Translations under genes and position numbers: made by a program
The notes under the pieces: model-generated
What the model saw: only the letters and a program-made list of their open reading frames with translations
Database searches by the model: none
Told to the model about the DNA's origin: nothing
Source: a virus
Taxonomy: Duplodnaviria; Caudoviricetes
DNA: 64,000 nt
Reading direction: 5' to 3' (one strand)
Virus record (IMG/VR): IMGVR_UViG_3300037502_002379
Span: 50-64,049 of that record
Shown: positions 1-64,000 of the stretch, one piece after another
Position numbering within the stretch: the first letter of the stretch is position 1
Layout of the letters: the number at the start of each line of letters is the position of its first letter

Positions 1-284
1 AAATTTAAGACCTGTATACTTACAATTGTGGGTCTAATCACACATCACCCCCCATCGCATAATCGCAGCCAAGTGATTTTTGCACTCCCCCCCGTCACGT
101 CCGCGCCTAAACAATCCATTAACCCAAACAAAAACAGACAGACAAACACCAAACCGAACGGACGCAAGGCAAACCGAAAGCGAAGCAGCATAGGCAAAAC
201 CGATTGAGCAGCGAACATTGCGAACAGAAGCGAATGTGTAAAATAATTTATACAGGTATAAAAAAAGTTAATACCTTTGTGGGT

Positions 285-785
285 ATGAATAACAGTATAG
301 CTATCAACCCGTTTCTGCAATCGTGGCGGCTAAGAGTATTGCAGATGAAACGCAAGCGAACAACGGCAGACACTCAACATATAAACGATAACGATGGGGT
401 TATACTCGAATACACAGAGGAAACAGTTACATACACAATAGAACAACAAGCTAAATGCAGCGTGTATAGACTGCCATATATTGATAATGTTCTATTTGGT
501 GAGATTGACAACTGCGCGAAAGCCTTATTCTTATATATCATTTACCACATACCGAAAGACAAAGATTATATTTCACTCAGTTCAAAGCGTGTGTGTTCAA
601 GTATGAATATTAGCAGACCAACACTTGTTAAGTCTATACGGCAACTGTGCGACATTGGTTTGCTATGCAAAAAGCCGTCTTTGTATGATTATTGGGTCAA
701 TCCTGAATACCTATTTAACGGAAATCGCATCAAATTTGCGCAAGGTGTAAAAAACGATATTGTAGAAATAGTTGAATTACAATGA
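285..785 (+). CDS. RepL-like winged-helix DNA-binding/replication protein
   Basis: ORF 204..785, with ATG at 285 the more likely start. HTH-like SKRVCSSMNISRPTLVKSIRQL followed by YWVNPEYLFNG, typical of RepL-type proteins. Confidence 0.55.
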   Translation: MNNSIAINPFLQSWRLRVLQMKRKRTTADTQHINDNDGVILEYTEETVTYTIEQQAKCSVYRLPYIDNVLFGEIDNCAKALFLYIIYHIPKDKDYISLSSKRVCSSMNISRPTLVKSIRQLCDIGLLCKKPSLYDYWVNPEYLFNGNRIKFAQGVKNDIVEIVELQ

Positions 786-1007
786 CTTATGCAAAATCGG
801 CACTGCTTATTATATATATACAACGCCACTTTTAAACAAATGACTGAAAATCAGCATTTTATGACATTGCGAATTTTACACCTTCAATTTTTTTGTAGTT
901 TTGTGGTGGCAAAGGAGGGGTAAACCACATCATCTACCCACTTTGCGAAACAACGCTATTAGCGAAAATTCGCTGTTAGTTATCTTATTGGAACATTAAC
1001 ATATCAT

Positions 1008-1538
1008 ATGCCGTACGGGAATAATGCACAGAGTAAGCAAATAAGGCGCAATAGAAGACAGTATTTTATTAAAGTAGCCATGAATACAAAGAACGTGGTT
1101 GACTTCCTTACATTCGATTTAAGCAGCTATTTCAGAGTTCAATACATAGTCATGTTTATTTTAAAAGGCATACCGTTTAATTTACGGGAGTTTTTATTGG
1201 CTACATACTATTTACAGATTAACGGTGAAATAGTGTATGCAAAGAAATTGCATGACATTTGTCCTCACATTAAAAAAACCACTTTGGCTAATATGCTGAA
1301 ATACGAATTAGTGTTGGACGATGGTCTAAAGGTAAGCGGTAAAGGAGGACCTAAAGTAAAATCTTTTGTGGTCCATCCTTACTATTACAACCAGATAGAA
1401 AGAGCTTTAAAAGAATGTGCGCACACGATACGCGACACTAACAGCAAGCGCAGAAAGAAAGAACAGAGCGCAAAAGATGCTGAAAATATGGGTGCTGATT
1501 CAATAGATTTTGGAAGTATTTTCGATGAATTAGAATAA
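1008..1538 (+). CDS. hypothetical protein (possible DNA-binding; true start may be 1152)
   Basis: ORF track; basic middle region and acidic C-terminus. Confidence 0.45.
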   Translation: MPYGNNAQSKQIRRNRRQYFIKVAMNTKNVVDFLTFDLSSYFRVQYIVMFILKGIPFNLREFLLATYYLQINGEIVYAKKLHDICPHIKKTTLANMLKYELVLDDGLKVSGKGGPKVKSFVVHPYYYNQIERALKECAHTIRDTNSKRRKKEQSAKDAENMGADSIDFGSIFDELE

Positions 1539-1664
1539 TTTACATTTTTTAACATTCTGCTAAAACGCTTGCTATATCTACGTCCTAGCCGTTCTAAAAT
1601 GATTTTTTGCTGATTAAGTGAAACTATTTTTGGTGTGCTCTTGTATATATGAATATATATTCAA

Positions 1665-1672
1665 TACATTTG
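1665..1672 (+). promoter_or_regulatory. Bacteroidetes sigma-A -7 promoter element (TACATTTG) for the early operon
   Basis: TAnnTTTG match about 30 nt upstream of the ORF at 1701, followed by an A-rich leader. Confidence 0.6.
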
Positions 1673-1700
1673 CACATCATTAATCAACAAAAACAATTTT

Positions 1701-2117
1701 ATGAAAAACAACACAGTAACAACTTTAGACAGTATTAAAGAACAAATTATTGACCGTTTGCAAGACTACAAAGGCGGCTTATATTATGGTTGCGACCTTG
1801 CTTACAAATTATTTGAGGGTGAAAATGCGAACGGTTCAGTATTTTGCAACACTTACAAAACAGTTGAGTTTATCAAAGAAAATTTCGATTTGTTTGGCGA
1901 CTTTGTTCAGCATTGGGATAATGCAACGGGTGAAACACTTAATCCATTTAGTGAGCCTGAAAAGTGTCATGTAATCTTTTTGCTAGAGGCTGCAAATTCA
2001 ATTCTATCTTCATGTGGCTATATTTCAGAAAATTGGGATAATCGCATAGAATTAACCGAAGATGTTATTGAAACGATAACAGAGCAGGTTAATGAGTTTG
2101 ATGGGGATTTATTCTAA
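1701..2117 (+). CDS. acidic early protein, hypothetical
   Basis: First gene after the early promoter; D/E-rich, 138 aa. Confidence 0.7.
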   Translation: MKNNTVTTLDSIKEQIIDRLQDYKGGLYYGCDLAYKLFEGENANGSVFCNTYKTVEFIKENFDLFGDFVQHWDNATGETLNPFSEPEKCHVIFLLEAANSILSSCGYISENWDNRIELTEDVIETITEQVNEFDGDLF

Positions 2118-2200
2118 CATTTCATTTTCGCGCTCGGTTAAGCCGTATGCCTCAAGAGCAGGCGCGAAAGCTATTTTTTAACAATCAAAAATCAATTTTT

Positions 2201-2416
2201 ATGAAAAATGTTTATGGTGTTTTATTAAATGGTTCACATGTAGATGTGTCAAAAACTGAAAAAGGCGCAAAAAACTTTGCAACTAGGAATGGTTATTTAA
2301 CCGTAACCGTAAGATATAACTGTGGATATATAGCGAGAGAAATAGCGCACAAATACAATGGCAAATGGAAAACCATAAAGCCAGAAAATTCACAAATAAG
2401 ATACAACACCAAATAG
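2201..2416 (+). CDS. small early hypothetical protein
   Basis: ORF 2147..2416; ATG at 2201 follows an A-rich leader (MKNVYG...). Confidence 0.55.
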   Translation: MKNVYGVLLNGSHVDVSKTEKGAKNFATRNGYLTVTVRYNCGYIAREIAHKYNGKWKTIKPENSQIRYNTK

Positions 2417-2425
2417 CCCAATACC

Positions 2426-2599
2426 ATGCAAAATACATTAAAAAACGCTTTACAGGTTTACATCAAACATTGCCAAACCATGCGAGACAACGCAAAGCAC
2501 ATTGATGAGGTATATCATTGGCAAGGCGAACAAAAGAACGCAAACCACGCTTTAATTGAAATTATAGCGGCACAACCTCAAACAGACTTGATTTTTTAA
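2426..2599 (+). CDS. small early hypothetical protein (57 aa, below ORF-track cutoff)
   Basis: Read by hand: MQNTLKNALQVYIKHCQ...; fills the gap in the early operon. Confidence 0.5.
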   Translation: MQNTLKNALQVYIKHCQTMRDNAKHIDEVYHWQGEQKNANHALIEIIAAQPQTDLIF

Positions 2600-2616
2600 C
2601 TAAACAACATAACAAC

Positions 2617-2817
2617 ATGAAAAACGCAACAAACAGCGCCATGATTCTGCTTGCATGTGCAACATTCGCACTGATAACAACGATTTACGCAAACATTCAC
2701 GACCAGCACAAAGCAAAGACACAACGCCAACGCTATTTAGATTGCGTAGAAAGCACGAACGGCACAGACGCGGAATGTGATTCATGTTTCTTTATTATTC
2801 ACCATGTAAAGCCGTAA
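2617..2817 (+). CDS. small membrane-anchored hypothetical protein
   Basis: N-terminal hydrophobic helix and C-terminal Cys motif. Confidence 0.55.
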   Translation: MKNATNSAMILLACATFALITTIYANIHDQHKAKTQRQRYLDCVESTNGTDAECDSCFFIIHHVKP

Positions 2818-2819
2818 AT

Positions 2820-3161
2820 ATGAAAGTAGAACAATTAACAAACGGACAATTGTATAAAACCAAAAAGGGGGCGCGTGTGAGTGCCTTTGAAAAAGAACGG
2901 CTGAACCGTTTTGCCGATAGCTTGTTGTGGATTCTGAATAACGAAAAAGCAGCAACCGCGAAACTATCCGGCACATTCAATTCTCAAAAAACCTATTTTG
3001 AGTTTCTCAATGCTTTCCGATTCGCGCAGCAAATACGCTTTTCCGTTGCGCAGGGGAATGAAATTGACATTAGCCAATACAAGGGCAGGGAAAAGCAATT
3101 TGAGGCTGTAATAGACCGTATTAAAGCCGAAGGGCAACAAACACGTATTTTTAATCATTAA
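2820..3161 (+). CDS. hypothetical early protein
   Basis: ORF 2784..3161, likely start MKVEQL at 2820. Confidence 0.55.
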   Translation: MKVEQLTNGQLYKTKKGARVSAFEKERLNRFADSLLWILNNEKAATAKLSGTFNSQKTYFEFLNAFRFAQQIRFSVAQGNEIDISQYKGREKQFEAVIDRIKAEGQQTRIFNH

Positions 3162-3174
3162 ACAATAAAACAAA

Positions 3175-3447
3175 ATGGAAGCAAAAACAAATTGGTACAC
3201 AAAAACCGAAAGCAATCAGCCGATAATAGCGGATGAGGAAACAGGCGACACTATTGCCGTAATTTACAATCAAAAAGACGGAAGCGAAAAGCAGATAGCA
3301 AACCTAATTGCAAGCGCGCCCGAACTTCTTGAAGCGCTTACCGATGTGCTAAGGATATTAAACCTTGAACCAACTTACGACAATTTGTACCAAAGGAACA
3401 AAATTGAAGCATTAATTAACAAAGCAAAAGGAAATACATCATGCTAA
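3175..3447 (+). CDS. hypothetical phage protein (ANLIASAPELLEAL family)
   Basis: Carries a motif common in small phage proteins. Confidence 0.65.
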   Translation: MEAKTNWYTKTESNQPIIADEETGDTIAVIYNQKDGSEKQIANLIASAPELLEALTDVLRILNLEPTYDNLYQRNKIEALINKAKGNTSC

Positions 3448-3632
3448 AAGCTACACTATTACTAAAAAGGAGGGCGAAAATTGCCATTCTAGGACGGCAA
3501 GCAGCCGAAGATGGGTATTTTCACAAGGTGATGCAGGCACATCATTTATTGCGCCAAATTGATGAACAATTATTAGGTTTGACTTCACAAAAACCGTTTT
3601 ATGCCGTACACAATAACCGAACCTTGTCTTAA
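3441..3632 (+). CDS. hypothetical protein
   Basis: ORF track; overlaps neighbours in an operon. Confidence 0.45.
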   Translation: MLKATLLLKRRAKIAILGRQAAEDGYFHKVMQAHHLLRQIDEQLLGLTSQKPFYAVHNNRTLS

Positions 3633-3792
3633 CGCTGTAATTCGCGCAGAAGCCAATTATCAAAATGCGGAACACTTTTACCTGTGTGCTTACCGTAAAG
3701 CTATGCAGCATCCAACATTTAATAACCAACACACGCTAATTAAAGCAGGTCAAATATGGTGGCTTGCATCAGCGAACCGAAATTTTAATTAA
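3601..3792 (+). CDS. hypothetical protein
   Basis: ORF track; operon context. Confidence 0.45.
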   Translation: MPYTITEPCLNAVIRAEANYQNAEHFYLCAYRKAMQHPTFNNQHTLIKAGQIWWLASANRNFN

Positions 3793-3804
3793 CAAATCAA
3801 ACCA

Positions 3805-3984
3805 ATGCAAAACAACAACACATTCCTGACCGCAAAACAATACGCTGAAAAGTACAACATTACTAAAAGGGAGGCGATACACCGTTGTACCCGTAACCGA
3901 GTGCATTACTACAAGGTGGGGCGCGAATATCGGATTGAGGATAAAGACCTCGTGAAGATTAAACCCGGACGCAAGACCAAATAG
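3805..3984 (+). CDS. excisionase-like HTH protein (59 aa)
   Basis: Read by hand: MQNNNTFLTAKQYAEKYNITKREAIHRCTRNRVHYYKVGREYRI...KPGRKTK, an HTH_17-type pattern. Confidence 0.6.
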   Translation: MQNNNTFLTAKQYAEKYNITKREAIHRCTRNRVHYYKVGREYRIEDKDLVKIKPGRKTK

Positions 3985-4000
3985 GCAGCAAACCGACAGC

Positions 4001-4028
4001 AAGCCGTTCCAATTGGGGCGGCTTTTTT
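4001..4028 (+). terminator. intrinsic terminator between the convergent early and replication operons
   Basis: AAGCCGTTCC-AATT-GGGGCGGCTT hairpin followed by a T tract. Confidence 0.75.
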
Positions 4029-4042
4029 GTTTGTGGGAAAAC

Positions 4043-5818
4043 CTAAAAAGGCGCTGGTTCTAAATCTGAATTGTTTTTACCGAAAATCTTTTGATAGTAT
4101 TGATACTGATTTTGCTCTAAAGGGTTCTGCCTGTTAAGAAAATACCTGTTTTTAGCCCTGTCAAATGTAAACACACAAGTACCGGGAATACCAACCAATT
4201 TCTGCTTCTTAACCTTTCTGACAATTACCTCAACCGTTGTGTTCATAGGGTCGGTTAAAATGTACGGGCGGTGTAAAACAATTATGTTGTCCATCTTGTT
4301 ACCCCACATAGCACCCCCTGCAATATCGTAAATATCAGGTACATCATAGTTTCCGTCCTTAGTCTTTTGCATCGTTTTAGGGTGAGCCGATATAACGTAA
4401 CGCAAATTATGTTCTACTGCAAACCGCTTTCTTTCGCGCAAAAAAGCCGATAGGAATTTATCATCCCGTTCAGAAGTATCTACCTCTAATTGATTAAACG
4501 GGTCAATAAACACCCCTTGTATGTTTTTGGTTTCAATCAGATGTAGAACGTTTGCATCTATTTCTGAAACCGTATGTTTATCGGGGTATATGTAGAAAAA
4601 ATGTTCTTTGATAAACTTATAGCCGTCCTCGTATTGCTCAAATGTCATTTGGTTGCGGTCATAGTACGGGTCGGTACTTTTCCCTACTAAGGCATGAATA
4701 AGGGTGTCTATAAATTCATCAACGGGATAGTTTTCGGGAGAGAATACTGCCCATTTCCATCCGTCAAAAACCGAACGCATAAGCATGAGTTGTAGCATAA
4801 ACTCTGTTTTGCCTGCGTTTGGTCGGGCTATTATCAAGGTTATTTCACCCTCTTTCCACTTAAAATTTATGTCAAATTCAGCAAAGTGTGTTGTTTCACC
4901 ACGCTTTTTGCCATGAAAAAATTGCTTTTTCATCTCCTCCCACACCCCATCCACTTCAATAATACCATCCGATTTTATCTGTACGGGCGTGTATTCATCA
5001 ACCGAAATAGGGTTGCGCTGCCCGTATTTAATACCGTTCTCTATGGTTTTTATAGCACCCTTTATGTCAGCTATATCCTTGTTGGCAATTTCTGCCTCCA
5101 ATATTCTTTTAGCCTCAAAGTAATCCACATAACCCGATGCAATGTAACCACCCATCAAGCGTGAGGCTTTTAACAAAACATTATGCTTTTCACCGTCAAC
5201 TGAATTGCGTATCATCTGTACGGCTATTTGTATCTTAGCGTAGTTTGTTTTGACTTGCGTATCTAAGTTGCCGCCAACGGGTGTTGTGTCAATCAGTTCC
5301 TCCATATCAGTAAACTCAACAGCATTTTTGTTGATGTATATGTCGGGGTCATAGCTTTCAAAACACACCCTGCTGATGTTAATTGAGGTGGCATCTAATT
5401 CGGGAAAGCGTTTTAACAGCGCCTTGTAATGCTTCCGATGGTTGTCTATTGAAGGGGGGATTTTTACCAATACTTTCAAACCATCTCCCGATGGGCTGAC
5501 AAACACCGAGTAAACGAACTCATTAGAAGCGATTTCAGCCTTTTTTTCGGGCAATTTGGCAATATGGTCAAAATCAAGCACACAAAGCCCGCTATGAGCC
5601 TCTATTGCGCTGTCCTTGCGTTCTGTAAACCTACCTGCAAAGATGATAGACGGCAACATCTTCTTTTTGTCGCGTCTTACAGCCTCGTCAGTTTCATTTC
5701 TGATTTCGTCTATTTGTTGTTTTATCTTGCCGTTTTTTATCCGGTCAAGAATAACATCAACCTGCACATAATACGGCTGCTTTGTTTCTAAAGCGTTTTT
5801 GTAAACTGTTACTATCAT
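4043..5818 (-). CDS. primase-helicase (BT4734/VirE-N-like primase domain plus SF4 DnaB/Twinkle-type helicase)
   Basis: N-terminal LDFDH, SPSGDGLK and SRVCFESYD motifs; Walker A ARPNAGKT; Walker B FIDP; AHP and DIAGGAMW motifs. Confidence 0.85.
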   Translation of the reverse strand: MIVTVYKNALETKQPYYVQVDVILDRIKNGKIKQQIDEIRNETDEAVRRDKKKMLPSIIFAGRFTERKDSAIEAHSGLCVLDFDHIAKLPEKKAEIASNEFVYSVFVSPSGDGLKVLVKIPPSIDNHRKHYKALLKRFPELDATSINISRVCFESYDPDIYINKNAVEFTDMEELIDTTPVGGNLDTQVKTNYAKIQIAVQMIRNSVDGEKHNVLLKASRLMGGYIASGYVDYFEAKRILEAEIANKDIADIKGAIKTIENGIKYGQRNPISVDEYTPVQIKSDGIIEVDGVWEEMKKQFFHGKKRGETTHFAEFDINFKWKEGEITLIIARPNAGKTEFMLQLMLMRSVFDGWKWAVFSPENYPVDEFIDTLIHALVGKSTDPYYDRNQMTFEQYEDGYKFIKEHFFYIYPDKHTVSEIDANVLHLIETKNIQGVFIDPFNQLEVDTSERDDKFLSAFLRERKRFAVEHNLRYVISAHPKTMQKTKDGNYDVPDIYDIAGGAMWGNKMDNIIVLHRPYILTDPMNTTVEVIVRKVKKQKLVGIPGTCVFTFDRAKNRYFLNRQNPLEQNQYQYYQKIFGKNNSDLEPAPF

Positions 5819-6111
5819 TTTGTAAGTTTTTCGTAATTCAAAATATGCAATCCGTCATTATACAAATCATAGTTAGCACCAACTTTGCTTTCGCTCCAAA
5901 TCAATCTATTTGACATGGTGAACTCTCCTATTTCTTCACCTCTTTTTCGGTCAAACCTTTTAAACTCCAACCCAAAATTCAACCCAGTTTTGCGATGTGT
6001 AATAATAAAATCTATCCGATATTTACCGCACTCACTCCATACTTCCTCGCTTATCATAAAATACTTTAATAGCCTATTGACGATTTTGCTTGAAAATTCT
6101 TTTTCTGTCAT
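5815..6111 (-). CDS. short PD-(D/E)xK nuclease-like protein, possibly truncated
   Basis: E...RIDF...LEFK motif in only 98 aa. Confidence 0.45.
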   Translation of the reverse strand: MTEKEFSSKIVNRLLKYFMISEEVWSECGKYRIDFIITHRKTGLNFGLEFKRFDRKRGEEIGEFTMSNRLIWSESKVGANYDLYNDGLHILNYEKLTK

Positions 6112-6929
6112 TAGCCAAACAAATCTGATGTTTTAATAAATGTTTTGTCTTTACTGCGTCTATACTCGTCTGTTAAAACGTGTTCGCCTTTTCTGTTTAG
6201 CCAATTTTGTAGTGTTAAACCTACATTAGTATTTTTCTTAACAGTATCTTTCCAATTCTCCATCTCCAATAAAACTTCCTCTATAAACTCACGTTTGTAT
6301 TTTTTCGATATGCTCTCCATTGTTTTTGAATCCATTTGCACTTCCATCCTTTTTAATCGCTTGCATTTTTTCTCAACTATAAACTGATTTATCCAATGGC
6401 TTCCTATTGCGTCAATTTCTTCTTTGTAATCATTCACCCAATTTTCTATGTTGGCTGAAACTATTTCATAATTATCCTCAATAACCTTTTTAACAGTAAC
6501 ATCGTTAGATGGTATGGCTATTGTTATTTTATCGTTTATATGTTTATTAGTTTCTAAGTTTAATTGTTTATATAAGTTCCCTTGCTGTTCCTTTTCTGTT
6601 CCTTCTTTATTCCCTCTTTGTTCCTTTATTATTCCCTCATTGTTCTCAAATTCAAGAATAAAAATCTTTGGTTTAGTTGTTGTGTTTTTAATGCCTTGAC
6701 TATAAACAATAAACCCCAAATCATTCAACCTTTGTATTGAAGAATAATAAGTATTTTTTGACACCTTAGATGTTTGGCATACAATATCCCAATGACACAC
6801 AAAAGGGTTTAGCCAATTTAACTTATTGCAATAATTTAAAAGGCTCATGTAAACCGAAATATCTATCCCAGATAATTCAGAAGATTCAGCTTTAGCCCAA
6901 AAGCCATTTATTTGTGTAAGGTAGTTCAA
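6111..6929 (-). CDS. replication initiator / replisome organiser (N-terminal wHTH)
   Basis: HTH-like N-terminus, low-complexity linker, position upstream of the helicase, TTG start. Confidence 0.65.
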   Translation of the reverse strand: MNYLTQINGFWAKAESSELSGIDISVYMSLLNYCNKLNWLNPFVCHWDIVCQTSKVSKNTYYSSIQRLNDLGFIVYSQGIKNTTTKPKIFILEFENNEGIIKEQRGNKEGTEKEQQGNLYKQLNLETNKHINDKITIAIPSNDVTVKKVIEDNYEIVSANIENWVNDYKEEIDAIGSHWINQFIVEKKCKRLKRMEVQMDSKTMESISKKYKREFIEEVLLEMENWKDTVKKNTNVGLTLQNWLNRKGEHVLTDEYRRSKDKTFIKTSDLFG

Positions 6930-7027
6930 AGCAAAACAGCGCAGCCCAAAGCATAATGGCTCACCCGTTGCGAAGTAATCGCTTTGGACATTACACTAAG
7001 GACTGCATTGTTTTTAAATGTTTTCAT
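6926..7027 (-). CDS. putative 33-aa leader peptide coupled to the initiator gene
   Basis: MKTFKNNAVLSVMSKAITSQRVSHYALGCAVLL*; its TGA overlaps the TTG start at 6929; promoter TATCTTTG at 7043-7050. Confidence 0.45.
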   Translation of the reverse strand: MKTFKNNAVLSVMSKAITSQRVSHYALGCAVLL

Positions 7028-7090
7028 AACGAGTGAGCAAGGCAAAGATAATGTTTTGTTTGATATTTTAAACATTTTTATGAAAAAAAA

Positions 7091-7231
7091 TTACTTTAAT
7101 ACCAACGTGTAAGTTCCTATCTTAATAGACTTATATTTGCCCCTTTTAATTCCTTGATATACTGCTTGTACAGTAATTCCTTTAAGTTGTGCAAAATCCT
7201 TTACAGGTATGCAATTTGCTTTTACATCCAT
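7091..7231 (-). CDS. small HTH (excisionase/Cro-like) protein, 46 aa
   Basis: Read by hand: MDVKANCIPVKDFAQLKGITVQAVYQGIKRGKYKSIKIGTYTLVLK. Confidence 0.6.
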   Translation of the reverse strand: MDVKANCIPVKDFAQLKGITVQAVYQGIKRGKYKSIKIGTYTLVLK

Positions 7232-7233
7232 TT

Positions 7234-7578
7234 TTATTGTTTGTTTTGTTTAAAAGTTAATCTTGTTGGCTCAATGCCGTTTGAGAATATAGAAAGGTCT
7301 ATTCTGTTTACCAACAACCAAAATTCGCCATTGGTATGTATTAAATTATTGCAAGCCTTCCTGCAATAAATCACGCTACTCGTTTTGAACGGATGCGCGA
7401 ACTCTTGCCCGATTTCTTTCAGCCCTAAGCGAGTATATCGCCAAAGAAAGAACATAATCAGATGCCGCGTTTTAACGAGCGCGTCCGTTCGTTTGGCTGT
7501 GTTCACATCTTTCCATTTAGTACCCATTGCATCGCAACAAGTATTTTTTATCAGTTTGATTTTCTGTTGTTTGGTCAT
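7234..7578 (-). CDS. DnaA C-terminal (domain IV)-like DNA-binding protein
   Basis: KRT..LVKTRHLIMFFL..YTRLGLKEIG..F....SSVIY pattern. Confidence 0.7.
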   Translation of the reverse strand: MTKQQKIKLIKNTCCDAMGTKWKDVNTAKRTDALVKTRHLIMFFLWRYTRLGLKEIGQEFAHPFKTSSVIYCRKACNNLIHTNGEFWLLVNRIDLSIFSNGIEPTRLTFKQNKQ

Positions 7579-7581
7579 GGC

Positions 7582-7989
7582 TTAAAATATTAATTTCAAC
7601 CTCATTTCAATACCGTTAATAGCTTGCGTAACGTCCTCATAAACGCCATATTCAACCTTCATTTTATCCCTTGCGTGTATGACTGTGCTATGGTCTTTGT
7701 GTTTGGCTTTGCCTTGCTTTTGACATCCAGTAAACAGCGAACCAATTGCTTTCAAATCTAATCCGCTATGCTTGCAAAGAATGTACATAGCTATTTGCCT
7801 GCGCTTCACAACTTCGCGTTTTCTTGTTGGGTTGCTTAGTTCCTCCCATGTGCAGCGGTAGTGTTCGCAAATCTGCTCTTGAATTAGCTTTGCCTTTTCG
7901 TGTGGAAAATAGGCTTTCTTAGTTATATGGTTTAACCCTGCGAACACATAAGGGTTAATCATTCTGTTTCTTGTTGTTGTTAGTTCCAT
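7582..7989 (-). CDS. DnaA C-terminal (domain IV)-like DNA-binding protein
   Basis: RKREVVKRRQIAMY...LKAIG..F...KDHSTVIHA matches the DnaA domain IV signature. Confidence 0.8.
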   Translation of the reverse strand: MELTTTRNRMINPYVFAGLNHITKKAYFPHEKAKLIQEQICEHYRCTWEELSNPTRKREVVKRRQIAMYILCKHSGLDLKAIGSLFTGCQKQGKAKHKDHSTVIHARDKMKVEYGVYEDVTQAINGIEMRLKLIF

Positions 7990-8648
7990 TTGATTTTGTC
8001 TTTAAGTATGTTCAAATAACTGCTTGCCTCCGTTGCCTTTTCGAGTATCAGCTTAATGTGTTCTTCATCGCGCTTAACTGGTATAATCTTGATGTGCAAC
8101 TTTTCATCAAATAGGCGGTCATCATAGCTAATAAAGTCGCAATTATCGCGCTCACACAAATACATATTAAGTTGCATTTGGCTGTAATATTCAGGCTTCA
8201 GGTCGCGCAAATCTTCGCCCGTATCGCAAAGCAAGTATTCAAGGTGGTTTTTACTTTCTGGGCATTTAATCTCGCAAATACGGTCAGCAAGTATAATATC
8301 AGGAGTACCGCCAACATTAAAGGCGTCGTCCCAAAAGAACACATAGCCACCAATAGAAGTGTAAATAAAATCTTTGGAGTTTATGTCAAGGTCAAAAGCA
8401 TTGGCATAGGCTAAAACGGCTTGCGGCTCAAGTTCATTGCCGCGCTGCATTTGGGCGTTGTAATAGTCGGGCGCTGGCGGTGCAATCATTTCGGCTAAAA
8501 TTTCTTTAACGTAGGTTTTAGCGCCAACACTTAGCCCCGTTCCGCTTTTAGCCTTAGCTAGTAAGCGGTTAATTTGTGAGGCTGTAAACAATCCGCGCCT
8601 AAATCCTTTCCAATCTTCTTCTGTTTCAAATACTTTGCGGTTAATCAT
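7980..8648 (-). CDS. YqaJ/lambda-exonuclease-family recombination nuclease
   Basis: W...R.G.FTAS, RGNELEP, GTPD, EIKCP and YYSQMQ motifs. Confidence 0.9.
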   Translation of the reverse strand: MINRKVFETEEDWKGFRRGLFTASQINRLLAKAKSGTGLSVGAKTYVKEILAEMIAPPAPDYYNAQMQRGNELEPQAVLAYANAFDLDINSKDFIYTSIGGYVFFWDDAFNVGGTPDIILADRICEIKCPESKNHLEYLLCDTGEDLRDLKPEYYSQMQLNMYLCERDNCDFISYDDRLFDEKLHIKIIPVKRDEEHIKLILEKATEASSYLNILKDKIKWN

Positions 8649-8920
8649 ATATCAATTTTTAAGTTTGAGATGTATTCTTGTTTGTCATTGGCATTTCCAT
8701 ACCCATGTTCACCTCTTTCACTACCGGCATCAAAAGCTTTTTCAATTTCAGGAATTAAAGGAGTTGATTGAGATAGAATTAATTTTAGTTCATTTATTTT
8801 AGCAAAAATTCTTGTATCATCTTGCTCGTCTAGTACTTCTTCTTTTCTCAGTTCTTCTATTCTTTTTTTAATAGCTGTTACATTGATGACAGCACATTCA
8901 TTTGCGCTTGTTTTACTCAT
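8645..8920 (-). CDS. hypothetical protein
   Basis: ORF track; overlapping operon junctions. Confidence 0.55.
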   Translation of the reverse strand: MSKTSANECAVINVTAIKKRIEELRKEEVLDEQDDTRIFAKINELKLILSQSTPLIPEIEKAFDAGSERGEHGYGNANDKQEYISNLKIDI

Positions 8921-9461
8921 TTCCTAGTTTCTCCTTATTACTTTTAGTGAAAGCCTCAAATAGATTTTTGTCAGGCGTAAATTCTACAATATCCTTTCGG
9001 TTAAGGTTAGCGCCAAACAAGTTGCCAAACATGTCCGCAGCGTCTTTTATAGCTACCGTTTTTGCAATCGGAAAAGCCATTGATAACGCTCCGTTGTTTA
9101 TGTTCACAAGGTCAGCAGGTGATGTTCCCTTAGCCGTTTGAAGCTGTGCCGCGCCAATCCCATCGTGGAAGCTCCATTCGCCCGTCAAAGGCGATTTAAA
9201 GTGAACGCGAACTGTAACCCATACCCCGTTAAAGGCTGTACCTTGCCCCGTAATCTCAATACGATACTCTTTGAATATCTTACGTAGCAACAATTCAATT
9301 TTGTCAATAGGCAGGTATTTATAGCCCTTAATGTATGGGTGTTCTTTCACCCATCGTTTCGGAGGTTGCGCGTTTAGCAATGCGTTTAGCGCATCATTTT
9401 TATAGGCTAGTTCAATGTCGCCAGTTAAATCAGCTAGCGTTGGCAGTTTGTTTTGTTCCAT
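8913..9461 (-). CDS. single-strand annealing protein (Rad52/Sak-like)
   Basis: YLPIDKIE and A.T.AIK.AA..FG.LFG..L motifs; lies next to the YqaJ exonuclease. Confidence 0.7.
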   Translation of the reverse strand: MEQNKLPTLADLTGDIELAYKNDALNALLNAQPPKRWVKEHPYIKGYKYLPIDKIELLLRKIFKEYRIEITGQGTAFNGVWVTVRVHFKSPLTGEWSFHDGIGAAQLQTAKGTSPADLVNINNGALSMAFPIAKTVAIKDAADMFGNLFGANLNRKDIVEFTPDKNLFEAFTKSNKEKLGNE

Positions 9462-9470
9462 TTTTATTGA

Positions 9471-9917
9471 TTAAAGATTTTCTAAAAGATTTGCGTTGCG
9501 GAGGATTTCGATTGCGTTTTCAGCGTGGGCTAAAAACTTGAATTTACTAGAGATTTCATCGAATGCGCGATAGTGGACTACGTATTGGTCTGCTTGTTTT
9601 ACAAGCACATAACCCACACCCCTATAATCCACCTCCTCATTGTAATAATCCGCAATGTTTTGCAGTGCGATTAGCGCCTGAATCCGCTTGCATTGGCGCT
9701 CGGTGGAGAGTTGCGAGTGGTACGCATCATCATCTTCTTTGTAATCGGTGCATATAATTTCATTTGCTTCATCTATGCACCATTTAGGCCTAACCTTATT
9801 AAACACCTCCTGCAATGTTGGAAGTGTCGGCTTTGTTTCTGGTTGCGGTTGCGGCTCAACTAATCTGATTTCGTAAGTCTTGCCGCCTAGTTCGATTGTT
9901 TTTGTTTCTGTGTTCAT
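9471..9917 (-). CDS. hypothetical protein
   Basis: ORF track, operon context. Confidence 0.6.
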   Translation of the reverse strand: MNTETKTIELGGKTYEIRLVEPQPQPETKPTLPTLQEVFNKVRPKWCIDEANEIICTDYKEDDDAYHSQLSTERQCKRIQALIALQNIADYYNEEVDYRGVGYVLVKQADQYVVHYRAFDEISSKFKFLAHAENAIEILRNANLLENL

Positions 9918-9918
9918 G

Positions 9919-10158
9919 TTATTGGTTTTGAATTGTGATAGGTTCGTTGTAGTCTGTAAAGAAATTCATATCCCAATTTTCAGAATAACTACCAACACTA
10001 TAATTATCCAAGCTGCCCGACTGAATAACTATTCCAATTTTCTCAGACAAAAAAAATACTATCCTATCTGAAGGATTTCTGCAAGTTGTAATCATCAGTT
10101 TAGGAAAAGGTTTTACTTCTTGCGTTTTTGCTTCGCCAAGCGTTACTTTGATTGCCAT
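9919..10158 (-). CDS. hypothetical protein
   Basis: ORF track, operon context. Confidence 0.6.
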   Translation of the reverse strand: MAIKVTLGEAKTQEVKPFPKLMITTCRNPSDRIVFFLSEKIGIVIQSGSLDNYSVGSYSENWDMNFFTDYNEPITIQNQ

Positions 10159-10319
10159 GTTATTGATTGTTTTGTAATGAATAAATCTGATTAAGTGTCA
10201 GTCTGCTAAGTATCAGCAAATGCCAACAGAATAGCATATTGCGCATATTCGGAAACAGTCCGCATTGTAAGCAGAATATCTTGACTTCGCGAGGTGAAAT
10301 GTTTGGTTTTGGTATCATT

Positions 10320-10802
10320 TTATCCGGTTATGTCTTTAATGAATGATAGGTCAAGCGGAGTAAGTTCGGGCTTTAGTTTTTGCATTTCGGCAGCTTCTTG
10401 TTGATGCCTTTTATCCATTTGTTCTTTTTTATCCAACCATTCAACATAGTCAGGATTGTAAAAAAAGAAGTAATTTGTTTTGCCTTTTAGCTGTTCTAAT
10501 GGTTGTGTTATTTCGGTTTGTGTTTTCCCGTTCTTTTCAAGGAGCAAGCCTCCATCTTTTCTAACCTGCAATAGTTTAACAATACTACCATCTGAATAAG
10601 ATTGTTTATGCAAGCACATAAACGGCTCAAATTCAACATTTGCCTTTATGTGTTCGTCAATAGCTTTGCGGCAATCTTTTAGGCTTTTGCGACCTTTTTT
10701 GCGCCAATTGTCTTCGATTAGAAGTTCAACCGTGAATTTATCAGTATCGGCATTGTACCAAATCTGATGTTCTCTGTAAGTTTCGACTAAGAATTTGTCC
10801 AT
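10320..10802 (-). CDS. hypothetical protein
   Basis: ORF 10320..10826; ATG at 10802 lies downstream of promoter TATATTTG at 10824-10831. Confidence 0.6.
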   Translation of the reverse strand: MDKFLVETYREHQIWYNADTDKFTVELLIEDNWRKKGRKSLKDCRKAIDEHIKANVEFEPFMCLHKQSYSDGSIVKLLQVRKDGGLLLEKNGKTQTEITQPLEQLKGKTNYFFFYNPDYVEWLDKKEQMDKRHQQEAAEMQKLKPELTPLDLSFIKDITG

Positions 10803-10876
10803 TTTTACTGTTTTAATTATGCGCAAATATATGCTTATTGTTTTGACATTTACAAATTATCCACAAAAAAGATTTG

Positions 10877-11305
10877 TTAATTATTTTCAGCGTCTTGTTT
10901 TTCTTGCCAAATAATATCTTTCAAACACTCCTCGCACACTAGAATATCCCCCATGCGCTTGTCAGCGTGATTAATCAGCAAATCTTCCTCAAAATAATTT
11001 CTACAGTCAAAACATTGCTCCGTTTCGATGTCCTCGATTTCGGGATAGCTTCTGTAATCGGGGCTAAACAACCAAAATATCATTAGCCCGTGCTGCGATA
11101 CCCTGCGCTGCGATTCCCGTTCGCGCTTGACAATCTCATCCATCACCGGCTGATAGTGCTTAAAGTGCGCATTAAAATCGGTGTGGTCGCCTTTGTACAA
11201 TGCAGCATCAATCGCTACTATCCAATCAGGGTAGTGCTTAGGCGTTACTTTGTCTTTTGTTTCGTAGTAAGTCGCTACGAAGTGGTCAATTGTTGTTTGG
11301 TTCAT
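10877..11305 (-). CDS. hypothetical protein with C-terminal Zn-finger
   Basis: CFDC...CEEC motif. Confidence 0.6.
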   Translation of the reverse strand: MNQTTIDHFVATYYETKDKVTPKHYPDWIVAIDAALYKGDHTDFNAHFKHYQPVMDEIVKRERESQRRVSQHGLMIFWLFSPDYRSYPEIEDIETEQCFDCRNYFEEDLLINHADKRMGDILVCEECLKDIIWQEKQDAENN

Positions 11306-11700
11306 ATATTCTTATACGGATTGTTTGGTAATGTTGTTGCGTCAATGGCTTCGTTGTCTTCGATTAGACCGAAAAGGTCAAAGCTGCGTGAGAGTAGGTA
11401 GGCAGCACCCATTGCTATTTCTAGCAACTTTAAAGGAAACAAATGACCTTTTATAATTTCATCTATAGTATCTATTCGGACTGAATCCGAATCTTCTATG
11501 CTATTAGGATTTACAAGTTTGTAAAACTCAAGCTTTTCTTCCTCTGTCATATCCGACAACGGGCGAAGGATTGGCTTGTGTGGATTGTCTGACTGTTTCC
11601 AATTTGAAGGAAAGTGTGACGGCTTTAACTCGTAAATCTGATTATTGTAATCCATACACTTGCAGCCTAAGTACAAATGCGCTACGTCTTTGAATTTCAT
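11302..11700 (-). CDS. conserved Bacteroidetes-phage hypothetical protein
   Basis: KPILRPLSDMT and FDLFGLI motifs. Confidence 0.65.
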   Translation of the reverse strand: MKFKDVAHLYLGCKCMDYNNQIYELKPSHFPSNWKQSDNPHKPILRPLSDMTEEEKLEFYKLVNPNSIEDSDSVRIDTIDEIIKGHLFPLKLLEIAMGAAYLLSRSFDLFGLIEDNEAIDATTLPNNPYKNI

Positions 11701-11801
11701 AATAAAAATATTGCTAGTGAAAAAATAATAATCCCTCCGAATAACAGCACGCAGCCCGAATAGAACAGCGCGGTGTCAAGTTGTTTGTAGTTGATGTTCA
11801 T
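11697..11801 (-). CDS. 34-aa membrane peptide
   Basis: MNINYKQLDTALFYSGCVLLFGGIIIFSLAIFLL*; ATGA overlap with the next gene. Confidence 0.45.
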   Translation of the reverse strand: MNINYKQLDTALFYSGCVLLFGGIIIFSLAIFLL

Positions 11802-11805
11802 GTTA

Positions 11806-12627
11806 TTAAATAATTATTTTCTTAATAGGGCTTGCAGTGCCTAAAATATCTACATCTGCTATCTTTATATACCCCGCAGTTGTATTTATATTTTTATGAC
11901 CTGCAATTTTTTGTACCGTTCTTAAATCAACGCCATCTATTACCATTTGAGTTAAACAACTGTGTCGTAAAGAGTGTGATGATATTTTCTTTTTAAAACC
12001 TAATTTATTTGCAATAGACTTAACAAGTGTCTGTATGCTTTTTTCTGAATACTTACCACCTTTAGCGCCCTCAAATAAATATGTTTTTGTTTGGTAAATT
12101 TTCCAATATTCCCTTAATAATTTTACAATGGCAGAATCAAGCATCACTATCCTGTCAACTTTTCCTTTCCCATTTTTTACTTGTATTTTATTATTAGAAG
12201 TATCTATGTCTCTAATTTTTAAATTTACAACCTCTCCTACTCTAAGGGCACATGAATACATTATACAAATAATAGCTTTATGCTTAATATTTTTTGTGTA
12301 ATTAACCATTCGCTGAAACTCATCAACTGACAATACATCTGGTTGCTTTTGCTCAATTTTAGGTCGAGGCAATATTTTATTATTAAAATTCTTATCTAAA
12401 CATAACCTGTAATAACACTTAAAGGCATTTATTACAGCCATTCTTGTTGATGCAGAATAATGAGTTTTACTTAGCAAGTACATACGCAAATCATTTTCGG
12501 ATATATCTTTAGCATCTTTATTAAAATGTTTTGAAACATTAGATACTATTGATAAATAACTCCTTGAAGTTTTGCCACTAAAGTTTTTTAGAAACATCAA
12601 TTCTTTAAAATCTTGCAATTTATCCAT
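11806..12627 (-). CDS. tyrosine recombinase, putative integron-like cassette integrase
   Basis: SAM-like N-terminal domain; catalytic R (LRVGE), K (GKGK), HxxR (HSLRH), H (GH) and Y (TTAGY) all present; lies 53 bp from the first cassette boundary. Confidence 0.9.
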   Translation of the reverse strand: MDKLQDFKELMFLKNFSGKTSRSYLSIVSNVSKHFNKDAKDISENDLRMYLLSKTHYSASTRMAVINAFKCYYRLCLDKNFNNKILPRPKIEQKQPDVLSVDEFQRMVNYTKNIKHKAIICIMYSCALRVGEVVNLKIRDIDTSNNKIQVKNGKGKVDRIVMLDSAIVKLLREYWKIYQTKTYLFEGAKGGKYSEKSIQTLVKSIANKLGFKKKISSHSLRHSCLTQMVIDGVDLRTVQKIAGHKNINTTAGYIKIADVDILGTASPIKKIII

Positions 12628-12639
12628 AATGCAAAGATG

Positions 12640-12688
12640 CTAATTATTTTTGATATACGCAATATTGGACTATATAATAGTTACCTGC
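12640..12688 (+). other. attI-like primary recombination site (TATATAATAG|TTACCTGC)
   Basis: First G|TT junction next to the integrase start; no attC hairpin precedes it. Confidence 0.65.
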
Positions 12689-12693
12689 AAGCA

Positions 12694-13656
12694 CTACGGA
12701 CGTTCTTCGATTAAGCATTTCGGTTCAGTTTTAAATAATTTTTTTTCCTCCACTTTTAAAAAAGAAAAGATATGTTCAACTATTCCAACAGTCCATCCAT
12801 CACCAATCAAATTGCCCGCCTGTGCCTTGTTTAAATTTCTTGTATATCCTTCGGGTATATTATGAAGCCTTTCAAGTTCCTTTTGTGTGCAATACCTCAC
12901 TCCCTTACTTTCGTCCATTGTTTCGTCTGTATAAATGATTGTAGTCATTCCAGTAGTTGCGTAACGGTGCAACATATATCTTTGGTTTGCATCTCGGCCA
13001 CAACTTGTATTTAAACAAGTATGTTTCTTTTTATCAGAATATCCGTATTCCAAAACATCATTTAACAGTATCTTTTTATCTCTCGGTTGTGGTATTGCAC
13101 ACTTTCTGTTTCCAAATAAATCAAAAGTTTCAGGCCCGATATTAGTCCAAAACAATCTATCTCTCAATGCACCACTCACTCTACTTCCACAAAGTCTTAC
13201 AGGTTCAGTTCCTAATAATTCAGATATTGTATTGTAGCCTAAATCATCCATTATCACATTTTCAAGCAAATAGTAATCGGGTTTAGTTTCTTCGAGTAAT
13301 CTTATGTATTCATAAAATAACATTGATTTCATTCCTTTTAATCCATCCCTTACGCTATTTGCCCTACTAAAATCTTGGCACGGGCTACCTCCAATCAATA
13401 AATGTATTTTTGGCAAATCTTGGCCTTTCACTTTTGTAACATCTCCAATCTGAATAGTATCAGGAAAATTATCCATTGTGCATTGTATGGCGTGTTTCTT
13501 TATTTCGGCTGCATAATATCGTGTAGGTTTCAATCCTACATTATTAAGGGCAATTTGTCCGCAACTCATACCATCAAATAATGATAATACGTTAAATTCT
13601 TCGGCAAAGCCGTTTTTGCCATCCCTCAAAAAATTATTTAAAACTGTTTCTTTCAT
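12694..13656 (-). CDS. C5-cytosine DNA methyltransferase (cassette 1 cargo)
   Basis: LSLFDG (motif I), GGSPCQ (motif IV), LENV (motif VI), R.RLFW and IGDGW. Confidence 0.9.
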   Translation of the reverse strand: MKETVLNNFLRDGKNGFAEEFNVLSLFDGMSCGQIALNNVGLKPTRYYAAEIKKHAIQCTMDNFPDTIQIGDVTKVKGQDLPKIHLLIGGSPCQDFSRANSVRDGLKGMKSMLFYEYIRLLEETKPDYYLLENVIMDDLGYNTISELLGTEPVRLCGSRVSGALRDRLFWTNIGPETFDLFGNRKCAIPQPRDKKILLNDVLEYGYSDKKKHTCLNTSCGRDANQRYMLHRYATTGMTTIIYTDETMDESKGVRYCTQKELERLHNIPEGYTRNLNKAQAGNLIGDGWTVGIVEHIFSFLKVEEKKLFKTEPKCLIEERP

Positions 13657-13689
13657 CTAATTAGCTTTATCGTTTAATAAACCGTGCCA

Positions 13690-13785
13690 GCAGGTAACAA
13701 GGTATTTGCAAAATTGCCCATCAACATTGTGCTTAATTTGAAGTATCTGCAAGGGCAACTTCGCAAATACCCAAACGTTATGCCC
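13690..13785 (+). repeat. attC-like site of cassette 1
   Basis: GCAGGTAAC ... GGTATTTGCAAAATTGCCC / GGGCAACTTCGCAAATACC stem ... GTTATGCCC. Confidence 0.85.
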
Positions 13786-13789
13786 AATG

Positions 13790-14185
13790 CTAAGACAGCG
13801 TTCTGCCAAAACATGTGACTTTTTGACCATCTTCAAAATGACTTGCTTTTTCTAAAAGTTCATTCATAATGTCATTGATATTAAAATTATGTGAGAAACC
13901 CATCTCAATTTCATAGTTACCGTTTCGGTCAATAACACAACCCATTGCTTTTTCAACGCTTTCGGTTAATAGTTCTCGATAAAAATCTTTATCTATATTC
14001 AAATCCTTTACAATAATGTGTGTTGTGAATTTTCTACTTTGTATTCCACACATTGAAACTTCTGATGGGTTTCCATTTCCTAATTGAAACTGACCAAACA
14101 TAAGCAAGTCATTATCATCACACCAATGGTAATCCTTTTCGTTTACATAACCTTTCGGTCTTGAATCTGCTACAAATACTTTCAT
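13790..14185 (-). CDS. hypothetical protein (cassette 2 cargo)
   Basis: Single ORF filling cassette 13777-14345. Confidence 0.75.
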   Translation of the reverse strand: MKVFVADSRPKGYVNEKDYHWCDDNDLLMFGQFQLGNGNPSEVSMCGIQSRKFTTHIIVKDLNIDKDFYRELLTESVEKAMGCVIDRNGNYEIEMGFSHNFNINDIMNELLEKASHFEDGQKVTCFGRTLS

Positions 14186-14218
14186 TTTTCTGTTTTAAAA
14201 TTGTTCAAAAAAAGCACT

Positions 14219-14354
14219 GGGCATAACACGTGTTTTGCGTTATGGTGGCTGACGTGCTGAAATCAACCGCAGTAATTCTATTTGGCTTTAGTGCTATGCC
14301 GACAGTTAGTGCTACTAATCCGCCACAAACGCAAAGCACCTGAACGTTAGGCAC
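14219..14354 (+). repeat. attC-like site of cassette 2
   Basis: GGGCATAAC ... GTGTTTTGCGTT / AACGCAAAGCAC stem ... GTTAGGCAC. Confidence 0.85.
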
Positions 14355-14670
14355 AATATGCTTTCCTGTATCGCTCAATTATGGTATCGTTTTCTGCAAA
14401 TGGTAATGCTATCGGGCATGGGTGGTCAAAGTCAAAAAAACTTTCCTCTCCACATTTACTACACTTGTAATGAACAACATTCCTTTCTTCAACATACACA
14501 TCTCTGATAAATGATAAGTTTTTTTGCCCTTCATCATCTGTATCGCCACACATTTCATTTTTACATTTGCAGTAAACGAATGTTCTTTGGTTCTTCTTCC
14601 TAATCCGCATACTGCTCCTAACATGGTATTTATGCCATGCCGTATTTAGTGCTTTAATCAAGTTTGTCAT
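14347..14670 (-). CDS. Cys-rich (Zn-ribbon) hypothetical protein (cassette 3 cargo)
   Basis: CKC...C and CSKC motifs; the TAA stop lies inside the GTTA junction; likely ATG at 14670. Confidence 0.65.
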   Translation of the reverse strand: MTNLIKALNTAWHKYHVRSSMRIRKKNQRTFVYCKCKNEMCGDTDDEGQKNLSFIRDVYVEERNVVHYKCSKCGEESFFDFDHPCPIALPFAENDTIIERYRKAYCA

Positions 14671-14738
14671 TCTATTTAGGTTTAAATTGTTAACCAACTT
14701 TTGTCTTTCAAATCGGCACGGACATAAATACTCGTCCC

Positions 14739-14953
14739 GTTATAAGCAAGTGGCTGTGGTTAAAGTTCAACATTCCGAACTCCTCCTGTGGTTATCGGAG
14801 GCAGTCTTTGAACTTTACCACTCCACAGCCACCAGACTTATAACATGGGCTAAAACGCAATAGGCACGGAGTACCTTTCAGCATTTGTGATAGCATTGAA
14901 CCACTTGTCCCGTTTAGTTCTGTATGCACACCTACTGCGTTTAGCCCAATTCC
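14739..14953. other. ORF-less hairpin cassette (cassette 4)
   Basis: GTTATAAGCAAGTGGCTGTGG pairs with CCACAGCCACCAGACTTATAAC; inner AAAGTTCAA/TTGAACTTT and TCCGA/TCGGA pairs. Confidence 0.75.
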
Positions 14954-14962
14954 GTTATGCTC
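14837..14962 (+). repeat. attC-like site of cassette 4
   Basis: CTTATAAC ... GGGCTAAAACGCAATAGG / CCTACTGCGTTTAGCCC ... GTTATGCTC. Confidence 0.85.
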
Positions 14963-15140
14963 CATTGCTACGTGTCTGCTTCGATTTGAAATTTGTGGAA
15001 GTTTTTTGTTCTTTTTTCTCCCCACGCACAAGAAAAATCAAATGGTCTTGAATAAAGTTTTTAAGGTCTTTATCTGCGTCAATAGCCATCTTCTTTAAGT
15101 CTTTGACTATTTCTTCGGGTATGTCAATTAGCTTTTTCAT
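14955..15140 (-). CDS. ribbon-helix-helix-like regulator (cassette 5)
   Basis: MKKLIDIPEEIVKDLKKMAI...LKNFIQDHL has the beta-alpha-alpha pattern. Confidence 0.65.
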   Translation of the reverse strand: MKKLIDIPEEIVKDLKKMAIDADKDLKNFIQDHLIFLVRGEKKEQKTSTNFKSKQTRSNGA

Positions 15141-15143
15141 AGA

Positions 15144-15248
15144 TTATTCAATACCCATACCATCGGATTTTTTGTAAATTATAATTCCAAAAATTACCCA
15201 AACTACTATTACAAATATAAGGGCTTGTCCTATTGTTATATCGCACAT
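15144..15248 (-). CDS. 34-aa single-TM peptide (cassette 5)
   Basis: Read by hand: MCDITIGQALIFVIVVWVIFGIIIYKKSDGMGIE*. Confidence 0.5.
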   Translation of the reverse strand: MCDITIGQALIFVIVVWVIFGIIIYKKSDGMGIE

Positions 15249-15484
15249 AATTTCCTTTTTGCTTCAAATAAATCAAACATTTGTTCACCAGTTAGCGATA
15301 ATGTAATTCTACCACCATCAGTGTAAGTGCCTGTAATTTCATCTTCTTCCATTGCATCATAAACTTTAGAAAGTATCATTGCAATAGTTTCTAATTCATC
15401 CGCAGTTAATTTTTGACTGCGTTTTTTTGGCTGAGCGTCTAATGTGCTGTTGCCAATATTTCTTTCGTTAATTCTATATCCCAT
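15236..15484 (-). CDS. hypothetical protein (cassette 5)
   Basis: ORF 15236..15538; ATG at 15484 lies downstream of the internal promoter TATATTTG at 15508-15515. Confidence 0.6.
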   Translation of the reverse strand: MGYRINERNIGNSTLDAQPKKRSQKLTADELETIAMILSKVYDAMEEDEITGTYTDGGRITLSLTGEQMFDLFEAKRKLCAI

Positions 15485-15626
15485 TTTATGTGGTTTTAAA
15501 TTATATGCAAATATATGCCGTATATATGACATACGCAAGAAAAAAGTAAAATATTTTTTGCCTACCCATAAAAAAAGAACAAAAACCTTGCTCCTATTGA
15601 AGTTTACTGCTAAAAATCCGCAACGA

Positions 15627-15726
15627 GAGCATAACAGCGGTTTTGCGTCAGGCGGGGTGCGGTGCTAACTTTGAACATTCGTGCTAATAAACCCGCCCGA
15701 ACGCAAAGCCGCAAAACGTTATGTGC
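15627..15726 (+). repeat. attC-like site of cassette 5
   Basis: GAGCATAAC ... GCGGTTTTGCGT.AGGCGGG / CCCGCCC..ACGCAAAGCCGC ... GTTATGTGC. Confidence 0.85.
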
Positions 15727-15745
15727 AATTTTCTTTTTCATTTTT

Positions 15746-16693
15746 TTAGCCAACGCTCAAATGATTTAATGATTTTTTGAATGGGTTATACTCATAATCT
15801 TCCCAACTGCACGAATTGAAGATTATCCTATTGTTTACATATCTTGTGTATGCTTTTTGATACCTATCATCTTTATTGTATGGCATTACAAAAGGCTTAC
15901 ATCCCAATTTCCTTAAAAATTCAACTCTGTAATAATCTTCTTCGGGAGAAGTATCAAACCCAATTAAAACAAAGAATTGCATATGTTCGCAAGGTATTCC
16001 CCATTTATTACAGCGTTCAATACCTCTAATTATTACCTTTTCATCTTTGAATTGGTCCCACGCAAATGTCAAGTATCGTTTGTTGAATTTTGAATTGTAA
16101 TACTTCACTTTTGCTAATGCTTCTGCTTGTCTATCTGAAATAATGCGAATATTCAAACCTTGAACAAAGCAAACTTTCAAATCAAGTTCTGCAATTCTAT
16201 TCAAATTAGCTTCCCAATTTGTGCCACCAAAAAAATCATTATCCAAAAGCATCAAGTTTTTACCGCCTGATGGGTTAGTGATAAGTTCGTCAATGGTATT
16301 GTAATTGTATGGTCTGCCTTCTTTTTTTGGCACACAACAAAAATCACATTTAAAACGGCATCCTTTCATTGAAAATCCATAATGAAAAGGAGTATTTGGA
16401 TAAATCTCCCAATCCATTGGAGCATTTTCAATTTCAGCAGGTAGTTTGTTATAAAAATCAATTCCAGTTCCACCAATCACCATATTTTCGGGTATTTGTG
16501 GCATTTCGCTAAAATTAAAAATCTTACTTGCATAAATCTTATCGTATTGACTTGCAAACAATATTCCTTCATACCATTCGACTGTATCGCCAATAGATTT
16601 ATGGTAAGCCGATATTTTCATAAGTGCAATATTTGGAAATTGTACTCCTTGATAATCCGTTCCATCAACTTGATATATTGCTATTCGTGCCAT
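15746..16693 (-). CDS. radical SAM protein (cassette 6 cargo)
   Basis: CxxxCxxC motif GCRFKCDFC; PNIALMKIS, GGTG and LLDNDF motifs. Confidence 0.85.
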   Translation of the reverse strand: MARIAIYQVDGTDYQGVQFPNIALMKISAYHKSIGDTVEWYEGILFASQYDKIYASKIFNFSEMPQIPENMVIGGTGIDFYNKLPAEIENAPMDWEIYPNTPFHYGFSMKGCRFKCDFCCVPKKEGRPYNYNTIDELITNPSGGKNLMLLDNDFFGGTNWEANLNRIAELDLKVCFVQGLNIRIISDRQAEALAKVKYYNSKFNKRYLTFAWDQFKDEKVIIRGIERCNKWGIPCEHMQFFVLIGFDTSPEEDYYRVEFLRKLGCKPFVMPYNKDDRYQKAYTRYVNNRIIFNSCSWEDYEYNPFKKSLNHLSVG

Positions 16694-16746
16694 AAATGAT
16701 TTAATGATTTAATTGCCCACGCACAAAAAATGAAAAAGAAAACAGA

Positions 16747-16879
16747 CACATAACAGCACATTGCCAAAAGTGGCGATGCGGTGCTAAAATCAAGTGTAGT
16801 GCTTCTAATTATCATTTGTGCTATATTCAAAATTTGTACTTCTAATTCGCCACCATCGGCAATCTGCAACCCGTTATAT
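16747..16879 (+). repeat. attC-like site of cassette 6 (distal end of the array)
   Basis: CACATAAC ... ATTGCC....GTGGCGA / TCGCCAC....GGCAAT ... GTTATAT; the G|TTA overlaps the stop of ORF 16874..17080. Confidence 0.8.
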
Positions 16880-17080
16880 CCCAAACAATTTATCAATATT
16901 CTGCTCGGTGCTTTCCGTTGCAAGTCCGTAGTTAATCGCGTTGTGGATAACAGGTCTGCTGCGAAATGTTTGCTCGGCTATCCAAACATAAGTACCGATA
17001 CTCGGTCTTAGCTTTTGCCACTTAGCCACTTTTTGCGGGTCAACTTGGCGAACCTTTTCAATGTACGTTGATTGTTTCAT
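16874..17080 (-). CDS. hypothetical protein
   Basis: ORF track; resident gene upstream of the array. Confidence 0.55.
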   Translation of the reverse strand: MKQSTYIEKVRQVDPQKVAKWQKLRPSIGTYVWIAEQTFRSRPVIHNAINYGLATESTEQNIDKLFGI

Positions 17081-17081
17081 T

Positions 17082-17399
17082 TTACTGTTTGATTTTTGCT
17101 AAAATATTCATTGCCATCAATACGCATTCATCAGAAGTATTATCGCTTTCAGTTACCTCCAATAGCGAATTTACTAGCAAATCGCGCTGAGAAAGCAATT
17201 CTGACGGCATCAGTCCGCATTTTTGCGCGGTGTTGCCTGCATCTGCAATTAAGCAGGCATTTTGTTTTGCAGCTATAATGCTTACATTATTGCTTGTTTG
17301 GGTAACACAAATTGTAGGTATTTTACCAAACTCTGCATTGCATACTACAGCCAATTCATTTTCAAAAGCAATTCTCCATTTCCCTTTTGTTATTTCCAT
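17082..17399 (-). CDS. hypothetical phage protein
   Basis: TKGKW and NACLIADA motifs. Confidence 0.65.
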   Translation of the reverse strand: MEITKGKWRIAFENELAVVCNAEFGKIPTICVTQTSNNVSIIAAKQNACLIADAGNTAQKCGLMPSELLSQRDLLVNSLLEVTESDNTSDECVLMAMNILAKIKQ

Positions 17400-17417
17400 T
17401 TGTTATTATTTACGCAG

Positions 17418-17425
17418 CAAAGGTA
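17418..17425 (-). promoter_or_regulatory. TAnnTTTG promoter (TACCTTTG) facing the cassette array
   Basis: Consensus match about 20 nt upstream of the ORF start at 17399. Confidence 0.65.
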
Positions 17426-17459
17426 CAAACTGTTTTGACAATTACAAAAAATAATTGTT

Positions 17460-17490
17460 AAAAGAAAAGGCAGCCTCATGACTGCCCCAA
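17460..17490 (-). terminator. intrinsic terminator
   Basis: GGCAGTCATGAGGCTGCC followed by TTTTCTTTT on the minus strand. Confidence 0.65.
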
Positions 17491-17534
17491 GCGATTGCGC
17501 TCCACCTCCGCTAGTTACGGATTGGTGCAAAAAT

Positions 17535-17563
17535 AAAAAAGCCCCTGAATAATCAGAGGCTTT
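17535..17563 (-). terminator. intrinsic terminator
   Basis: AAAGCCTCTGATTATTCAGGGGCTTTTTT on the minus strand. Confidence 0.75.
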
Positions 17564-17654
17564 CGCGTTAAACGCACCGGAAAATAAACGACCTCACCTA
17601 GTACGCGATAACTAAGCGCGTGAGGTACTATTGCTGCAAAGATATAAAACTTTT

Positions 17655-18269
17655 CTATTTCCCAAACACACGCCAATAAGCCCCAACCATGTGCGCTTGC
17701 CCTCGAATGTCATAGCCATAAAAGCCATTAAAGGACTTATACGAAACAGCAACGGAAGGAGCTGCAACAAAGTCTGTAGCGGTGTTGTTTACGCCTACAA
17801 TAGCGCCTATGTACACGCTAGGCAAAGGCTTTTTGACTTTGGTTATTATCTCTCTGATTTCGGGTTTTAGGTTCGCGTGTTGCAGCTTAAAATCTAACAG
17901 CGTGCCCAATACCGTAGTCGTGTAGATTATTTTGTAATTGTTAGCCTCGCGCAAGGTGTCTGAGTAAGTACAAGTGTCAGGCAGTTGCGTAACAATTTCT
18001 TTGGCTATTATTCGTATCGTATCGCATGGTATCGTATCAATTCGGCTAATCGCTTCTACTTTTGCTTTGTTCGGTTTTTTGCTGATTACTTTCGGATGTG
18101 TTACGGCTATTTGTTTAAGTGTGGTATCTCGGTAAATAGTATCATGTACAACACTCACTACTTCGCCACAATTGCGCTTGCCGTAATGATAGCCAGCGCA
18201 ACCGCCAACACATGAGAACAGCACCACAATAGCAGCGAATACAAGCAATAATATTTGGTTTGGTTTCAT
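17655..18269 (-). CDS. membrane/lipoprotein, candidate spanin
   Basis: N-terminal hydrophobic segment with Cys, DT-rich linker, beta-strand C-terminus; downstream of the lysis genes. Confidence 0.5.
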   Translation of the reverse strand: MKPNQILLLVFAAIVVLFSCVGGCAGYHYGKRNCGEVVSVVHDTIYRDTTLKQIAVTHPKVISKKPNKAKVEAISRIDTIPCDTIRIIAKEIVTQLPDTCTYSDTLREANNYKIIYTTTVLGTLLDFKLQHANLKPEIREIITKVKKPLPSVYIGAIVGVNNTATDFVAAPSVAVSYKSFNGFYGYDIRGQAHMVGAYWRVFGK

Positions 18270-18478
18270 TAGTTTTGATTGGTTTCTTCGTCTTCAAAGA
18301 TAATTTCTTCGTCTATTTCGATAGCCTCAACTAGCTTCAATGACTTTTTGAATAGTCCAGGCGCGTCAAGCTGCACAGCCTTAGTTAGCCCCTCATCGTA
18401 ATTTACAGCATACACGGTAATTTGCACCTCATTAGCGCTAATCGGTTCGGTGTATGCAAATGTTATCTGCCACATCAT
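18269..18478 (-). CDS. hypothetical protein
   Basis: ORF track. Confidence 0.5.
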   Translation of the reverse strand: MMWQITFAYTEPISANEVQITVYAVNYDEGLTKAVQLDAPGLFKKSLKLVEAIEIDEEIIFEDEETNQN

Positions 18479-18683
18479 ATTTTTCAATCATTTTATTTAG
18501 ATACCATTGTGCTTTTTTCAAGTCCTCTAGCCCGTTTTTTTGCTCACATCTCCAAATATACTTAATTATATTAGCCGTGCATACTGCCTGCAATCCCTTC
18601 TTTTCGGCTGTAGCTGCTTCTATCGCATCAATACACTCGATTTTGCCTTGCTTGTAATGCGAAGGGTTTATTTTATCGTTCAT
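18438..18683 (-). CDS. DUF3310 family protein
   Basis: NPSHY..GKIECIDAI, NIIKYIWR and EDLKKAQWYL motifs. Confidence 0.9.
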   Translation of the reverse strand: MNDKINPSHYKQGKIECIDAIEAATAEKKGLQAVCTANIIKYIWRCEQKNGLEDLKKAQWYLNKMIEKYDVADNICIHRTD

Positions 18684-18684
18684 T

Positions 18685-19683
18685 TTACAAGACTTTCCCG
18701 TTTGTTATCTGTAAATTCCTAACCTCAAAATCACCGTTGTTTTGAACTGTAATGTGCGCAAAACCAAGATTCCATTCGTTAAGAGAAAGATACTCTGGGT
18801 TAAGCTCACATAAGCAGCCTATAACCCAAGTTCCTTGCACACTGCGGCTGATATTAGTCTTAATCATGCTTTGCGTTTTATGTTTATCACCGCAAATAGT
18901 GCTTTCGCCTGCACGAAGCCACAATGTACGGGCTGCATTTATACCGCCTCCACCTTTGTATTCATTGCCATGTATAGCGTGCAACTTTCCTATTTTAATT
19001 ACCTGCGCGTTAGGTATCCATGTAACACCGCGCTCACGAAGTTTAAGGATAACGGGCAATCTAAACTCACTCATATCCAAAATAACGGGCGCTTTAACCC
19101 GTAAAAAACGCTCCCATCTTTTTTCGTGGTTGCCTTCTTTGTAGAATATTTTAGCCGTTGGGAAGTGCTTTGCCAGCACATCTAAAAACTGACGACAAAT
19201 TTCAAATTCATAGGCTAAGTCGCGTGCGCTAGGGTTTTGTTCGTGAAAACTAGCCTTATGAAAGTCCATAATATCACCAAGCAGTAGTATGGTGTTTATG
19301 TTGTGCTTTTTGCCATAGTCAAGCGCTAAAGTCAAAGCCTCGTTATTTTGGTAAGGCAAGTGAATATCGCTTAAAACAAGGATATTATTGTTAGCCTTTG
19401 GCATCACATAGGCAATGGGCTTTTTTTCATCTGATGGTGGCAATCCGTACGGATTATCAAAACTAAAATTTCCTTCCATTTTCATAGGCTCTTTTACTTT
19501 TTTACGCTGACCGTTACCGTGCGCCCCCGTGTGGTATCTTATTAACGTTCGCGCGTCTTCAATGTCCTTAAACAACAAAGGATTTTCTTTAAATAGCTTT
19601 TCGGCTAATGCATGCTTGCTTGCTTTCGGGAAACGAGTAATGTATTCTTTAACCTTTTCACCTTTGATGCTTGGTTTTGACAT
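18685..19683 (-). CDS. calcineurin-like metallophosphoesterase
   Basis: SDIH, GDIMD, GNHE, HG and GDKH motifs. Confidence 0.85.
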   Translation of the reverse strand: MSKPSIKGEKVKEYITRFPKASKHALAEKLFKENPLLFKDIEDARTLIRYHTGAHGNGQRKKVKEPMKMEGNFSFDNPYGLPPSDEKKPIAYVMPKANNNILVLSDIHLPYQNNEALTLALDYGKKHNINTILLLGDIMDFHKASFHEQNPSARDLAYEFEICRQFLDVLAKHFPTAKIFYKEGNHEKRWERFLRVKAPVILDMSEFRLPVILKLRERGVTWIPNAQVIKIGKLHAIHGNEYKGGGGINAARTLWLRAGESTICGDKHKTQSMIKTNISRSVQGTWVIGCLCELNPEYLSLNEWNLGFAHITVQNNGDFEVRNLQITNGKVL

Positions 19684-19687
19684 AAGC

Positions 19688-20257
19688 CTATTGTTTGCTT
19701 GCGTACTTGTTAAGTGTGTATGCTATTGCCTTTGCAATTCTAGTCTTTTCCGATTGATATTTCTCAATTTCTTCCTTGTTTGTAATAAAGCAAACTTCAA
19801 TCAACACATTTTCGCCCGTCAATCGCATCCAACCTAACTGCTTTCGTGCGCTTTCGCTTTCGCGCTTTACACCTGCCACGCGCAACTGACCGCTACGCAA
19901 CGGGCTATTAAGTATTTCGGAAATGTCCTCTGCGATATCTTTAGCCATATCGCGTTCAAAGTTAGTATAGGTATCTGGAATAAAACATTCTACCCCTTTC
20001 GCTTGCGGTGTGGCTGCATTGAAATGAATATCAAGCAATATGGCACTAGGATTAACAAGTGCCTTAAAAGTGTTTATTGTTTGTTGTAGCGCATTCTTAT
20101 CGTCATCTACAATTGGAGTAATCATGTGCGCTTTCAAAGCCGCTACAATTAAATCGCGCAATTCAGCCGCTAAGTCGCCCTCTTTGTAACCGTTGGCGCT
20201 TGCACCTGCATCCGTACCTTTGCGCGTATGCCCTGCGCTTATGAATATCTTTCTCAT
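19688..20257 (-). CDS. endolysin, N-acetylmuramoyl-L-alanine amidase (Amidase_3)
   Basis: SAGH, E, IHFNA and LIEVCFITN zinc-amidase motifs. Confidence 0.9.
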   Translation of the reverse strand: MRKIFISAGHTRKGTDAGASANGYKEGDLAAELRDLIVAALKAHMITPIVDDDKNALQQTINTFKALVNPSAILLDIHFNAATPQAKGVECFIPDTYTNFERDMAKDIAEDISEILNSPLRSGQLRVAGVKRESESARKQLGWMRLTGENVLIEVCFITNKEEIEKYQSEKTRIAKAIAYTLNKYASKQ

Positions 20258-20658
20258 TCCTGCTCTGATTTTTTAATTAAGATACGCTCTAAAGGCTTTA
20301 AAATATCTACACCCGTGATAGCTGTAATATTCTCCCGTACAGATTGAATTTCGGTTACTGCAATGATAGCCACAACAGCCTTAGTCATTGGAACTACATC
20401 TCCAAAATAGCCTTCTAAAACGTGTGCAATTAATATCCCTAGAAAGTAAGCCATAACAGCGTAAAACTTTCGTATCATTTTGCTGCTCTTTATTTCTTCG
20501 CCTTTGCTTTTAGCGCCTATTATCCCCGTAACAAAATCAATGACACTAATCATACCAACAAAGCACAATGTTGGCACTATTGGGTTAAGGAATGTGCATA
20601 GTGCCGCTAATGCCAAAAATGAATACTTTGCTAACCATTGCTCCAAACTTTCTCTCAT
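20254..20658 (-). CDS. holin
   Basis: Three TM helices; IDFVTG and EIQSVREN motifs; adjacent to the amidase; likely start MRESLE. Confidence 0.8.
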   Translation of the reverse strand: MRESLEQWLAKYSFLALAALCTFLNPIVPTLCFVGMISVIDFVTGIIGAKSKGEEIKSSKMIRKFYAVMAYFLGILIAHVLEGYFGDVVPMTKAVVAIIAVTEIQSVRENITAITGVDILKPLERILIKKSEQE

Positions 20659-20881
20659 ATCAATCTTTTCATTTTTTGTATGAAAGCAGAAATATAGCCA
20701 CAATAACACGTCTTGCATAAGGCAAAAGTGGTGTTTATTAAAGGCTACATTTCTACACTTTTCATCTGTTATTGAATTGCTTTTTCTTTGTTTTTAAGTT
20801 ACAACTATCTGATTTTAACGCCCTTGTCCGTTATATTCTTTTTTAGGTGTTCGCTTCTGTTTGCGCTTCACCGCTTTGCCT

Positions 20882-21154
20882 TTAACCTTCGTTCTCTTCT
20901 TGTACATCTTCTATTATTATTGGTTCATTAAACATTGTTTCGCTAATATTCAGCAAGATATAAATATCTTCACCCTCCGTTGGCTGCAAATCGGTTCTGT
21001 TTTTAAAGTTTTCGTCAAATGGTACAAACCATTTGTCCGCGTGTTCACCTTGCTTACATTGGATAGCGCCAACTGTTTCAGCGCTTGCGGGATAATAAAA
21101 ACTTTCCCCGTTGTAGTTGTCTCTGTATTTGTTTACGTGCTTCATAAATTCCAA
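20882..21154 (-). CDS. hypothetical protein
   Basis: ORF track. Confidence 0.5.
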   Translation of the reverse strand: MEFMKHVNKYRDNYNGESFYYPASAETVGAIQCKQGEHADKWFVPFDENFKNRTDLQPTEGEDIYILLNISETMFNEPIIIEDVQEENEG

Positions 21155-22011
21155 TAGTTTACAATGCCATTTCTTAAGTTTGGCGAAGGTTGTGAATTAA
21201 ATATTACAATCTCTTGTACATTACCTGTTAGTGGTGATGTGTTATTAGATAGCCTACCCAAAAAAAGATTTGTTGCTGCATTAGCCGTAGAAGTGCTAAA
21301 ATCTCTGACATTATCAGCAGTTCTATCATCCTTATTGATGTATGAATATGCTCTATTTGCTATTACAGCATCATTAGAATCGCCATATACAGTGTGTAGT
21401 ATTCTAAAGTTATTTGGCAAGCCAGAAACAATTGTTTCTGCCCCAATAACGCCAGCAGCCGACCTATATATTTGCAACCTTGATGAATTATTGTTGATAA
21501 CGTAATAAAATCCCGAGTTGGTTGTCGTAGTTATATTTGCTATCAATGCAGAATTAGGGTCGCCTCCAACATTATCTTTTTTGAAAACAGAAAAAATTGC
21601 GAATGGCGTTCCGTTGTGAATGAAATTAAACAAGGAAGTTGAAGCAGGTACACTCATAAATGTAGTTGCTGTTAATCTTATTGATGGCATACCGCCTTCA
21701 AGTATTAAAGCCCCTGCATTAACTATTTGAGGCTGATTGGCATTTGAGGTTTGCGTAAAATTTCTGTTGCCATATTGGTCATACCATATTGAAACGAACC
21801 CATTACCTGCTCCCACAAACAAAAGCAATGAAGCTGTGTCTAAATCTTGACCAACAAAGCCAATGTTTTGTGTTGCATTATCACTTGACCTTCTTACTTG
21901 TATAGCATTACCGGTATAACTTGGATTAACCCTACGCAAACTCCATCCGCTATAAGCGCCAACTATTGGTAATGCACCACCAAAAAAATTAAGCAAATCA
22001 CCTATAATCAT
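21142..22011 (-). CDS. ConA/LamG-like (arabinofuranosidase-B-like) virion protein
   Basis: AYS..SLRR...YTG.AIQVRRSSDN, WYDQ.GN and QEIVIF motifs. Confidence 0.7.
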   Translation of the reverse strand: MIIGDLLNFFGGALPIVGAYSGWSLRRVNPSYTGNAIQVRRSSDNATQNIGFVGQDLDTASLLLFVGAGNGFVSIWYDQYGNRNFTQTSNANQPQIVNAGALILEGGMPSIRLTATTFMSVPASTSLFNFIHNGTPFAIFSVFKKDNVGGDPNSALIANITTTTNSGFYYVINNNSSRLQIYRSAAGVIGAETIVSGLPNNFRILHTVYGDSNDAVIANRAYSYINKDDRTADNVRDFSTSTANAATNLFLGRLSNNTSPLTGNVQEIVIFNSQPSPNLRNGIVNYWNL

Positions 22012-22976
22012 GCTACACCAAGTATAGTTAAAACTGCTTTAGAATTACCAATAAAAGCCACACAAATTACATTGTTTTGTGAAGGTGTATAAGCTATTGA
22101 GCTAATGTTAGTCCAGCTAACGGGAAAACTTAATGTAGTGTCATTATGGTAAACAACCGCTACTAATAAATTTTGTGCATTTGTATAGCTAGTAAGTAAC
22201 GCGCCACTACGGGGAGATGCTGGGCTACCAAATTGCTTTGGGTTATCAAAGGTTATAGTGTTACTTGCTACTACCTCTCTACTTATTCTAGGTTCTATTG
22301 GACTTGTAACGCCTTTAACATAAGACAATTCAGTTAATGACGGATATGTTGCTGTTGAAAGCGTTTGTATGTTTTTGCTTGCATCGGTTGCAAGTATTTC
22401 GGACGCTGTTTTAGCGTCTAGCTTTACGCCATCGTAAAAGGTAGCATTTTGACCACCACCTGCACCAAACAAAGCAACATCGCTGCCGCTATTTGATTTT
22501 ATTTTAACACCTGCACTACTATCTGATTGAAGGGTGTCGCCTTTAAAAGTATCTGTTGTAAGTGTGTTTGTTGTTTTGTCGTATGTGAAGTCTGCATCAG
22601 CACCAAAATTACCTGCATCATTAAATTGAACTTGTTTATTTGAGCCTGCGGGAGCTGCACCTACCGTCCAATCCCTATTTTCTGATAAGTCTTTTGTGTC
22701 GCCATTAATTGTTATTGTTCGGGTTGTAGGTACTTTTTCATTAAGCAGATTATTTGTTTCTTGCGTAGAATAAGCACCTACATTTGACGCTGTTAAGTCC
22801 GTTGTACCGTTAGGGTTTGGGCGTTTGTTGTTTATTTGTTGTGCAGAACCGCTTACAATCCTATACCCTTGATTGAAAATGTATTTGTAGCCCGTATCTT
22901 GCGCGACATACGTGATGTTAGGTCGCCCGATTGTGGGAAAATTCTCAAAAGAAGGGTATGCTTTTTCGGCTGCCAC
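22008..22976 (-). CDS. tail fibre protein
   Basis: RTITING...DLS.NR.W, PAGSN.QVQFND and YPSLTELSYVKGVTS fibre repeats. Confidence 0.7.
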   Translation of the reverse strand: MAAEKAYPSFENFPTIGRPNITYVAQDTGYKYIFNQGYRIVSGSAQQINNKRPNPNGTTDLTASNVGAYSTQETNNLLNEKVPTTRTITINGDTKDLSENRDWTVGAAPAGSNKQVQFNDAGNFGADADFTYDKTTNTLTTDTFKGDTLQSDSSAGVKIKSNSGSDVALFGAGGGQNATFYDGVKLDAKTASEILATDASKNIQTLSTATYPSLTELSYVKGVTSPIEPRISREVVASNTITFDNPKQFGSPASPRSGALLTSYTNAQNLLVAVVYHNDTTLSFPVSWTNISSIAYTPSQNNVICVAFIGNSKAVLTILGVA

Positions 22977-22988
22977 ACTATATCGCTA

Positions 22989-23300
22989 TTATTCTAAATC
23001 AACTAATTCAACCGTAAACCCTGCATTTTCAAATTGCTTTTTAAAAGCATTGTGAGCATCGGTTAAGTTTGAAGTTTTAACCTTAGTTATGCTTGCCTCT
23101 TTCGGTATAATCGGTATAATATCGCCCTTTTTTGTTTTCTTGTAGTTGTCGTAGTGTTCTCTGGTGGCAAATGGAGCTATCATAGCCGTTTCTTCACCAA
23201 AAACATTATTACTGCAATACACTCTGTAATAGGCGGCATCTAAGGTTATACCTGTGCCTTTCATTTCAAACCCTTTTTCTTTTGTAACTAATAAAGCCAT
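22989..23300 (-). CDS. hypothetical protein (possible fibre chaperone)
   Basis: Position between fibre-like genes. Confidence 0.5.
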   Translation of the reverse strand: MALLVTKEKGFEMKGTGITLDAAYYRVYCSNNVFGEETAMIAPFATREHYDNYKKTKKGDIIPIIPKEASITKVKTSNLTDAHNAFKKQFENAGFTVELVDLE

Positions 23301-23312
23301 GATTTTTTGTTT

Positions 23313-24044
23313 TTATGTTAATCTAATTTTTAATGCTCCATTGTAGTGATAGAAGTTATTTAAGCCAACACCTCCTGCTGCCGCTGCTGCGTCATTTACA
23401 AAATTCAAAGGCGCTAAACTTTCAGAACCTATTTGTCCGTTATAGTCAACATTGAAATAAGCATCTCCGTCAACATCAATTGCATATCCTGAATCGCTAA
23501 TAGTCATAGCCATCAAGTCGCCCGTGCTGCTGTGATAGTACCTGCCCCTTACAAAATCACCGTATGCTGCAAAAAAGTTTCGACTATTGTTATCAAAGTC
23601 GGAAGCCATACAAATCATGCCGTATCCAACTCCCGTTGCTTTGTTGTAAGAGGCTGCGCATCTTCCTTTTTGGTCTAATCCATCCGCAGGATATGCAGAA
23701 AGACTTGACACGTTTACATCGCCTATTTGCGTTGCAGAAATAACCGTTTCTGGATTTTCTCTAGTTCCGTGAGAACCCATAAAAATACCGTCACCATTTG
23801 CGTGAACATTAAACTCGTCTTCTGCAAACAATCCTATAATATCCCAACTTGCCAACATCCCAATAGCTGCAAATCCCAAGTTTGTCAAATCGCCTATGGC
23901 AATGCCTTCATCACCAATAGCATCACCAAATTGAAGATATTTCCCATTTAAACTAACTGTTCTGTCTTGCGTTAAAATCCCATCAGTGTTGTAGATATTC
24001 AAAGAAGCTCCACCACCGCTTCCTCCCATGTACATTTTACCCAT
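23313..24044 (-). CDS. tail spike/fibre-like protein
   Basis: NIYNTDG.LT..RTV.L N-terminus and NDAAAAAGGV....Y C-terminus. Confidence 0.6.
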   Translation of the reverse strand: MGKMYMGGSGGGASLNIYNTDGILTQDRTVSLNGKYLQFGDAIGDEGIAIGDLTNLGFAAIGMLASWDIIGLFAEDEFNVHANGDGIFMGSHGTRENPETVISATQIGDVNVSSLSAYPADGLDQKGRCAASYNKATGVGYGMICMASDFDNNSRNFFAAYGDFVRGRYYHSSTGDLMAMTISDSGYAIDVDGDAYFNVDYNGQIGSESLAPLNFVNDAAAAAGGVGLNNFYHYNGALKIRLT

Positions 24045-24045
24045 C

Positions 24046-24528
24046 TTACTTCGTTTCTATGATTAACAATTCAGTACCCGTTCCGTCCACTACCTTAGCC
24101 GCTTTTTGTGGTGTTTGCGGTGAATATTCTTCATTGATTGCAACCGTAGCAGAAACATCTACTCCGTCATACATTCCATCCACGCTGCCTTGATTAACAA
24201 GCGAATACGAAATCAAATCAGCCGTTACCACATAAGCTGTTTCAGCCGCTAAAGGAGTTGTAAATGCGCTATCCAACTGCACGTTGAAGCTACCTGCCGC
24301 AATCGGATATACACCTGTTACCTTTCGCACTTCTTCGTTTGCAATAGAGAATACATACAGATTATCTGAATGTTTGTAGTTCGCACCAAACACATCTTCG
24401 GGCGTTTCATTTGTTCCCGAATAGTTTAAAACTGTGTCCACATCGCTATCGGTTGTGAACGTACCCGTTTTGGTTTGATACGCAGGGATAGTGCTTAATC
24501 CCGTTACTAATCTTGTTGTTGTTGCCAT
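24046..24528 (-). CDS. putative structural protein
   Basis: T/S/V-rich; preceded by TAATTTTG 4 nt upstream of the ATG. Confidence 0.6.
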   Translation of the reverse strand: MATTTRLVTGLSTIPAYQTKTGTFTTDSDVDTVLNYSGTNETPEDVFGANYKHSDNLYVFSIANEEVRKVTGVYPIAAGSFNVQLDSAFTTPLAAETAYVVTADLISYSLVNQGSVDGMYDGVDVSATVAINEEYSPQTPQKAAKVVDGTGTELLIIETK

Positions 24529-24558
24529 ACCGCAAAATTAAGAATTTTTGTGAATTTA

Positions 24559-27500
24559 TTAGTCTGTTAGTTCGGTTGGTTTATTAGTTTCTTTAGCTTT
24601 ATTTTCTACTGCCGCTTTTATATCATAATAAGAAGGAAGCCCACCACCCATAGTCATAAGTAAAATGTGAAGCGCATTTACTCCCGTATTAGCTATTTGC
24701 CATAACTCCTTTTCTTCATCGGTTACATTTTCGCCATTGGCAACTTTTTTTGATATGTCGGCTATATCCATAACCGTACCACTTGCATTAGTAACACCTT
24801 CTGAAATTACACCCAAAGCAGGTATTAAATCTGCTTCGTATTTCTTAATAGCTTCATTTGCAGCAAACTTATTTTTACTTGTAATTTTATCAATATCAGG
24901 CGACAACCCATAAAAGTTCTCCTTGGCAATATCTCTTATTTTCTTTTTAACTGCCTCGTCTTTTGTGTTGTAAGCAGCAATCGCCAATGCTGATTTTGAT
25001 ATTGTACTGCCTATTGCTCCATACTTAGCAGAAGCGATGTTTATTGCTTGCCCCGCTACCGTTTTTGATAAACCTTCTGTCGTAAACTTATCTTCAAGTT
25101 GCTTCTCTTGTTTCTTTTCTTCTTCCTCTCCTTTTATTTGTGCAGCAATAGTTCTAACCACTTGCCCCATGTAAGCATACACAAGCATATTTATTGATAC
25201 CGCCAAAGGCTTTCTCAAAGAACGCAATGCGCCTATACCCTCACCTTCTTTCCATCGTTCTGCAACCTCCTTAAATCCGTTCCAAAATTCTTTTTGCTCT
25301 CTGTATGGATAACCACCCATGAACGATATTATCTGCCCAGTAGGCGTATCAGCGTCTATGTTTTTAATATCCTTGCCAAATAAAGGAATTGTTTTACCGC
25401 TAAAGGGAATTTTAATCTCTCGCCTTGCGCCAAATCTACTCCCGCTACCTATAATTTTCTGCACTTCGTTTGACGCAACTGCATTAGCATCTTTTATGGC
25501 TTGCAAATTATCTGAACGATATTTCTCATCACTTCTAAACTTACTTATATCAAAATCATTCCCTGTTGCAGCCTTAAATTCATCTCTGAAAATAGGCATA
25601 TAAACAGTTTTCATCATTGTCATTTCGGGAGTACCTCCAAGATAATAAGCCGCTTTTTGCATAGGCGACATCGACTTAATTTCACCTTCTGTTAATTGGA
25701 ACTGTTGGTTTACATTAAGTCTTTCTGCAAGTGGGCTACCCGTAAATTCAAGAATATCCTTCATGCCACCACGCTTAAACAATTCTATATATCCCAATGG
25801 TTCACCACCTCTTGTTGGCATAGATGATAATGTTGCAACAAATTCTTTAACAGTCTTTAGTGGGTTTAGCTGTACTAATGTAGAACGCAAATTTTGCAGC
25901 TTTCTTATCGGGTCTGATTTTAAAGTATTGCCGTACTGCCTAACCAATGATTCCTTTACATCTTTAGCCACAACAGCCATCACATCGCTTGTTTTCTTAT
26001 TCGTTGCGGCATTGATAGTTCGGTTAACTTCCTGCATTGCCTTAGTCAATTCGTAATCTCTATTGGCATTTGAAATAGCTTTTTCAGCAGTTTCAACAAT
26101 ATCATAATTCAATGCTTCGACTTCTTGACTTGTTCTTGATTCTCCAAACGGGCTTTTAATAGAAATTCTATTTGTTTTGCTATCAATAGCCACATCATAA
26201 GTATCGTCATCAATAGTGGCATCTCCATCCCTTCTTATTCTTGGGGCATAAAATGGCTGTGCATTAAATTCTTTACCACGCATTTCGTTTGACGCTTTTT
26301 GCTTATCGGCATTAACATCTTCTGCGTACTTAAACCACTTAGCAAGTGCAGCACCTTCCTCTTTTGTAAGATACTTGCCATCGTTTGCCATAAAACTATC
26401 GTACAACTCTTTTGGAGAAAGTGATTTACCCGATTCTAATTTATCACCTACCAATGATTCCCACGCCTTTAATACTTCTTTAGCTTCTTTTTCGTCTTTA
26501 AATCTTGACTGCAACTTTTTATCAAACACATCTTTAACCCAATCTCTATTCCCAATATTTTCAACCTTTGAAAATTTAGGATTGTATTGCGCCATATACT
26601 CTTGTAGCATATTCGCCACTATACCCATACGCAAACGACTTTGTTTGTTCTGATTGCCAAATATGCTTTTCAACTCATTTACTCCTAACTGTGTTTGCCT
26701 ATTAGCTTTTTCAATAGCTGAAATTAAAGGGTCGTAAATATACTTAGTCAAAGCCCCCGCTTTCTTTCTACCAAGTCCTAATTCACCCTCCCTAAAAGCA
26801 ACTTCTTCTTTTGCAAGTTCATTTAGTTTGGCATTTACATTTTCAACAGAAGGAGATTTAGCTTCAACTTGCCTTGCAACAGCTTCTGCATTTCGTAAAG
26901 CATTGGCTTCGCTAACTATATCTCTAAGCCTATAATGGTCAACAAATCCATCTGCTACGTTCTGTAAAATATCAGCTAAATCGGAAAGCATTTCAGGTGG
27001 CAACCTCTTTAAATCAGCAGGTTTAATAGCCGAAAATTCAAACAGCAATTCTTTGTCCGTAGGAGATTTTATATCCGCAACTGCATCTTTGTATTCTTGT
27101 GTTGATTGTACCGCCAAAGCATCCTTAATCAAGTCAGTCTTTAACCTATCCACATCAGCACCAAACTTAGCATCAAATGCTTTTCTATCTTTTGCCAAAG
27201 CATCAAGCAAATCATTTCTTTCTTGCTCAGTTATAGTGCCATCTTCAAACAACTGATTAACACGCTTATTAAAAGCACGAATGTTTTTAAGCAATTCCTT
27301 GTAATCTTCAATGGTATCAATTTTCGTTGATAATGCTTTTTTCAAAGCATCTTCTGCTTCATTAAATGTTTTTACGTTTTCAAATGGTTTTGGCTGCCTT
27401 TTAAACTGCGTAATGTCATAAAACATTTCTTGCATCTTCTTGTAATTCGGCACACCATTAGCTAAGTCATTTAACGCTGCTATATAATCAGGCAATTTAT

Positions 27501-30500
27501 CGGAAGGTATATCTTCGGGCTTTATAGTAGCAAACTCTTTTACCGCGCTATTAAATGATGTGTGATTTCTGCGCCTTGCTCTTTTCTGCAAGTCAGACAC
27601 CTTCTGCATTTCCTCCACAAAATTCGCATCATCAATTACTTTTTGCGCGTAGTCTAAAAACTTATCTAATTGCGCCTCATTTTTTACCGAAGCTGCACGA
27701 TTTATTAATGCTTTTATCTGTGTAGGCTTTAGCGTTTTTGCTATCTTGTTGTTATCAAGAAAATCTTTAATGCGTTGAGCAAACTCAAATTGTTCTTTTT
27801 TCGCACCCCTAAAACCCTCCCTTGCCGCTTTGACTTCAAGGCGAATTTGGTCTTTAAGGGCAGCTTTTTCATCAACTTCAACCTTTTTTCTTTCGGGCTT
27901 GAACGATTTATCCACTTCTCTTTTAGAAACAGATTTGCCACGTTCTGCATTATATTCACTTTGCGCTTCACTAAAAACTTCTACCAACGCAACATCATCG
28001 GCAGCAACATTAAATCGCTTGTTAAATCGTTCTTTAAATTCTTGAAAATTTAATCCACCTTCTTCTGCTTCAAACTGTCTTTTAGCATAATCTTTCCACT
28101 TGCTAAAGTTTTCTGTTTCTTTTTTAACATTTGCATTAGCTGCATCCCATGCTTTTTTTATAGCATATGTTAATTCTTCGCCTATCTCTTTAGCAAAATC
28201 AGCCGCATTTTTTACACCTTTTCGTATATATAAATATGCCAACTCTGTGTATAAATCAAGATTTTCAAAGTCTAAGCCGCTATAAAGTTTACCCTTTTTT
28301 CTTTCTTTTAGTTCAGCCAATTTTTTCGCTATCCTATCATCAATAGTTTCTGCACTCTCTACTACGGGTTCTTGCTTTGCTTTTTCTGCTGCTCGCTCTG
28401 CTTCTTGCTGTCTTGCATCACGCTCTTGAATAGCTTTACGGTTAGCATCCTCCGCGCCTTCCACAACTTGTTCTCCTTCGATTGCGGCTTTTGCAAGCTC
28501 TCTTTTTCTTTGTTCATCTGTTAAATTGTTTAAGTATTCATCGTATTCTTTAGCTAAAGCATCCGCATCTTTATCTGATATAGGCTTTACATTTATATCA
28601 TCAATAGCTTCTTGCAAATTTTTGGATTCTTGGTAGAATCGCTCCATCCCTTCTTCATCAAGTTCATATCCAAGTATAGCCTCTGCATCTGCTAATAATT
28701 CCGCACGCCTTGAAGCTGTATTGTTTTCACCGTAAAAAGTACCTTCTTTTTTTGTTTTTCCCAAACCAACACCATTAGGATATTTAACAATAAAATCATA
28801 AATATCTTGTTCTGTTATTTCAATGCCTACAAGGTCGCTCATTTCCTTTGCAAGCTGGTCTATGGTTGTTTTTATTTTAGCATTAGCTTTAGCAAAATAT
28901 GATTTCCTAATTGAATCATTTACATAGTTCCTATCACCAACCGCATTGAAACTTTCTTCTGTTATTCTGCCCATGTTATCAGCAATAACAGATTCTTTGT
29001 AATCAGAAACATTATCAGCAAACTCGCCTTTCACCATATCGGCTTGCATCAACTTTTCAGACGCTCGCCTAATTCTTACTTCTTCATCGGCAAGTGTTTG
29101 TTTTAATACTTCATCTTTAGTGGCATCAATTTGTTCTTGCTTAATTGTAACAATCGGAGGCGCGGTTATACTTGGTGCTTCTATGGGTTGTTTAGCTACT
29201 ACTTCTCCCCCTTCCGCTTGAAGTATTCCACCACCGCTAACCTCTGTTGCGCTTCCTTCTTGGATAGGTTCGACTTGGATAGGTTCTTGCCTTGTTCCGA
29301 CTTCACTTGATACCCCTGACTTGTTTTGACTATCATTTTGTTTATTTAAAAGTTCCTCTACCGCTTTTACTAATTCAGGATTACTGCCGTCTGCTTTGGC
29401 TTTATGGTAGGCTTCGGAGATAGCTTTACTATTTTTTGATTGTGGTATATACGTTGACCTTTCAACAACAACTTCTCCATTTGAATTTCTATATGAATTT
29501 TCAAATAAGTCAGAGGCATCCCTTGTAGCCAATTTAGCTGTTTCTGTTCCTAAGTGCTTAGAGTTAAATAATTTTACGGCAGAAGGATTGTTTTCAAATT
29601 CGTTTTTATCATTTCTAAAGTATTGTTGTAGCTCTATTTCAGTATTACCTTTTTTGTCTATTTTTCTTTCAACTACCCAATACTCGTCTTCATTTACAAC
29701 TATCCTATCGCCCGTCTGAGCGTTTGCAATTAACCATTCGCCTAATGCTTTAGGAGATTGTTCAGTTTTACTTTGTTCGCCAGCTTTATTAAAACCTTCT
29801 GATATTTTTTGTGTAATACCTAATGTTTCAGATGTAACGTCTGTACCTTCTACAATTTCTTCGCCAATTACTTTAGTTTTAGTTTCTGTGGCTGCTGTTT
29901 TTTTCTTTTTTGTTAGCTCATCCAACGCCTTAGCCGTTGCTTCTACGTTTGCTAATGCAGGATTTTGTTCAGGTATAACTTGACTTTCGGGTTGTGTTTG
30001 TAAAGGTGTGGCTTGATTTTCTACATCGGCAACGGTTGCTTCTGCCCCAACTCCACTATCCTCAACAACACTTTCTGATACTGTTTCTGCAACTCCTTCT
30101 TCTGCTTTTGTGGTTGCTTCTGTTGCAGTCTGTTGTATAGGTTCTCCAACTGCTGTTGTAGTTGCTGCATCGGTTTCTTTTTTCGGTTCTACTTCAAATG
30201 TTCGCGGTGCTTCTAAGAACTGTTTCTGTGCTGCATCCCACATTCTAACATCGCCTTTACGAGTAATGTACAACTGCCCGTCTTTTAATTCAGATGTATT
30301 CTCCCCTGCGCTGTCCATGTATTTCGGTGGGAGTGGAATAGCTATTGACTTGTCTAATTGGTCAATCTGCATCTGCACAATAGGCTTAACGGCATCGCTA
30401 ACTTTTTCCATTTCGGATTCAAGTTTCTGACGCTGTTCAATGATTTCAGCCATATCGTTCTGCTCGTCCAAAGTCATATTACTTGGCATAGCATTTAAGG

Positions 30501-31647
30501 CTTTCTTTCTGTTGATAACATCTTGTGTTATTTCGGCTGCCTCTTGTTCGGTTATTGCGCCTTGCTTAACGGCTTCTTGGGCTGCGGCTTGCGACACCTC
30601 AATAGGTTGTGTAGCGGCAATAGTAACTGCATCTTTTTTATCGGCTTTGTCAACGCCTTTCGTGTATAGTTTGCCTATCGTGCTTTTGGATATGTAATTA
30701 ATAACGGGTTGCGATGCTTGTGTGCCTGCTGTAAATAATAATTCGCCTGCAACATTCTCCGCAACACCACTTGTCAACTCACGTTTCAATCCTTGCTTTT
30801 GCGCTTCTACGTTGGTTGCTAACTGCGCACCACCTGCCGTTCCTGCATCTATTGTAGCATCCAACGCAAACTCAATACCTTTCTTTAGCAACTTACTACC
30901 CGACTTAAACGGTATGCTTGCTACTCTTGTTATTGGTAACGCACCCATTGCGCCCTCTGCCACACCGCCTATGCCGCCAGTTTGCGCTACTTGCTGTGCT
31001 ATGTCAATGGCTTGGTCGGGTGTTTTGCCTTCTTCAATGGCTTGGTAATACGCTTCTTTAAACGCACCCGTAAATCCTTGTCGGTATCCATCTCCCATAG
31101 CCACGCCCGTTGCAGCTACAACACTCGCAATAGGTGATGCAGGTGCGGCTGCTATACCCGCACCGATTGACTTTAACATACCTATGCCACTACCTCCTAT
31201 AATCTCTGCTCCCGTTTGAAATATGTTTTGTTCTTGCTGTGGTAATTGCTCCGACCGTCTTTTTTCAAGCAATTCAATCTTGCGTTCTTTCGGAACGTTT
31301 GATGCCAAAATATCGTAGTCAATGCTATTGTCAGTGTATGATTTAATACCACGCATAAAAGCTGATTTGACCTTTGTTGCTTCGGACGGCTTTTCACCAA
31401 CAACCTCTACTTCTTTCACCATGTACCCTTCGGGCGTAGGCGTTACTATCTTTTCGTCAACAGTTGTCGTAGGTGTCGCAGAAGGCTCTGTACGCTGCTG
31501 CAAAGGCTGCGATTGTTCGTTGCCACCATTTTTTTTTTCAATGGCTACTCCTCCAAACTCTGCAAACGGGTCGTCTGTTTGTTGTGTAGGTTTTGTTTCT
31601 ATTGCACTACCTCCAAATTCCGCAAATGGGTCTTTATCTTCTTGCAT
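24559..31647 (-). CDS. large (2362 aa) ejection/internal virion protein
   Basis: N-terminal DPFAEFGG repeats, A/G-rich hydrophobic segment, long helical body; third gene of a podovirus-type ejection block. Confidence 0.7.
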   Translation of the reverse strand: MQEDKDPFAEFGGSAIETKPTQQTDDPFAEFGGVAIEKKNGGNEQSQPLQQRTEPSATPTTTVDEKIVTPTPEGYMVKEVEVVGEKPSEATKVKSAFMRGIKSYTDNSIDYDILASNVPKERKIELLEKRRSEQLPQQEQNIFQTGAEIIGGSGIGMLKSIGAGIAAAPASPIASVVAATGVAMGDGYRQGFTGAFKEAYYQAIEEGKTPDQAIDIAQQVAQTGGIGGVAEGAMGALPITRVASIPFKSGSKLLKKGIEFALDATIDAGTAGGAQLATNVEAQKQGLKRELTSGVAENVAGELLFTAGTQASQPVINYISKSTIGKLYTKGVDKADKKDAVTIAATQPIEVSQAAAQEAVKQGAITEQEAAEITQDVINRKKALNAMPSNMTLDEQNDMAEIIEQRQKLESEMEKVSDAVKPIVQMQIDQLDKSIAIPLPPKYMDSAGENTSELKDGQLYITRKGDVRMWDAAQKQFLEAPRTFEVEPKKETDAATTTAVGEPIQQTATEATTKAEEGVAETVSESVVEDSGVGAEATVADVENQATPLQTQPESQVIPEQNPALANVEATAKALDELTKKKKTAATETKTKVIGEEIVEGTDVTSETLGITQKISEGFNKAGEQSKTEQSPKALGEWLIANAQTGDRIVVNEDEYWVVERKIDKKGNTEIELQQYFRNDKNEFENNPSAVKLFNSKHLGTETAKLATRDASDLFENSYRNSNGEVVVERSTYIPQSKNSKAISEAYHKAKADGSNPELVKAVEELLNKQNDSQNKSGVSSEVGTRQEPIQVEPIQEGSATEVSGGGILQAEGGEVVAKQPIEAPSITAPPIVTIKQEQIDATKDEVLKQTLADEEVRIRRASEKLMQADMVKGEFADNVSDYKESVIADNMGRITEESFNAVGDRNYVNDSIRKSYFAKANAKIKTTIDQLAKEMSDLVGIEITEQDIYDFIVKYPNGVGLGKTKKEGTFYGENNTASRRAELLADAEAILGYELDEEGMERFYQESKNLQEAIDDINVKPISDKDADALAKEYDEYLNNLTDEQRKRELAKAAIEGEQVVEGAEDANRKAIQERDARQQEAERAAEKAKQEPVVESAETIDDRIAKKLAELKERKKGKLYSGLDFENLDLYTELAYLYIRKGVKNAADFAKEIGEELTYAIKKAWDAANANVKKETENFSKWKDYAKRQFEAEEGGLNFQEFKERFNKRFNVAADDVALVEVFSEAQSEYNAERGKSVSKREVDKSFKPERKKVEVDEKAALKDQIRLEVKAAREGFRGAKKEQFEFAQRIKDFLDNNKIAKTLKPTQIKALINRAASVKNEAQLDKFLDYAQKVIDDANFVEEMQKVSDLQKRARRRNHTSFNSAVKEFATIKPEDIPSDKLPDYIAALNDLANGVPNYKKMQEMFYDITQFKRQPKPFENVKTFNEAEDALKKALSTKIDTIEDYKELLKNIRAFNKRVNQLFEDGTITEQERNDLLDALAKDRKAFDAKFGADVDRLKTDLIKDALAVQSTQEYKDAVADIKSPTDKELLFEFSAIKPADLKRLPPEMLSDLADILQNVADGFVDHYRLRDIVSEANALRNAEAVARQVEAKSPSVENVNAKLNELAKEEVAFREGELGLGRKKAGALTKYIYDPLISAIEKANRQTQLGVNELKSIFGNQNKQSRLRMGIVANMLQEYMAQYNPKFSKVENIGNRDWVKDVFDKKLQSRFKDEKEAKEVLKAWESLVGDKLESGKSLSPKELYDSFMANDGKYLTKEEGAALAKWFKYAEDVNADKQKASNEMRGKEFNAQPFYAPRIRRDGDATIDDDTYDVAIDSKTNRISIKSPFGESRTSQEVEALNYDIVETAEKAISNANRDYELTKAMQEVNRTINAATNKKTSDVMAVVAKDVKESLVRQYGNTLKSDPIRKLQNLRSTLVQLNPLKTVKEFVATLSSMPTRGGEPLGYIELFKRGGMKDILEFTGSPLAERLNVNQQFQLTEGEIKSMSPMQKAAYYLGGTPEMTMMKTVYMPIFRDEFKAATGNDFDISKFRSDEKYRSDNLQAIKDANAVASNEVQKIIGSGSRFGARREIKIPFSGKTIPLFGKDIKNIDADTPTGQIISFMGGYPYREQKEFWNGFKEVAERWKEGEGIGALRSLRKPLAVSINMLVYAYMGQVVRTIAAQIKGEEEEKKQEKQLEDKFTTEGLSKTVAGQAINIASAKYGAIGSTISKSALAIAAYNTKDEAVKKKIRDIAKENFYGLSPDIDKITSKNKFAANEAIKKYEADLIPALGVISEGVTNASGTVMDIADISKKVANGENVTDEEKELWQIANTGVNALHILLMTMGGGLPSYYDIKAAVENKAKETNKPTELTD

Positions 31648-33320
31648 TACTTACGTTTTGCTTGTGGGTATTTCTTTAAAAAATCAGCTAATTTATCTTC
31701 GGGGATTTGTCCTTCTTTCCCATTCAATACAACCGTTATCATTTTTGGCTGCGCTTGCTTTTCAGGTTCGGTTTTGGGTTGTGGTGTTTGCTGCTGCTGA
31801 ACACTTGGCGGCACTACACCTTGCTTTTCTGTTACAACAAAAGGTTTATCCACTTTCGCATTGAACTTAGCAATGTCGCTTTCTGTGGTCTTGTAAATTT
31901 TACTGTAATCAATCTTGCCGTCTTTACCCAAAAACTTCTTAATGGCTTCGTTTTTAGATGCAATTAGTTTGTCTGAATCCTTGCCTTTGCCTTGCAAGTA
32001 AACATCTGTTAATTGTTCTGGTGTTGTTGGAATAAACGGACTATCTCTTAATTTTCTTCTGTAAGCGTCAATAGTTTCGGTTGTAGCGTATTTCATAATT
32101 CCGTCCTTGCCTACGGTAACAAATTCAATCTTGTTTTCCGTAACAATAGGTTCACCGCTTTTATCTAATTGATTTGCAACAGTACCGTCATCTTGCGGAA
32201 TTTTTGGTGTGTAGTTGCCTATTGGCGCACCAACTTTCTGCCCTAAATAAAATCGCTTTTCTTTTGTTCTTGGGTCAACAAATTGCACACCTGCTAATTC
32301 CCTTGAATCTTTTTGGTATATCTTGGTCATTCTTGCCAAAAAGCCCAACGCATCTTCCGCTTCTTTTGCGCCTTTAAAATCTTCAAAACGCATTTTATTG
32401 CGCAACTTCAATTCTTCTTTATCGGCTTCACTCATTTTAAGTTCTTTATAGGCTTTCTCATTTGTCTGCCTATTCATAAACTCTTGCATAACATAAAAAG
32501 CTGCCATCTCATTAGGGTCTTGAACATCAAACCCCATTGTCTTGGCTTCTTCCATATCAGATGCAGCTGTGCCATTTTCAATAGCCATCTTGTACACCTT
32601 AGTAGCGGAATTTCTTATGTTCTTAGTGTTATCCCTAAATGCTGACCTTGCAAAAGCCTTTGCTTGGTCTGGTGTTACATTTACCATTTCCGATACTTCA
32701 TAATCCCTTCCATCTATTTTCTCAATAGAAGGCTTACCAACTTGCCTTTCTGCAAATGCACCTTTTTCAGTTGTAAATATTTCTCCTACCGCTTCTTGCA
32801 ATGTAGGCTGTTTCTTTATCTTAAATAGTTCGGGTCTTAATGCGCCTCTTTGGTCAATAGGTGTTGTGCGAAGTTTTGCTGCCTTAGCCTTTAAATCGTC
32901 TATGTCGTCATCTTCTTTGATGCCTTTAAACATTTCATCAAGCGCATCCTTATCTTGCTTAGAGGCGTTAAAAATGGTCTTATATTCCATCTCTGCCGCC
33001 TTTGCAGCGTCTAATGCTTCTTTGGCTTCTTGTGAGTTTGGTCTTGTTGATAAAATTTGATATGCTCTGCTTCTTGCTTTTACGGCATTGTTAAAGGTAT
33101 TTTTTATCGCTTCTGAATCTTCGGGTAAATAACCCGTATCTGCTTTCAAATCACCTATCAACGCTTTGGCTTGTTCGGCTTTGGCTGCTTGTTCTTTTGC
33201 GGCACGTAGCTGTTCGCGCTCAATCCTATTAAGCGCGTCTTGTTGGGCTTCGTAAATCCCTGCGTCATACGGGTCTGCAACGCCTATCCCCGAAGTAGAT
33301 GAAATATATCCTGCTGCCAT
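31647..33320 (-). CDS. putative ejection/internal virion protein
   Basis: Helical, A/K/E-rich; position in the block. Confidence 0.6.
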   Translation of the reverse strand: MAAGYISSTSGIGVADPYDAGIYEAQQDALNRIEREQLRAAKEQAAKAEQAKALIGDLKADTGYLPEDSEAIKNTFNNAVKARSRAYQILSTRPNSQEAKEALDAAKAAEMEYKTIFNASKQDKDALDEMFKGIKEDDDIDDLKAKAAKLRTTPIDQRGALRPELFKIKKQPTLQEAVGEIFTTEKGAFAERQVGKPSIEKIDGRDYEVSEMVNVTPDQAKAFARSAFRDNTKNIRNSATKVYKMAIENGTAASDMEEAKTMGFDVQDPNEMAAFYVMQEFMNRQTNEKAYKELKMSEADKEELKLRNKMRFEDFKGAKEAEDALGFLARMTKIYQKDSRELAGVQFVDPRTKEKRFYLGQKVGAPIGNYTPKIPQDDGTVANQLDKSGEPIVTENKIEFVTVGKDGIMKYATTETIDAYRRKLRDSPFIPTTPEQLTDVYLQGKGKDSDKLIASKNEAIKKFLGKDGKIDYSKIYKTTESDIAKFNAKVDKPFVVTEKQGVVPPSVQQQQTPQPKTEPEKQAQPKMITVVLNGKEGQIPEDKLADFLKKYPQAKRK

Positions 33321-34312
33321 TATTTTTTATAAAAACTGTTTATTTGATTTAGAAAATTCGGGTCTTTAAGCATTTTTAAAATTTCATTATCTGTTGCATT
33401 TTTATCTGCAATTCCCATTTTTCTAACAAGAAATATATTTGAAATATCTTTAGTGGATAAAGATTTTGTATCAACTTCCTCGTCCTTAAATACCCTTTTC
33501 AAAAAGTCCTCTCGGCTTTCTTTTGGGGTGTATGGCGTATCTTCATCGCTTGATACTATGTCAATCGGCATTGGTTTAAAATCCTCGCCTTTATCGCTAC
33601 TACTTGGCAGTACAGAAGATGATTTATTGCCAAATAAGCTAGTGGTCAATGCAGAAGTAAAAGCATCTCCTTTTGTTGGAATATATCCTTCTTTAGCTTG
33701 TTTTTGTTGATTAGAAAAATCTATTGCTGCGCTAATGCCAGCATCTAATCCACCGCCTAGCGAAGTTAAAGCTCCCGTTGCTGATTTTAAAAACTGCCCT
33801 TCTGCTGCTTCGGTGCGCTTTAATGCGCTATCCTCTAAAGCCATAGCCCTACGCTGCAATGCTTCGCGTCTTTCGCGTTGTTCAATTTCCAAATCGCGTT
33901 CCTTTTCACCAACTTGCCACAAAGTATTCAATGCTTGCCTTGCGCCTTGTGTTCTAAACTCTGCATCACGCGCTGCCAACTCTTGCGTTGCCTTGTTTTT
34001 AGCACCGATTGTTGAGGCTATTGCCGCACTTGCAACCGCACCGCTTGGGGAACTTTGTTGTATCGCTTTTAAGTTGTTTGCTGCGTCTGCATCCAACATC
34101 TTTTGTGCTGTGAATGTAGATGCCAAACCTTGTGTAGCCATCATATCAGCACCACGCCTTGCTTGCTCAAACTCCTTTCGCAAAGGTGTTTTCTTTATCT
34201 GCTTTGATTCTGCAATCAATTCAGAAGCCCTTGCGCGTTGCTTCCCTGCTCTGTTGGCATCAATACCTAGTTTTAATGCTGATGTTGCTAATCCGAAAAT
34301 GTTTTGTAGCAT
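33320..34312 (-). CDS. putative ejection (pilot) protein
   Basis: A/G/Q-rich helical protein directly after the tail stabilisation gene. Confidence 0.6.
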   Translation of the reverse strand: MLQNIFGLATSALKLGIDANRAGKQRARASELIAESKQIKKTPLRKEFEQARRGADMMATQGLASTFTAQKMLDADAANNLKAIQQSSPSGAVASAAIASTIGAKNKATQELAARDAEFRTQGARQALNTLWQVGEKERDLEIEQRERREALQRRAMALEDSALKRTEAAEGQFLKSATGALTSLGGGLDAGISAAIDFSNQQKQAKEGYIPTKGDAFTSALTTSLFGNKSSSVLPSSSDKGEDFKPMPIDIVSSDEDTPYTPKESREDFLKRVFKDEEVDTKSLSTKDISNIFLVRKMGIADKNATDNEILKMLKDPNFLNQINSFYKK

Positions 34313-34336
34313 AACGCAAAGATATTTAAAGTTTAG

Positions 34337-37300
34337 TTAAAAAGTTATTCTTTCTGAAACTTGATATGCTGTTACTATTCCTTTCAATGTTTCTAAATCG
34401 TTGCCATCGTTGCGCATTTTAACAACAATCATGTTTGACCTCATTGCCCGCCCGTTGATAATAGGATTAGATACCGCTACCGTATTCAAGTCGCGCTTAA
34501 ATGAACTGTGCCAATATGCTTCTTTTTTGACAAAACTTGACTTGTCAATTCTTGACAACTGACCGTTATCATTGCTTATTTCGTATATCGTCCAATTGTT
34601 CGTATTAGCAGTATTCAGTATCTCTAAATACATTGCTTGCCATACTTTAGGCGCAATGTTTTCAGTATTGACAATATACCACAATTCCGATACCGCTTGC
34701 ACTCCGTAAAAGTTATTGTACGTTGCGCTTCTGTCATGCAGCCATATTCTGCCCGATACAAACGAAACTATATTGTTACCCGATTGTCCGTATGCTTCGG
34801 GCGTGAATGAGTAAAATGTAGTCCATCTGTTTTTAGGCTCAAAGAAAGCAATGGTCTTTGCAGGTGTACCGCCTATCAAAGTAAATACCGCTTCGTTTTT
34901 GTACTCGTCAAATTGACCTATAATACTTGTTCTGCCAACCAATTCAGATTTGAACAATGACTTTGCCTTGTAATCGCTTATTGCATTTAGCCCGTCATTA
35001 GCCCTTCTCCATACCAATGTCATACGTTGGTCTGCGCCATAAATGTAGCCATTCCAAAAGAACACACTCTCTGCGTGTTGCGTTCCCCAATCTTGCATAT
35101 ACGGATTGTCCGTTCCAAAAAACTCCTCTGCCGATGCAACTAAAGACGATGCTTGTTCCGCGTCTATTAACAACTGACGCTTTAAATAACTCGACACAAT
35201 CTTCTTGCTATGAATAGATATTAACGTATTTTCTACGGGTACAAGTCTAAATAACTCACCATAAGATAGGCTTAACTCTTTTTCGTTTGCAGGTTCAAAG
35301 TTTGACAACCCATTGATTTGTGTATTAGGCAAATACAAGTTTGAGTGCTGCAATAATGTTGGTCTGAATATCTGATTAAGGCTATCCGTTACTAACCCCG
35401 TTCTGCCTATATCTTCATCTTCACTTTCGTAAAAGTCTGATATGGTTTTACACTCAAATATATCAACATAGTATTTAGATGCTGACCCTGCTTCAAATAC
35501 AGGCACTTTGCGGTATCTAAAATAACTATCGCCACCTTCAAATGTTCCACTTGTAACGCTATGCTGCCCGTTTACTACATCGTAGCACTCACCTATCTCA
35601 TACCATGTTTCTTCTTCTGTTTCCGCACCTAGCAAGCTGTTGTATATCTCAATCATACAGCCGCTTTCTATTTCTACATTAACTCCGTTGTTGCGAAGTA
35701 TTACGGTCTGTGTTGTGGTTTCATAATTGACAATCTCAAAGTCTATCAGTTGCTCATAGCGAACCCCGTTCTTATCGGCAACCAATCTTAACCTATCACC
35801 TGCATCAAATTCGTATGTAACAAGGCTGCTATTATTCAGTCTGTAATAATCAACAATATTGGTAATAGATACTTTTATGCTTGTATAGCCACCTGCTTCA
35901 AACGAAGTAAGTATTTCAGGCAATTCTGTTGTGCCATCTACATCGTATGACGTTAAAGCAAGATACTGAACATCAGAACATATCCACGACAACTGCTTGC
36001 CATATATTCTATCCTTTGTTCGCATCCATTGGTATGTGCTTGCAAACGATGGCGCTGCCGATTGTAATGTCCAACTGATATTTGCTGCTCCATCTTTAAA
36101 TACACCAATCTGACCGATTGCGTCTAACGGCTCTGTTATGAAAGGTATGTAAATATCTGCAACGGGTATTACGGTTGTATAGCGTCCTGCTTCATCGCTG
36201 TATCGCAACCCAAACCTTTTAAAGCTACCACGCTTTTCGGACTTGGTAATTATGTTGCCGCTATCAGTTGCGATAACTGTACCAACATCAAACTTAGCTG
36301 TGGGAGAAAACGGAGGCGGTGTAGTTGTGGCGTTAGTACCAAACTCCGTAAACTGTATGTTTTCTATTGCACCGTTGTCATAAACAATTGTACAAAAATC
36401 AGTACCGCCAAATATCAGATTATCAAAAATTCGGTTGTTGCTGTTGATATACCCATTTTGCCATCTGCTACCCCATGCAATTAATCTGAAATTGCCCAAG
36501 TTATCTTGCGTTGCTAATCTTCCGTTGGTGTAAACAAGGTTAGCAAATACGGGTTCTCCGTTTGCATCAACTACTCTACCCGTAATTACACTTGAACAAG
36601 TAAGCCTTGCCAATGTGTTGGTTACGGGTATAATTAAGTCATTGAAATCATCGCTAATAAATATGGTGTTATTCCATATCGTTGCAGAAGAAGCAGAATA
36701 AGGAGTAAGTGTTCCATTTTTTAAAGCCCACAAAGCCGATGTTTGCGTATCTCTGTAAATAACATCTCCACCCTGCCTAAGTGCTGTTGGTGCGTTTGGC
36801 GTTGCGCTTACTTGGTCTGCTAAAATTCTAATGGATTGCGTATCGTAATCGCTTGTAAAGAAGTATCCGTTATGGTCTGTAACGCATCTATTGTATTCAA
36901 TATTTGGTGCGCTATCAAATGTAACAAGCGACCTTTCAACAGATATTGCCGATTGCAAATCTTCTACACCAACTGCTCCGTTTGCATCGTATAGGTATCC
37001 CGTTGCAACTTTAAAATACCCATCTCCGCTATTATTGGGCAATTGCCGCCAAAGCACCATGTCTTGCACAACAAACTCTCCAATGTAAACATCTGAATTT
37101 GTTACTTCTACAACTATTTCGCCAACACCTCCTTTCCATGCACCACCAATGGGGCTATCATCTACTCCGTAAACATTGGTTGATGTCTGCTGATAGCTTC
37201 TACCTGACCTTAAATCATATATGCCACCTTTGCCCAATACATCGCCAAAACTGCACCAATGCGAAGCAAGCCTTATGACGTGCCTTCCTGCGGGCAACTC

Positions 37301-39172
37301 CAACTCAAAAAAACTAAGCAGGTCTAAATCTTGGTCAGAAGGATTGGCTATTTTATCTTGCAAAAAATCTCTATACCTATCCCTGCCTGCCGTAGATGAA
37401 AAGTCAATAATGCCGTTATCAAGCTGCGACAACTGCGCCCTGCTTATTTGTTTCGACACCGCAAATGTGTCTGTACCTGCTGCGTAAGCAACAAACCCTC
37501 CTTCTGGCAAGTATTGCTGCATGATAACAGCAACTTGTGTTGGGCTTAAAGTTTGTGTGCCTGGATTGTTTTCTATGTAAATATCACCACCTGCAACAAT
37601 TACTCCACCAAACATAGGAATATTGCTTTGTGGGTCTTCGGGGTCATCCTCGTTTATCGTGGCGTTCTGTATCTGCCAAATCGGAGCGTTTGCTTTTGAC
37701 GAAGGGTTTATTGTTTTTGACATTCCAAATGTAACGGCAGGACTATTCATTAAGGTTGGCTGATAAATTCTTACACCGCCCGTTACCTTATACAATTTCT
37801 TTTTTTCTAAATCATCAACATTAACTGTCAAGTTAGCATCAACACAATCGGGTGCGTCATACCCTTGCAATGCGCCACCCGTTACCAATCTGCCTTGTGT
37901 AAATGTTAAAGCATTAGCCTTGCGCGGAACGTTGTCAAACGGCACACTAACCAAACTATCCGATACGGCTGCGGTTATTTGGTCGTTGTAAAAGTCATAT
38001 TCGGCTGATACATTAACACCGTCTGTTGTATAAAAATCGCATGGTTCAAGAGTTACCACATCGCGCCACAATCCTTCGTTTCCTATACGATACAGCACCC
38101 GTACTGATTTTAACACTACCCAATTATTTGTGTTAATAACATCTGAATTGTTAAAATCAACTTTGATGTAATTAAACAACTCGTAGTTTTGGTCGTTGCA
38201 GCTAATGTTGTTCAGCCCGATATTGCTGATAGGCGACAACTTACTTTCTTCGTTATTGTCATAGATATACTGCAACCTAAATTGCCATACGTTGTTTTTA
38301 ACAAAGTTAGATTGCCTTTCGCTGTCTTTACGCCATTCGTAGGTCGGCTGAAATGCAGGTATCCACTTAATTAAATCAAAGTATCTGTCAATCAAATTCA
38401 GCCCGTACCAATTATCTGCAACTACTTTATAGTTGCTGTTACCTGCAAAATCAAAATAGACTTGATTAGTTCCCGTTTCGGTAACATTCAAATCGCATCC
38501 GCAACTTTCGGCTGTCAGATAGTTTTGTGAAGCATTGATGTCGTTGGCTATTTGCTCAAATGCTTGTTCGCGTGTCAAGTTACCAACAAATGAGAACACC
38601 CCTGCAAACACTTGGTTGCCGTCCATATCGTATATGTTCCAACCCCATGACTGAAACGGCTGCACATAGTTCTTAGGAAGATATACTTTCCATGATTTTT
38701 GCTTTTCGGTAATGTTGCCTTTAACCACGTTTATCATACGCGGCTTTACGCTGTCTGTCCAATACAGCAACTTAGCATCTACCAACTCTACACCCGTAAT
38801 GTGTTCTTCATCGCTCCAGCCGAAATCGAATGTGATTATCTCTTGTATCGTTCCGTACGGATAGGCATTGCTTGTTTTACTTGGATAGTAGCGCAGTATC
38901 TTATGCTGCCCTTGACTGTTATAGACAAAGTATATGGTTGTGTTTTCGCCTCTGTCAAAATATGTTCCTATGCACTTGTTAATACCGCTTGGCAAAGTGT
39001 AGTTATCAATCAGCACATTGCCTTTGATATTGGTAACAACACCAAACTGCTTTTCATATCCTACGCTGTTGCTTATGTTAAGCGCATATCTGTAATCTTC
39101 GGGCGCTAATAGTCTGTTTTCGCTGTCGCTGTCTATGCCACCAATAGGACGATTTTCGGTTTGTTTGTGCAT
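34337..39172 (-). CDS. tail stabilisation/nozzle protein (P22 gp10-like, crAss-type muzzle)
   Basis: N-terminal GGIDSD...YRYALN, LYWTD..PR.IN, and C-terminal W.TFYSF.PE, NNFYG and F.KKE motifs. Confidence 0.8.
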   Translation of the reverse strand: MHKQTENRPIGGIDSDSENRLLAPEDYRYALNISNSVGYEKQFGVVTNIKGNVLIDNYTLPSGINKCIGTYFDRGENTTIYFVYNSQGQHKILRYYPSKTSNAYPYGTIQEIITFDFGWSDEEHITGVELVDAKLLYWTDSVKPRMINVVKGNITEKQKSWKVYLPKNYVQPFQSWGWNIYDMDGNQVFAGVFSFVGNLTREQAFEQIANDINASQNYLTAESCGCDLNVTETGTNQVYFDFAGNSNYKVVADNWYGLNLIDRYFDLIKWIPAFQPTYEWRKDSERQSNFVKNNVWQFRLQYIYDNNEESKLSPISNIGLNNISCNDQNYELFNYIKVDFNNSDVINTNNWVVLKSVRVLYRIGNEGLWRDVVTLEPCDFYTTDGVNVSAEYDFYNDQITAAVSDSLVSVPFDNVPRKANALTFTQGRLVTGGALQGYDAPDCVDANLTVNVDDLEKKKLYKVTGGVRIYQPTLMNSPAVTFGMSKTINPSSKANAPIWQIQNATINEDDPEDPQSNIPMFGGVIVAGGDIYIENNPGTQTLSPTQVAVIMQQYLPEGGFVAYAAGTDTFAVSKQISRAQLSQLDNGIIDFSSTAGRDRYRDFLQDKIANPSDQDLDLLSFFELELPAGRHVIRLASHWCSFGDVLGKGGIYDLRSGRSYQQTSTNVYGVDDSPIGGAWKGGVGEIVVEVTNSDVYIGEFVVQDMVLWRQLPNNSGDGYFKVATGYLYDANGAVGVEDLQSAISVERSLVTFDSAPNIEYNRCVTDHNGYFFTSDYDTQSIRILADQVSATPNAPTALRQGGDVIYRDTQTSALWALKNGTLTPYSASSATIWNNTIFISDDFNDLIIPVTNTLARLTCSSVITGRVVDANGEPVFANLVYTNGRLATQDNLGNFRLIAWGSRWQNGYINSNNRIFDNLIFGGTDFCTIVYDNGAIENIQFTEFGTNATTTPPPFSPTAKFDVGTVIATDSGNIITKSEKRGSFKRFGLRYSDEAGRYTTVIPVADIYIPFITEPLDAIGQIGVFKDGAANISWTLQSAAPSFASTYQWMRTKDRIYGKQLSWICSDVQYLALTSYDVDGTTELPEILTSFEAGGYTSIKVSITNIVDYYRLNNSSLVTYEFDAGDRLRLVADKNGVRYEQLIDFEIVNYETTTQTVILRNNGVNVEIESGCMIEIYNSLLGAETEEETWYEIGECYDVVNGQHSVTSGTFEGGDSYFRYRKVPVFEAGSASKYYVDIFECKTISDFYESEDEDIGRTGLVTDSLNQIFRPTLLQHSNLYLPNTQINGLSNFEPANEKELSLSYGELFRLVPVENTLISIHSKKIVSSYLKRQLLIDAEQASSLVASAEEFFGTDNPYMQDWGTQHAESVFFWNGYIYGADQRMTLVWRRANDGLNAISDYKAKSLFKSELVGRTSIIGQFDEYKNEAVFTLIGGTPAKTIAFFEPKNRWTTFYSFTPEAYGQSGNNIVSFVSGRIWLHDRSATYNNFYGVQAVSELWYIVNTENIAPKVWQAMYLEILNTANTNNWTIYEISNDNGQLSRIDKSSFVKKEAYWHSSFKRDLNTVAVSNPIINGRAMRSNMIVVKMRNDGNDLETLKGIVTAYQVSERITF

Positions 39173-39206
39173 GGCAGCAAAGTTAAAAAATGTGAATGAC
39201 TATATT

Positions 39207-39998
39207 CTATCTTTTTGGCGATTGGCTGAATGTTGCCAAATATGTTTGTTTCCAATCAAATGCGGTCATGGCTGCACTTCTTGCTCTAAAGCCTTTTAAC
39301 GCTTGCGTGTAGTCTTGGTAGTATGGTTGCAAACTCAAACGTGTTGATAGGTTCGGGTTGTGTTTTTGTGCGCGGTAATGTACTGCGGCTTGCAATACGG
39401 GGATTGCACTTTCGGGTACTAATGTGCTATCGCCTTCCAATCCATCACTTTGATATTCCATGATAACTTGTTGGCTTCTTATCCAACTGTCAAAGGCTAT
39501 AATACGCTGCTTTAAATCAATTTTAAAGCCCCCACGATATACATTACCACCGTAGCCGTAAAAGCCTCCGTAAAACGTACCGTCAAGCCATGTAGGATAG
39601 CTGTACCACCACAAGCCCCAACCAAAACCACCTGCATTGTCTAAGTTGCCATTGCAGCCACATAGCATTTCTTGTTGTGCTTGCTGCGAAGGACAATCGC
39701 ACCCTGCACTGTTTAAATTGATATTTCCTAAAATACGTTCGTTATATGATAGGTTCATAAACACTCCGTTGCAATTCACACCGACCTTAATAAAGTCAAT
39801 GTAATCATCAGGCAGATACGCAATGTTGTTTTCGTTTATTTCAAGTATGGTAGTTGTGTTGCTGATAGGTAGCAATCCCGATAAACGTAGCTGTCTGTAT
39901 TCGTCAATAGCATACTTGACAAACTTGCGGTACAGCGACATATCCTCTGCGCCTATATCCGCTAAACACGATTTTGCTATGTATCCTATGTTCTTCAT
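39207..39998 (-). CDS. tail ring/tubular protein
   Basis: LPDDYIDF.KVG and MEYQSDG motifs; position in the tail block. Confidence 0.65.
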   Translation of the reverse strand: MKNIGYIAKSCLADIGAEDMSLYRKFVKYAIDEYRQLRLSGLLPISNTTTILEINENNIAYLPDDYIDFIKVGVNCNGVFMNLSYNERILGNINLNSAGCDCPSQQAQQEMLCGCNGNLDNAGGFGWGLWWYSYPTWLDGTFYGGFYGYGGNVYRGGFKIDLKQRIIAFDSWIRSQQVIMEYQSDGLEGDSTLVPESAIPVLQAAVHYRAQKHNPNLSTRLSLQPYYQDYTQALKGFRARSAAMTAFDWKQTYLATFSQSPKR

Positions 39999-40588
39999 TA
40001 GCTTATGCTTTGTCTGCCGTCATTTGTTTTATCTTCCGCTATCTGCCCACCTAACAACAACTGCGAAACACGCCTTACCAATTCAGCCGTTTGCTCGTTT
40101 GATAATGGCAATCTGTCTGTATCGCTCATACCATTAATAGACGGTATCGCTACCACCAATACTTCGCTCACAAACCACTCCAAATTCAAAAAGTACATTC
40201 TGTTGTTTTCTATCCAATATGTAGGCTGACTTACATTGCCTGCTTCCAAATCGGAATAGATACCAACATCCCCTGCCTTAGCCATAAAAAACGGATTAAA
40301 GCGGTCTTGTGTCTTACTAACCGATATTAAACTGTTAGAGGATTGTACGCTTTCTAATGCGTTTTCTAATGGTATATATTTCAGATTAAGTGTGGCATCT
40401 TTCTTAACGGCAACAATAGACGATATGGCAAAGTCTGATTTGCTGTAACCTGCCTTTGTCCATTCAAGCATCAATTCACCAAAAACAGTATCGCACGTCC
40501 ACGCTATCTGCTGTGGCTGAAACTTTCTGTCTTGGGAGTTTTGCCCTAAATTCAATAAGATACCATCAACTATTTCGTACTTTGTCAT
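39998..40588 (-). CDS. tail ring/tubular protein
   Basis: Position; YWIENNRMYF motif. Confidence 0.55.
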   Translation of the reverse strand: MTKYEIVDGILLNLGQNSQDRKFQPQQIAWTCDTVFGELMLEWTKAGYSKSDFAISSIVAVKKDATLNLKYIPLENALESVQSSNSLISVSKTQDRFNPFFMAKAGDVGIYSDLEAGNVSQPTYWIENNRMYFLNLEWFVSEVLVVAIPSINGMSDTDRLPLSNEQTAELVRRVSQLLLGGQIAEDKTNDGRQSIS

Positions 40589-41304
40589 TAGTTGCCTTGT
40601 GTTCTTCTTTGTTCAACCATCTGATATAGCATTTCTTCGCGTATGTTAATGCTCAAATACTTCAACACCCGTATGCAGAAATCTACAAACATGGTATCTG
40701 GAAACTCTATATCAACACTTGTATTCGGGTCGTAAATGGCTTGGTCGCCTTGCATGGTATATCCCCAAACGGGTGTAATAGGGTATCGCACATAAGTCAA
40801 TTCGCCAACACTAATATCTTCGGGAAAAGCCTTGATACCATACGAATAAAACGCCATAATCGGGTATCGGTATGATGGTCGCAGCACTGTGTTGTTTAAC
40901 CTAACGCTTAACTCCGCATCGGTTACATATTCAAAAGTAGTTACTTCCTTAATGTTGGTTGCGGGCTTTTTGCACTTTGCGCTTTTGCTTTCGGTGTAAA
41001 GAAACCGCATTGACGAAAATGCCGCATAATCATTAGGAATAGGAAAGTAACCATCATTATTTGTTGTCAGTTTTTGTTTGACGATAAATTTACGCAAATC
41101 GTCTGTTATCTTTTGCGTAATCTGATAGGTTACTCTAGGCTGCGGATTGCCAACTTGGTATTCTTCGGGCAGTCCAATACGCTCTTTAAGCAAGTCATAA
41201 TTGACCGCTTTGCATGATACGTTAAATTCATCGGGGCTAATACTGCCACTCTGACTTTTGTTTCCCAAATACATTATGAACTCAAAAACATCATTAATGT
41301 TCAT
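40588..41304 (-). CDS. tail ring/head-tail adaptor protein
   Basis: NK.QSG.ISP.EFN, P.DY and YVRYP..P.WGY motifs typical of crAss-like ring proteins. Confidence 0.7.
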   Translation of the reverse strand: MNINDVFEFIMYLGNKSQSGSISPDEFNVSCKAVNYDLLKERIGLPEEYQVGNPQPRVTYQITQKITDDLRKFIVKQKLTTNNDGYFPIPNDYAAFSSMRFLYTESKSAKCKKPATNIKEVTTFEYVTDAELSVRLNNTVLRPSYRYPIMAFYSYGIKAFPEDISVGELTYVRYPITPVWGYTMQGDQAIYDPNTSVDIEFPDTMFVDFCIRVLKYLSINIREEMLYQMVEQRRTQGN

Positions 41305-41365
41305 TGCGCAAAATTAATTAATTTTTTTATTCTAAATTTTTTATATTTGTTTCAAATTGTAGTCA

Positions 41366-42283
41366 ATGCGAAGATATACTGAAGAGCAAATTAACAGTAG
41401 TGAAGTTTGCAATATGTACAAAAAAGGATTTACATCTAGGCAAATAGCTAAACATTTTAATTGTGACAAAGGGTGTATTTTAAAAAGATTAAAAGAAAAT
41501 AATATTACGGCAAGAGGAAATGAATTAGCTAACAGAAAGCATTTTTTTAATTACAGATACTTAGAAAAAATTGATTCCGAAGAAAAGGCTTACATTCTTG
41601 GATTTATAATGGCTGACGGTTGTGTTGATAGGCTAATGACAAGATTGATTATAAATTTAGCTCATATAGATATTGACGTGCTAAAATTTATATCAAAGTG
41701 TTTTTCTTATGATAGCTCTTTGGTTTTTAAAAAATCAGTCTTAAACAGAATGCCGCAATATTCGTTAAGTTTAAATAGCAAAGAGTTATGTATTGATTTG
41801 AAAAATCATGGAGTTTTGCCTATGAAATCATATAATGCAACCTATCCCAAAACAATACCTAAACATCTAAACAAAGATTTTATAAGTGGGCTGTTTGATG
41901 GCGATGGTAGCGTTTCTCACAATCCATCTAAAAAAACAACTAATTGCTCTATTGCTGGAACTCCTGAAATAATTATAGAATGTCAAAAAATATTATTAGA
42001 ACAATATAACTTTTCAACATCTATTGAATATAAAAAAACAAAAAATTCTACAACTGCTATTTTAAGATTTGGTGGAAGAAGAAAATCTTTAGTGTTTTAT
42101 GAAACTATTTACAAAAGCCAATTTTTTAGATTAACAAGGAAAAACGATAAGTTTATACAATCTATGAGTGCAGATGTAAACCCGTATGGAATAAAAAAAT
42201 GTAAGATTTGCGATTTAAAACACGAATCAAAAGGTTATTGTAGAAAGCATTTATATCAATACCAAAAAAGCATTCGCAAATAA
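41366..42283 (+). CDS. free-standing double-motif LAGLIDADG homing endonuclease with N-terminal HTH
   Basis: AYILGFIMADG and FISGLFDGDG motifs; AT-rich; opposite strand to its neighbours. Confidence 0.85.
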   Translation: MRRYTEEQINSSEVCNMYKKGFTSRQIAKHFNCDKGCILKRLKENNITARGNELANRKHFFNYRYLEKIDSEEKAYILGFIMADGCVDRLMTRLIINLAHIDIDVLKFISKCFSYDSSLVFKKSVLNRMPQYSLSLNSKELCIDLKNHGVLPMKSYNATYPKTIPKHLNKDFISGLFDGDGSVSHNPSKKTTNCSIAGTPEIIIECQKILLEQYNFSTSIEYKKTKNSTTAILRFGGRRKSLVFYETIYKSQFFRLTRKNDKFIQSMSADVNPYGIKKCKICDLKHESKGYCRKHLYQYQKSIRK

Positions 42284-42303
42284 AAATACCTCGTTTATGT
42301 TCA

Positions 42304-43494
42304 TTAGCTGCGTTCTACTACTACACTAATTAATGCCCTGCCACCTGCTGTTGTCTTTGCTGTGGTGAAACTTAATACATCACCTGCCACAAATGTGTTA
42401 TTCGCTGTTGGTGTTGTGGTCTGCGCTGTGTTTAATGCAGCACTTGCGCTAAATGTTACAACACCGCTTGTCATTGTTGTGCCGCCTTGATTTTTCGGTG
42501 TTATCGTTGCGCTATCCGTAGCTGCAATTGCTTTTACAACCGTAGCGTAAATAGTAACAACCGACCCTGCATATGGCATCAATATCTTGTTATCGCATTG
42601 CTCACCTGCCTCAAAGCTAACCGTAAAGTTTAGCACTTCGGTTCTTGCTTCTTGTGTCAATGTGCTTGGGGTCAATGTATCTGCTGTTACGTCTGCCGCA
42701 ACAAGCAAGCCTACACTTGGTGTACCTGCCGCGTATTTCTGCAACCCCGTTGCTGCGCTGTTATCCAATCCCGTACCACCCCTGCTTACATTCAACGCTG
42801 CCTCGCTTGACATTACTCCGCTACCATCGTTTATCAACACATGGTTTGCTGTGCCGCTTGCAAGTTTGGTGCGAGCAATGGCTGCTGCTGCTGCAACTTT
42901 AGCATTTGTAATTACATTGTTTGCAATTGTGAATGTTAATTGGTCTGATACTGCACTCCATGTTATTTCTGATGTTCCGCTTGCTTGTGCGCCAACAATA
43001 TTTGTTCCGTTGTTTATCGGTATCTCTTGGCTTCCAATCGGTATGTATTGCAATACTCCACTACCGTCTGTTGCTACAATTTCATTTGTACCTGCACCGC
43101 TTAATTTATCCAACGCAACGCTATTGTCCAATAATTCAGTACCGTCAATAGAATCTGATTGCAATGCTGCCGTTTGAACAAACGAATACCATGCCCCTGC
43201 GCCTGCACTCCATCGGAAATACACACGCACTTTCTTTAATGATAAATATGCAGGTATTGACTGCCCTAGTATTGTAAAAGTAAACGCCCCGTTGGTTATC
43301 GTGCCGGGCAAGTCAAAGCAAATTGTCTGCCCTTCAAACGGTGTTCCACTAAGCGAAAATGTTAGGTTAGCCGCAAGCGATACGCTGCCACTTGTTTCTA
43401 CAACATAGCGGCTAAATAAGTCTGTTGCGTTTATAGTTACAGTACCCGTTGCGGCTGCTACCGTAATATATCTTGTTGTAGGTGCTACTGACAT
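42304..43494 (-). CDS. virion fibre/structural protein
   Basis: A/T/G/S-rich; IT.AKV and L.VSRGGTG fibre repeats. Confidence 0.65.
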   Translation of the reverse strand: MSVAPTTRYITVAAATGTVTINATDLFSRYVVETSGSVSLAANLTFSLSGTPFEGQTICFDLPGTITNGAFTFTILGQSIPAYLSLKKVRVYFRWSAGAGAWYSFVQTAALQSDSIDGTELLDNSVALDKLSGAGTNEIVATDGSGVLQYIPIGSQEIPINNGTNIVGAQASGTSEITWSAVSDQLTFTIANNVITNAKVAAAAAIARTKLASGTANHVLINDGSGVMSSEAALNVSRGGTGLDNSAATGLQKYAAGTPSVGLLVAADVTADTLTPSTLTQEARTEVLNFTVSFEAGEQCDNKILMPYAGSVVTIYATVVKAIAATDSATITPKNQGGTTMTSGVVTFSASAALNTAQTTTPTANNTFVAGDVLSFTTAKTTAGGRALISVVVERS

Positions 43495-43500
43495 CGTTTT

Positions 43501-44064
43501 TTATAAGTTGATTACGTAATATGTTACAATAACTTTAATATCGCTATCCCCTGCTGTTGGATTCGATGTGGCAGTTGTTAAAACCATATTGGCATTTGAT
43601 ACAAAATTAGAGCCAGATATACTGTATCCAGATGCTATATATCTATTGGAAAAAAAATTAGATGTGGCTGACAACACCCCATTTTCCGTACCAACTTGCT
43701 GTAAAGAGATAAACGCCCTCAATATTGTATCTGTTGCATATGGAGTTGTGGCATAAGTCATAACAAAATTTAATGCTACGGGAACAATTACGGTGTTTGC
43801 ACCTTGTGCTGGAACTAAAACTACGGGAGATGTATTAATGTTTTTAATCTGCGCGGATGTTATAGTTACTGTTGATTGCTGCAATAAACCACTTCCCGCA
43901 CCACTTGCCTGCCACGTAGCCACTCCGTTTGCATCAGAGGTAAGCACATACCCATTTGTTGCCCCATCCTCAATGGATAGCTGACACCCCGATTTTACTG
44001 TTAATGATTCAGTTGTTTCAACTTGGCCTTCAAACCTATAATCTTGCTCTTGTATAATTGGCAT
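43501..44064 (-). CDS. virion fibre/structural protein
   Basis: GYVLTSDANG.ATW fibre motif. Confidence 0.6.
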   Translation of the reverse strand: MPIIQEQDYRFEGQVETTESLTVKSGCQLSIEDGATNGYVLTSDANGVATWQASGAGSGLLQQSTVTITSAQIKNINTSPVVLVPAQGANTVIVPVALNFVMTYATTPYATDTILRAFISLQQVGTENGVLSATSNFFSNRYIASGYSISGSNFVSNANMVLTTATSNPTAGDSDIKVIVTYYVINL

Positions 44065-44075
44065 TTCTGTATTTT

Positions 44076-45956
44076 TTAGATGTAATCAAAGTTTACTGTT
44101 GAACCCGCTGCGGTTGTAAATGCAAATGTTATGGTGTCAATTCCGTTATTGTACGACCAATCAGATGTTTGCAGCAATATACCGTCAAGATAAACTCTCA
44201 ATAATGTTTTGCCAGTAGAGCCAATTATGCCTGTGTAAACATTTGTTGGCGTTGTTGTAAATGGAGTTCCGTATAGCACGTTATTGCTTTGAGGTATTGT
44301 CAAGTTACCTATTTTTTTACTTGTTACTATAAAGTATGGTACACTAACCGCGCCTATGTTAGAGGCCGTACAGTTCAATACAATCGGTATTGTTGACGCG
44401 AAGTTCAGCCCCGTTACGGTCATGTTTTCAACATTTGAAAATACAACATCGCCTATTGTGAATGTGCTTACAGAAGAAAAGGTTGCGTAAATACCACTTG
44501 TGAATTTGTGCTGCACCAATACGCTGTTTGAATTGTACTTGCTGTACGTTAGTTTGCCGCTTACAAATTGAGTGGAGCGAACATCTAATTCAAGTCTGTT
44601 ATTAGGGAATGGTGGATTTTTTTCAAATGGAGGCAATGTTACTACACCGCCAAAAGATATTGTCGCTATTGCTGTTCCTGCGGAAATACTTATCTGATAT
44701 TCTACTTCAACAATATCCCCATCGGATTGAAACGTATTGGCAGGCAATGATTCCGTGAACAAATCTTCTGATGCCGTTGTAGCGTTTTGGATAACGGTTG
44801 TTTGTGCTACGGCAGGCTCATTGAATAATACCGTTGTACCGTTTTGCCCAACAATAGCGTTTATATCCAATAGGTTTGTCCATGTAACACCGTTGTCGTA
44901 ACTTACTTGTATATATCCACCGCTAACCTGCAAAAGTGGGCTGATACCGTCTGTACCGTCCGCACCGTCCGCACCGTTTATAATTGTGGTCGCAAGTATC
45001 GGTGTAGGTGTTTCGCCATCACATCCGCAATCGCAGGCATCGTCAATACCTATGACCTCGTATATCTTGTCAATGTATTGCTGTATTTGGCTTGATGATT
45101 TACCGCATAACTGCGCTTGATAGGCTGCTGCGTATTCATCCCAAACAAAATTGTAATCGTTCCATTCTTGTTGTGTTACCGCCCTTGCAGCCAATTTCTT
45201 TAGGAATTGTCCGCGATATTTCAGCAACACGCAAAGCAATTTGCAGAAGTTGGTATCGCATACCACGACTTGTTCGCCTTCGCCCGTAACCTCTACAATG
45301 ATTGTGGTGTTGTTACCAACGGCATAAGTAAGCGTGCTTTCAATTAGCCAACTCCATGTTCCCGTATATGGTATACCACTATTATACACAAGTACGGTTT
45401 GGTTGCCCGTTTGTGTTGGCTGATTGCTTAACGGAGGCGGTATCAAACTATGTACTCTTGTCAAACTCGAATACGCCCCGTATGCTGTGGTGTCCGTGTT
45501 TTTAATGATTGCCGTGTTGCAATTAAACTCAAACGTAGAAGTACATTCGCTTGGGAACGGCTGACACAAATTGCCGCTATCTAACTTTGTTACGATGTTT
45601 GTAGGCAAGTTAGTTGTGCCAAAATCCTCAATGACTTGTACCTTGTAATTCACGGTGTACGTGCCGAACAGATAACCACCGCCCGTTGCTGTTGGTATAG
45701 TAATTACCTTTGTAAAATCACTTGCGTTTATATCAACATCGGGTGAACTGAAATCGTCCAACACATATCCGCTATTGATGTAAACCACCGTTCCGTTTGG
45801 GTCAATCACTTGAAACAAGCCGTATATTCTGTAAGGACTTGCAAGCGTCAAAGCACCTGCGTAGTTAGATATATCGGTTAAAGTCAGATTGCCCGTAGTC
45901 AAATCAAACTGCTTGCTAACTACTATAACTGATTGGATTTGCGCTGCTGTTGCCAT
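44076..45956 (-). CDS. structural protein (tail hub/fibre-like)
   Basis: Cys clusters, short GxD repeats, IQVSYDNG.TW motif. Confidence 0.6.
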   Translation of the reverse strand: MATAAQIQSVIVVSKQFDLTTGNLTLTDISNYAGALTLASPYRIYGLFQVIDPNGTVVYINSGYVLDDFSSPDVDINASDFTKVITIPTATGGGYLFGTYTVNYKVQVIEDFGTTNLPTNIVTKLDSGNLCQPFPSECTSTFEFNCNTAIIKNTDTTAYGAYSSLTRVHSLIPPPLSNQPTQTGNQTVLVYNSGIPYTGTWSWLIESTLTYAVGNNTTIIVEVTGEGEQVVVCDTNFCKLLCVLLKYRGQFLKKLAARAVTQQEWNDYNFVWDEYAAAYQAQLCGKSSSQIQQYIDKIYEVIGIDDACDCGCDGETPTPILATTIINGADGADGTDGISPLLQVSGGYIQVSYDNGVTWTNLLDINAIVGQNGTTVLFNEPAVAQTTVIQNATTASEDLFTESLPANTFQSDGDIVEVEYQISISAGTAIATISFGGVVTLPPFEKNPPFPNNRLELDVRSTQFVSGKLTYSKYNSNSVLVQHKFTSGIYATFSSVSTFTIGDVVFSNVENMTVTGLNFASTIPIVLNCTASNIGAVSVPYFIVTSKKIGNLTIPQSNNVLYGTPFTTTPTNVYTGIIGSTGKTLLRVYLDGILLQTSDWSYNNGIDTITFAFTTAAGSTVNFDYI

Positions 45957-46011
45957 TGAAAATACTTATGGCGCAAAAATAACATTTTTTCACATTCAAA
46001 AAGAAACAAAT

Positions 46012-46047
46012 AAAAAAGCCCTCACATTTCTGCAAGGGCTTTCTTTT
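46012..46047 (-). terminator. intrinsic terminator
   Basis: AAAAAAGCCCT...AGGGCTTTCTTTT hairpin. Confidence 0.75.
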
Positions 46048-46061
46048 ATCGGTTAGGTTTG

Positions 46062-47153
46062 TTACGCCTTAGCTTCTTTGTTGCTTTTTAAAGCAAGCAA
46101 TTGTTCTACCGTTATACCTAATTCGATTGCGGCTTTTTCTAACACGCTATCTTCTTTTTGCTCAACAATCCCTGCTGTGGCTTTTTGAATTAAGTCTTGG
46201 ATAGATGATATGGTTGCCGTATCTGCCTTCTCAACAAGTTTCGCGGCTACAACTTCGTGTTTGTTGCCATCTACTCCTTTAGGTAATTGCATGATAGGCT
46301 GTGCTTTGCCTTTGTTATAGTAAGGTGTTTCCTTACCCCACTTCACCCTTTGTTCGCTAAATGTCAAAATACCCAAATCAAAAGCGGTTTTAATCTGCGC
46401 TGACAATCGGTATGATTGCGAAGTCAAGTCTTTCAAGAACTTGTCAGGGTTTTCTTTTGCCTTGTTAGACAACCATACTCTGATTTTCTTGATTGGCGAC
46501 TTAGCTGCGTTCTGCATACCATAAGATGTTGCCATATCCAATGCGTGTTCGTCTGACAACTTAGTCTTGTCATAGCACAACGCTTGTGCCTGTACCGCCC
46601 TTGCTGATTCGTAGTAGTCTGTTTCAGCTTCCAACTTAGGCTTCAATTCGTAAATCAAAAATCCTCCGTTCTGTGGTTTGTACAATGGCTCACCATCGTT
46701 ATTCATCATCCACTTGTGGTTGGTCTGATTGCGCTCACTCATACGTAAGAACAATAACACATCTTCTTGACCGGGATATACGGTGTAATTTCCGTCCTCA
46801 AACTGCAATCTGTCGCTGCCATTATACAGATAGATAGTGGTGTCGTCTTTTACCGTTTCGGTTGTGTACAATACAACATTTTCAGAAATAGGCACGTTAC
46901 CTTCATCAATAAAAGTGTTGTTGGCGTGTATCTGAAATCCGAATGTTTTTGCGTATCGTGGTTTGTAAAACACCGAATTATCTCTCGGTGATACCATTGG
47001 TACTAATTGTTTGTACCCTGCGCTTTGCCAAAATACTATTGGCTCTTTGATTTGTACTTCTGAATTGTCTGCGCTTTTAGGCAATCCTAATGTTACCTTT
47101 AATCTGTCGTACACCTCTTGGGTGCTTAATAACTTACCGTTAATTTTTAGCAT
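46062..47153 (-). CDS. conserved protein downstream of the capsid gene
   Basis: 363-aa ORF; position only. Confidence 0.6.
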   Translation of the reverse strand: MLKINGKLLSTQEVYDRLKVTLGLPKSADNSEVQIKEPIVFWQSAGYKQLVPMVSPRDNSVFYKPRYAKTFGFQIHANNTFIDEGNVPISENVVLYTTETVKDDTTIYLYNGSDRLQFEDGNYTVYPGQEDVLLFLRMSERNQTNHKWMMNNDGEPLYKPQNGGFLIYELKPKLEAETDYYESARAVQAQALCYDKTKLSDEHALDMATSYGMQNAAKSPIKKIRVWLSNKAKENPDKFLKDLTSQSYRLSAQIKTAFDLGILTFSEQRVKWGKETPYYNKGKAQPIMQLPKGVDGNKHEVVAAKLVEKADTATISSIQDLIQKATAGIVEQKEDSVLEKAAIELGITVEQLLALKSNKEAKA

Positions 47154-47176
47154 GGTTAATTGTTTTGTTAATGATT

Positions 47177-47211
47177 AAAAAAGCAAAGGGGTGTATTTCA
47201 ACCCCTCTGCT
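47177..47211 (-). terminator. intrinsic terminator after the major capsid gene
   Basis: AGCAGAGGGG...CCCCTTTGCTTTTTT on the minus strand. Confidence 0.7.
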
Positions 47212-47223
47212 AAAAGTTAAATA

Positions 47224-48603
47224 TTATCCGTTCAGAACGAAAAACTTATTGAGCGCCTTGAAACGAATACCTGTTCTTGTCAGATAGTTTACGTTCAAGT
47301 TGTCAATTTGGTCGGTAGGTACGGGAGCGTTTGCACCTGTCTTCCAAATCTTCATTTCTGTTCCTGCTCCACCTTGTCCGATAACATCCAAGTATGTCAA
47401 TTCCACATACCCTTTGATACCGCTTTGTCCTGTTCCTGCAAGTGGGTCAAGTGGCATGATAACACCCAAGTTAGGAGTAGTAAAGCCTGCTGCACCGTAG
47501 GTTTCAGGGTCGTTCAATTCCTGTATCTTAGCCAAGTGGAAGAAGTAGTTACCTTTAGAAAATCCGCGCACGTTGTAGTTTGCGAAGATGCTATCAGTAC
47601 GAACCGCTTGCTCGTTTACAACAGGGTTAGATACGCCTGTAAGTGTCTTAGAGAACACAATAGGGTTTTGAGTAAATGTGTTTACCACACCGTTCTCAAT
47701 ATCTTGGTACAAGCTACCACCTGCTACGATTAGGTTGTTCAAGCATCCTACTTCTGCATCGAACACACGAACGATGTAGTCCATATCGGGAATACCGAAA
47801 GAACCCGGAGTTGTAGTTGTGCTGTTACCGTTTGCCAATACCGCAGGAACCATACCGAATACGTTTTGCTCGCCAGGCTCTGTCAATGCGTTTGCGTTGG
47901 TTACAACTTGGTCGAACATCAAACCACCACCAATCATACGCTGAATACGCATTTCTTCTTCAATCTGTGGCATGATAGCGAATACTCCACCCGGAATAGG
48001 CTGTCCACCGTATTGAGTTGTCCACGCATCTACGCTCAAAGCTGTACCTGTTGCGGTTGCAGTGCCTTTGATGATTTTGTTGTAGTATTGGTACAACTCA
48101 GGTTGAGTAAAGGTGCTTTGTGGCTGACCTGTACCTTCACCGCTTCTACGAGAGAAGTTGATAATTGGTGTACCTGCTGCAATGTTGTTGAACGGTACGT
48201 TATCTGCTTCGATTGTAAGAACGGGTGCAGAAGGAATAGACACGTCAATTGCTGTAATCTTACCGCGAACCTTGTCGGTTGTCATCACCTGCATACCAAC
48301 TTGTGGGTAGAAAGTGTTGTCCGAATTAACATCGGCTACGGAAAGGGTTACTGAAATGCTCAAACCGCCTGTTACGTTAGTACGAGGGCTGAATGATTTG
48401 ATAATACGAGGCTGCTCATTGGTGAAGTTGGTGATTTGTGTTACACGCTGCTTCATACCCAAAAGTTGCAATAATGAATACAAGGTCAAACCGTTGTATT
48501 TATACTTCTGAACGTACAGATTTTGCACGTCAGGTTTCAACAAGTAGTTGAAGGTTGATAAGAGTACCTCACTCGCGGGTGCGGTAAATGATGTAGTTGC
48601 CAT
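47224..48603 (-). CDS. major capsid protein
   Basis: 459 aa; follows portal and scaffold; high-expression codon bias; EGT.QP motif; terminator downstream. Confidence 0.8.
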   Translation of the reverse strand: MATTSFTAPASEVLLSTFNYLLKPDVQNLYVQKYKYNGLTLYSLLQLLGMKQRVTQITNFTNEQPRIIKSFSPRTNVTGGLSISVTLSVADVNSDNTFYPQVGMQVMTTDKVRGKITAIDVSIPSAPVLTIEADNVPFNNIAAGTPIINFSRRSGEGTGQPQSTFTQPELYQYYNKIIKGTATATGTALSVDAWTTQYGGQPIPGGVFAIMPQIEEEMRIQRMIGGGLMFDQVVTNANALTEPGEQNVFGMVPAVLANGNSTTTTPGSFGIPDMDYIVRVFDAEVGCLNNLIVAGGSLYQDIENGVVNTFTQNPIVFSKTLTGVSNPVVNEQAVRTDSIFANYNVRGFSKGNYFFHLAKIQELNDPETYGAAGFTTPNLGVIMPLDPLAGTGQSGIKGYVELTYLDVIGQGGAGTEMKIWKTGANAPVPTDQIDNLNVNYLTRTGIRFKALNKFFVLNG

Positions 48604-48635
48604 TTGTTGACTGTTTTGTTTGTTTTAAAATTGGT

Positions 48636-49733
48636 TTAAAGAATACCCATCTGTTGCGCAATCTTCACTTCTATTTCTTGCGCTGTCAATGGTTTTTGCT
48701 GTGTTACAGCACCGCCTTTCGGGTCGGCATTGTGATAATCTTGTACTTCCTTCTTAATCTGATTACTTTGCAGTTGTGTGGCAACATGATTTATAATGTG
48801 CTGAAAGTTATTCACCTTATACAAGGCTGCCGCTATCTCATGCACATTTTGCTCATTTGGCTCAAAACCTCCGTTAATCATCGCTGCTGCGACATCTGCC
48901 TTAATTTGCTCTACCGCCTTAGTATCTACCACGAAATCCGCGACATCTACTTTGTCAGTTTTAAGGCTGATGGTCTTGAAGTTTTTAAGACTATCGTTTG
49001 TTAATTGATTGTATTTTGCTACCGTCTTTTCCCTGTCAATGCTTGCTAAATCAGCTTGTGCTTTAGCAGGGTTGGTTGATAGCGTCTTGGTTTTTAGGTC
49101 AAGAATATTCTTTTTGGCTTCGAGGCTGTCAATTGTTAATTGCGCCTCACCTGCCAATCTTTCATCGTCCGTTGCAAGTTCGCTTAATCCGTAACGCTTG
49201 TTGATAAGCGCCTCGATTTGAGTGTCTGATAGCGAAGGGTATTTCAGTTTAAGGTCAAATGAAACAAGTTCCTTTGGTTGAAGCTGTGTTTCATCCAAAG
49301 CCATAAACTCGGCAATCTTACCCAACACTTTAGGTTGTTCTGCTGCCGATACACCTTCGAGCAAACTGTCCAATGTTTCCGCAACCGATGTTTTGTATTT
49401 CGGCTGTGATTTTATTTGATTCAGTTCGTTTTGCAGTTGCTCAAACGCTGTAAATCTTTCTTTGATAGTCTGAACGTCTTTCGTTCCAAACTCTTTTTCA
49501 ATGAACGCTGTGTAGTCAATTTGCGGTTCGGCTTGTGGCGCTGCCGCAGGTTGTTCTACTGCCGCAGGTGTTTCTACCGTTGGCGTTGTTGGTTGTTCAA
49601 CTGTTGGCGCAGGCGGTGCTTGTTGCTGTTCGGGGATTAATCCGTGTTGCTTTAAAGCCTCTGTCATCATTTGTTGTTCCAATGATGGTGTTGGCGCAGC
49701 TTGCGTTTCTGTTGTAGTTAATTGGTCTGACAT
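48636..49733 (-). CDS. putative capsid scaffolding protein
   Basis: P/Q/T/E-rich N-terminus and helical body; between portal and capsid; likely ATG at 49733. Confidence 0.65.
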   Translation of the reverse strand: MSDQLTTTETQAAPTPSLEQQMMTEALKQHGLIPEQQQAPPAPTVEQPTTPTVETPAAVEQPAAAPQAEPQIDYTAFIEKEFGTKDVQTIKERFTAFEQLQNELNQIKSQPKYKTSVAETLDSLLEGVSAAEQPKVLGKIAEFMALDETQLQPKELVSFDLKLKYPSLSDTQIEALINKRYGLSELATDDERLAGEAQLTIDSLEAKKNILDLKTKTLSTNPAKAQADLASIDREKTVAKYNQLTNDSLKNFKTISLKTDKVDVADFVVDTKAVEQIKADVAAAMINGGFEPNEQNVHEIAAALYKVNNFQHIINHVATQLQSNQIKKEVQDYHNADPKGGAVTQQKPLTAQEIEVKIAQQMGIL

Positions 49734-49828
49734 TGTTAATATTTGTTGCAAAGAAAGTTAATATTCTACAAAGTGCAAAAATATCTTAAAAAAATCTTGC
49801 AAGCGTTATTGTGTAGTATGTTTGCGGA

Positions 49829-49999
49829 ATGAAATCTAACCTGCGCCAATGTATAGCAATAGATAGCGGTGTGCCGTATCTATTCCATACATGGATTAGA
49901 AAAACTAATTCAAACGGAGAAATACTTGTAGCCGTTGTAGAAGATACTTTCGGCTTGCTGCATGAAGTAATTTCGAGTAATCTAAAATTTATAGACTAG
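49829..49999 (+). CDS. 56-aa hypothetical protein with its own promoter
   Basis: MKSNLRQCIAIDSGVPYLFHTW...NLKFID*; TATGTTTG at 49817-49824. Confidence 0.55.
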   Translation: MKSNLRQCIAIDSGVPYLFHTWIRKTNSNGEILVAVVEDTFGLLHEVISSNLKFID

Positions 50000-52284
50000 C
50001 CACCGTAAATAGCTTTAACCTGCGCTTCGGTAGCCTTTTCGTCTTTCTTCAATTCAGACTTAACCGCACTTTGCTCAATCTTAGACGCGCCCGTTGCTTG
50101 CATCTTGCGTATATCTTCGTTGGTCTTGTGCGTGTATAATGCCATTTCGCGCTCCATTGACTTATTAGCCATTTCATCGGCAAGCATTAACTCTTGCTGT
50201 TTCGCTTGTGCTTGCGCTTCTGCTTGTGCAACACCAATACGCTCCGCATCGGCTGCCTTTTGTCGTCTGCGCTTATTCACAACCATCGTTACATATTGCT
50301 GCGTAAACTTGATACTTTGGCTTGTTTCGATAATGTTCTTCAAGAAAAAGAAATCATCGGGGTCAAGCGGTGAACTTGGTTCTTTGGTAACATCAATCAG
50401 ATAATTCAACAAAAACTCTTTCTCTTGCTGCAATGGCTGCCTTACTACCTTTATGCCCAATTGCGTCAAACTAAAGTCATTCTCAAACTCTATCCACTTG
50501 CCTATCTTTTGGTTGTACAGTTTTTGCAGCCCGTACATCGTAGCCCGTTGCAACTTACCTGCTATATCAATAACGGTCTTTTCATGCAGCCATATCATTC
50601 CGTCAATAATATCGCTAAACCCGTTTAATGCGCTTTCTGTGCTTAGTTTTGCTACCGTTGCGGCTGTGCTTGCCATAGGTGTTGTGGCATCCATAAACTC
50701 ATTAACACCAATAACAGCATTTACTAATTGAATGTTGTTCTGTATATCTTTCATATACTGTTCAGCCTCAATACCCCATCCGCTTTCTCTCGATTCGATT
50801 GGCTTGCCACCGCCTTCGGGTATCATGCTATCTTCGCTACGATATAAAAACAAGCCAGTCTGTACCGCCAAATTCAATATCTGTTTAACGGTCATTTCCT
50901 TGTTATCCACAACCAATTTTTCGATAGCGGACAAATCAACCGTAATGCCACTAGGAATAGCCCTTGCTTTTCTGTCTTGTAGCTTGTACCATGAAATGCT
51001 AATTGCATCAATAAAAGGAATAGCGCGTTCTGTACGACCTTGCTCCGATACCTTGTAGATAGACAATGGCAACATACATTCGCGCTTGTTTAATTGGTCG
51101 CGGCTGAATGAATTTACTTTGCCGTAGTTATACACATAGTCAGTACCGATTATCCACGAACATTCGTGTACGGTCTGTTTGTACATATCGCCCGATTCTA
51201 CAATTATCTTGCGTCCGTCCTTTGTTATCTTTTCTTCTCTGCCTTTAGCCTTTTCGTACCCGCTTTTGTAATACGTTTCCGCACCGTTTTTGGTTACTTT
51301 TTTGTATCGTACAACATCGGTGCTAAACCAATACATCCTAACACGATACACGTTATATCCTTTCCATGAAGAATAGTTATTGCCGTATAGTGAGTTGTAT
51401 TGCTGAAACTGCGGATTGCCTAATGTTTGGTCGTAACGCTTGGCTATCTCTTTGTATTGGTCTGGTGTAAATTGGTCGCCTGCTTCTCTGTACACATCAT
51501 ACACACTCATAGGTTCACATACCCCTGCTATCCATACCTTTTCGCCCGTCTTGCCCGTATAATTCGGCAATATGACATTAGTCATGTTATATGACTTAAC
51601 TTCTATTGCTTGGCTGTAATTGTTGATTCGCTTTTCAATACAAGCCATACCGTTGTCAAAGAAATTCTCCAACATTATACGTCTTACCACATCCCACTCG
51701 TTTTCGGATAATACCGCTTCCGTTCCTACTTCGGCTTGTATTTCTTCTTTCAGCTTTAAATAAAGATTGGCTAATAGTTCGTATTCTGGCAATTCATCGG
51801 GAACCCATGATAGGTCTTGTTGCGCTTCCAATGGCATATTGGTAACGCCCATCATATCCATAAACTTCTTAGCTTCTGACAGCATTTCTTTTTCTGCCCA
51901 CATATCCCATTTAAGTTGCTCCTTTTTAGCAACAGCATCGGGGTTTATGGCAGCGCATTGTACGCTGAAATCAACTTTGCTTAGGTACCCTATGACTATA
52001 TCACGAACCTTTGGCAGAATAGATACTTGCCGCCAATTTATGTCCATGTAGTTTTCCTCCGCGTTTTGGCATAGTGCTTTTATATACCTTTCGATAGGCT
52101 GTTTGCCTTGCGCGTACAGTTCATTCAATATCCATTGATTGTACTTGCCGTTGTAATAGGCGTTGTTGTACATAGCGTAGTACCCCGCTTGCACATATTG
52201 TCTATGCCACTTTTCATCCTTCTCGTCAGGATTGATAAAATCATCGGGAAATAGTACGAGATTGGGTACTCCGAAAATAAACAT
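49996..52284 (-). CDS. portal protein
   Basis: 762 aa; YAQGKQ....Y and ILPK..DIV.G motifs; C-terminal coiled coil; crAss-like gene order. Confidence 0.85.
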   Translation of the reverse strand: MFIFGVPNLVLFPDDFINPDEKDEKWHRQYVQAGYYAMYNNAYYNGKYNQWILNELYAQGKQPIERYIKALCQNAEENYMDINWRQVSILPKVRDIVIGYLSKVDFSVQCAAINPDAVAKKEQLKWDMWAEKEMLSEAKKFMDMMGVTNMPLEAQQDLSWVPDELPEYELLANLYLKLKEEIQAEVGTEAVLSENEWDVVRRIMLENFFDNGMACIEKRINNYSQAIEVKSYNMTNVILPNYTGKTGEKVWIAGVCEPMSVYDVYREAGDQFTPDQYKEIAKRYDQTLGNPQFQQYNSLYGNNYSSWKGYNVYRVRMYWFSTDVVRYKKVTKNGAETYYKSGYEKAKGREEKITKDGRKIIVESGDMYKQTVHECSWIIGTDYVYNYGKVNSFSRDQLNKRECMLPLSIYKVSEQGRTERAIPFIDAISISWYKLQDRKARAIPSGITVDLSAIEKLVVDNKEMTVKQILNLAVQTGLFLYRSEDSMIPEGGGKPIESRESGWGIEAEQYMKDIQNNIQLVNAVIGVNEFMDATTPMASTAATVAKLSTESALNGFSDIIDGMIWLHEKTVIDIAGKLQRATMYGLQKLYNQKIGKWIEFENDFSLTQLGIKVVRQPLQQEKEFLLNYLIDVTKEPSSPLDPDDFFFLKNIIETSQSIKFTQQYVTMVVNKRRRQKAADAERIGVAQAEAQAQAKQQELMLADEMANKSMEREMALYTHKTNEDIRKMQATGASKIEQSAVKSELKKDEKATEAQVKAIYGG

Positions 52285-52327
52285 TCATGCTATTTTGCGC
52301 AAATGTAATACTTTTTGCAAAAGAATG

Positions 52328-53407
52328 TTAATCTGCTAAAAGTGAAATGTGTTCTTGCCAATATTGTCGAGGTCTTATATTTATCAAATATAAGTTTGTA
52401 GCCTTTTTACAACATGCAACATAGTCTTTTGTTAAAGTGGTATGCTTATGCAGTCTATCTACATACTCCCCTCTTACACTTAGCCTATGCTTGTACACTC
52501 TATTTGTAGCCTTAACGGGTAGTTGACCATGAATAACCACATTGAACTCATACGGCTCATGCTCGAATACAATCTCGAAATCTTGGTCGGTTTGGTGGCG
52601 TAACTGATTTACGTCAAATCCTTCGGGTACGATAAAAGTAATAAACGGGCGTGTGCATACGTCAAAATCATGTCGCCATATTGTACGCGGCTCTGTCCAA
52701 CTTGAACCCGATAGGTGCGTAACGTAATCGGCTACATTAAACCCGTCAACCTTATAACCTAAATCTTGCGCTGCCATCATAGACAACACACAAGGCGAAC
52801 CGTCATTGCAGAATATCGCAGGGTGGTAATGTCCGTTTACCAACTTAACTTGTACGTTCTGCAACTGCAAGTATATGTCGCGGTTGTAAAACGAGAATGA
52901 AGGGTGCGCGTATGGCAATACATCGGTTTCATCCAATGGTGCGCCATTTGCATAGTTTTTTCTTGAAGTCAGCATCAGCGTTCCATAGCCGAACATATCG
53001 TCTGTTAATTGTGATATGGCTTGTTCTAAAAACCCACCGCGCTCAATGATAACATCGCTATCCATTGCCAACACCCACTTTGTCGTAATGTGTTCGGTTA
53101 TGGCTTTGTGCATGGTTATACCATGACTTGTTTTGCCGCCACTTGGGTTAGGTTTTGTCCACACACACAAGTTGCTGTGCTTGGTCTGCATAAACGCCAA
53201 ATACTCCGAACTATCGTCTTGGCTATCACCGTCCACAACCAATACGGGAATGTCGGGGTAAAATCGAAACAGACTTTCAAGGCACAATTGAATAAGGTCT
53301 TTTGTTTTACGTTGGCATATTAGCACCGTTACGTTCTTTTTCGCCCATTCTTCTTTGTGCTTTTGCGTGTTAATTCCGTATGGTCTGTCTAATTGTGTTT
53401 CAATCAT
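52328..53407 (-). CDS. glycosyltransferase, family 2-like
   Basis: VLVVDGDSQDDS and MDSD (DxD) motifs. Confidence 0.8.
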   Translation of the reverse strand: MIETQLDRPYGINTQKHKEEWAKKNVTVLICQRKTKDLIQLCLESLFRFYPDIPVLVVDGDSQDDSSEYLAFMQTKHSNLCVWTKPNPSGGKTSHGITMHKAITEHITTKWVLAMDSDVIIERGGFLEQAISQLTDDMFGYGTLMLTSRKNYANGAPLDETDVLPYAHPSFSFYNRDIYLQLQNVQVKLVNGHYHPAIFCNDGSPCVLSMMAAQDLGYKVDGFNVADYVTHLSGSSWTEPRTIWRHDFDVCTRPFITFIVPEGFDVNQLRHQTDQDFEIVFEHEPYEFNVVIHGQLPVKATNRVYKHRLSVRGEYVDRLHKHTTLTKDYVACCKKATNLYLINIRPRQYWQEHISLLAD

Positions 53408-53450
53408 GGTTTATGTTGTTGATTATCAATATACATTCGCAAAGTATCAT

Positions 53451-54317
53451 GTTATACGCAAGGGCTACATTCCGTCTCCGTTTGACAATTTCGTGTTCAA
53501 AAAAAAACAAAAAATTTCCCCACGCTTCTAAAATAATGTAGTTTGCATTTGTTCATTCTCTAATCGTTTTAATCCTGCCAAATAATATTCCTCTACTAAT
53601 TCACACCCAACAAGGCTAAACTTCTCCCTATGGCAAGCAATCGCAATCGAAGCACTTCCCAAGTGAGTATCTAAAATCAAATCGCCTTCCTTTGCATAGT
53701 TTTGTAATATCCATTGGTATAGTTGTATTGGCTTTTCTGTCGGGTGTATGCGTTCTTGCTTGTTGCCCATATTTTGCTGTATAAATCCGTGCCAAGTCCA
53801 TTTAAAAGTCCTTACAGCAGTATCAAAAGAAGTCCAAGCAAGTTCAGCATCAGCAAAATATCCGCCTACTTTGTTTTTATCCCAAACAAGCCAACAACTA
53901 CTATTTTTATTTATCCGTTCAATAAAGTGGTTTGCCCCCCAAATGATTTGATTTTTAGATACTCTCATTAGTTCGTCAAAATAAGCCTTGTCAGGTGCTT
54001 TTTTATCCCAATCGTATTTAGTGTATTGCTTTGCCTTTCCTGCTCCGTCAATACCTATTTTACCGCCATCCATATCAATTCCGTATGGTGGGTCAACTAT
54101 TGCTAAATCAAAATGTTTGTCAGGGTATTTAGCCATAAGTTCCATATTGTCGCAATTAAATAATTCTATTTTCCCTTCGCTCATTTTTTGTTTTTTTTGT
54201 TTGTGCTACTAATTAAGTTCCTACTAAATAACCGCCCCAGCGTATAACACGGGTTTGGCGCAATTTTCCCAACGCACAAGCCGACACACAACTGCGCCAA
54301 GCCCGAAAACGTTATCT
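53451..54317. mobile_element. solitary gene cassette with attC-like site (54240-54317)
   Basis: Starts GTTATACGC; ends GCGTATAAC, then CGGGTTTGGCGCA / TGCGCCAAGCCCG stem, then GTTATCT. Confidence 0.85.
53528..54184 (-). CDS. N6-adenine/N4-cytosine DNA methyltransferase, beta class (cassette cargo)
   Basis: DPPY, HPTEKP and DTHLGSAS motifs. Confidence 0.9.
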   Translation of the reverse strand: MSEGKIELFNCDNMELMAKYPDKHFDLAIVDPPYGIDMDGGKIGIDGAGKAKQYTKYDWDKKAPDKAYFDELMRVSKNQIIWGANHFIERINKNSSCWLVWDKNKVGGYFADAELAWTSFDTAVRTFKWTWHGFIQQNMGNKQERIHPTEKPIQLYQWILQNYAKEGDLILDTHLGSASIAIACHREKFSLVGCELVEEYYLAGLKRLENEQMQTTLF

Positions 54318-55223
54318 CATTTCAGTTAAATACCAATCAATCGTTTTTTGCAGCCCTTGTTCAAATGTATGCTTTGACTTCCATCCTAATTCGGTCTGAA
54401 TTTTAATGCTGTCAATCGAGCGCCTGTCAATGTTGTCAATGCTGCGTTTTGCAATATGTTCTTGCGATACAAATTTTTCTAAAAGAGTTTGTAATAAAGC
54501 CACTATATGCACAACGCTTAATTCTTGCATCGCTGATACATTGTATATTCCAATTGCTTTCTTCTCTATTGCTAATACTACGGCATCACACACATCTTCT
54601 ACATAGGTGAAATCGCGTGTTTGTCTGCCACTTCCAATTATTTCAACATCTTCACCAACTACTGCTTTGTGTACCATCTTCCCAATCACTCCGCAATACG
54701 GGTTTGTGTGGCGCTGATTGATACCGTACACATTTGACAAGCGCAATATACAAGTGTTTTTTTCGTTCATAAAAATATGTTCTGCCAACCACTTTGTTTC
54801 TGCATAGATGTTTGTCAGTTTGATTGGCGCTGTTTCGGGTGTGGGTAGAATATCAGCATTGCCGTAAACGCTTGTTGTGCTGATATAAATAACGCGCTTA
54901 CCTGCTTTTATCAACTTACCAAACACATCAACGGTTGAATGATAGTTATTGTCAATCGTTTCTTTTCGGTGAGTTTGAGCGTAGATAATATTGCTTGTGG
55001 CGCAATGAATAATTACATCGCAAGACATCATTTCTTCCAACTGTGTGTTAAAGTTGGCTATCTTCCAATCAACACTAACAAGCAAGTCCAATGACTTTAA
55101 ATTCTCAATAGTGCCGAATGACAAATTATCGCAGCCGTACACACACCAACCTTCGTCAATCATTCGCTTGGCAATGTTTGACCCTACGAAGCCCATAAGA
55201 CCTGTTATATAGCATTTTTTCAT
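54312..55223 (-). CDS. NAD-dependent sugar epimerase/dehydratase
   Basis: ITGLMGFVG, YAETK, NVYG and RDFTYVED motifs. Confidence 0.9.
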   Translation of the reverse strand: MKKCYITGLMGFVGSNIAKRMIDEGWCVYGCDNLSFGTIENLKSLDLLVSVDWKIANFNTQLEEMMSCDVIIHCATSNIIYAQTHRKETIDNNYHSTVDVFGKLIKAGKRVIYISTTSVYGNADILPTPETAPIKLTNIYAETKWLAEHIFMNEKNTCILRLSNVYGINQRHTNPYCGVIGKMVHKAVVGEDVEIIGSGRQTRDFTYVEDVCDAVVLAIEKKAIGIYNVSAMQELSVVHIVALLQTLLEKFVSQEHIAKRSIDNIDRRSIDSIKIQTELGWKSKHTFEQGLQKTIDWYLTEMR

Positions 55224-55990
55224 GGCTTAACCCCTTTTACTTTAATCAAATAATCAGCAAAACTTACTTGCTCTTTTGGCTTTTCAAACACCACATAGTT
55301 TTTCCATTCGCGGTACAAAGTGCTATTTTCGGTGTGTTCCACGTAGAAGTCTTTGAGTATGCACCATCCCCAACGCCCTGCCATTCTCTGATACGAAGCG
55401 TGTTCCAACCATCCGTATATGCTGTTACCTCCATTCGGTACGGGTACACCGCCTATCTCATTCAAAAAGTCCATGTTAAAGCCGCCTTGTGCCCAATTGC
55501 TGCAACCATTAACCGAATACACATCATGTCCGTATTTAACCTTGTGGTGCAGCAAACCACCGTTCTGTGCTAACTTCTCGTGCGCGTCCGTATTCAATGA
55601 CACCCATGCCATTTTAGGCTGCGCTTCAAACACATCTGCAATAGCTTTAACCCATCCTTTTGTTTTTGTGCGTTCATCGGGGTCGGCACAAATAACACAA
55701 CCACTTTCAATTTGGCTGTGCATTATCACTTGATTCCAATTCTGACTAACGCCAATATTGTCAATCTTAACGTACTCCGAACCGAACTTTTTAGCAAGCC
55801 CTTGTAGTAATACGCTGTTTGTTTCTTGCGCTTCTGATACGCTTTTAGGCAATCCGTCAAAAAATATAGGGAAGCCAACATCAGCGATAATGTGCTTATC
55901 AAACTGACCGCCACATTGCTCGTACAAGTCTTGCGTGGCTTTTTCTACTTCCGTAAATAGGTTAAAAGCTAATGTGTGAACTAATATCAT
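55220..55990 (-). CDS. glycosyltransferase-like protein
   Basis: NIGVSQNWN and DPD (DxD) GT-A features. Confidence 0.6.
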   Translation of the reverse strand: MILVHTLAFNLFTEVEKATQDLYEQCGGQFDKHIIADVGFPIFFDGLPKSVSEAQETNSVLLQGLAKKFGSEYVKIDNIGVSQNWNQVIMHSQIESGCVICADPDERTKTKGWVKAIADVFEAQPKMAWVSLNTDAHEKLAQNGGLLHHKVKYGHDVYSVNGCSNWAQGGFNMDFLNEIGGVPVPNGGNSIYGWLEHASYQRMAGRWGWCILKDFYVEHTENSTLYREWKNYVVFEKPKEQVSFADYLIKVKGVKP

Positions 55991-56031
55991 TTATATGTAG
56001 TTGGTTTTAATTTGTATTTGCGAAGTGTCGT

Positions 56032-56268
56032 GTTATGTGGCATTAAGTAAACCATTGAATATAATACCCATCAAAACCTTTTACTATTTTACCACATTTA
56101 ATCCAACCTTCAAAAGGTTCATACTTCCAAGCATACCCGTTTTCTATCTGTATCATTTTTTAAATTTTAACGGCACATAACAATGGTGTTGCATAATAAC
56201 CCCATCAAGTGTCGTGGTTAATTTTAAGTTTATACTAAGAACTACTACACAAAGCCATAAGCCATTAA
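56032..56268. mobile_element. degenerate solitary cassette with a 37-aa ORF and a decayed attC-like site
   Basis: GTTATGTGGCATTAA pairs with TTAACGGCACATAAC; the downstream sequence is homologous to the attC at 13690; the terminal GTT reads ATT. Confidence 0.65.
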
Positions 56269-57773
56269 ACAAAATACGGTGTTTTTTCATAGTCAATAAA
56301 TATGTTGCTCATTATGTTCATGTTGTGAACTTCTTTGCATAGCCACATCTCCGCTTCATGTCGGCTTTTCTGATTAAGCGTTTTAACAGACGGCAATCGG
56401 TTTATATGTTCAGCATACGCCCACCAAAAGTTACCGCTATAATGACGCGGAAAGCCGCTGCTTTCATCAATGTACTTCACTCCACAGCTATCATACCCGT
56501 CCGCAATTGCCTCTAAACACTTTTGCCACAATGTTAAATTAAAGTGGTTCATGTATGCCCTCCAATGGCTTGCGCTGCTTAGTGTTACACCTTTAGTGTG
56601 TATGTAGCATATCGCATCTTCTCTGAAATGCTTGGCGTGGTTTTCAAGCAATTCCAATGTGATAAATTCGTAACGCTCAATGTTTTCTGAATACGCGCCA
56701 ATGTTAATCTTGTGGTACTTATTCAACATCTTATTCAAGCGCATCTTTTCGGCTTTGTTGCCAACACACCCGATTGTTATTTTATCCGCGTTGTCATACA
56801 AGCCGCTCATGTGAATGATTGCCAACTGTTCTTCAACCACGCGCTCCCAATTACCCATTAGCGCGACATGGTAAAACACCGCTATGTTATGGTTGCCTTT
56901 TCGCTTCTTAGGTGTGGCAAGCGCGTTTTTAGGTCGGTAGAATGTTTTGTCATTCATCCCTAACTTCTTAGCAAAGTATTCAGACCATTCGTTGTAGTAT
57001 CTCACTACCCGTTGGCTTTCTACTTTACTCCCTGCAATAGATATTCCATAGTAATTATCAATGGTGTGGTGCAGCCCTTCAAAGTTTATAAATGGCAGAT
57101 AGATTGGTATGTATGGCTTTGTTCTGTATGCAGATTTAGGAAGATAATGAGTTATTGTGTTTTTTGAACTCTGATTTGTTATTTTTAATATATCCCAATC
57201 ATCATTACTTCTAAATTGAAGAATAGACATGGCTATATCAATGCACACTTCATCGGGTATTTCCCCTCTAAAATAATTTACCTTAAACTTTTCATTCTTT
57301 ATGTCAATGTAAATTTCTCTTGCCTTCTCAAATATAACATCCGACATTTTACTGCCATCGCAATATATCCAACTTGTATTTTGGCGCACATATTCATTAA
57401 ATCCGTACAACTTCTTTACCTCGTCATGGTTGCACCAATCGGGGTATTTTATGCTTTTATGCAGCACAATTGCTTCAAACGGGTACAGCTTGGTATGGTC
57501 AATAGGTTTGGTTACAATCGTATCTGCATCTAAAAACAATATCGGTTTACCATTTCCATACTCGTCAATGTGCAATTTGTTAATCATTGCCGTTTCCAAA
57601 TCGGTTTCGCCAACATATATCGGGCTTACTATCTCCGTAAACAACTCTGCTTTTCTGCCTTGTACATCTTGGTCTGTAACCAACATTATATCGTGCTTGC
57701 CGTAAACGCTTGCAGCTAATGTGCAAGCCATGTTGAGGTAGCTTTCGCCAACGGCTATTGTTAATATCTTCAT
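56265..57773 (-). CDS. two-domain glycosyltransferase-like protein
   Basis: LFLDADT (GT8-like DxD) N-terminal domain; YIHTKG and HYSGNFWW C-terminal domain. Confidence 0.7.
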   Translation of the reverse strand: MKILTIAVGESYLNMACTLAASVYGKHDIMLVTDQDVQGRKAELFTEIVSPIYVGETDLETAMINKLHIDEYGNGKPILFLDADTIVTKPIDHTKLYPFEAIVLHKSIKYPDWCNHDEVKKLYGFNEYVRQNTSWIYCDGSKMSDVIFEKAREIYIDIKNEKFKVNYFRGEIPDEVCIDIAMSILQFRSNDDWDILKITNQSSKNTITHYLPKSAYRTKPYIPIYLPFINFEGLHHTIDNYYGISIAGSKVESQRVVRYYNEWSEYFAKKLGMNDKTFYRPKNALATPKKRKGNHNIAVFYHVALMGNWERVVEEQLAIIHMSGLYDNADKITIGCVGNKAEKMRLNKMLNKYHKINIGAYSENIERYEFITLELLENHAKHFREDAICYIHTKGVTLSSASHWRAYMNHFNLTLWQKCLEAIADGYDSCGVKYIDESSGFPRHYSGNFWWAYAEHINRLPSVKTLNQKSRHEAEMWLCKEVHNMNIMSNIFIDYEKTPYFV

Positions 57774-57821
57774 TGGGCTACAAAAGTATATTTGTTATTC
57801 AATCTGTATTGACAATAAAAG

Positions 57822-59984
57822 TTAATATATCTGCGGCTTGTACGTTGGAAAATCGGGCTGCTTGTCTTTTTGTACGGGTCGAACTTGAACAATAGGCTTT
57901 TTCGTAATCATATTGGCATTTATCCTTGCCAATGCAGCACCAACAAAGGCATCATACGGCTGCAAATCTTCGTACTCCACCTCTTTCAACTGATTAAGCA
58001 ATCTTGTAAACTTGCAATGGTCAACACAATAGTTCACATACCAATCCATTTCGTTGAACATCTTACCTTTGAGCGCTTCGTTTCCTGCGTTGTAAACACC
58101 GGGCGTTGATTTTTCTTCCACATACACACGCTTGCTATCTCTCTTTGCTTGCAGTTCGTATTTTAAAAATCCTTCATAACCCCTTTCCAAAAAGTATTTC
58201 AGATATGCTTCGGTAGCGTTTTTCTCTATGTACGCCTTGCTATTGGTGTACACACATTGCAGTATAATGTCCTCAAAAAATTCTTCTTGGCTTAGTGGTC
58301 GGTTAATGTACTCTATGGTAAAATCGTCCGTCAGCCAATCTTCGTGTTCTTTGCCTTTGTCAACTTCTTCGTTGTACTCTGTCCATGTGTATATCGCACC
58401 CATTGAGCCTTTCGCGTCTATGGTCTTGGCAAATCGGTAAGGGTCAACTCCTGTATAGTTGCCATTGTGTTCGGGGTGTCTTTGCTGTCCTTTCCACCGC
58501 CACTTGTTTGACTTGTCTTGCGACTGCAAATAGCCTACCAACCACCTTCCGTTATCGTCCTCTCTGAATATGACTGTGGTATCAGGTTTGTTATCCAACC
58601 ACTCGAAATTGCCGCGCCTTAGTATGTACGGACTTCCGAACACAAACTTTTCCAACTGCGCTTCAATCTTTGACAAATTGAAATGACAGCTTTTAAATGA
58701 AGATATAAACCCTTCGCGTATGGTTACGGGGTGCTTACGGGTGTATGCTATCCTTTGCCAACTATCTTTTATCTCTTGCTTTTCAAGTTCAATCTTTTCC
58801 TTGCCGCCAATATGTGATAGTCTTTTTGCAATGTCGTCTGTATAGCCTTTTTTCTTGTAGAAACCATACAGATACTTTTGCTGTTGTTCTGTTGGGGTGT
58901 TTACAATACTATCTCCATAAGCATCGGTTATCAGCGCTTCATAAGCAGGTATAAAGTACGGCACTAATCCGCTTACTGTTTCGCCTAACTCATTTAGATT
59001 TTTAGTGTTGCTGTTATCCCATATCAACTTGTACTCCATACCGCCATTTCTCTCTAACTCCTCAATGGTTGTAATTAGGTGTGCTTTGCCATTACTTGTT
59101 CGCAAGGCATATTTTAATCTATCCCACAATTTAACAACAGATACATTAGTATATTTACCCGGTTCATCAACCGTAACCCTGTGCAATGTTTCACTATCAT
59201 AAGAAGCTGATGTTAATGCTTTTATGTCAATCTTACTTTCAAGAGGTTCTTCATCATAATTAAAATCAGCATCAGCACCTTTTTTACTAGGATAAGTAAA
59301 GTTGATTTCTTCCTTTGGTGCGGTGTTACCATCAAATATCGGCTGAAAAAACCATACTAACTTTCTTCTAGGAAGGGTAATATATTTTCTAAAAAACTCC
59401 CTAGCCGATATTTCGTCTTTTGATAAAATCCCACAATGGCAACTTGCGGTTCGAGTAACATATTCCAATTCCTCACCACCTGCCATAGATGATTTTCCTA
59501 CCTGCCTTGTGGTGAACATCAGACTGCCCCATACAGAAGGATTGTTGCACACCACAAAGTTCCTAAACCAAAAGTATTTTAAATTATACACCCTAAAATC
59601 GGGTAACTGCCCATGCGGTAGGTAGTAGAAATTCAAATACCACCAAAAATTGCCCGGTATGTAGTAAGGCTTTCCGTTGATAAACTGCCATTCACCCTCC
59701 GCCCGTTTACGCCAACACATCCGTACAAACTGCGCTATTTCGGGGTTCTTTTGGCATATCGCCCTCGCTTCATCCCTTGTTACCAAATTCAGCTTTCTTA
59801 CGTTTGGCGGTATGTATAATCGCTTAAAAAACTGTTGTTCTTTCGGCAGCTTAAAATTGGTGATGTCCTCCATTTTCGGAGGTTCGGGCAAGTCAATATA
59901 ATACGGATTGATGTCTTGAATACCATCAAGTAAAACAATAAACCTTTCGGGTTCTTCTAAGTGCGCGTATTTAGGTAGTAGCAT
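57822..59984 (-). CDS. terL: terminase large subunit
   Basis: Walker A RQVGKS, Walker B TVDEPGK, nuclease GVDPY, IEKN and YD motifs. Confidence 0.9.
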   Translation of the reverse strand: MLLPKYAHLEEPERFIVLLDGIQDINPYYIDLPEPPKMEDITNFKLPKEQQFFKRLYIPPNVRKLNLVTRDEARAICQKNPEIAQFVRMCWRKRAEGEWQFINGKPYYIPGNFWWYLNFYYLPHGQLPDFRVYNLKYFWFRNFVVCNNPSVWGSLMFTTRQVGKSSMAGGEELEYVTRTASCHCGILSKDEISAREFFRKYITLPRRKLVWFFQPIFDGNTAPKEEINFTYPSKKGADADFNYDEEPLESKIDIKALTSASYDSETLHRVTVDEPGKYTNVSVVKLWDRLKYALRTSNGKAHLITTIEELERNGGMEYKLIWDNSNTKNLNELGETVSGLVPYFIPAYEALITDAYGDSIVNTPTEQQQKYLYGFYKKKGYTDDIAKRLSHIGGKEKIELEKQEIKDSWQRIAYTRKHPVTIREGFISSFKSCHFNLSKIEAQLEKFVFGSPYILRRGNFEWLDNKPDTTVIFREDDNGRWLVGYLQSQDKSNKWRWKGQQRHPEHNGNYTGVDPYRFAKTIDAKGSMGAIYTWTEYNEEVDKGKEHEDWLTDDFTIEYINRPLSQEEFFEDIILQCVYTNSKAYIEKNATEAYLKYFLERGYEGFLKYELQAKRDSKRVYVEEKSTPGVYNAGNEALKGKMFNEMDWYVNYCVDHCKFTRLLNQLKEVEYEDLQPYDAFVGAALARINANMITKKPIVQVRPVQKDKQPDFPTYKPQIY

Positions 59985-60411
59985 TTAGCTGATATACTCT
60001 TAGTTCAATTCGTGGTTTATTGCCGTAGATTTTCTTGCTTGCAACCTCACATATACGCGAATCATTGACAAACACAATCCCTTCCAAAGCATCAAAAACG
60101 CCTTTCATCAAGTTATCATGTAAGTCAGGCTTCGTGTCTTTATAGAATATCGCCCCTTCTTTAATCGCTTGCTTCTGCTTCTTAGTAAATGTTTCTTTTA
60201 TCGGAAACACAAATAAAACTTCAACCCCTATCGGTTCGTCAAACGGCTTGAAACACATCGGCAACTGACTTTTAACATCGTATGCTATGTTGCGTTCATT
60301 TTCTACCACTTCTTTCTTCTGAAAGGAAAATACCTTGTTGCCTTTAGCGTAGAATCGTGCTGATTGTTTCGGCTTTGGCGTTCCTAATATCGTTAGTTTT
60401 AGTTCGCGCAT
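59971..60411 (-). CDS. rusA: RusA-family Holliday junction resolvase
   Basis: PKPKQSAR, KPDLHDNLMK...DAL and NDSRI motifs. Confidence 0.9.
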   Translation of the reverse strand: MRELKLTILGTPKPKQSARFYAKGNKVFSFQKKEVVENERNIAYDVKSQLPMCFKPFDEPIGVEVLFVFPIKETFTKKQKQAIKEGAIFYKDTKPDLHDNLMKGVFDALEGIVFVNDSRICEVASKKIYGNKPRIELRVYQLNATT

Positions 60412-61016
60412 AATCCGATAATATGGTCAACATTCACATACACGTATTTTTCTTTCAGCGTTCTTTCCAATGACGCTTCAACGTACCTTTCGCAAGCAGT
60501 ATCTAATACCACCGTACTGCCAACGGGTACATCAAAGCCATTAGGAGCATAGTGTATAACCGCCCGTTTATGCTTTTTGTGGTCTTTTTTAAGTTCTGCT
60601 ACAATCAATCCGCTTTCGGTTTTTTTGCCGCTTATGTTGCCGTAACCCTCAACAAACTCTGTTTCCTTATCCTCGTCCATAACACATAGCACCCATGTAG
60701 GGTTCATCGTTATGTTGTGGTCTTTATCCATGTAGAAATACACATCCTCCTCCAATATCTTCATGTATCGCATACCCTCATGTGTAAACAGCGCCTTGCC
60801 GTTTTGCTCTGACTGCGCGTTCCTAAAACACATCTGATGAAAATAGGCTATCTTGCCTTTGTGTTCGCCCTCTGCCACCTCTGCAAATCTTGCGTTGGTG
60901 TACATATCATCGTGGATAACGGGCAAGTAAATCTTAACACCCCCTGCTTCGTAATAGCCCCTTTCGTCCAATGTTTCGGGCAGCAGTAATAATACACTTC
61001 CTTTTGTAGTTCTCAT
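60399..61016 (-). CDS. GroES-like co-chaperonin (tandem domains)
   Basis: GGVKIYLP and KTESGLIV mobile-loop-like motifs in a duplicated beta fold. Confidence 0.55.
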   Translation of the reverse strand: MRTTKGSVLLLLPETLDERGYYEAGGVKIYLPVIHDDMYTNARFAEVAEGEHKGKIAYFHQMCFRNAQSEQNGKALFTHEGMRYMKILEEDVYFYMDKDHNITMNPTWVLCVMDEDKETEFVEGYGNISGKKTESGLIVAELKKDHKKHKRAVIHYAPNGFDVPVGSTVVLDTACERYVEASLERTLKEKYVYVNVDHIIGLCAN

Positions 61017-61063
61017 TACGGTTAATTAGTTAATTTTGCGCAAAGATAATTAACTTCATTAAC

Positions 61064-61657
61064 ATGGCATTAGATTTTTCTAAAATGAAATATACTATTG
61101 ATACCAAGCCGTACAAGGATATTGAATCACTCAAAAAAGTATTTGAGCAGTTTTTATACCAAACAGATGCTATGAATACCGAACAGATAGTAAAGTACAT
61201 TGTGTTCTGCTATCATAAGTTCTCTCCGTTTGTGATGAACACCGAATCGCTTATTGACCGCAAACGCGAAATACTCGATTACATCGGTGTGAAAAAAACC
61301 AAGCATGGTTACTATACAGACGATGTGCAGAAGATTATCAAAAACCAAGATGCTGATGTTTCCCGTGCGGCTTGCCTTTTCCTTCGATACGAGAACAATA
61401 TCAAATACTACTCATTTGTTCAAACCTTAGAGGCGTTCTACTCACTTAACGACCAACTTGCAATTGGTGCATCTTCCGCTAAAGAAGGTAAGGACGTTGC
61501 TGATATTGCTATCAAACTTGAAAAGGTTGAAGATAGGTTAGAGAAACTAAAGCGCGAACTTGCCGAAGGTGATACGGCTTTGTGCGACCATATAGGTTCG
61601 CTTGAAAAGGATATTGAAAAAGGGTTAAAGTTGTTTCCCGAAGATTACGCTAGATAA
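61064..61657 (+). CDS. hypothetical protein (candidate terminase small subunit)
   Basis: Helical 197-aa protein near terL; the candidate role is inferred from position only. Confidence 0.5.
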   Translation: MALDFSKMKYTIDTKPYKDIESLKKVFEQFLYQTDAMNTEQIVKYIVFCYHKFSPFVMNTESLIDRKREILDYIGVKKTKHGYYTDDVQKIIKNQDADVSRAACLFLRYENNIKYYSFVQTLEAFYSLNDQLAIGASSAKEGKDVADIAIKLEKVEDRLEKLKRELAEGDTALCDHIGSLEKDIEKGLKLFPEDYAR

Positions 61658-61692
61658 AAAAACGCGGCTGCATATTTCTACACAACCGCGCC
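61656..61692 (-). terminator. intrinsic terminator
   Basis: CGCGGTTGTG...GCAGCCGCG followed by a T tract on the minus strand. Confidence 0.6.
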
Positions 61693-61714
61693 TCTCTGAA
61701 ACTATGGGAAATTC

Positions 61715-62218
61715 TTATTGGTAAATCGCTTCGTATTCTTGCTGCGATACGCTTGCAGTACCCGTTACGGTGAATATTTGCTTATCTACGGCATTACCCA
61801 AATCAACATAAATCTTTGTGGTTGTATTTGCAGGGTCAAGCACTTTTGTTTGTACGTGTGCTGCACCCAAAATCAATGCTGTTGGAGGTATTTTGTCGCG
61901 CAAGTTAAACGCTACCCACTCGTCATATAGCTCGAACAAGTCAGCAGGTACAAGTGCGTTCAATGCTGTGAAGAAAGCCGAAAACGTGTCTTGAGGAATA
62001 AAGTCGTACACATCGTATTGCTGCGGACGGGTTTTATTTGCTACCCATACCTTATAACTGTTTACCACCGTACCATCTTCCAATGTGCAGGTAGAAGGAA
62101 AAGCGCACAAAATCTTGTTTGCTTGCAAATCGCCAATGCTTGTGAAATTATTATCTCTGCCGTTGATTTGATAGGTCAGCCAATACGGGTAAAAACTTGC
62201 AGATAGGTTGTTTGCCAT
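61715..62218 (-). CDS. hypothetical, possibly structural protein
   Basis: ORF track; own TATTTTTG promoter at 62236-62243. Confidence 0.6.
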   Translation of the reverse strand: MANNLSASFYPYWLTYQINGRDNNFTSIGDLQANKILCAFPSTCTLEDGTVVNSYKVWVANKTRPQQYDVYDFIPQDTFSAFFTALNALVPADLFELYDEWVAFNLRDKIPPTALILGAAHVQTKVLDPANTTTKIYVDLGNAVDKQIFTVTGTASVSQQEYEAIYQ

Positions 62219-62282
62219 TTCTAATTATTTGCAAGCAAAAATAACAAATTTTTAGAAACGCAAACTTTTTTTTGATTAAGGG

Positions 62283-62969
62283 CTATTTTGTTGTTAATTT
62301 ATTTGGAAGATATATACCTCTTGAATATTTTGCTATTTTTAGATTTTTAGGGTTGTATATTATTTTTCTAACTCCATTATACGGAAATTGGCAAAATCTT
62401 CTTATTCTATCATTATCTTGAAACCACTCACCCTTAGTATTGTATTCTTCAAATATCTTGTGCATACGCTTTTCAAGATTTCCTAAGTCTAAAAATACAT
62501 ATCCAAAGTAATCTGACGGGAAAGCTGTACTCATTGAATCAAATCGTTTTTTATAATCCTTAGACCTTCCGATTTTAACCCTGCCATCAACAAAGACTAT
62601 ATACATATCATCTTCACCTTTTACAGCATTAAGTATAGCGTAATCTTCTGCAACGGTGTTAATTTTTGACTTCATTTTTTGCACATCGTATGAATCTAAA
62701 AACCTTGTCATATTTCTTGATTCATATATACTTCTTGACTTGTATTTTGAAATGCAAAATTCTGCATACTCAAGCAACTCAATATGATTATTAAATTGCT
62801 TCAACTTTTTTATTTCAAAGTCATAAATCATAAATCCAAGTTTGAAAATATCAAATACGCCATTTATTCTGTATGTATGGTCTAATTCGACAACTTCCGC
62901 TTTTATGCTTCTCATGCGCCTAATAACGTTTATCAACTCGCCTCGTATATCGTATTTATAAAAATCCAT
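62283..62969 (-). CDS. GIY-YIG superfamily (T5orf172/MUG113-like) domain protein
   Basis: VKIGRS....R, LEKRMH..F and GEWF motifs. Confidence 0.75.
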   Translation of the reverse strand: MDFYKYDIRGELINVIRRMRSIKAEVVELDHTYRINGVFDIFKLGFMIYDFEIKKLKQFNNHIELLEYAEFCISKYKSRSIYESRNMTRFLDSYDVQKMKSKINTVAEDYAILNAVKGEDDMYIVFVDGRVKIGRSKDYKKRFDSMSTAFPSDYFGYVFLDLGNLEKRMHKIFEEYNTKGEWFQDNDRIRRFCQFPYNGVRKIIYNPKNLKIAKYSRGIYLPNKLTTK

Positions 62970-63430
62970 TATTGATTAATTTTTACTCTTTTAAAATCCC
63001 CGTTAGGCAATTGCACCATTTCATACATAGTCGCTTCTTTTTCCAATCTTAATCGTTGTCTTTCTTTTTGCTGCTTTGCTTTGTTTTTACTATGTTGGCT
63101 TTCTCCTTTCTTTATTTTCAATTTAGCCCATTTTGAAAACGACTTCAATGAATAAGTTTCAGCCTCGCTGTTTTTTATTCTAATAACACTATATCCCAGT
63201 TTATTTAAGAAGGCTGTTCTTTTTTCATCGTATTCTTCGCGACCATCATGCGAACTACCATCTAGTTCTATAATTGTTTTACCAATCAAAAAATCAACTA
63301 TGTAGGGCTGAATTATTTTTTGAGTTTGAAACGGGATTTTTTTATCAATAAGTCTATTTTTAAATATTAATTCAGCTTTTGTTGGATTCTGAATCATTCT
63401 TTTAGACCTACTTAGTAATACTTTATACAT
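62969..63430 (-). CDS. DUF559 (Vsr-like) endonuclease
   Basis: PTKAE, YIVDF, IELDGSSH and R..FL...GY.VIR motifs. Confidence 0.85.
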   Translation of the reverse strand: MYKVLLSRSKRMIQNPTKAELIFKNRLIDKKIPFQTQKIIQPYIVDFLIGKTIIELDGSSHDGREEYDEKRTAFLNKLGYSVIRIKNSEAETYSLKSFSKWAKLKIKKGESQHSKNKAKQQKERQRLRLEKEATMYEMVQLPNGDFKRVKINQ

Positions 63431-63726
63431 AATTGCTTTTGGAGGAGTTAACCGTTGATGTGAGAAAGCCCCGTCAAAGTTTTACCTTTGTTGGTGCTTT
63501 CACTAATTGCTTTATGGAGCCAGCCACCGCATTAGTGTTTCAAGGTTCACTGATAGCCTTGAAATTGGTATCAACTGTGGAACGTATTCAGTCGCCCCCT
63601 GCATCTTACGGCTTTTACCTCTTAAGCCCACCGTTTCGCTTCGTGCAGTCGCCTTGTAGCGTTTAGAAAATCAGCGCAAGTGTATTTAGCCCCCCTTCTG
63701 AATTTCGATTTTATTTTTTCGGGAAT

Positions 63727-63760
63727 AAAAAAACCCCAAGTGTAAGAGCCTTGAGGTTTA
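63727..63760 (-). terminator. terminator/attenuator hairpin
   Basis: AAACCTCAAG...CTTGGGGTTTTTTT on the minus strand. Confidence 0.6.
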
Positions 63761-63858
63761 GTGAGTGGAAAAATGGAAGTAAACCACTCACAGTATTTTG
63801 TTGCAAATCTCTTACCCTTGCATCGCAAAAATAAGGACTTTTCGGAATATGCAAAATT

Positions 63859-64000
63859 TTAATCTAACTTTTTTGCAAGTCTGTTTATTTTAATCTGTTT
63901 GATACCTTCAATCAGCACATCAGCATTAAGCATTAGGCGCAGTTGTGCAAGCATAATCTCCACATCGGCTATTTCTTCACACAATGCAGACAAACCCTCT
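63859..64000 (-). CDS. MazG-like nucleotide pyrophosphohydrolase, 3' fragment
   Basis: Read by hand: ...LCEEIADVEIMLAQL...KINRL; runs off the window edge. Confidence 0.7.
   Translation of the reverse strand, partial: EGLSALCEEIADVEIMLAQLRLMLNADVLIEGIKQIKINRLAKKLD

Follow-up and report, generated by a model that had tools for sequence, protein, structure and literature searches.

In bacterial integrons, isolated cassettes located at non-classical attG or secondary sites have been described as SALINs, single attC sites without an integrase (Loot et al., bioRxiv 10.1101/2022.09.11.507474, in the available part of the preprint). CALINs, clusters of attC sites without an integrase, have been reported from phages by Qi et al. 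2023 (PMC9892861, in the available part of the article), including Polaribacter phage P12002L with its methyltransferase (MTase) cassettes; at G|TT of one P12002L attC, IntI1 brought about recombination. Archaeal integron integrases keep the IntI domain, according to the available part of another preprint (bioRxiv 10.1101/2022.02.06.479319). Phage CALINs and cassettes of the SALIN/attG kind are thus already known. We found no description of such arrays being linked to an Xer-like recombinase in the literature searched, most subscription journals lying outside its coverage.

Here, we analysed a window of 64,000 nucleotides from a Caudoviricetes virus (IMG/VR record IMGVR_UViG_3300037502_002379), which covers essentially all of the 64,049-bp record and has nearly all of its genes on the - strand. 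The original prediction, made from the letters alone, held that a DNA MTase gene in this window is carried by a single cassette inserted 40 kb from the integrase, exactly at a resident stop codon. The MTase cassette is real, well delimited, mobile and of integron type, standing alone in a glycosylation/packaging operon with its distal junction on a resident stop. It is likely that the MTase is the cargo of an integron-type gene cassette captured by a phage Xer-like recombinase platform and now solitary 40 kb away from it; insertion in situ at a bare G|TT by the phage's own enzyme is plausible. The first of these readings draws on four observed features, namely the anatomy of the unit, its membership in a site family, identical cassette ends elsewhere and the association of arrays with a recombinase family. 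As in SALINs, so far as these are covered in the available part of the preprint, there is one cassette with a folded site far from the platform, a short GWT-type core outside attI/attC, and expression only where surrounding transcription allows. In contrast to SALINs as described there, the unit lies in a phage genome, the enzyme is not IntI, the ORF is antisense to the modelled site strand, and a conserved box of 42-44 nt is found at the proximal junction.

The cassette (53452..54311, +) runs from TTA to G and comprises a left arm, the MTase gene on the - strand, a right arm and an attC-like site, its ends having been set by analogy with integron cassettes and corresponding to homology ends in 5 IMG/VR loci. 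The left core GTTA with its cassette-specific arm (GTTATACGC-AA-GGGC; 53451..53465, +) reads GTTATACGCAAGGGC, and 13/15 of its positions are complementary to GCCCCAGCGTATAAC, the right arm ending in the core TAAC at 54248 (GCCC-CA-GCGTATAAC; 54234..54248, +); the two mismatched positions are the central AA versus CA. The attC-like site (54241..54315, +) consists of TAACA, a 13-bp stem, a 30-nt loop, the other stem half, an AAAAC spacer and GTTA. Its hairpin is formed by 54250-54262 pairing with 54293-54305 (13 pairs, one of them T-G), and AAAAC follows the second stem half before GTTA at 54311-54314. Folded as DNA, 54230-54325 reached -16.8 kcal/mol on the + strand (z -3.5, with 0/200 shuffles as good) and -18.3 kcal/mol on the - strand (z -3.1). 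In the right-hand G|TTA junction, TTA at 54312..54314 corresponds, on the other strand, to the TAA codon with which the epimerase ORF (54312-55223, -) stops. The arms, the hairpin, G|TTA at 54311 and the epimerase stop had all been named in the original prediction, and all are present as it placed them.

The cargo is an orphan 218-aa N6/N4 DNA methyltransferase (53528..54184, -; PF01555, 5.7e-17), whose translation carries IVDPPYG, a DPPY motif, consistent with its placement in the beta class of N6/N4 enzymes. No nuclease partner was seen for it, and the gene is flanked by those of a GT2 glycosyltransferase and an NAD-dependent epimerase. By its inferred role, the enzyme probably protects phage DNA from host restriction through methylation. 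An intrinsic-terminator pattern had no match at 53300-54450, and transcription of the gene is therefore probably by read-through from the glycosylation/packaging operon; all cassette ORFs in the window are antisense to the modelled site strand and co-directional with phage transcription.

Taken alone, the inverted repeat of the MTase cassette is within chance, as the window contains 14 GTTA.../...TAAC pairs with at least 13/16 matches within 3 kb compared with a mean of 7.9 in 30 Markov shuffles. This result, and the fact that orphan MTases are common in phages, would suit an ordinary moron, in which an orphan MTase is accompanied by a regulatory hairpin (a terminator or RNA element) and by chance repeats, with no site-specific mobility. 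We consider such a moron highly improbable: besides the missing terminator, no Rfam family was found at the solitary hairpin, which instead belongs to a site family of 200+ members tied to a recombinase, and identical cassette ends recur in unrelated contexts. The MTase cassette is significant because three lines of evidence combine, namely a covariance model from which it was left out, six tiled cassettes built in the same way, and external copies with identical ends.

The tiled cassettes lie beside a 273-aa Xer-like tyrosine recombinase (11806..12627, -), 40.8 kb from the solitary MTase cassette, and this array holds the nearest strong site. The recombinase has the catalytic residues R..K..HxxR..H..Y and lacks the IntI-specific insertion, as assessed with Pfam, NCBIfam, PDB and alignments. 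It matches PF00589 (1.5e-39) and PF13495, a SAM-like N-terminal domain (5.7e-07), which places it among Xer-type enzymes, and R129, K154, H218, R221, H244 and Y253 are invariant among the four recombinases of alignment A3. In the PDB, the protein is matched best by the XerA structures 5HXY and 4A8E. Against VchIntIA (2A3V), the alignment splits into two segments (q7-174/9-180 and q194-270/243-319), leaving ~43 IntI residues without a counterpart. Among NCBIfam models, TIGR02249 scored 142.4 bits (cut-off 265) and NF011946 90.5 (cut-off 435), while the best model was the XerA-type NF040815 at 187.9 (cut-off 220); since it falls below every equivalog cut-off, the protein does not count as XerC/D/A proper. 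The IntI-specific additional domain around patch III, required of an integron in the strict sense, is missing from the window recombinase. The system is accordingly not an integron sensu stricto, because its enzyme is Xer-like, is without the ~43-residue IntI part and scores below the integron-integrase cut-offs. As this is the domain by which integron integrases read folded attC sites, its absence from the protein sequence counts against an integron-style reading. What had been predicted as an "integrase" thus does adjoin the array, but it is a compact Xer-like enzyme rather than a strict integron integrase.

Between recombinase and array lies an attI-like region without a hairpin (12628..12683, +), which ends in TATATAATA|GTTA and includes a box, TTTGATATACGCAA, conserved by sequence comparison in two other loci (L086 and L088). 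Its GTTA, 52 nt from the start codon of the recombinase, heads the array, so that an attI-like site is adjacent to the recombinase gene as attI is to intI, and the core TATATAATA|GTTA is kept in other loci. The array (12680..16877, +), recognized from arm pairs, sites, Pfam and the covariance model R2, comprises six cassettes with sites at 13691-13781, 14220-14350, 14615-14743, 14837-14958, 15628-15722 and 16747-16877. The cargo, with ORFs on the - strand, is in order a Dcm MTase, DUF7715, 87-116 aa, an empty unit, 61+100 aa and a radical-SAM-like protein. Each unit opens with GTTA and an arm of ~12 nt, followed by the ORF(s) on the - strand and the complementary arm with TAAC; it closes with A, a 9-13-pair stem, a 30-110-nt loop, the other stem half, and 4-6 unpaired nt ending in C before the next GTTA. 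The arms vary between units, each fitting its own partner, with a recurrent central mismatch of CAA versus CWG. GTTA-arm/arm-TAAC pairs and TAACA...CGTTA hairpins are found in all six array cassettes and in the solitary one. The motifs GCTAC and CCGCC, from which a resemblance between the arms of the solitary and array cassettes had been proposed, do recur, although partly in loops and not in arms. A 106-nt array unit at 14739-14844 has no ORF and yet shows perfect cassette anatomy, with arms and a site of its own.

The likeness to classical integrons extends to the presence of a recombinase, a simple attI, tandem cassettes each ending in an imperfect hairpin, and YAAC...GTTR cores, as well as to the complementarity of the first bases of a cassette with its own distal core. 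Arm complementarity spans 15-20 nt here and 6-7 in integrons, the two spacers are unequal in length (1 nt against 4-6 nt), the ORFs face the recombinase, and hairpins are reassorted between copies. Integron attC sites are imperfect hairpins with RYYYAAC/GTTRRRY cores; here TAAC/GTTA is invariant and the stem covaries, positions beyond GTTA do not fit RRRY (e.g., GTTATAC), and no L boxes or extrahelical bases were identified. Integron cassette ORFs, driven from Pc, are co-oriented with the attC top strand, whereas those in the window are all opposite to the modelled site strand. Breakpoints fall at GTTA/TAAC, which, like the T-G pairs described below, bears indirectly on recombination of a folded bottom strand at G|TT. 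The pdif modules of Acinetobacter plasmids are a further point of reference, being built on 28-bp duplex sites used by host XerC/D. With Xer/dif systems, the window shares a recombinase of the Xer-type family and an organization into discrete gene modules with short inverted sites at their borders; it differs from pdif in its hairpin sites of 54-134 nt and in a phage-encoded enzyme that adjoins the array.

Membership of the solitary site in the same family was assessed with covariance models. In alignment A1, a stem of 12 pairs is shared by 17 sites and compensatory changes occur in 11/12 pairs; paired cells reach 91.4%, compared with 70.2% after shuffling (0/500) and 23-38% after sliding of the partner, the 91.4% being inflated by the stem-requiring scan with which the sites were picked. 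The compensatory changes and the invariant TAACA/GTTA in A1 are unaffected by that selection. Model R2 was built from 19 training sites, including the six array sites and leaving out the solitary site and its homologue in locus L002. On 54241-54315(+) it scored 50.4 bits (E 7e-8), the sole strong non-training match on both strands of the 64 kb, which bears out the prediction that 53452-54311 is a cassette of the array type, with matched arms and a TAACA-hairpin-CGTTA site on the same strand. Besides the training sites, R2 further matched 56174-56268(+), with 26.4 bits, and, at 19.5 bits, 47129-47230(-), which was set aside (19.5-21.2 bits) as it resembles a GC-rich hairpin of the terminator type. 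Site lengths in alignment A2 are 54-134 nt. At columns 14/127 of A1, T-G is the commonest combination at that stem position (8/17 sites) and pairs on the + strand only, which would leave a C-A mismatch on the opposite strand and in the mRNA; judged from the alignment, this T-G pair may mark strand choice.

The mechanism that we propose starts from a platform in which a compact Xer-like tyrosine recombinase is combined with a simple attI-like site (…TATATAATA|GTTA) and a cassette array. A cassette has a TTA-arm at its start and an arm'-TAAC-A-hairpin-spacer-C-G at its end, and its first ~16 nt pair with the ~16 nt before its TAAC, apart from a conserved mismatch of 2-4 nt. Once excised as a circle, it could thereby fold into one long imperfect hairpin holding the conserved TAAC/GTTA core. 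By analogy with integrons, from which both the chemistry and the strand are taken, strand exchange would occur at or beside G|TTA between a folded site and a simple site. For the distal junction of the MTase cassette, GTTA would have been supplied by the complement of the epimerase TAA stop together with the next base.

Copies of the MTase cassette were found in other genomes. Five IMG/VR loci (L002-L006) encode the MTase with 96-99% aa identity, and their DNA is 93.7-95.2% identical to the window over 799-871 nt. In all five, cassette homology starts at 53450 or 53451; it ends at 54249 (just past TAAC), at 54260-54270 (within the hairpin) or at 54315 (past GTTA). The flanks are unrelated to the window and to one another, except that L004 and L005 represent one context, resulting in 4 distinct contexts. 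The cassette lies within a five-site array in L006 and is flanked by sites on both sides in L002, while in L003, a 27.9-kb contig, its site is the only one, so that it is solitary there too. The proposed cassette ends were therefore right, as they are identical in L002-L006, both in arrays and alone. Contigs starting exactly at 53451 were also recovered from lake and wastewater runs (X3, X7). Across subsurface, lake and wastewater data, and across four phage backbones besides the present one, copies of the cassette are 94-95% identical to that of the window. Parts of the stretch that were uncovered in runs X2, X3 and X7 were left out of the evidence. GenBank phages have the MTase alone in common with 52300-55300.

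The hairpin adjoining the MTase cassette, at 54249-54305 in the window, is of four types in six copies (the window and L002-L006). From these sequences, hairpins seem to reassort independently of cargo, and since four hairpin types would not be expected of strict integron-style exchange at a single G|TT, exchange may occur at the TAAC side as well. The L006 hairpin is ~90% identical to the window array site at 15628-15722. We also considered whether each hairpin could belong to the cassette on its other side; this assignment was rejected, as the first cassette would then have no site and the last site no cassette, and no hairpin lies to the left of the solitary cassette.

Inverted ends of 15-20 nt could also be expected of a small non-autonomous transposon, whose arms would be terminal inverted repeats, whose transposase would lie elsewhere and whose target would be duplicated. 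In L003 (3860-4800), the 8-mer AGCCATTA (TAATGGCT in gene orientation) does flank cassette and site on both sides, like a target duplication. No such duplication was seen at the window junctions, and no transposase was found among 17 window ORFs scanned against Pfam. Moreover, the arms vary per cassette save for GTTA/TAAC and a few positions, such that no single transposase could read them, and the units tile head to tail beside a tyrosine recombinase. A transposon is thus a very improbable source of the unit, and a cassette captured by the recombinase platform is the reading that we retain.

How the cassette came to its present position was addressed with the only relative, a single metagenome contig (L082) that is 85-92% (~88%) identical to the window across 49-60 kb. 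Homology stops at 53412 and resumes at 54312, so that the block specific to the window is 53413-54311. The right break is the exact G|TTA junction at the epimerase stop, as the original prediction had it. The left break was not where a bare G|TT insertion had been expected to leave it: this relative without the MTase has its boundary at 53412, 38 nt beyond the cassette end (53451) and its G|TT junction, and its slot of 233 nt is filled by a tightly packed 76-aa ORF, with no arms or hairpin. The empty site that relatives had been predicted to carry, AAGTATCATG|TTATCTCAT, had 0 matches in viral contigs (pattern AAGTATCATGTTATCTCAT), as had the junction pattern CATGGTTTAAACGTTATCTCAT; no empty site was thus found with exact junction patterns in viral contigs, and no excised circle was seen. 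Searches of IMG/VR with single proteins (epimerase, terminase, GT2) yielded no usable close relatives, GT2 retrieving one weak 48% fragment (L001). In the source sample (X1), the sole joint was 53413->54308 on one contig at depth 6.03. It was dropped as an empty or excised allele, given that L082 breaks at identical points and has 233 nt of other DNA in between; with matching break points and a depth resembling the 5.5-7.6 of the variant, the joint is most likely an L082-type variant.

These break points also accord with a different history, in which the whole block 53413-54311 (box, cassette and site) came by homologous or illegitimate recombination from another phage, in which it already lay between conserved genes, and replaced the prior content of the slot, of which the 76-aa ORF in L082 is an example. 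The cassette would then still be a genuine member of the family, but the phage's own recombinase would not have placed it in situ at a bare G|TT. Both breaks with L082, at 53412 and 54312, coincide with the ends of the flanking genes, and a second slot (55993-56268) behaves likewise, L082 having other DNA there with a different 50-aa ORF. On the other hand, the comparison involves one relative only, gene-end breakpoints are expected of any intergenic difference, and the right end coincides exactly with the GTTA core. We regard transfer of the whole block as a tentative alternative and a rather unlikely one, and continue with capture by the platform.

The second slot contains a second, decayed solitary cassette (55991..56268, +) with a box at 55991-56031, arms at 56032 and 56181 (GTTATGTGGCATTAAG / TTTAACGGCACATAAC), a 39-aa ORF on the - strand, and a site at 56174-56268 with the 3' core ATTA (R2 26.4 bits, E 0.004). 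Its final TTA is the stop codon of a 502-aa gene, and its site is 84% identical to array sites in two other loci (L096 and L105), with no stable fold. The decayed site lies 1.9 kb from the MTase cassette, near enough that the two might be classed as a CALIN, and not as a SALIN, by a tool working with distances. The left box of the MTase cassette (53408..53450, +), between the GT2 start codon and the cassette, is absent from L082 and homologous to the left box of the second one. Mutual homology links the two stretches of 42-44 nt that separate the solitary cassettes from the ATG of the next gene (score 14 versus -3.8 +/- 3.4, 0/2000 shuffles), and the 20-nt core of the boxes occurs in the window at these two places only. 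Similarity of the boxes to the primary attI was not significant, with 344/2000 and 868/2000 shuffles scoring as well. From its sequence, the box at 53408-53450 may be a diverged secondary attI-like landing pad or the remnant of a half-site. Box, cassette and site may equally have arrived as one block, which fits the shared box as well as a landing pad does; the finding of related boxes at both solitary cassettes and nowhere else in the window lends some weight to block transfer, against which stands the absence of the box from the other contexts of the MTase cassette, implying that it is not part of the cassette.

Arrays linked to this recombinase family are widespread in viruses. Alignment A3, used as query, retrieved 80 IMG/VR loci with recombinases 21-66% identical, some of the loci being duplicates. 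At E <= 0.01, R2 detected 207 sites in 52/80 viral loci (several of them duplicates), all of which (207/207) lie on the strand opposite to the recombinase and upstream of its start, with none downstream. Of 91 unique sites in a 25-locus subset, 89 have TAACA and 87 have CGTTA. The arm rule held for 46/64 consecutive site pairs compared with 2/64 with shuffled partners, and the longest ORF was on the recombinase strand in 65/67 inter-site intervals. The same site family is represented in P12002L, where R2-family sites beside the MTases scored 28.9, 26.1 and 23.8 bits on the opposite strand, without correspondence to the published attC1/attC2 being implied; N6_N4 MTase cargo is a further likeness. 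In contrast to the P12002L CALIN, for which the available part of PMC9892861 has no linked recombinase ('Xer' occurring 0 times there), the array here abuts an Xer-like recombinase, and arrays do so in the 52 viral loci above.

The original prediction further held that the system seeds single cassettes across the genome. Of five whole contigs scanned, two (G001 and G002) have extra clusters 15-29 kb from the recombinase, which agrees with remote placement in other phages, in-situ insertion in the present genome being no more than plausible. Each remote cluster is headed by a clear copy of the attI core, GTATATATAATA|GTTA, and since they open with attI copies and not with arbitrary G|TT sites, they also speak for block transfer in the window. 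In 80 bacterial and archaeal loci that encode related recombinases, R2 had only 9 matches, and the five with a phage-like layout come from only 2/80 loci, in Chryseobacterium ginsenosidimutans (L170) and Epilithonimonas mollis (L179). Both loci may represent prophages, and may point to Flavobacteriales as hosts.

Pfam names 6/52 array cargo ORFs, comprising two N6_N4 MTases, two MT-A70 MTases, a Tad6 Thoeris inhibitor and an RNA ligase, and counter-defence functions are plausible for all six. The remaining 46/52 are unnamed small proteins. There is, in our view, an even chance that these loci represent a distinct and widespread phage gene-capture system, in which Xer arrays without the IntI domain stock counter-defence genes and place cassettes at secondary pads, preferentially just after TAA stops, and which would be a phage mirror of bacterial integrons, either convergent or near-ancestral.

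If this reading holds, phages own an integron-like toolkit for swapping small accessory genes, and one identifiable enzyme family together with a recognisable site would make that exchange traceable in metagenomes. The MTase cassette would be a concrete case of a putative anti-restriction gene moving between phages with base-pair-exact ends, and the arrays, with their 46 unnamed cargo ORFs, would be a rich source of new anti-defence genes. A recombinase lacking the IntI domain and acting on attC-like hairpins, as the sequences suggest, would bear on the origin of integron recombination from Xer-type enzymes. The wider recombinase-linked array system is a more interesting result than the single cassette.

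The Freya and Leef Polaribacter phages have recombinases 34-35% identical to the one described here, and no clear sites were found in them by simple scan or model. Ten near-identical GenBank records (Freya_1-10, MT732463-MT732472) range in length from 43,978 to 48,920 bp, with the integrase position shifting from 71 to 4168, a comparison of records that suggests a variable region upstream of the 34%-identical recombinase.
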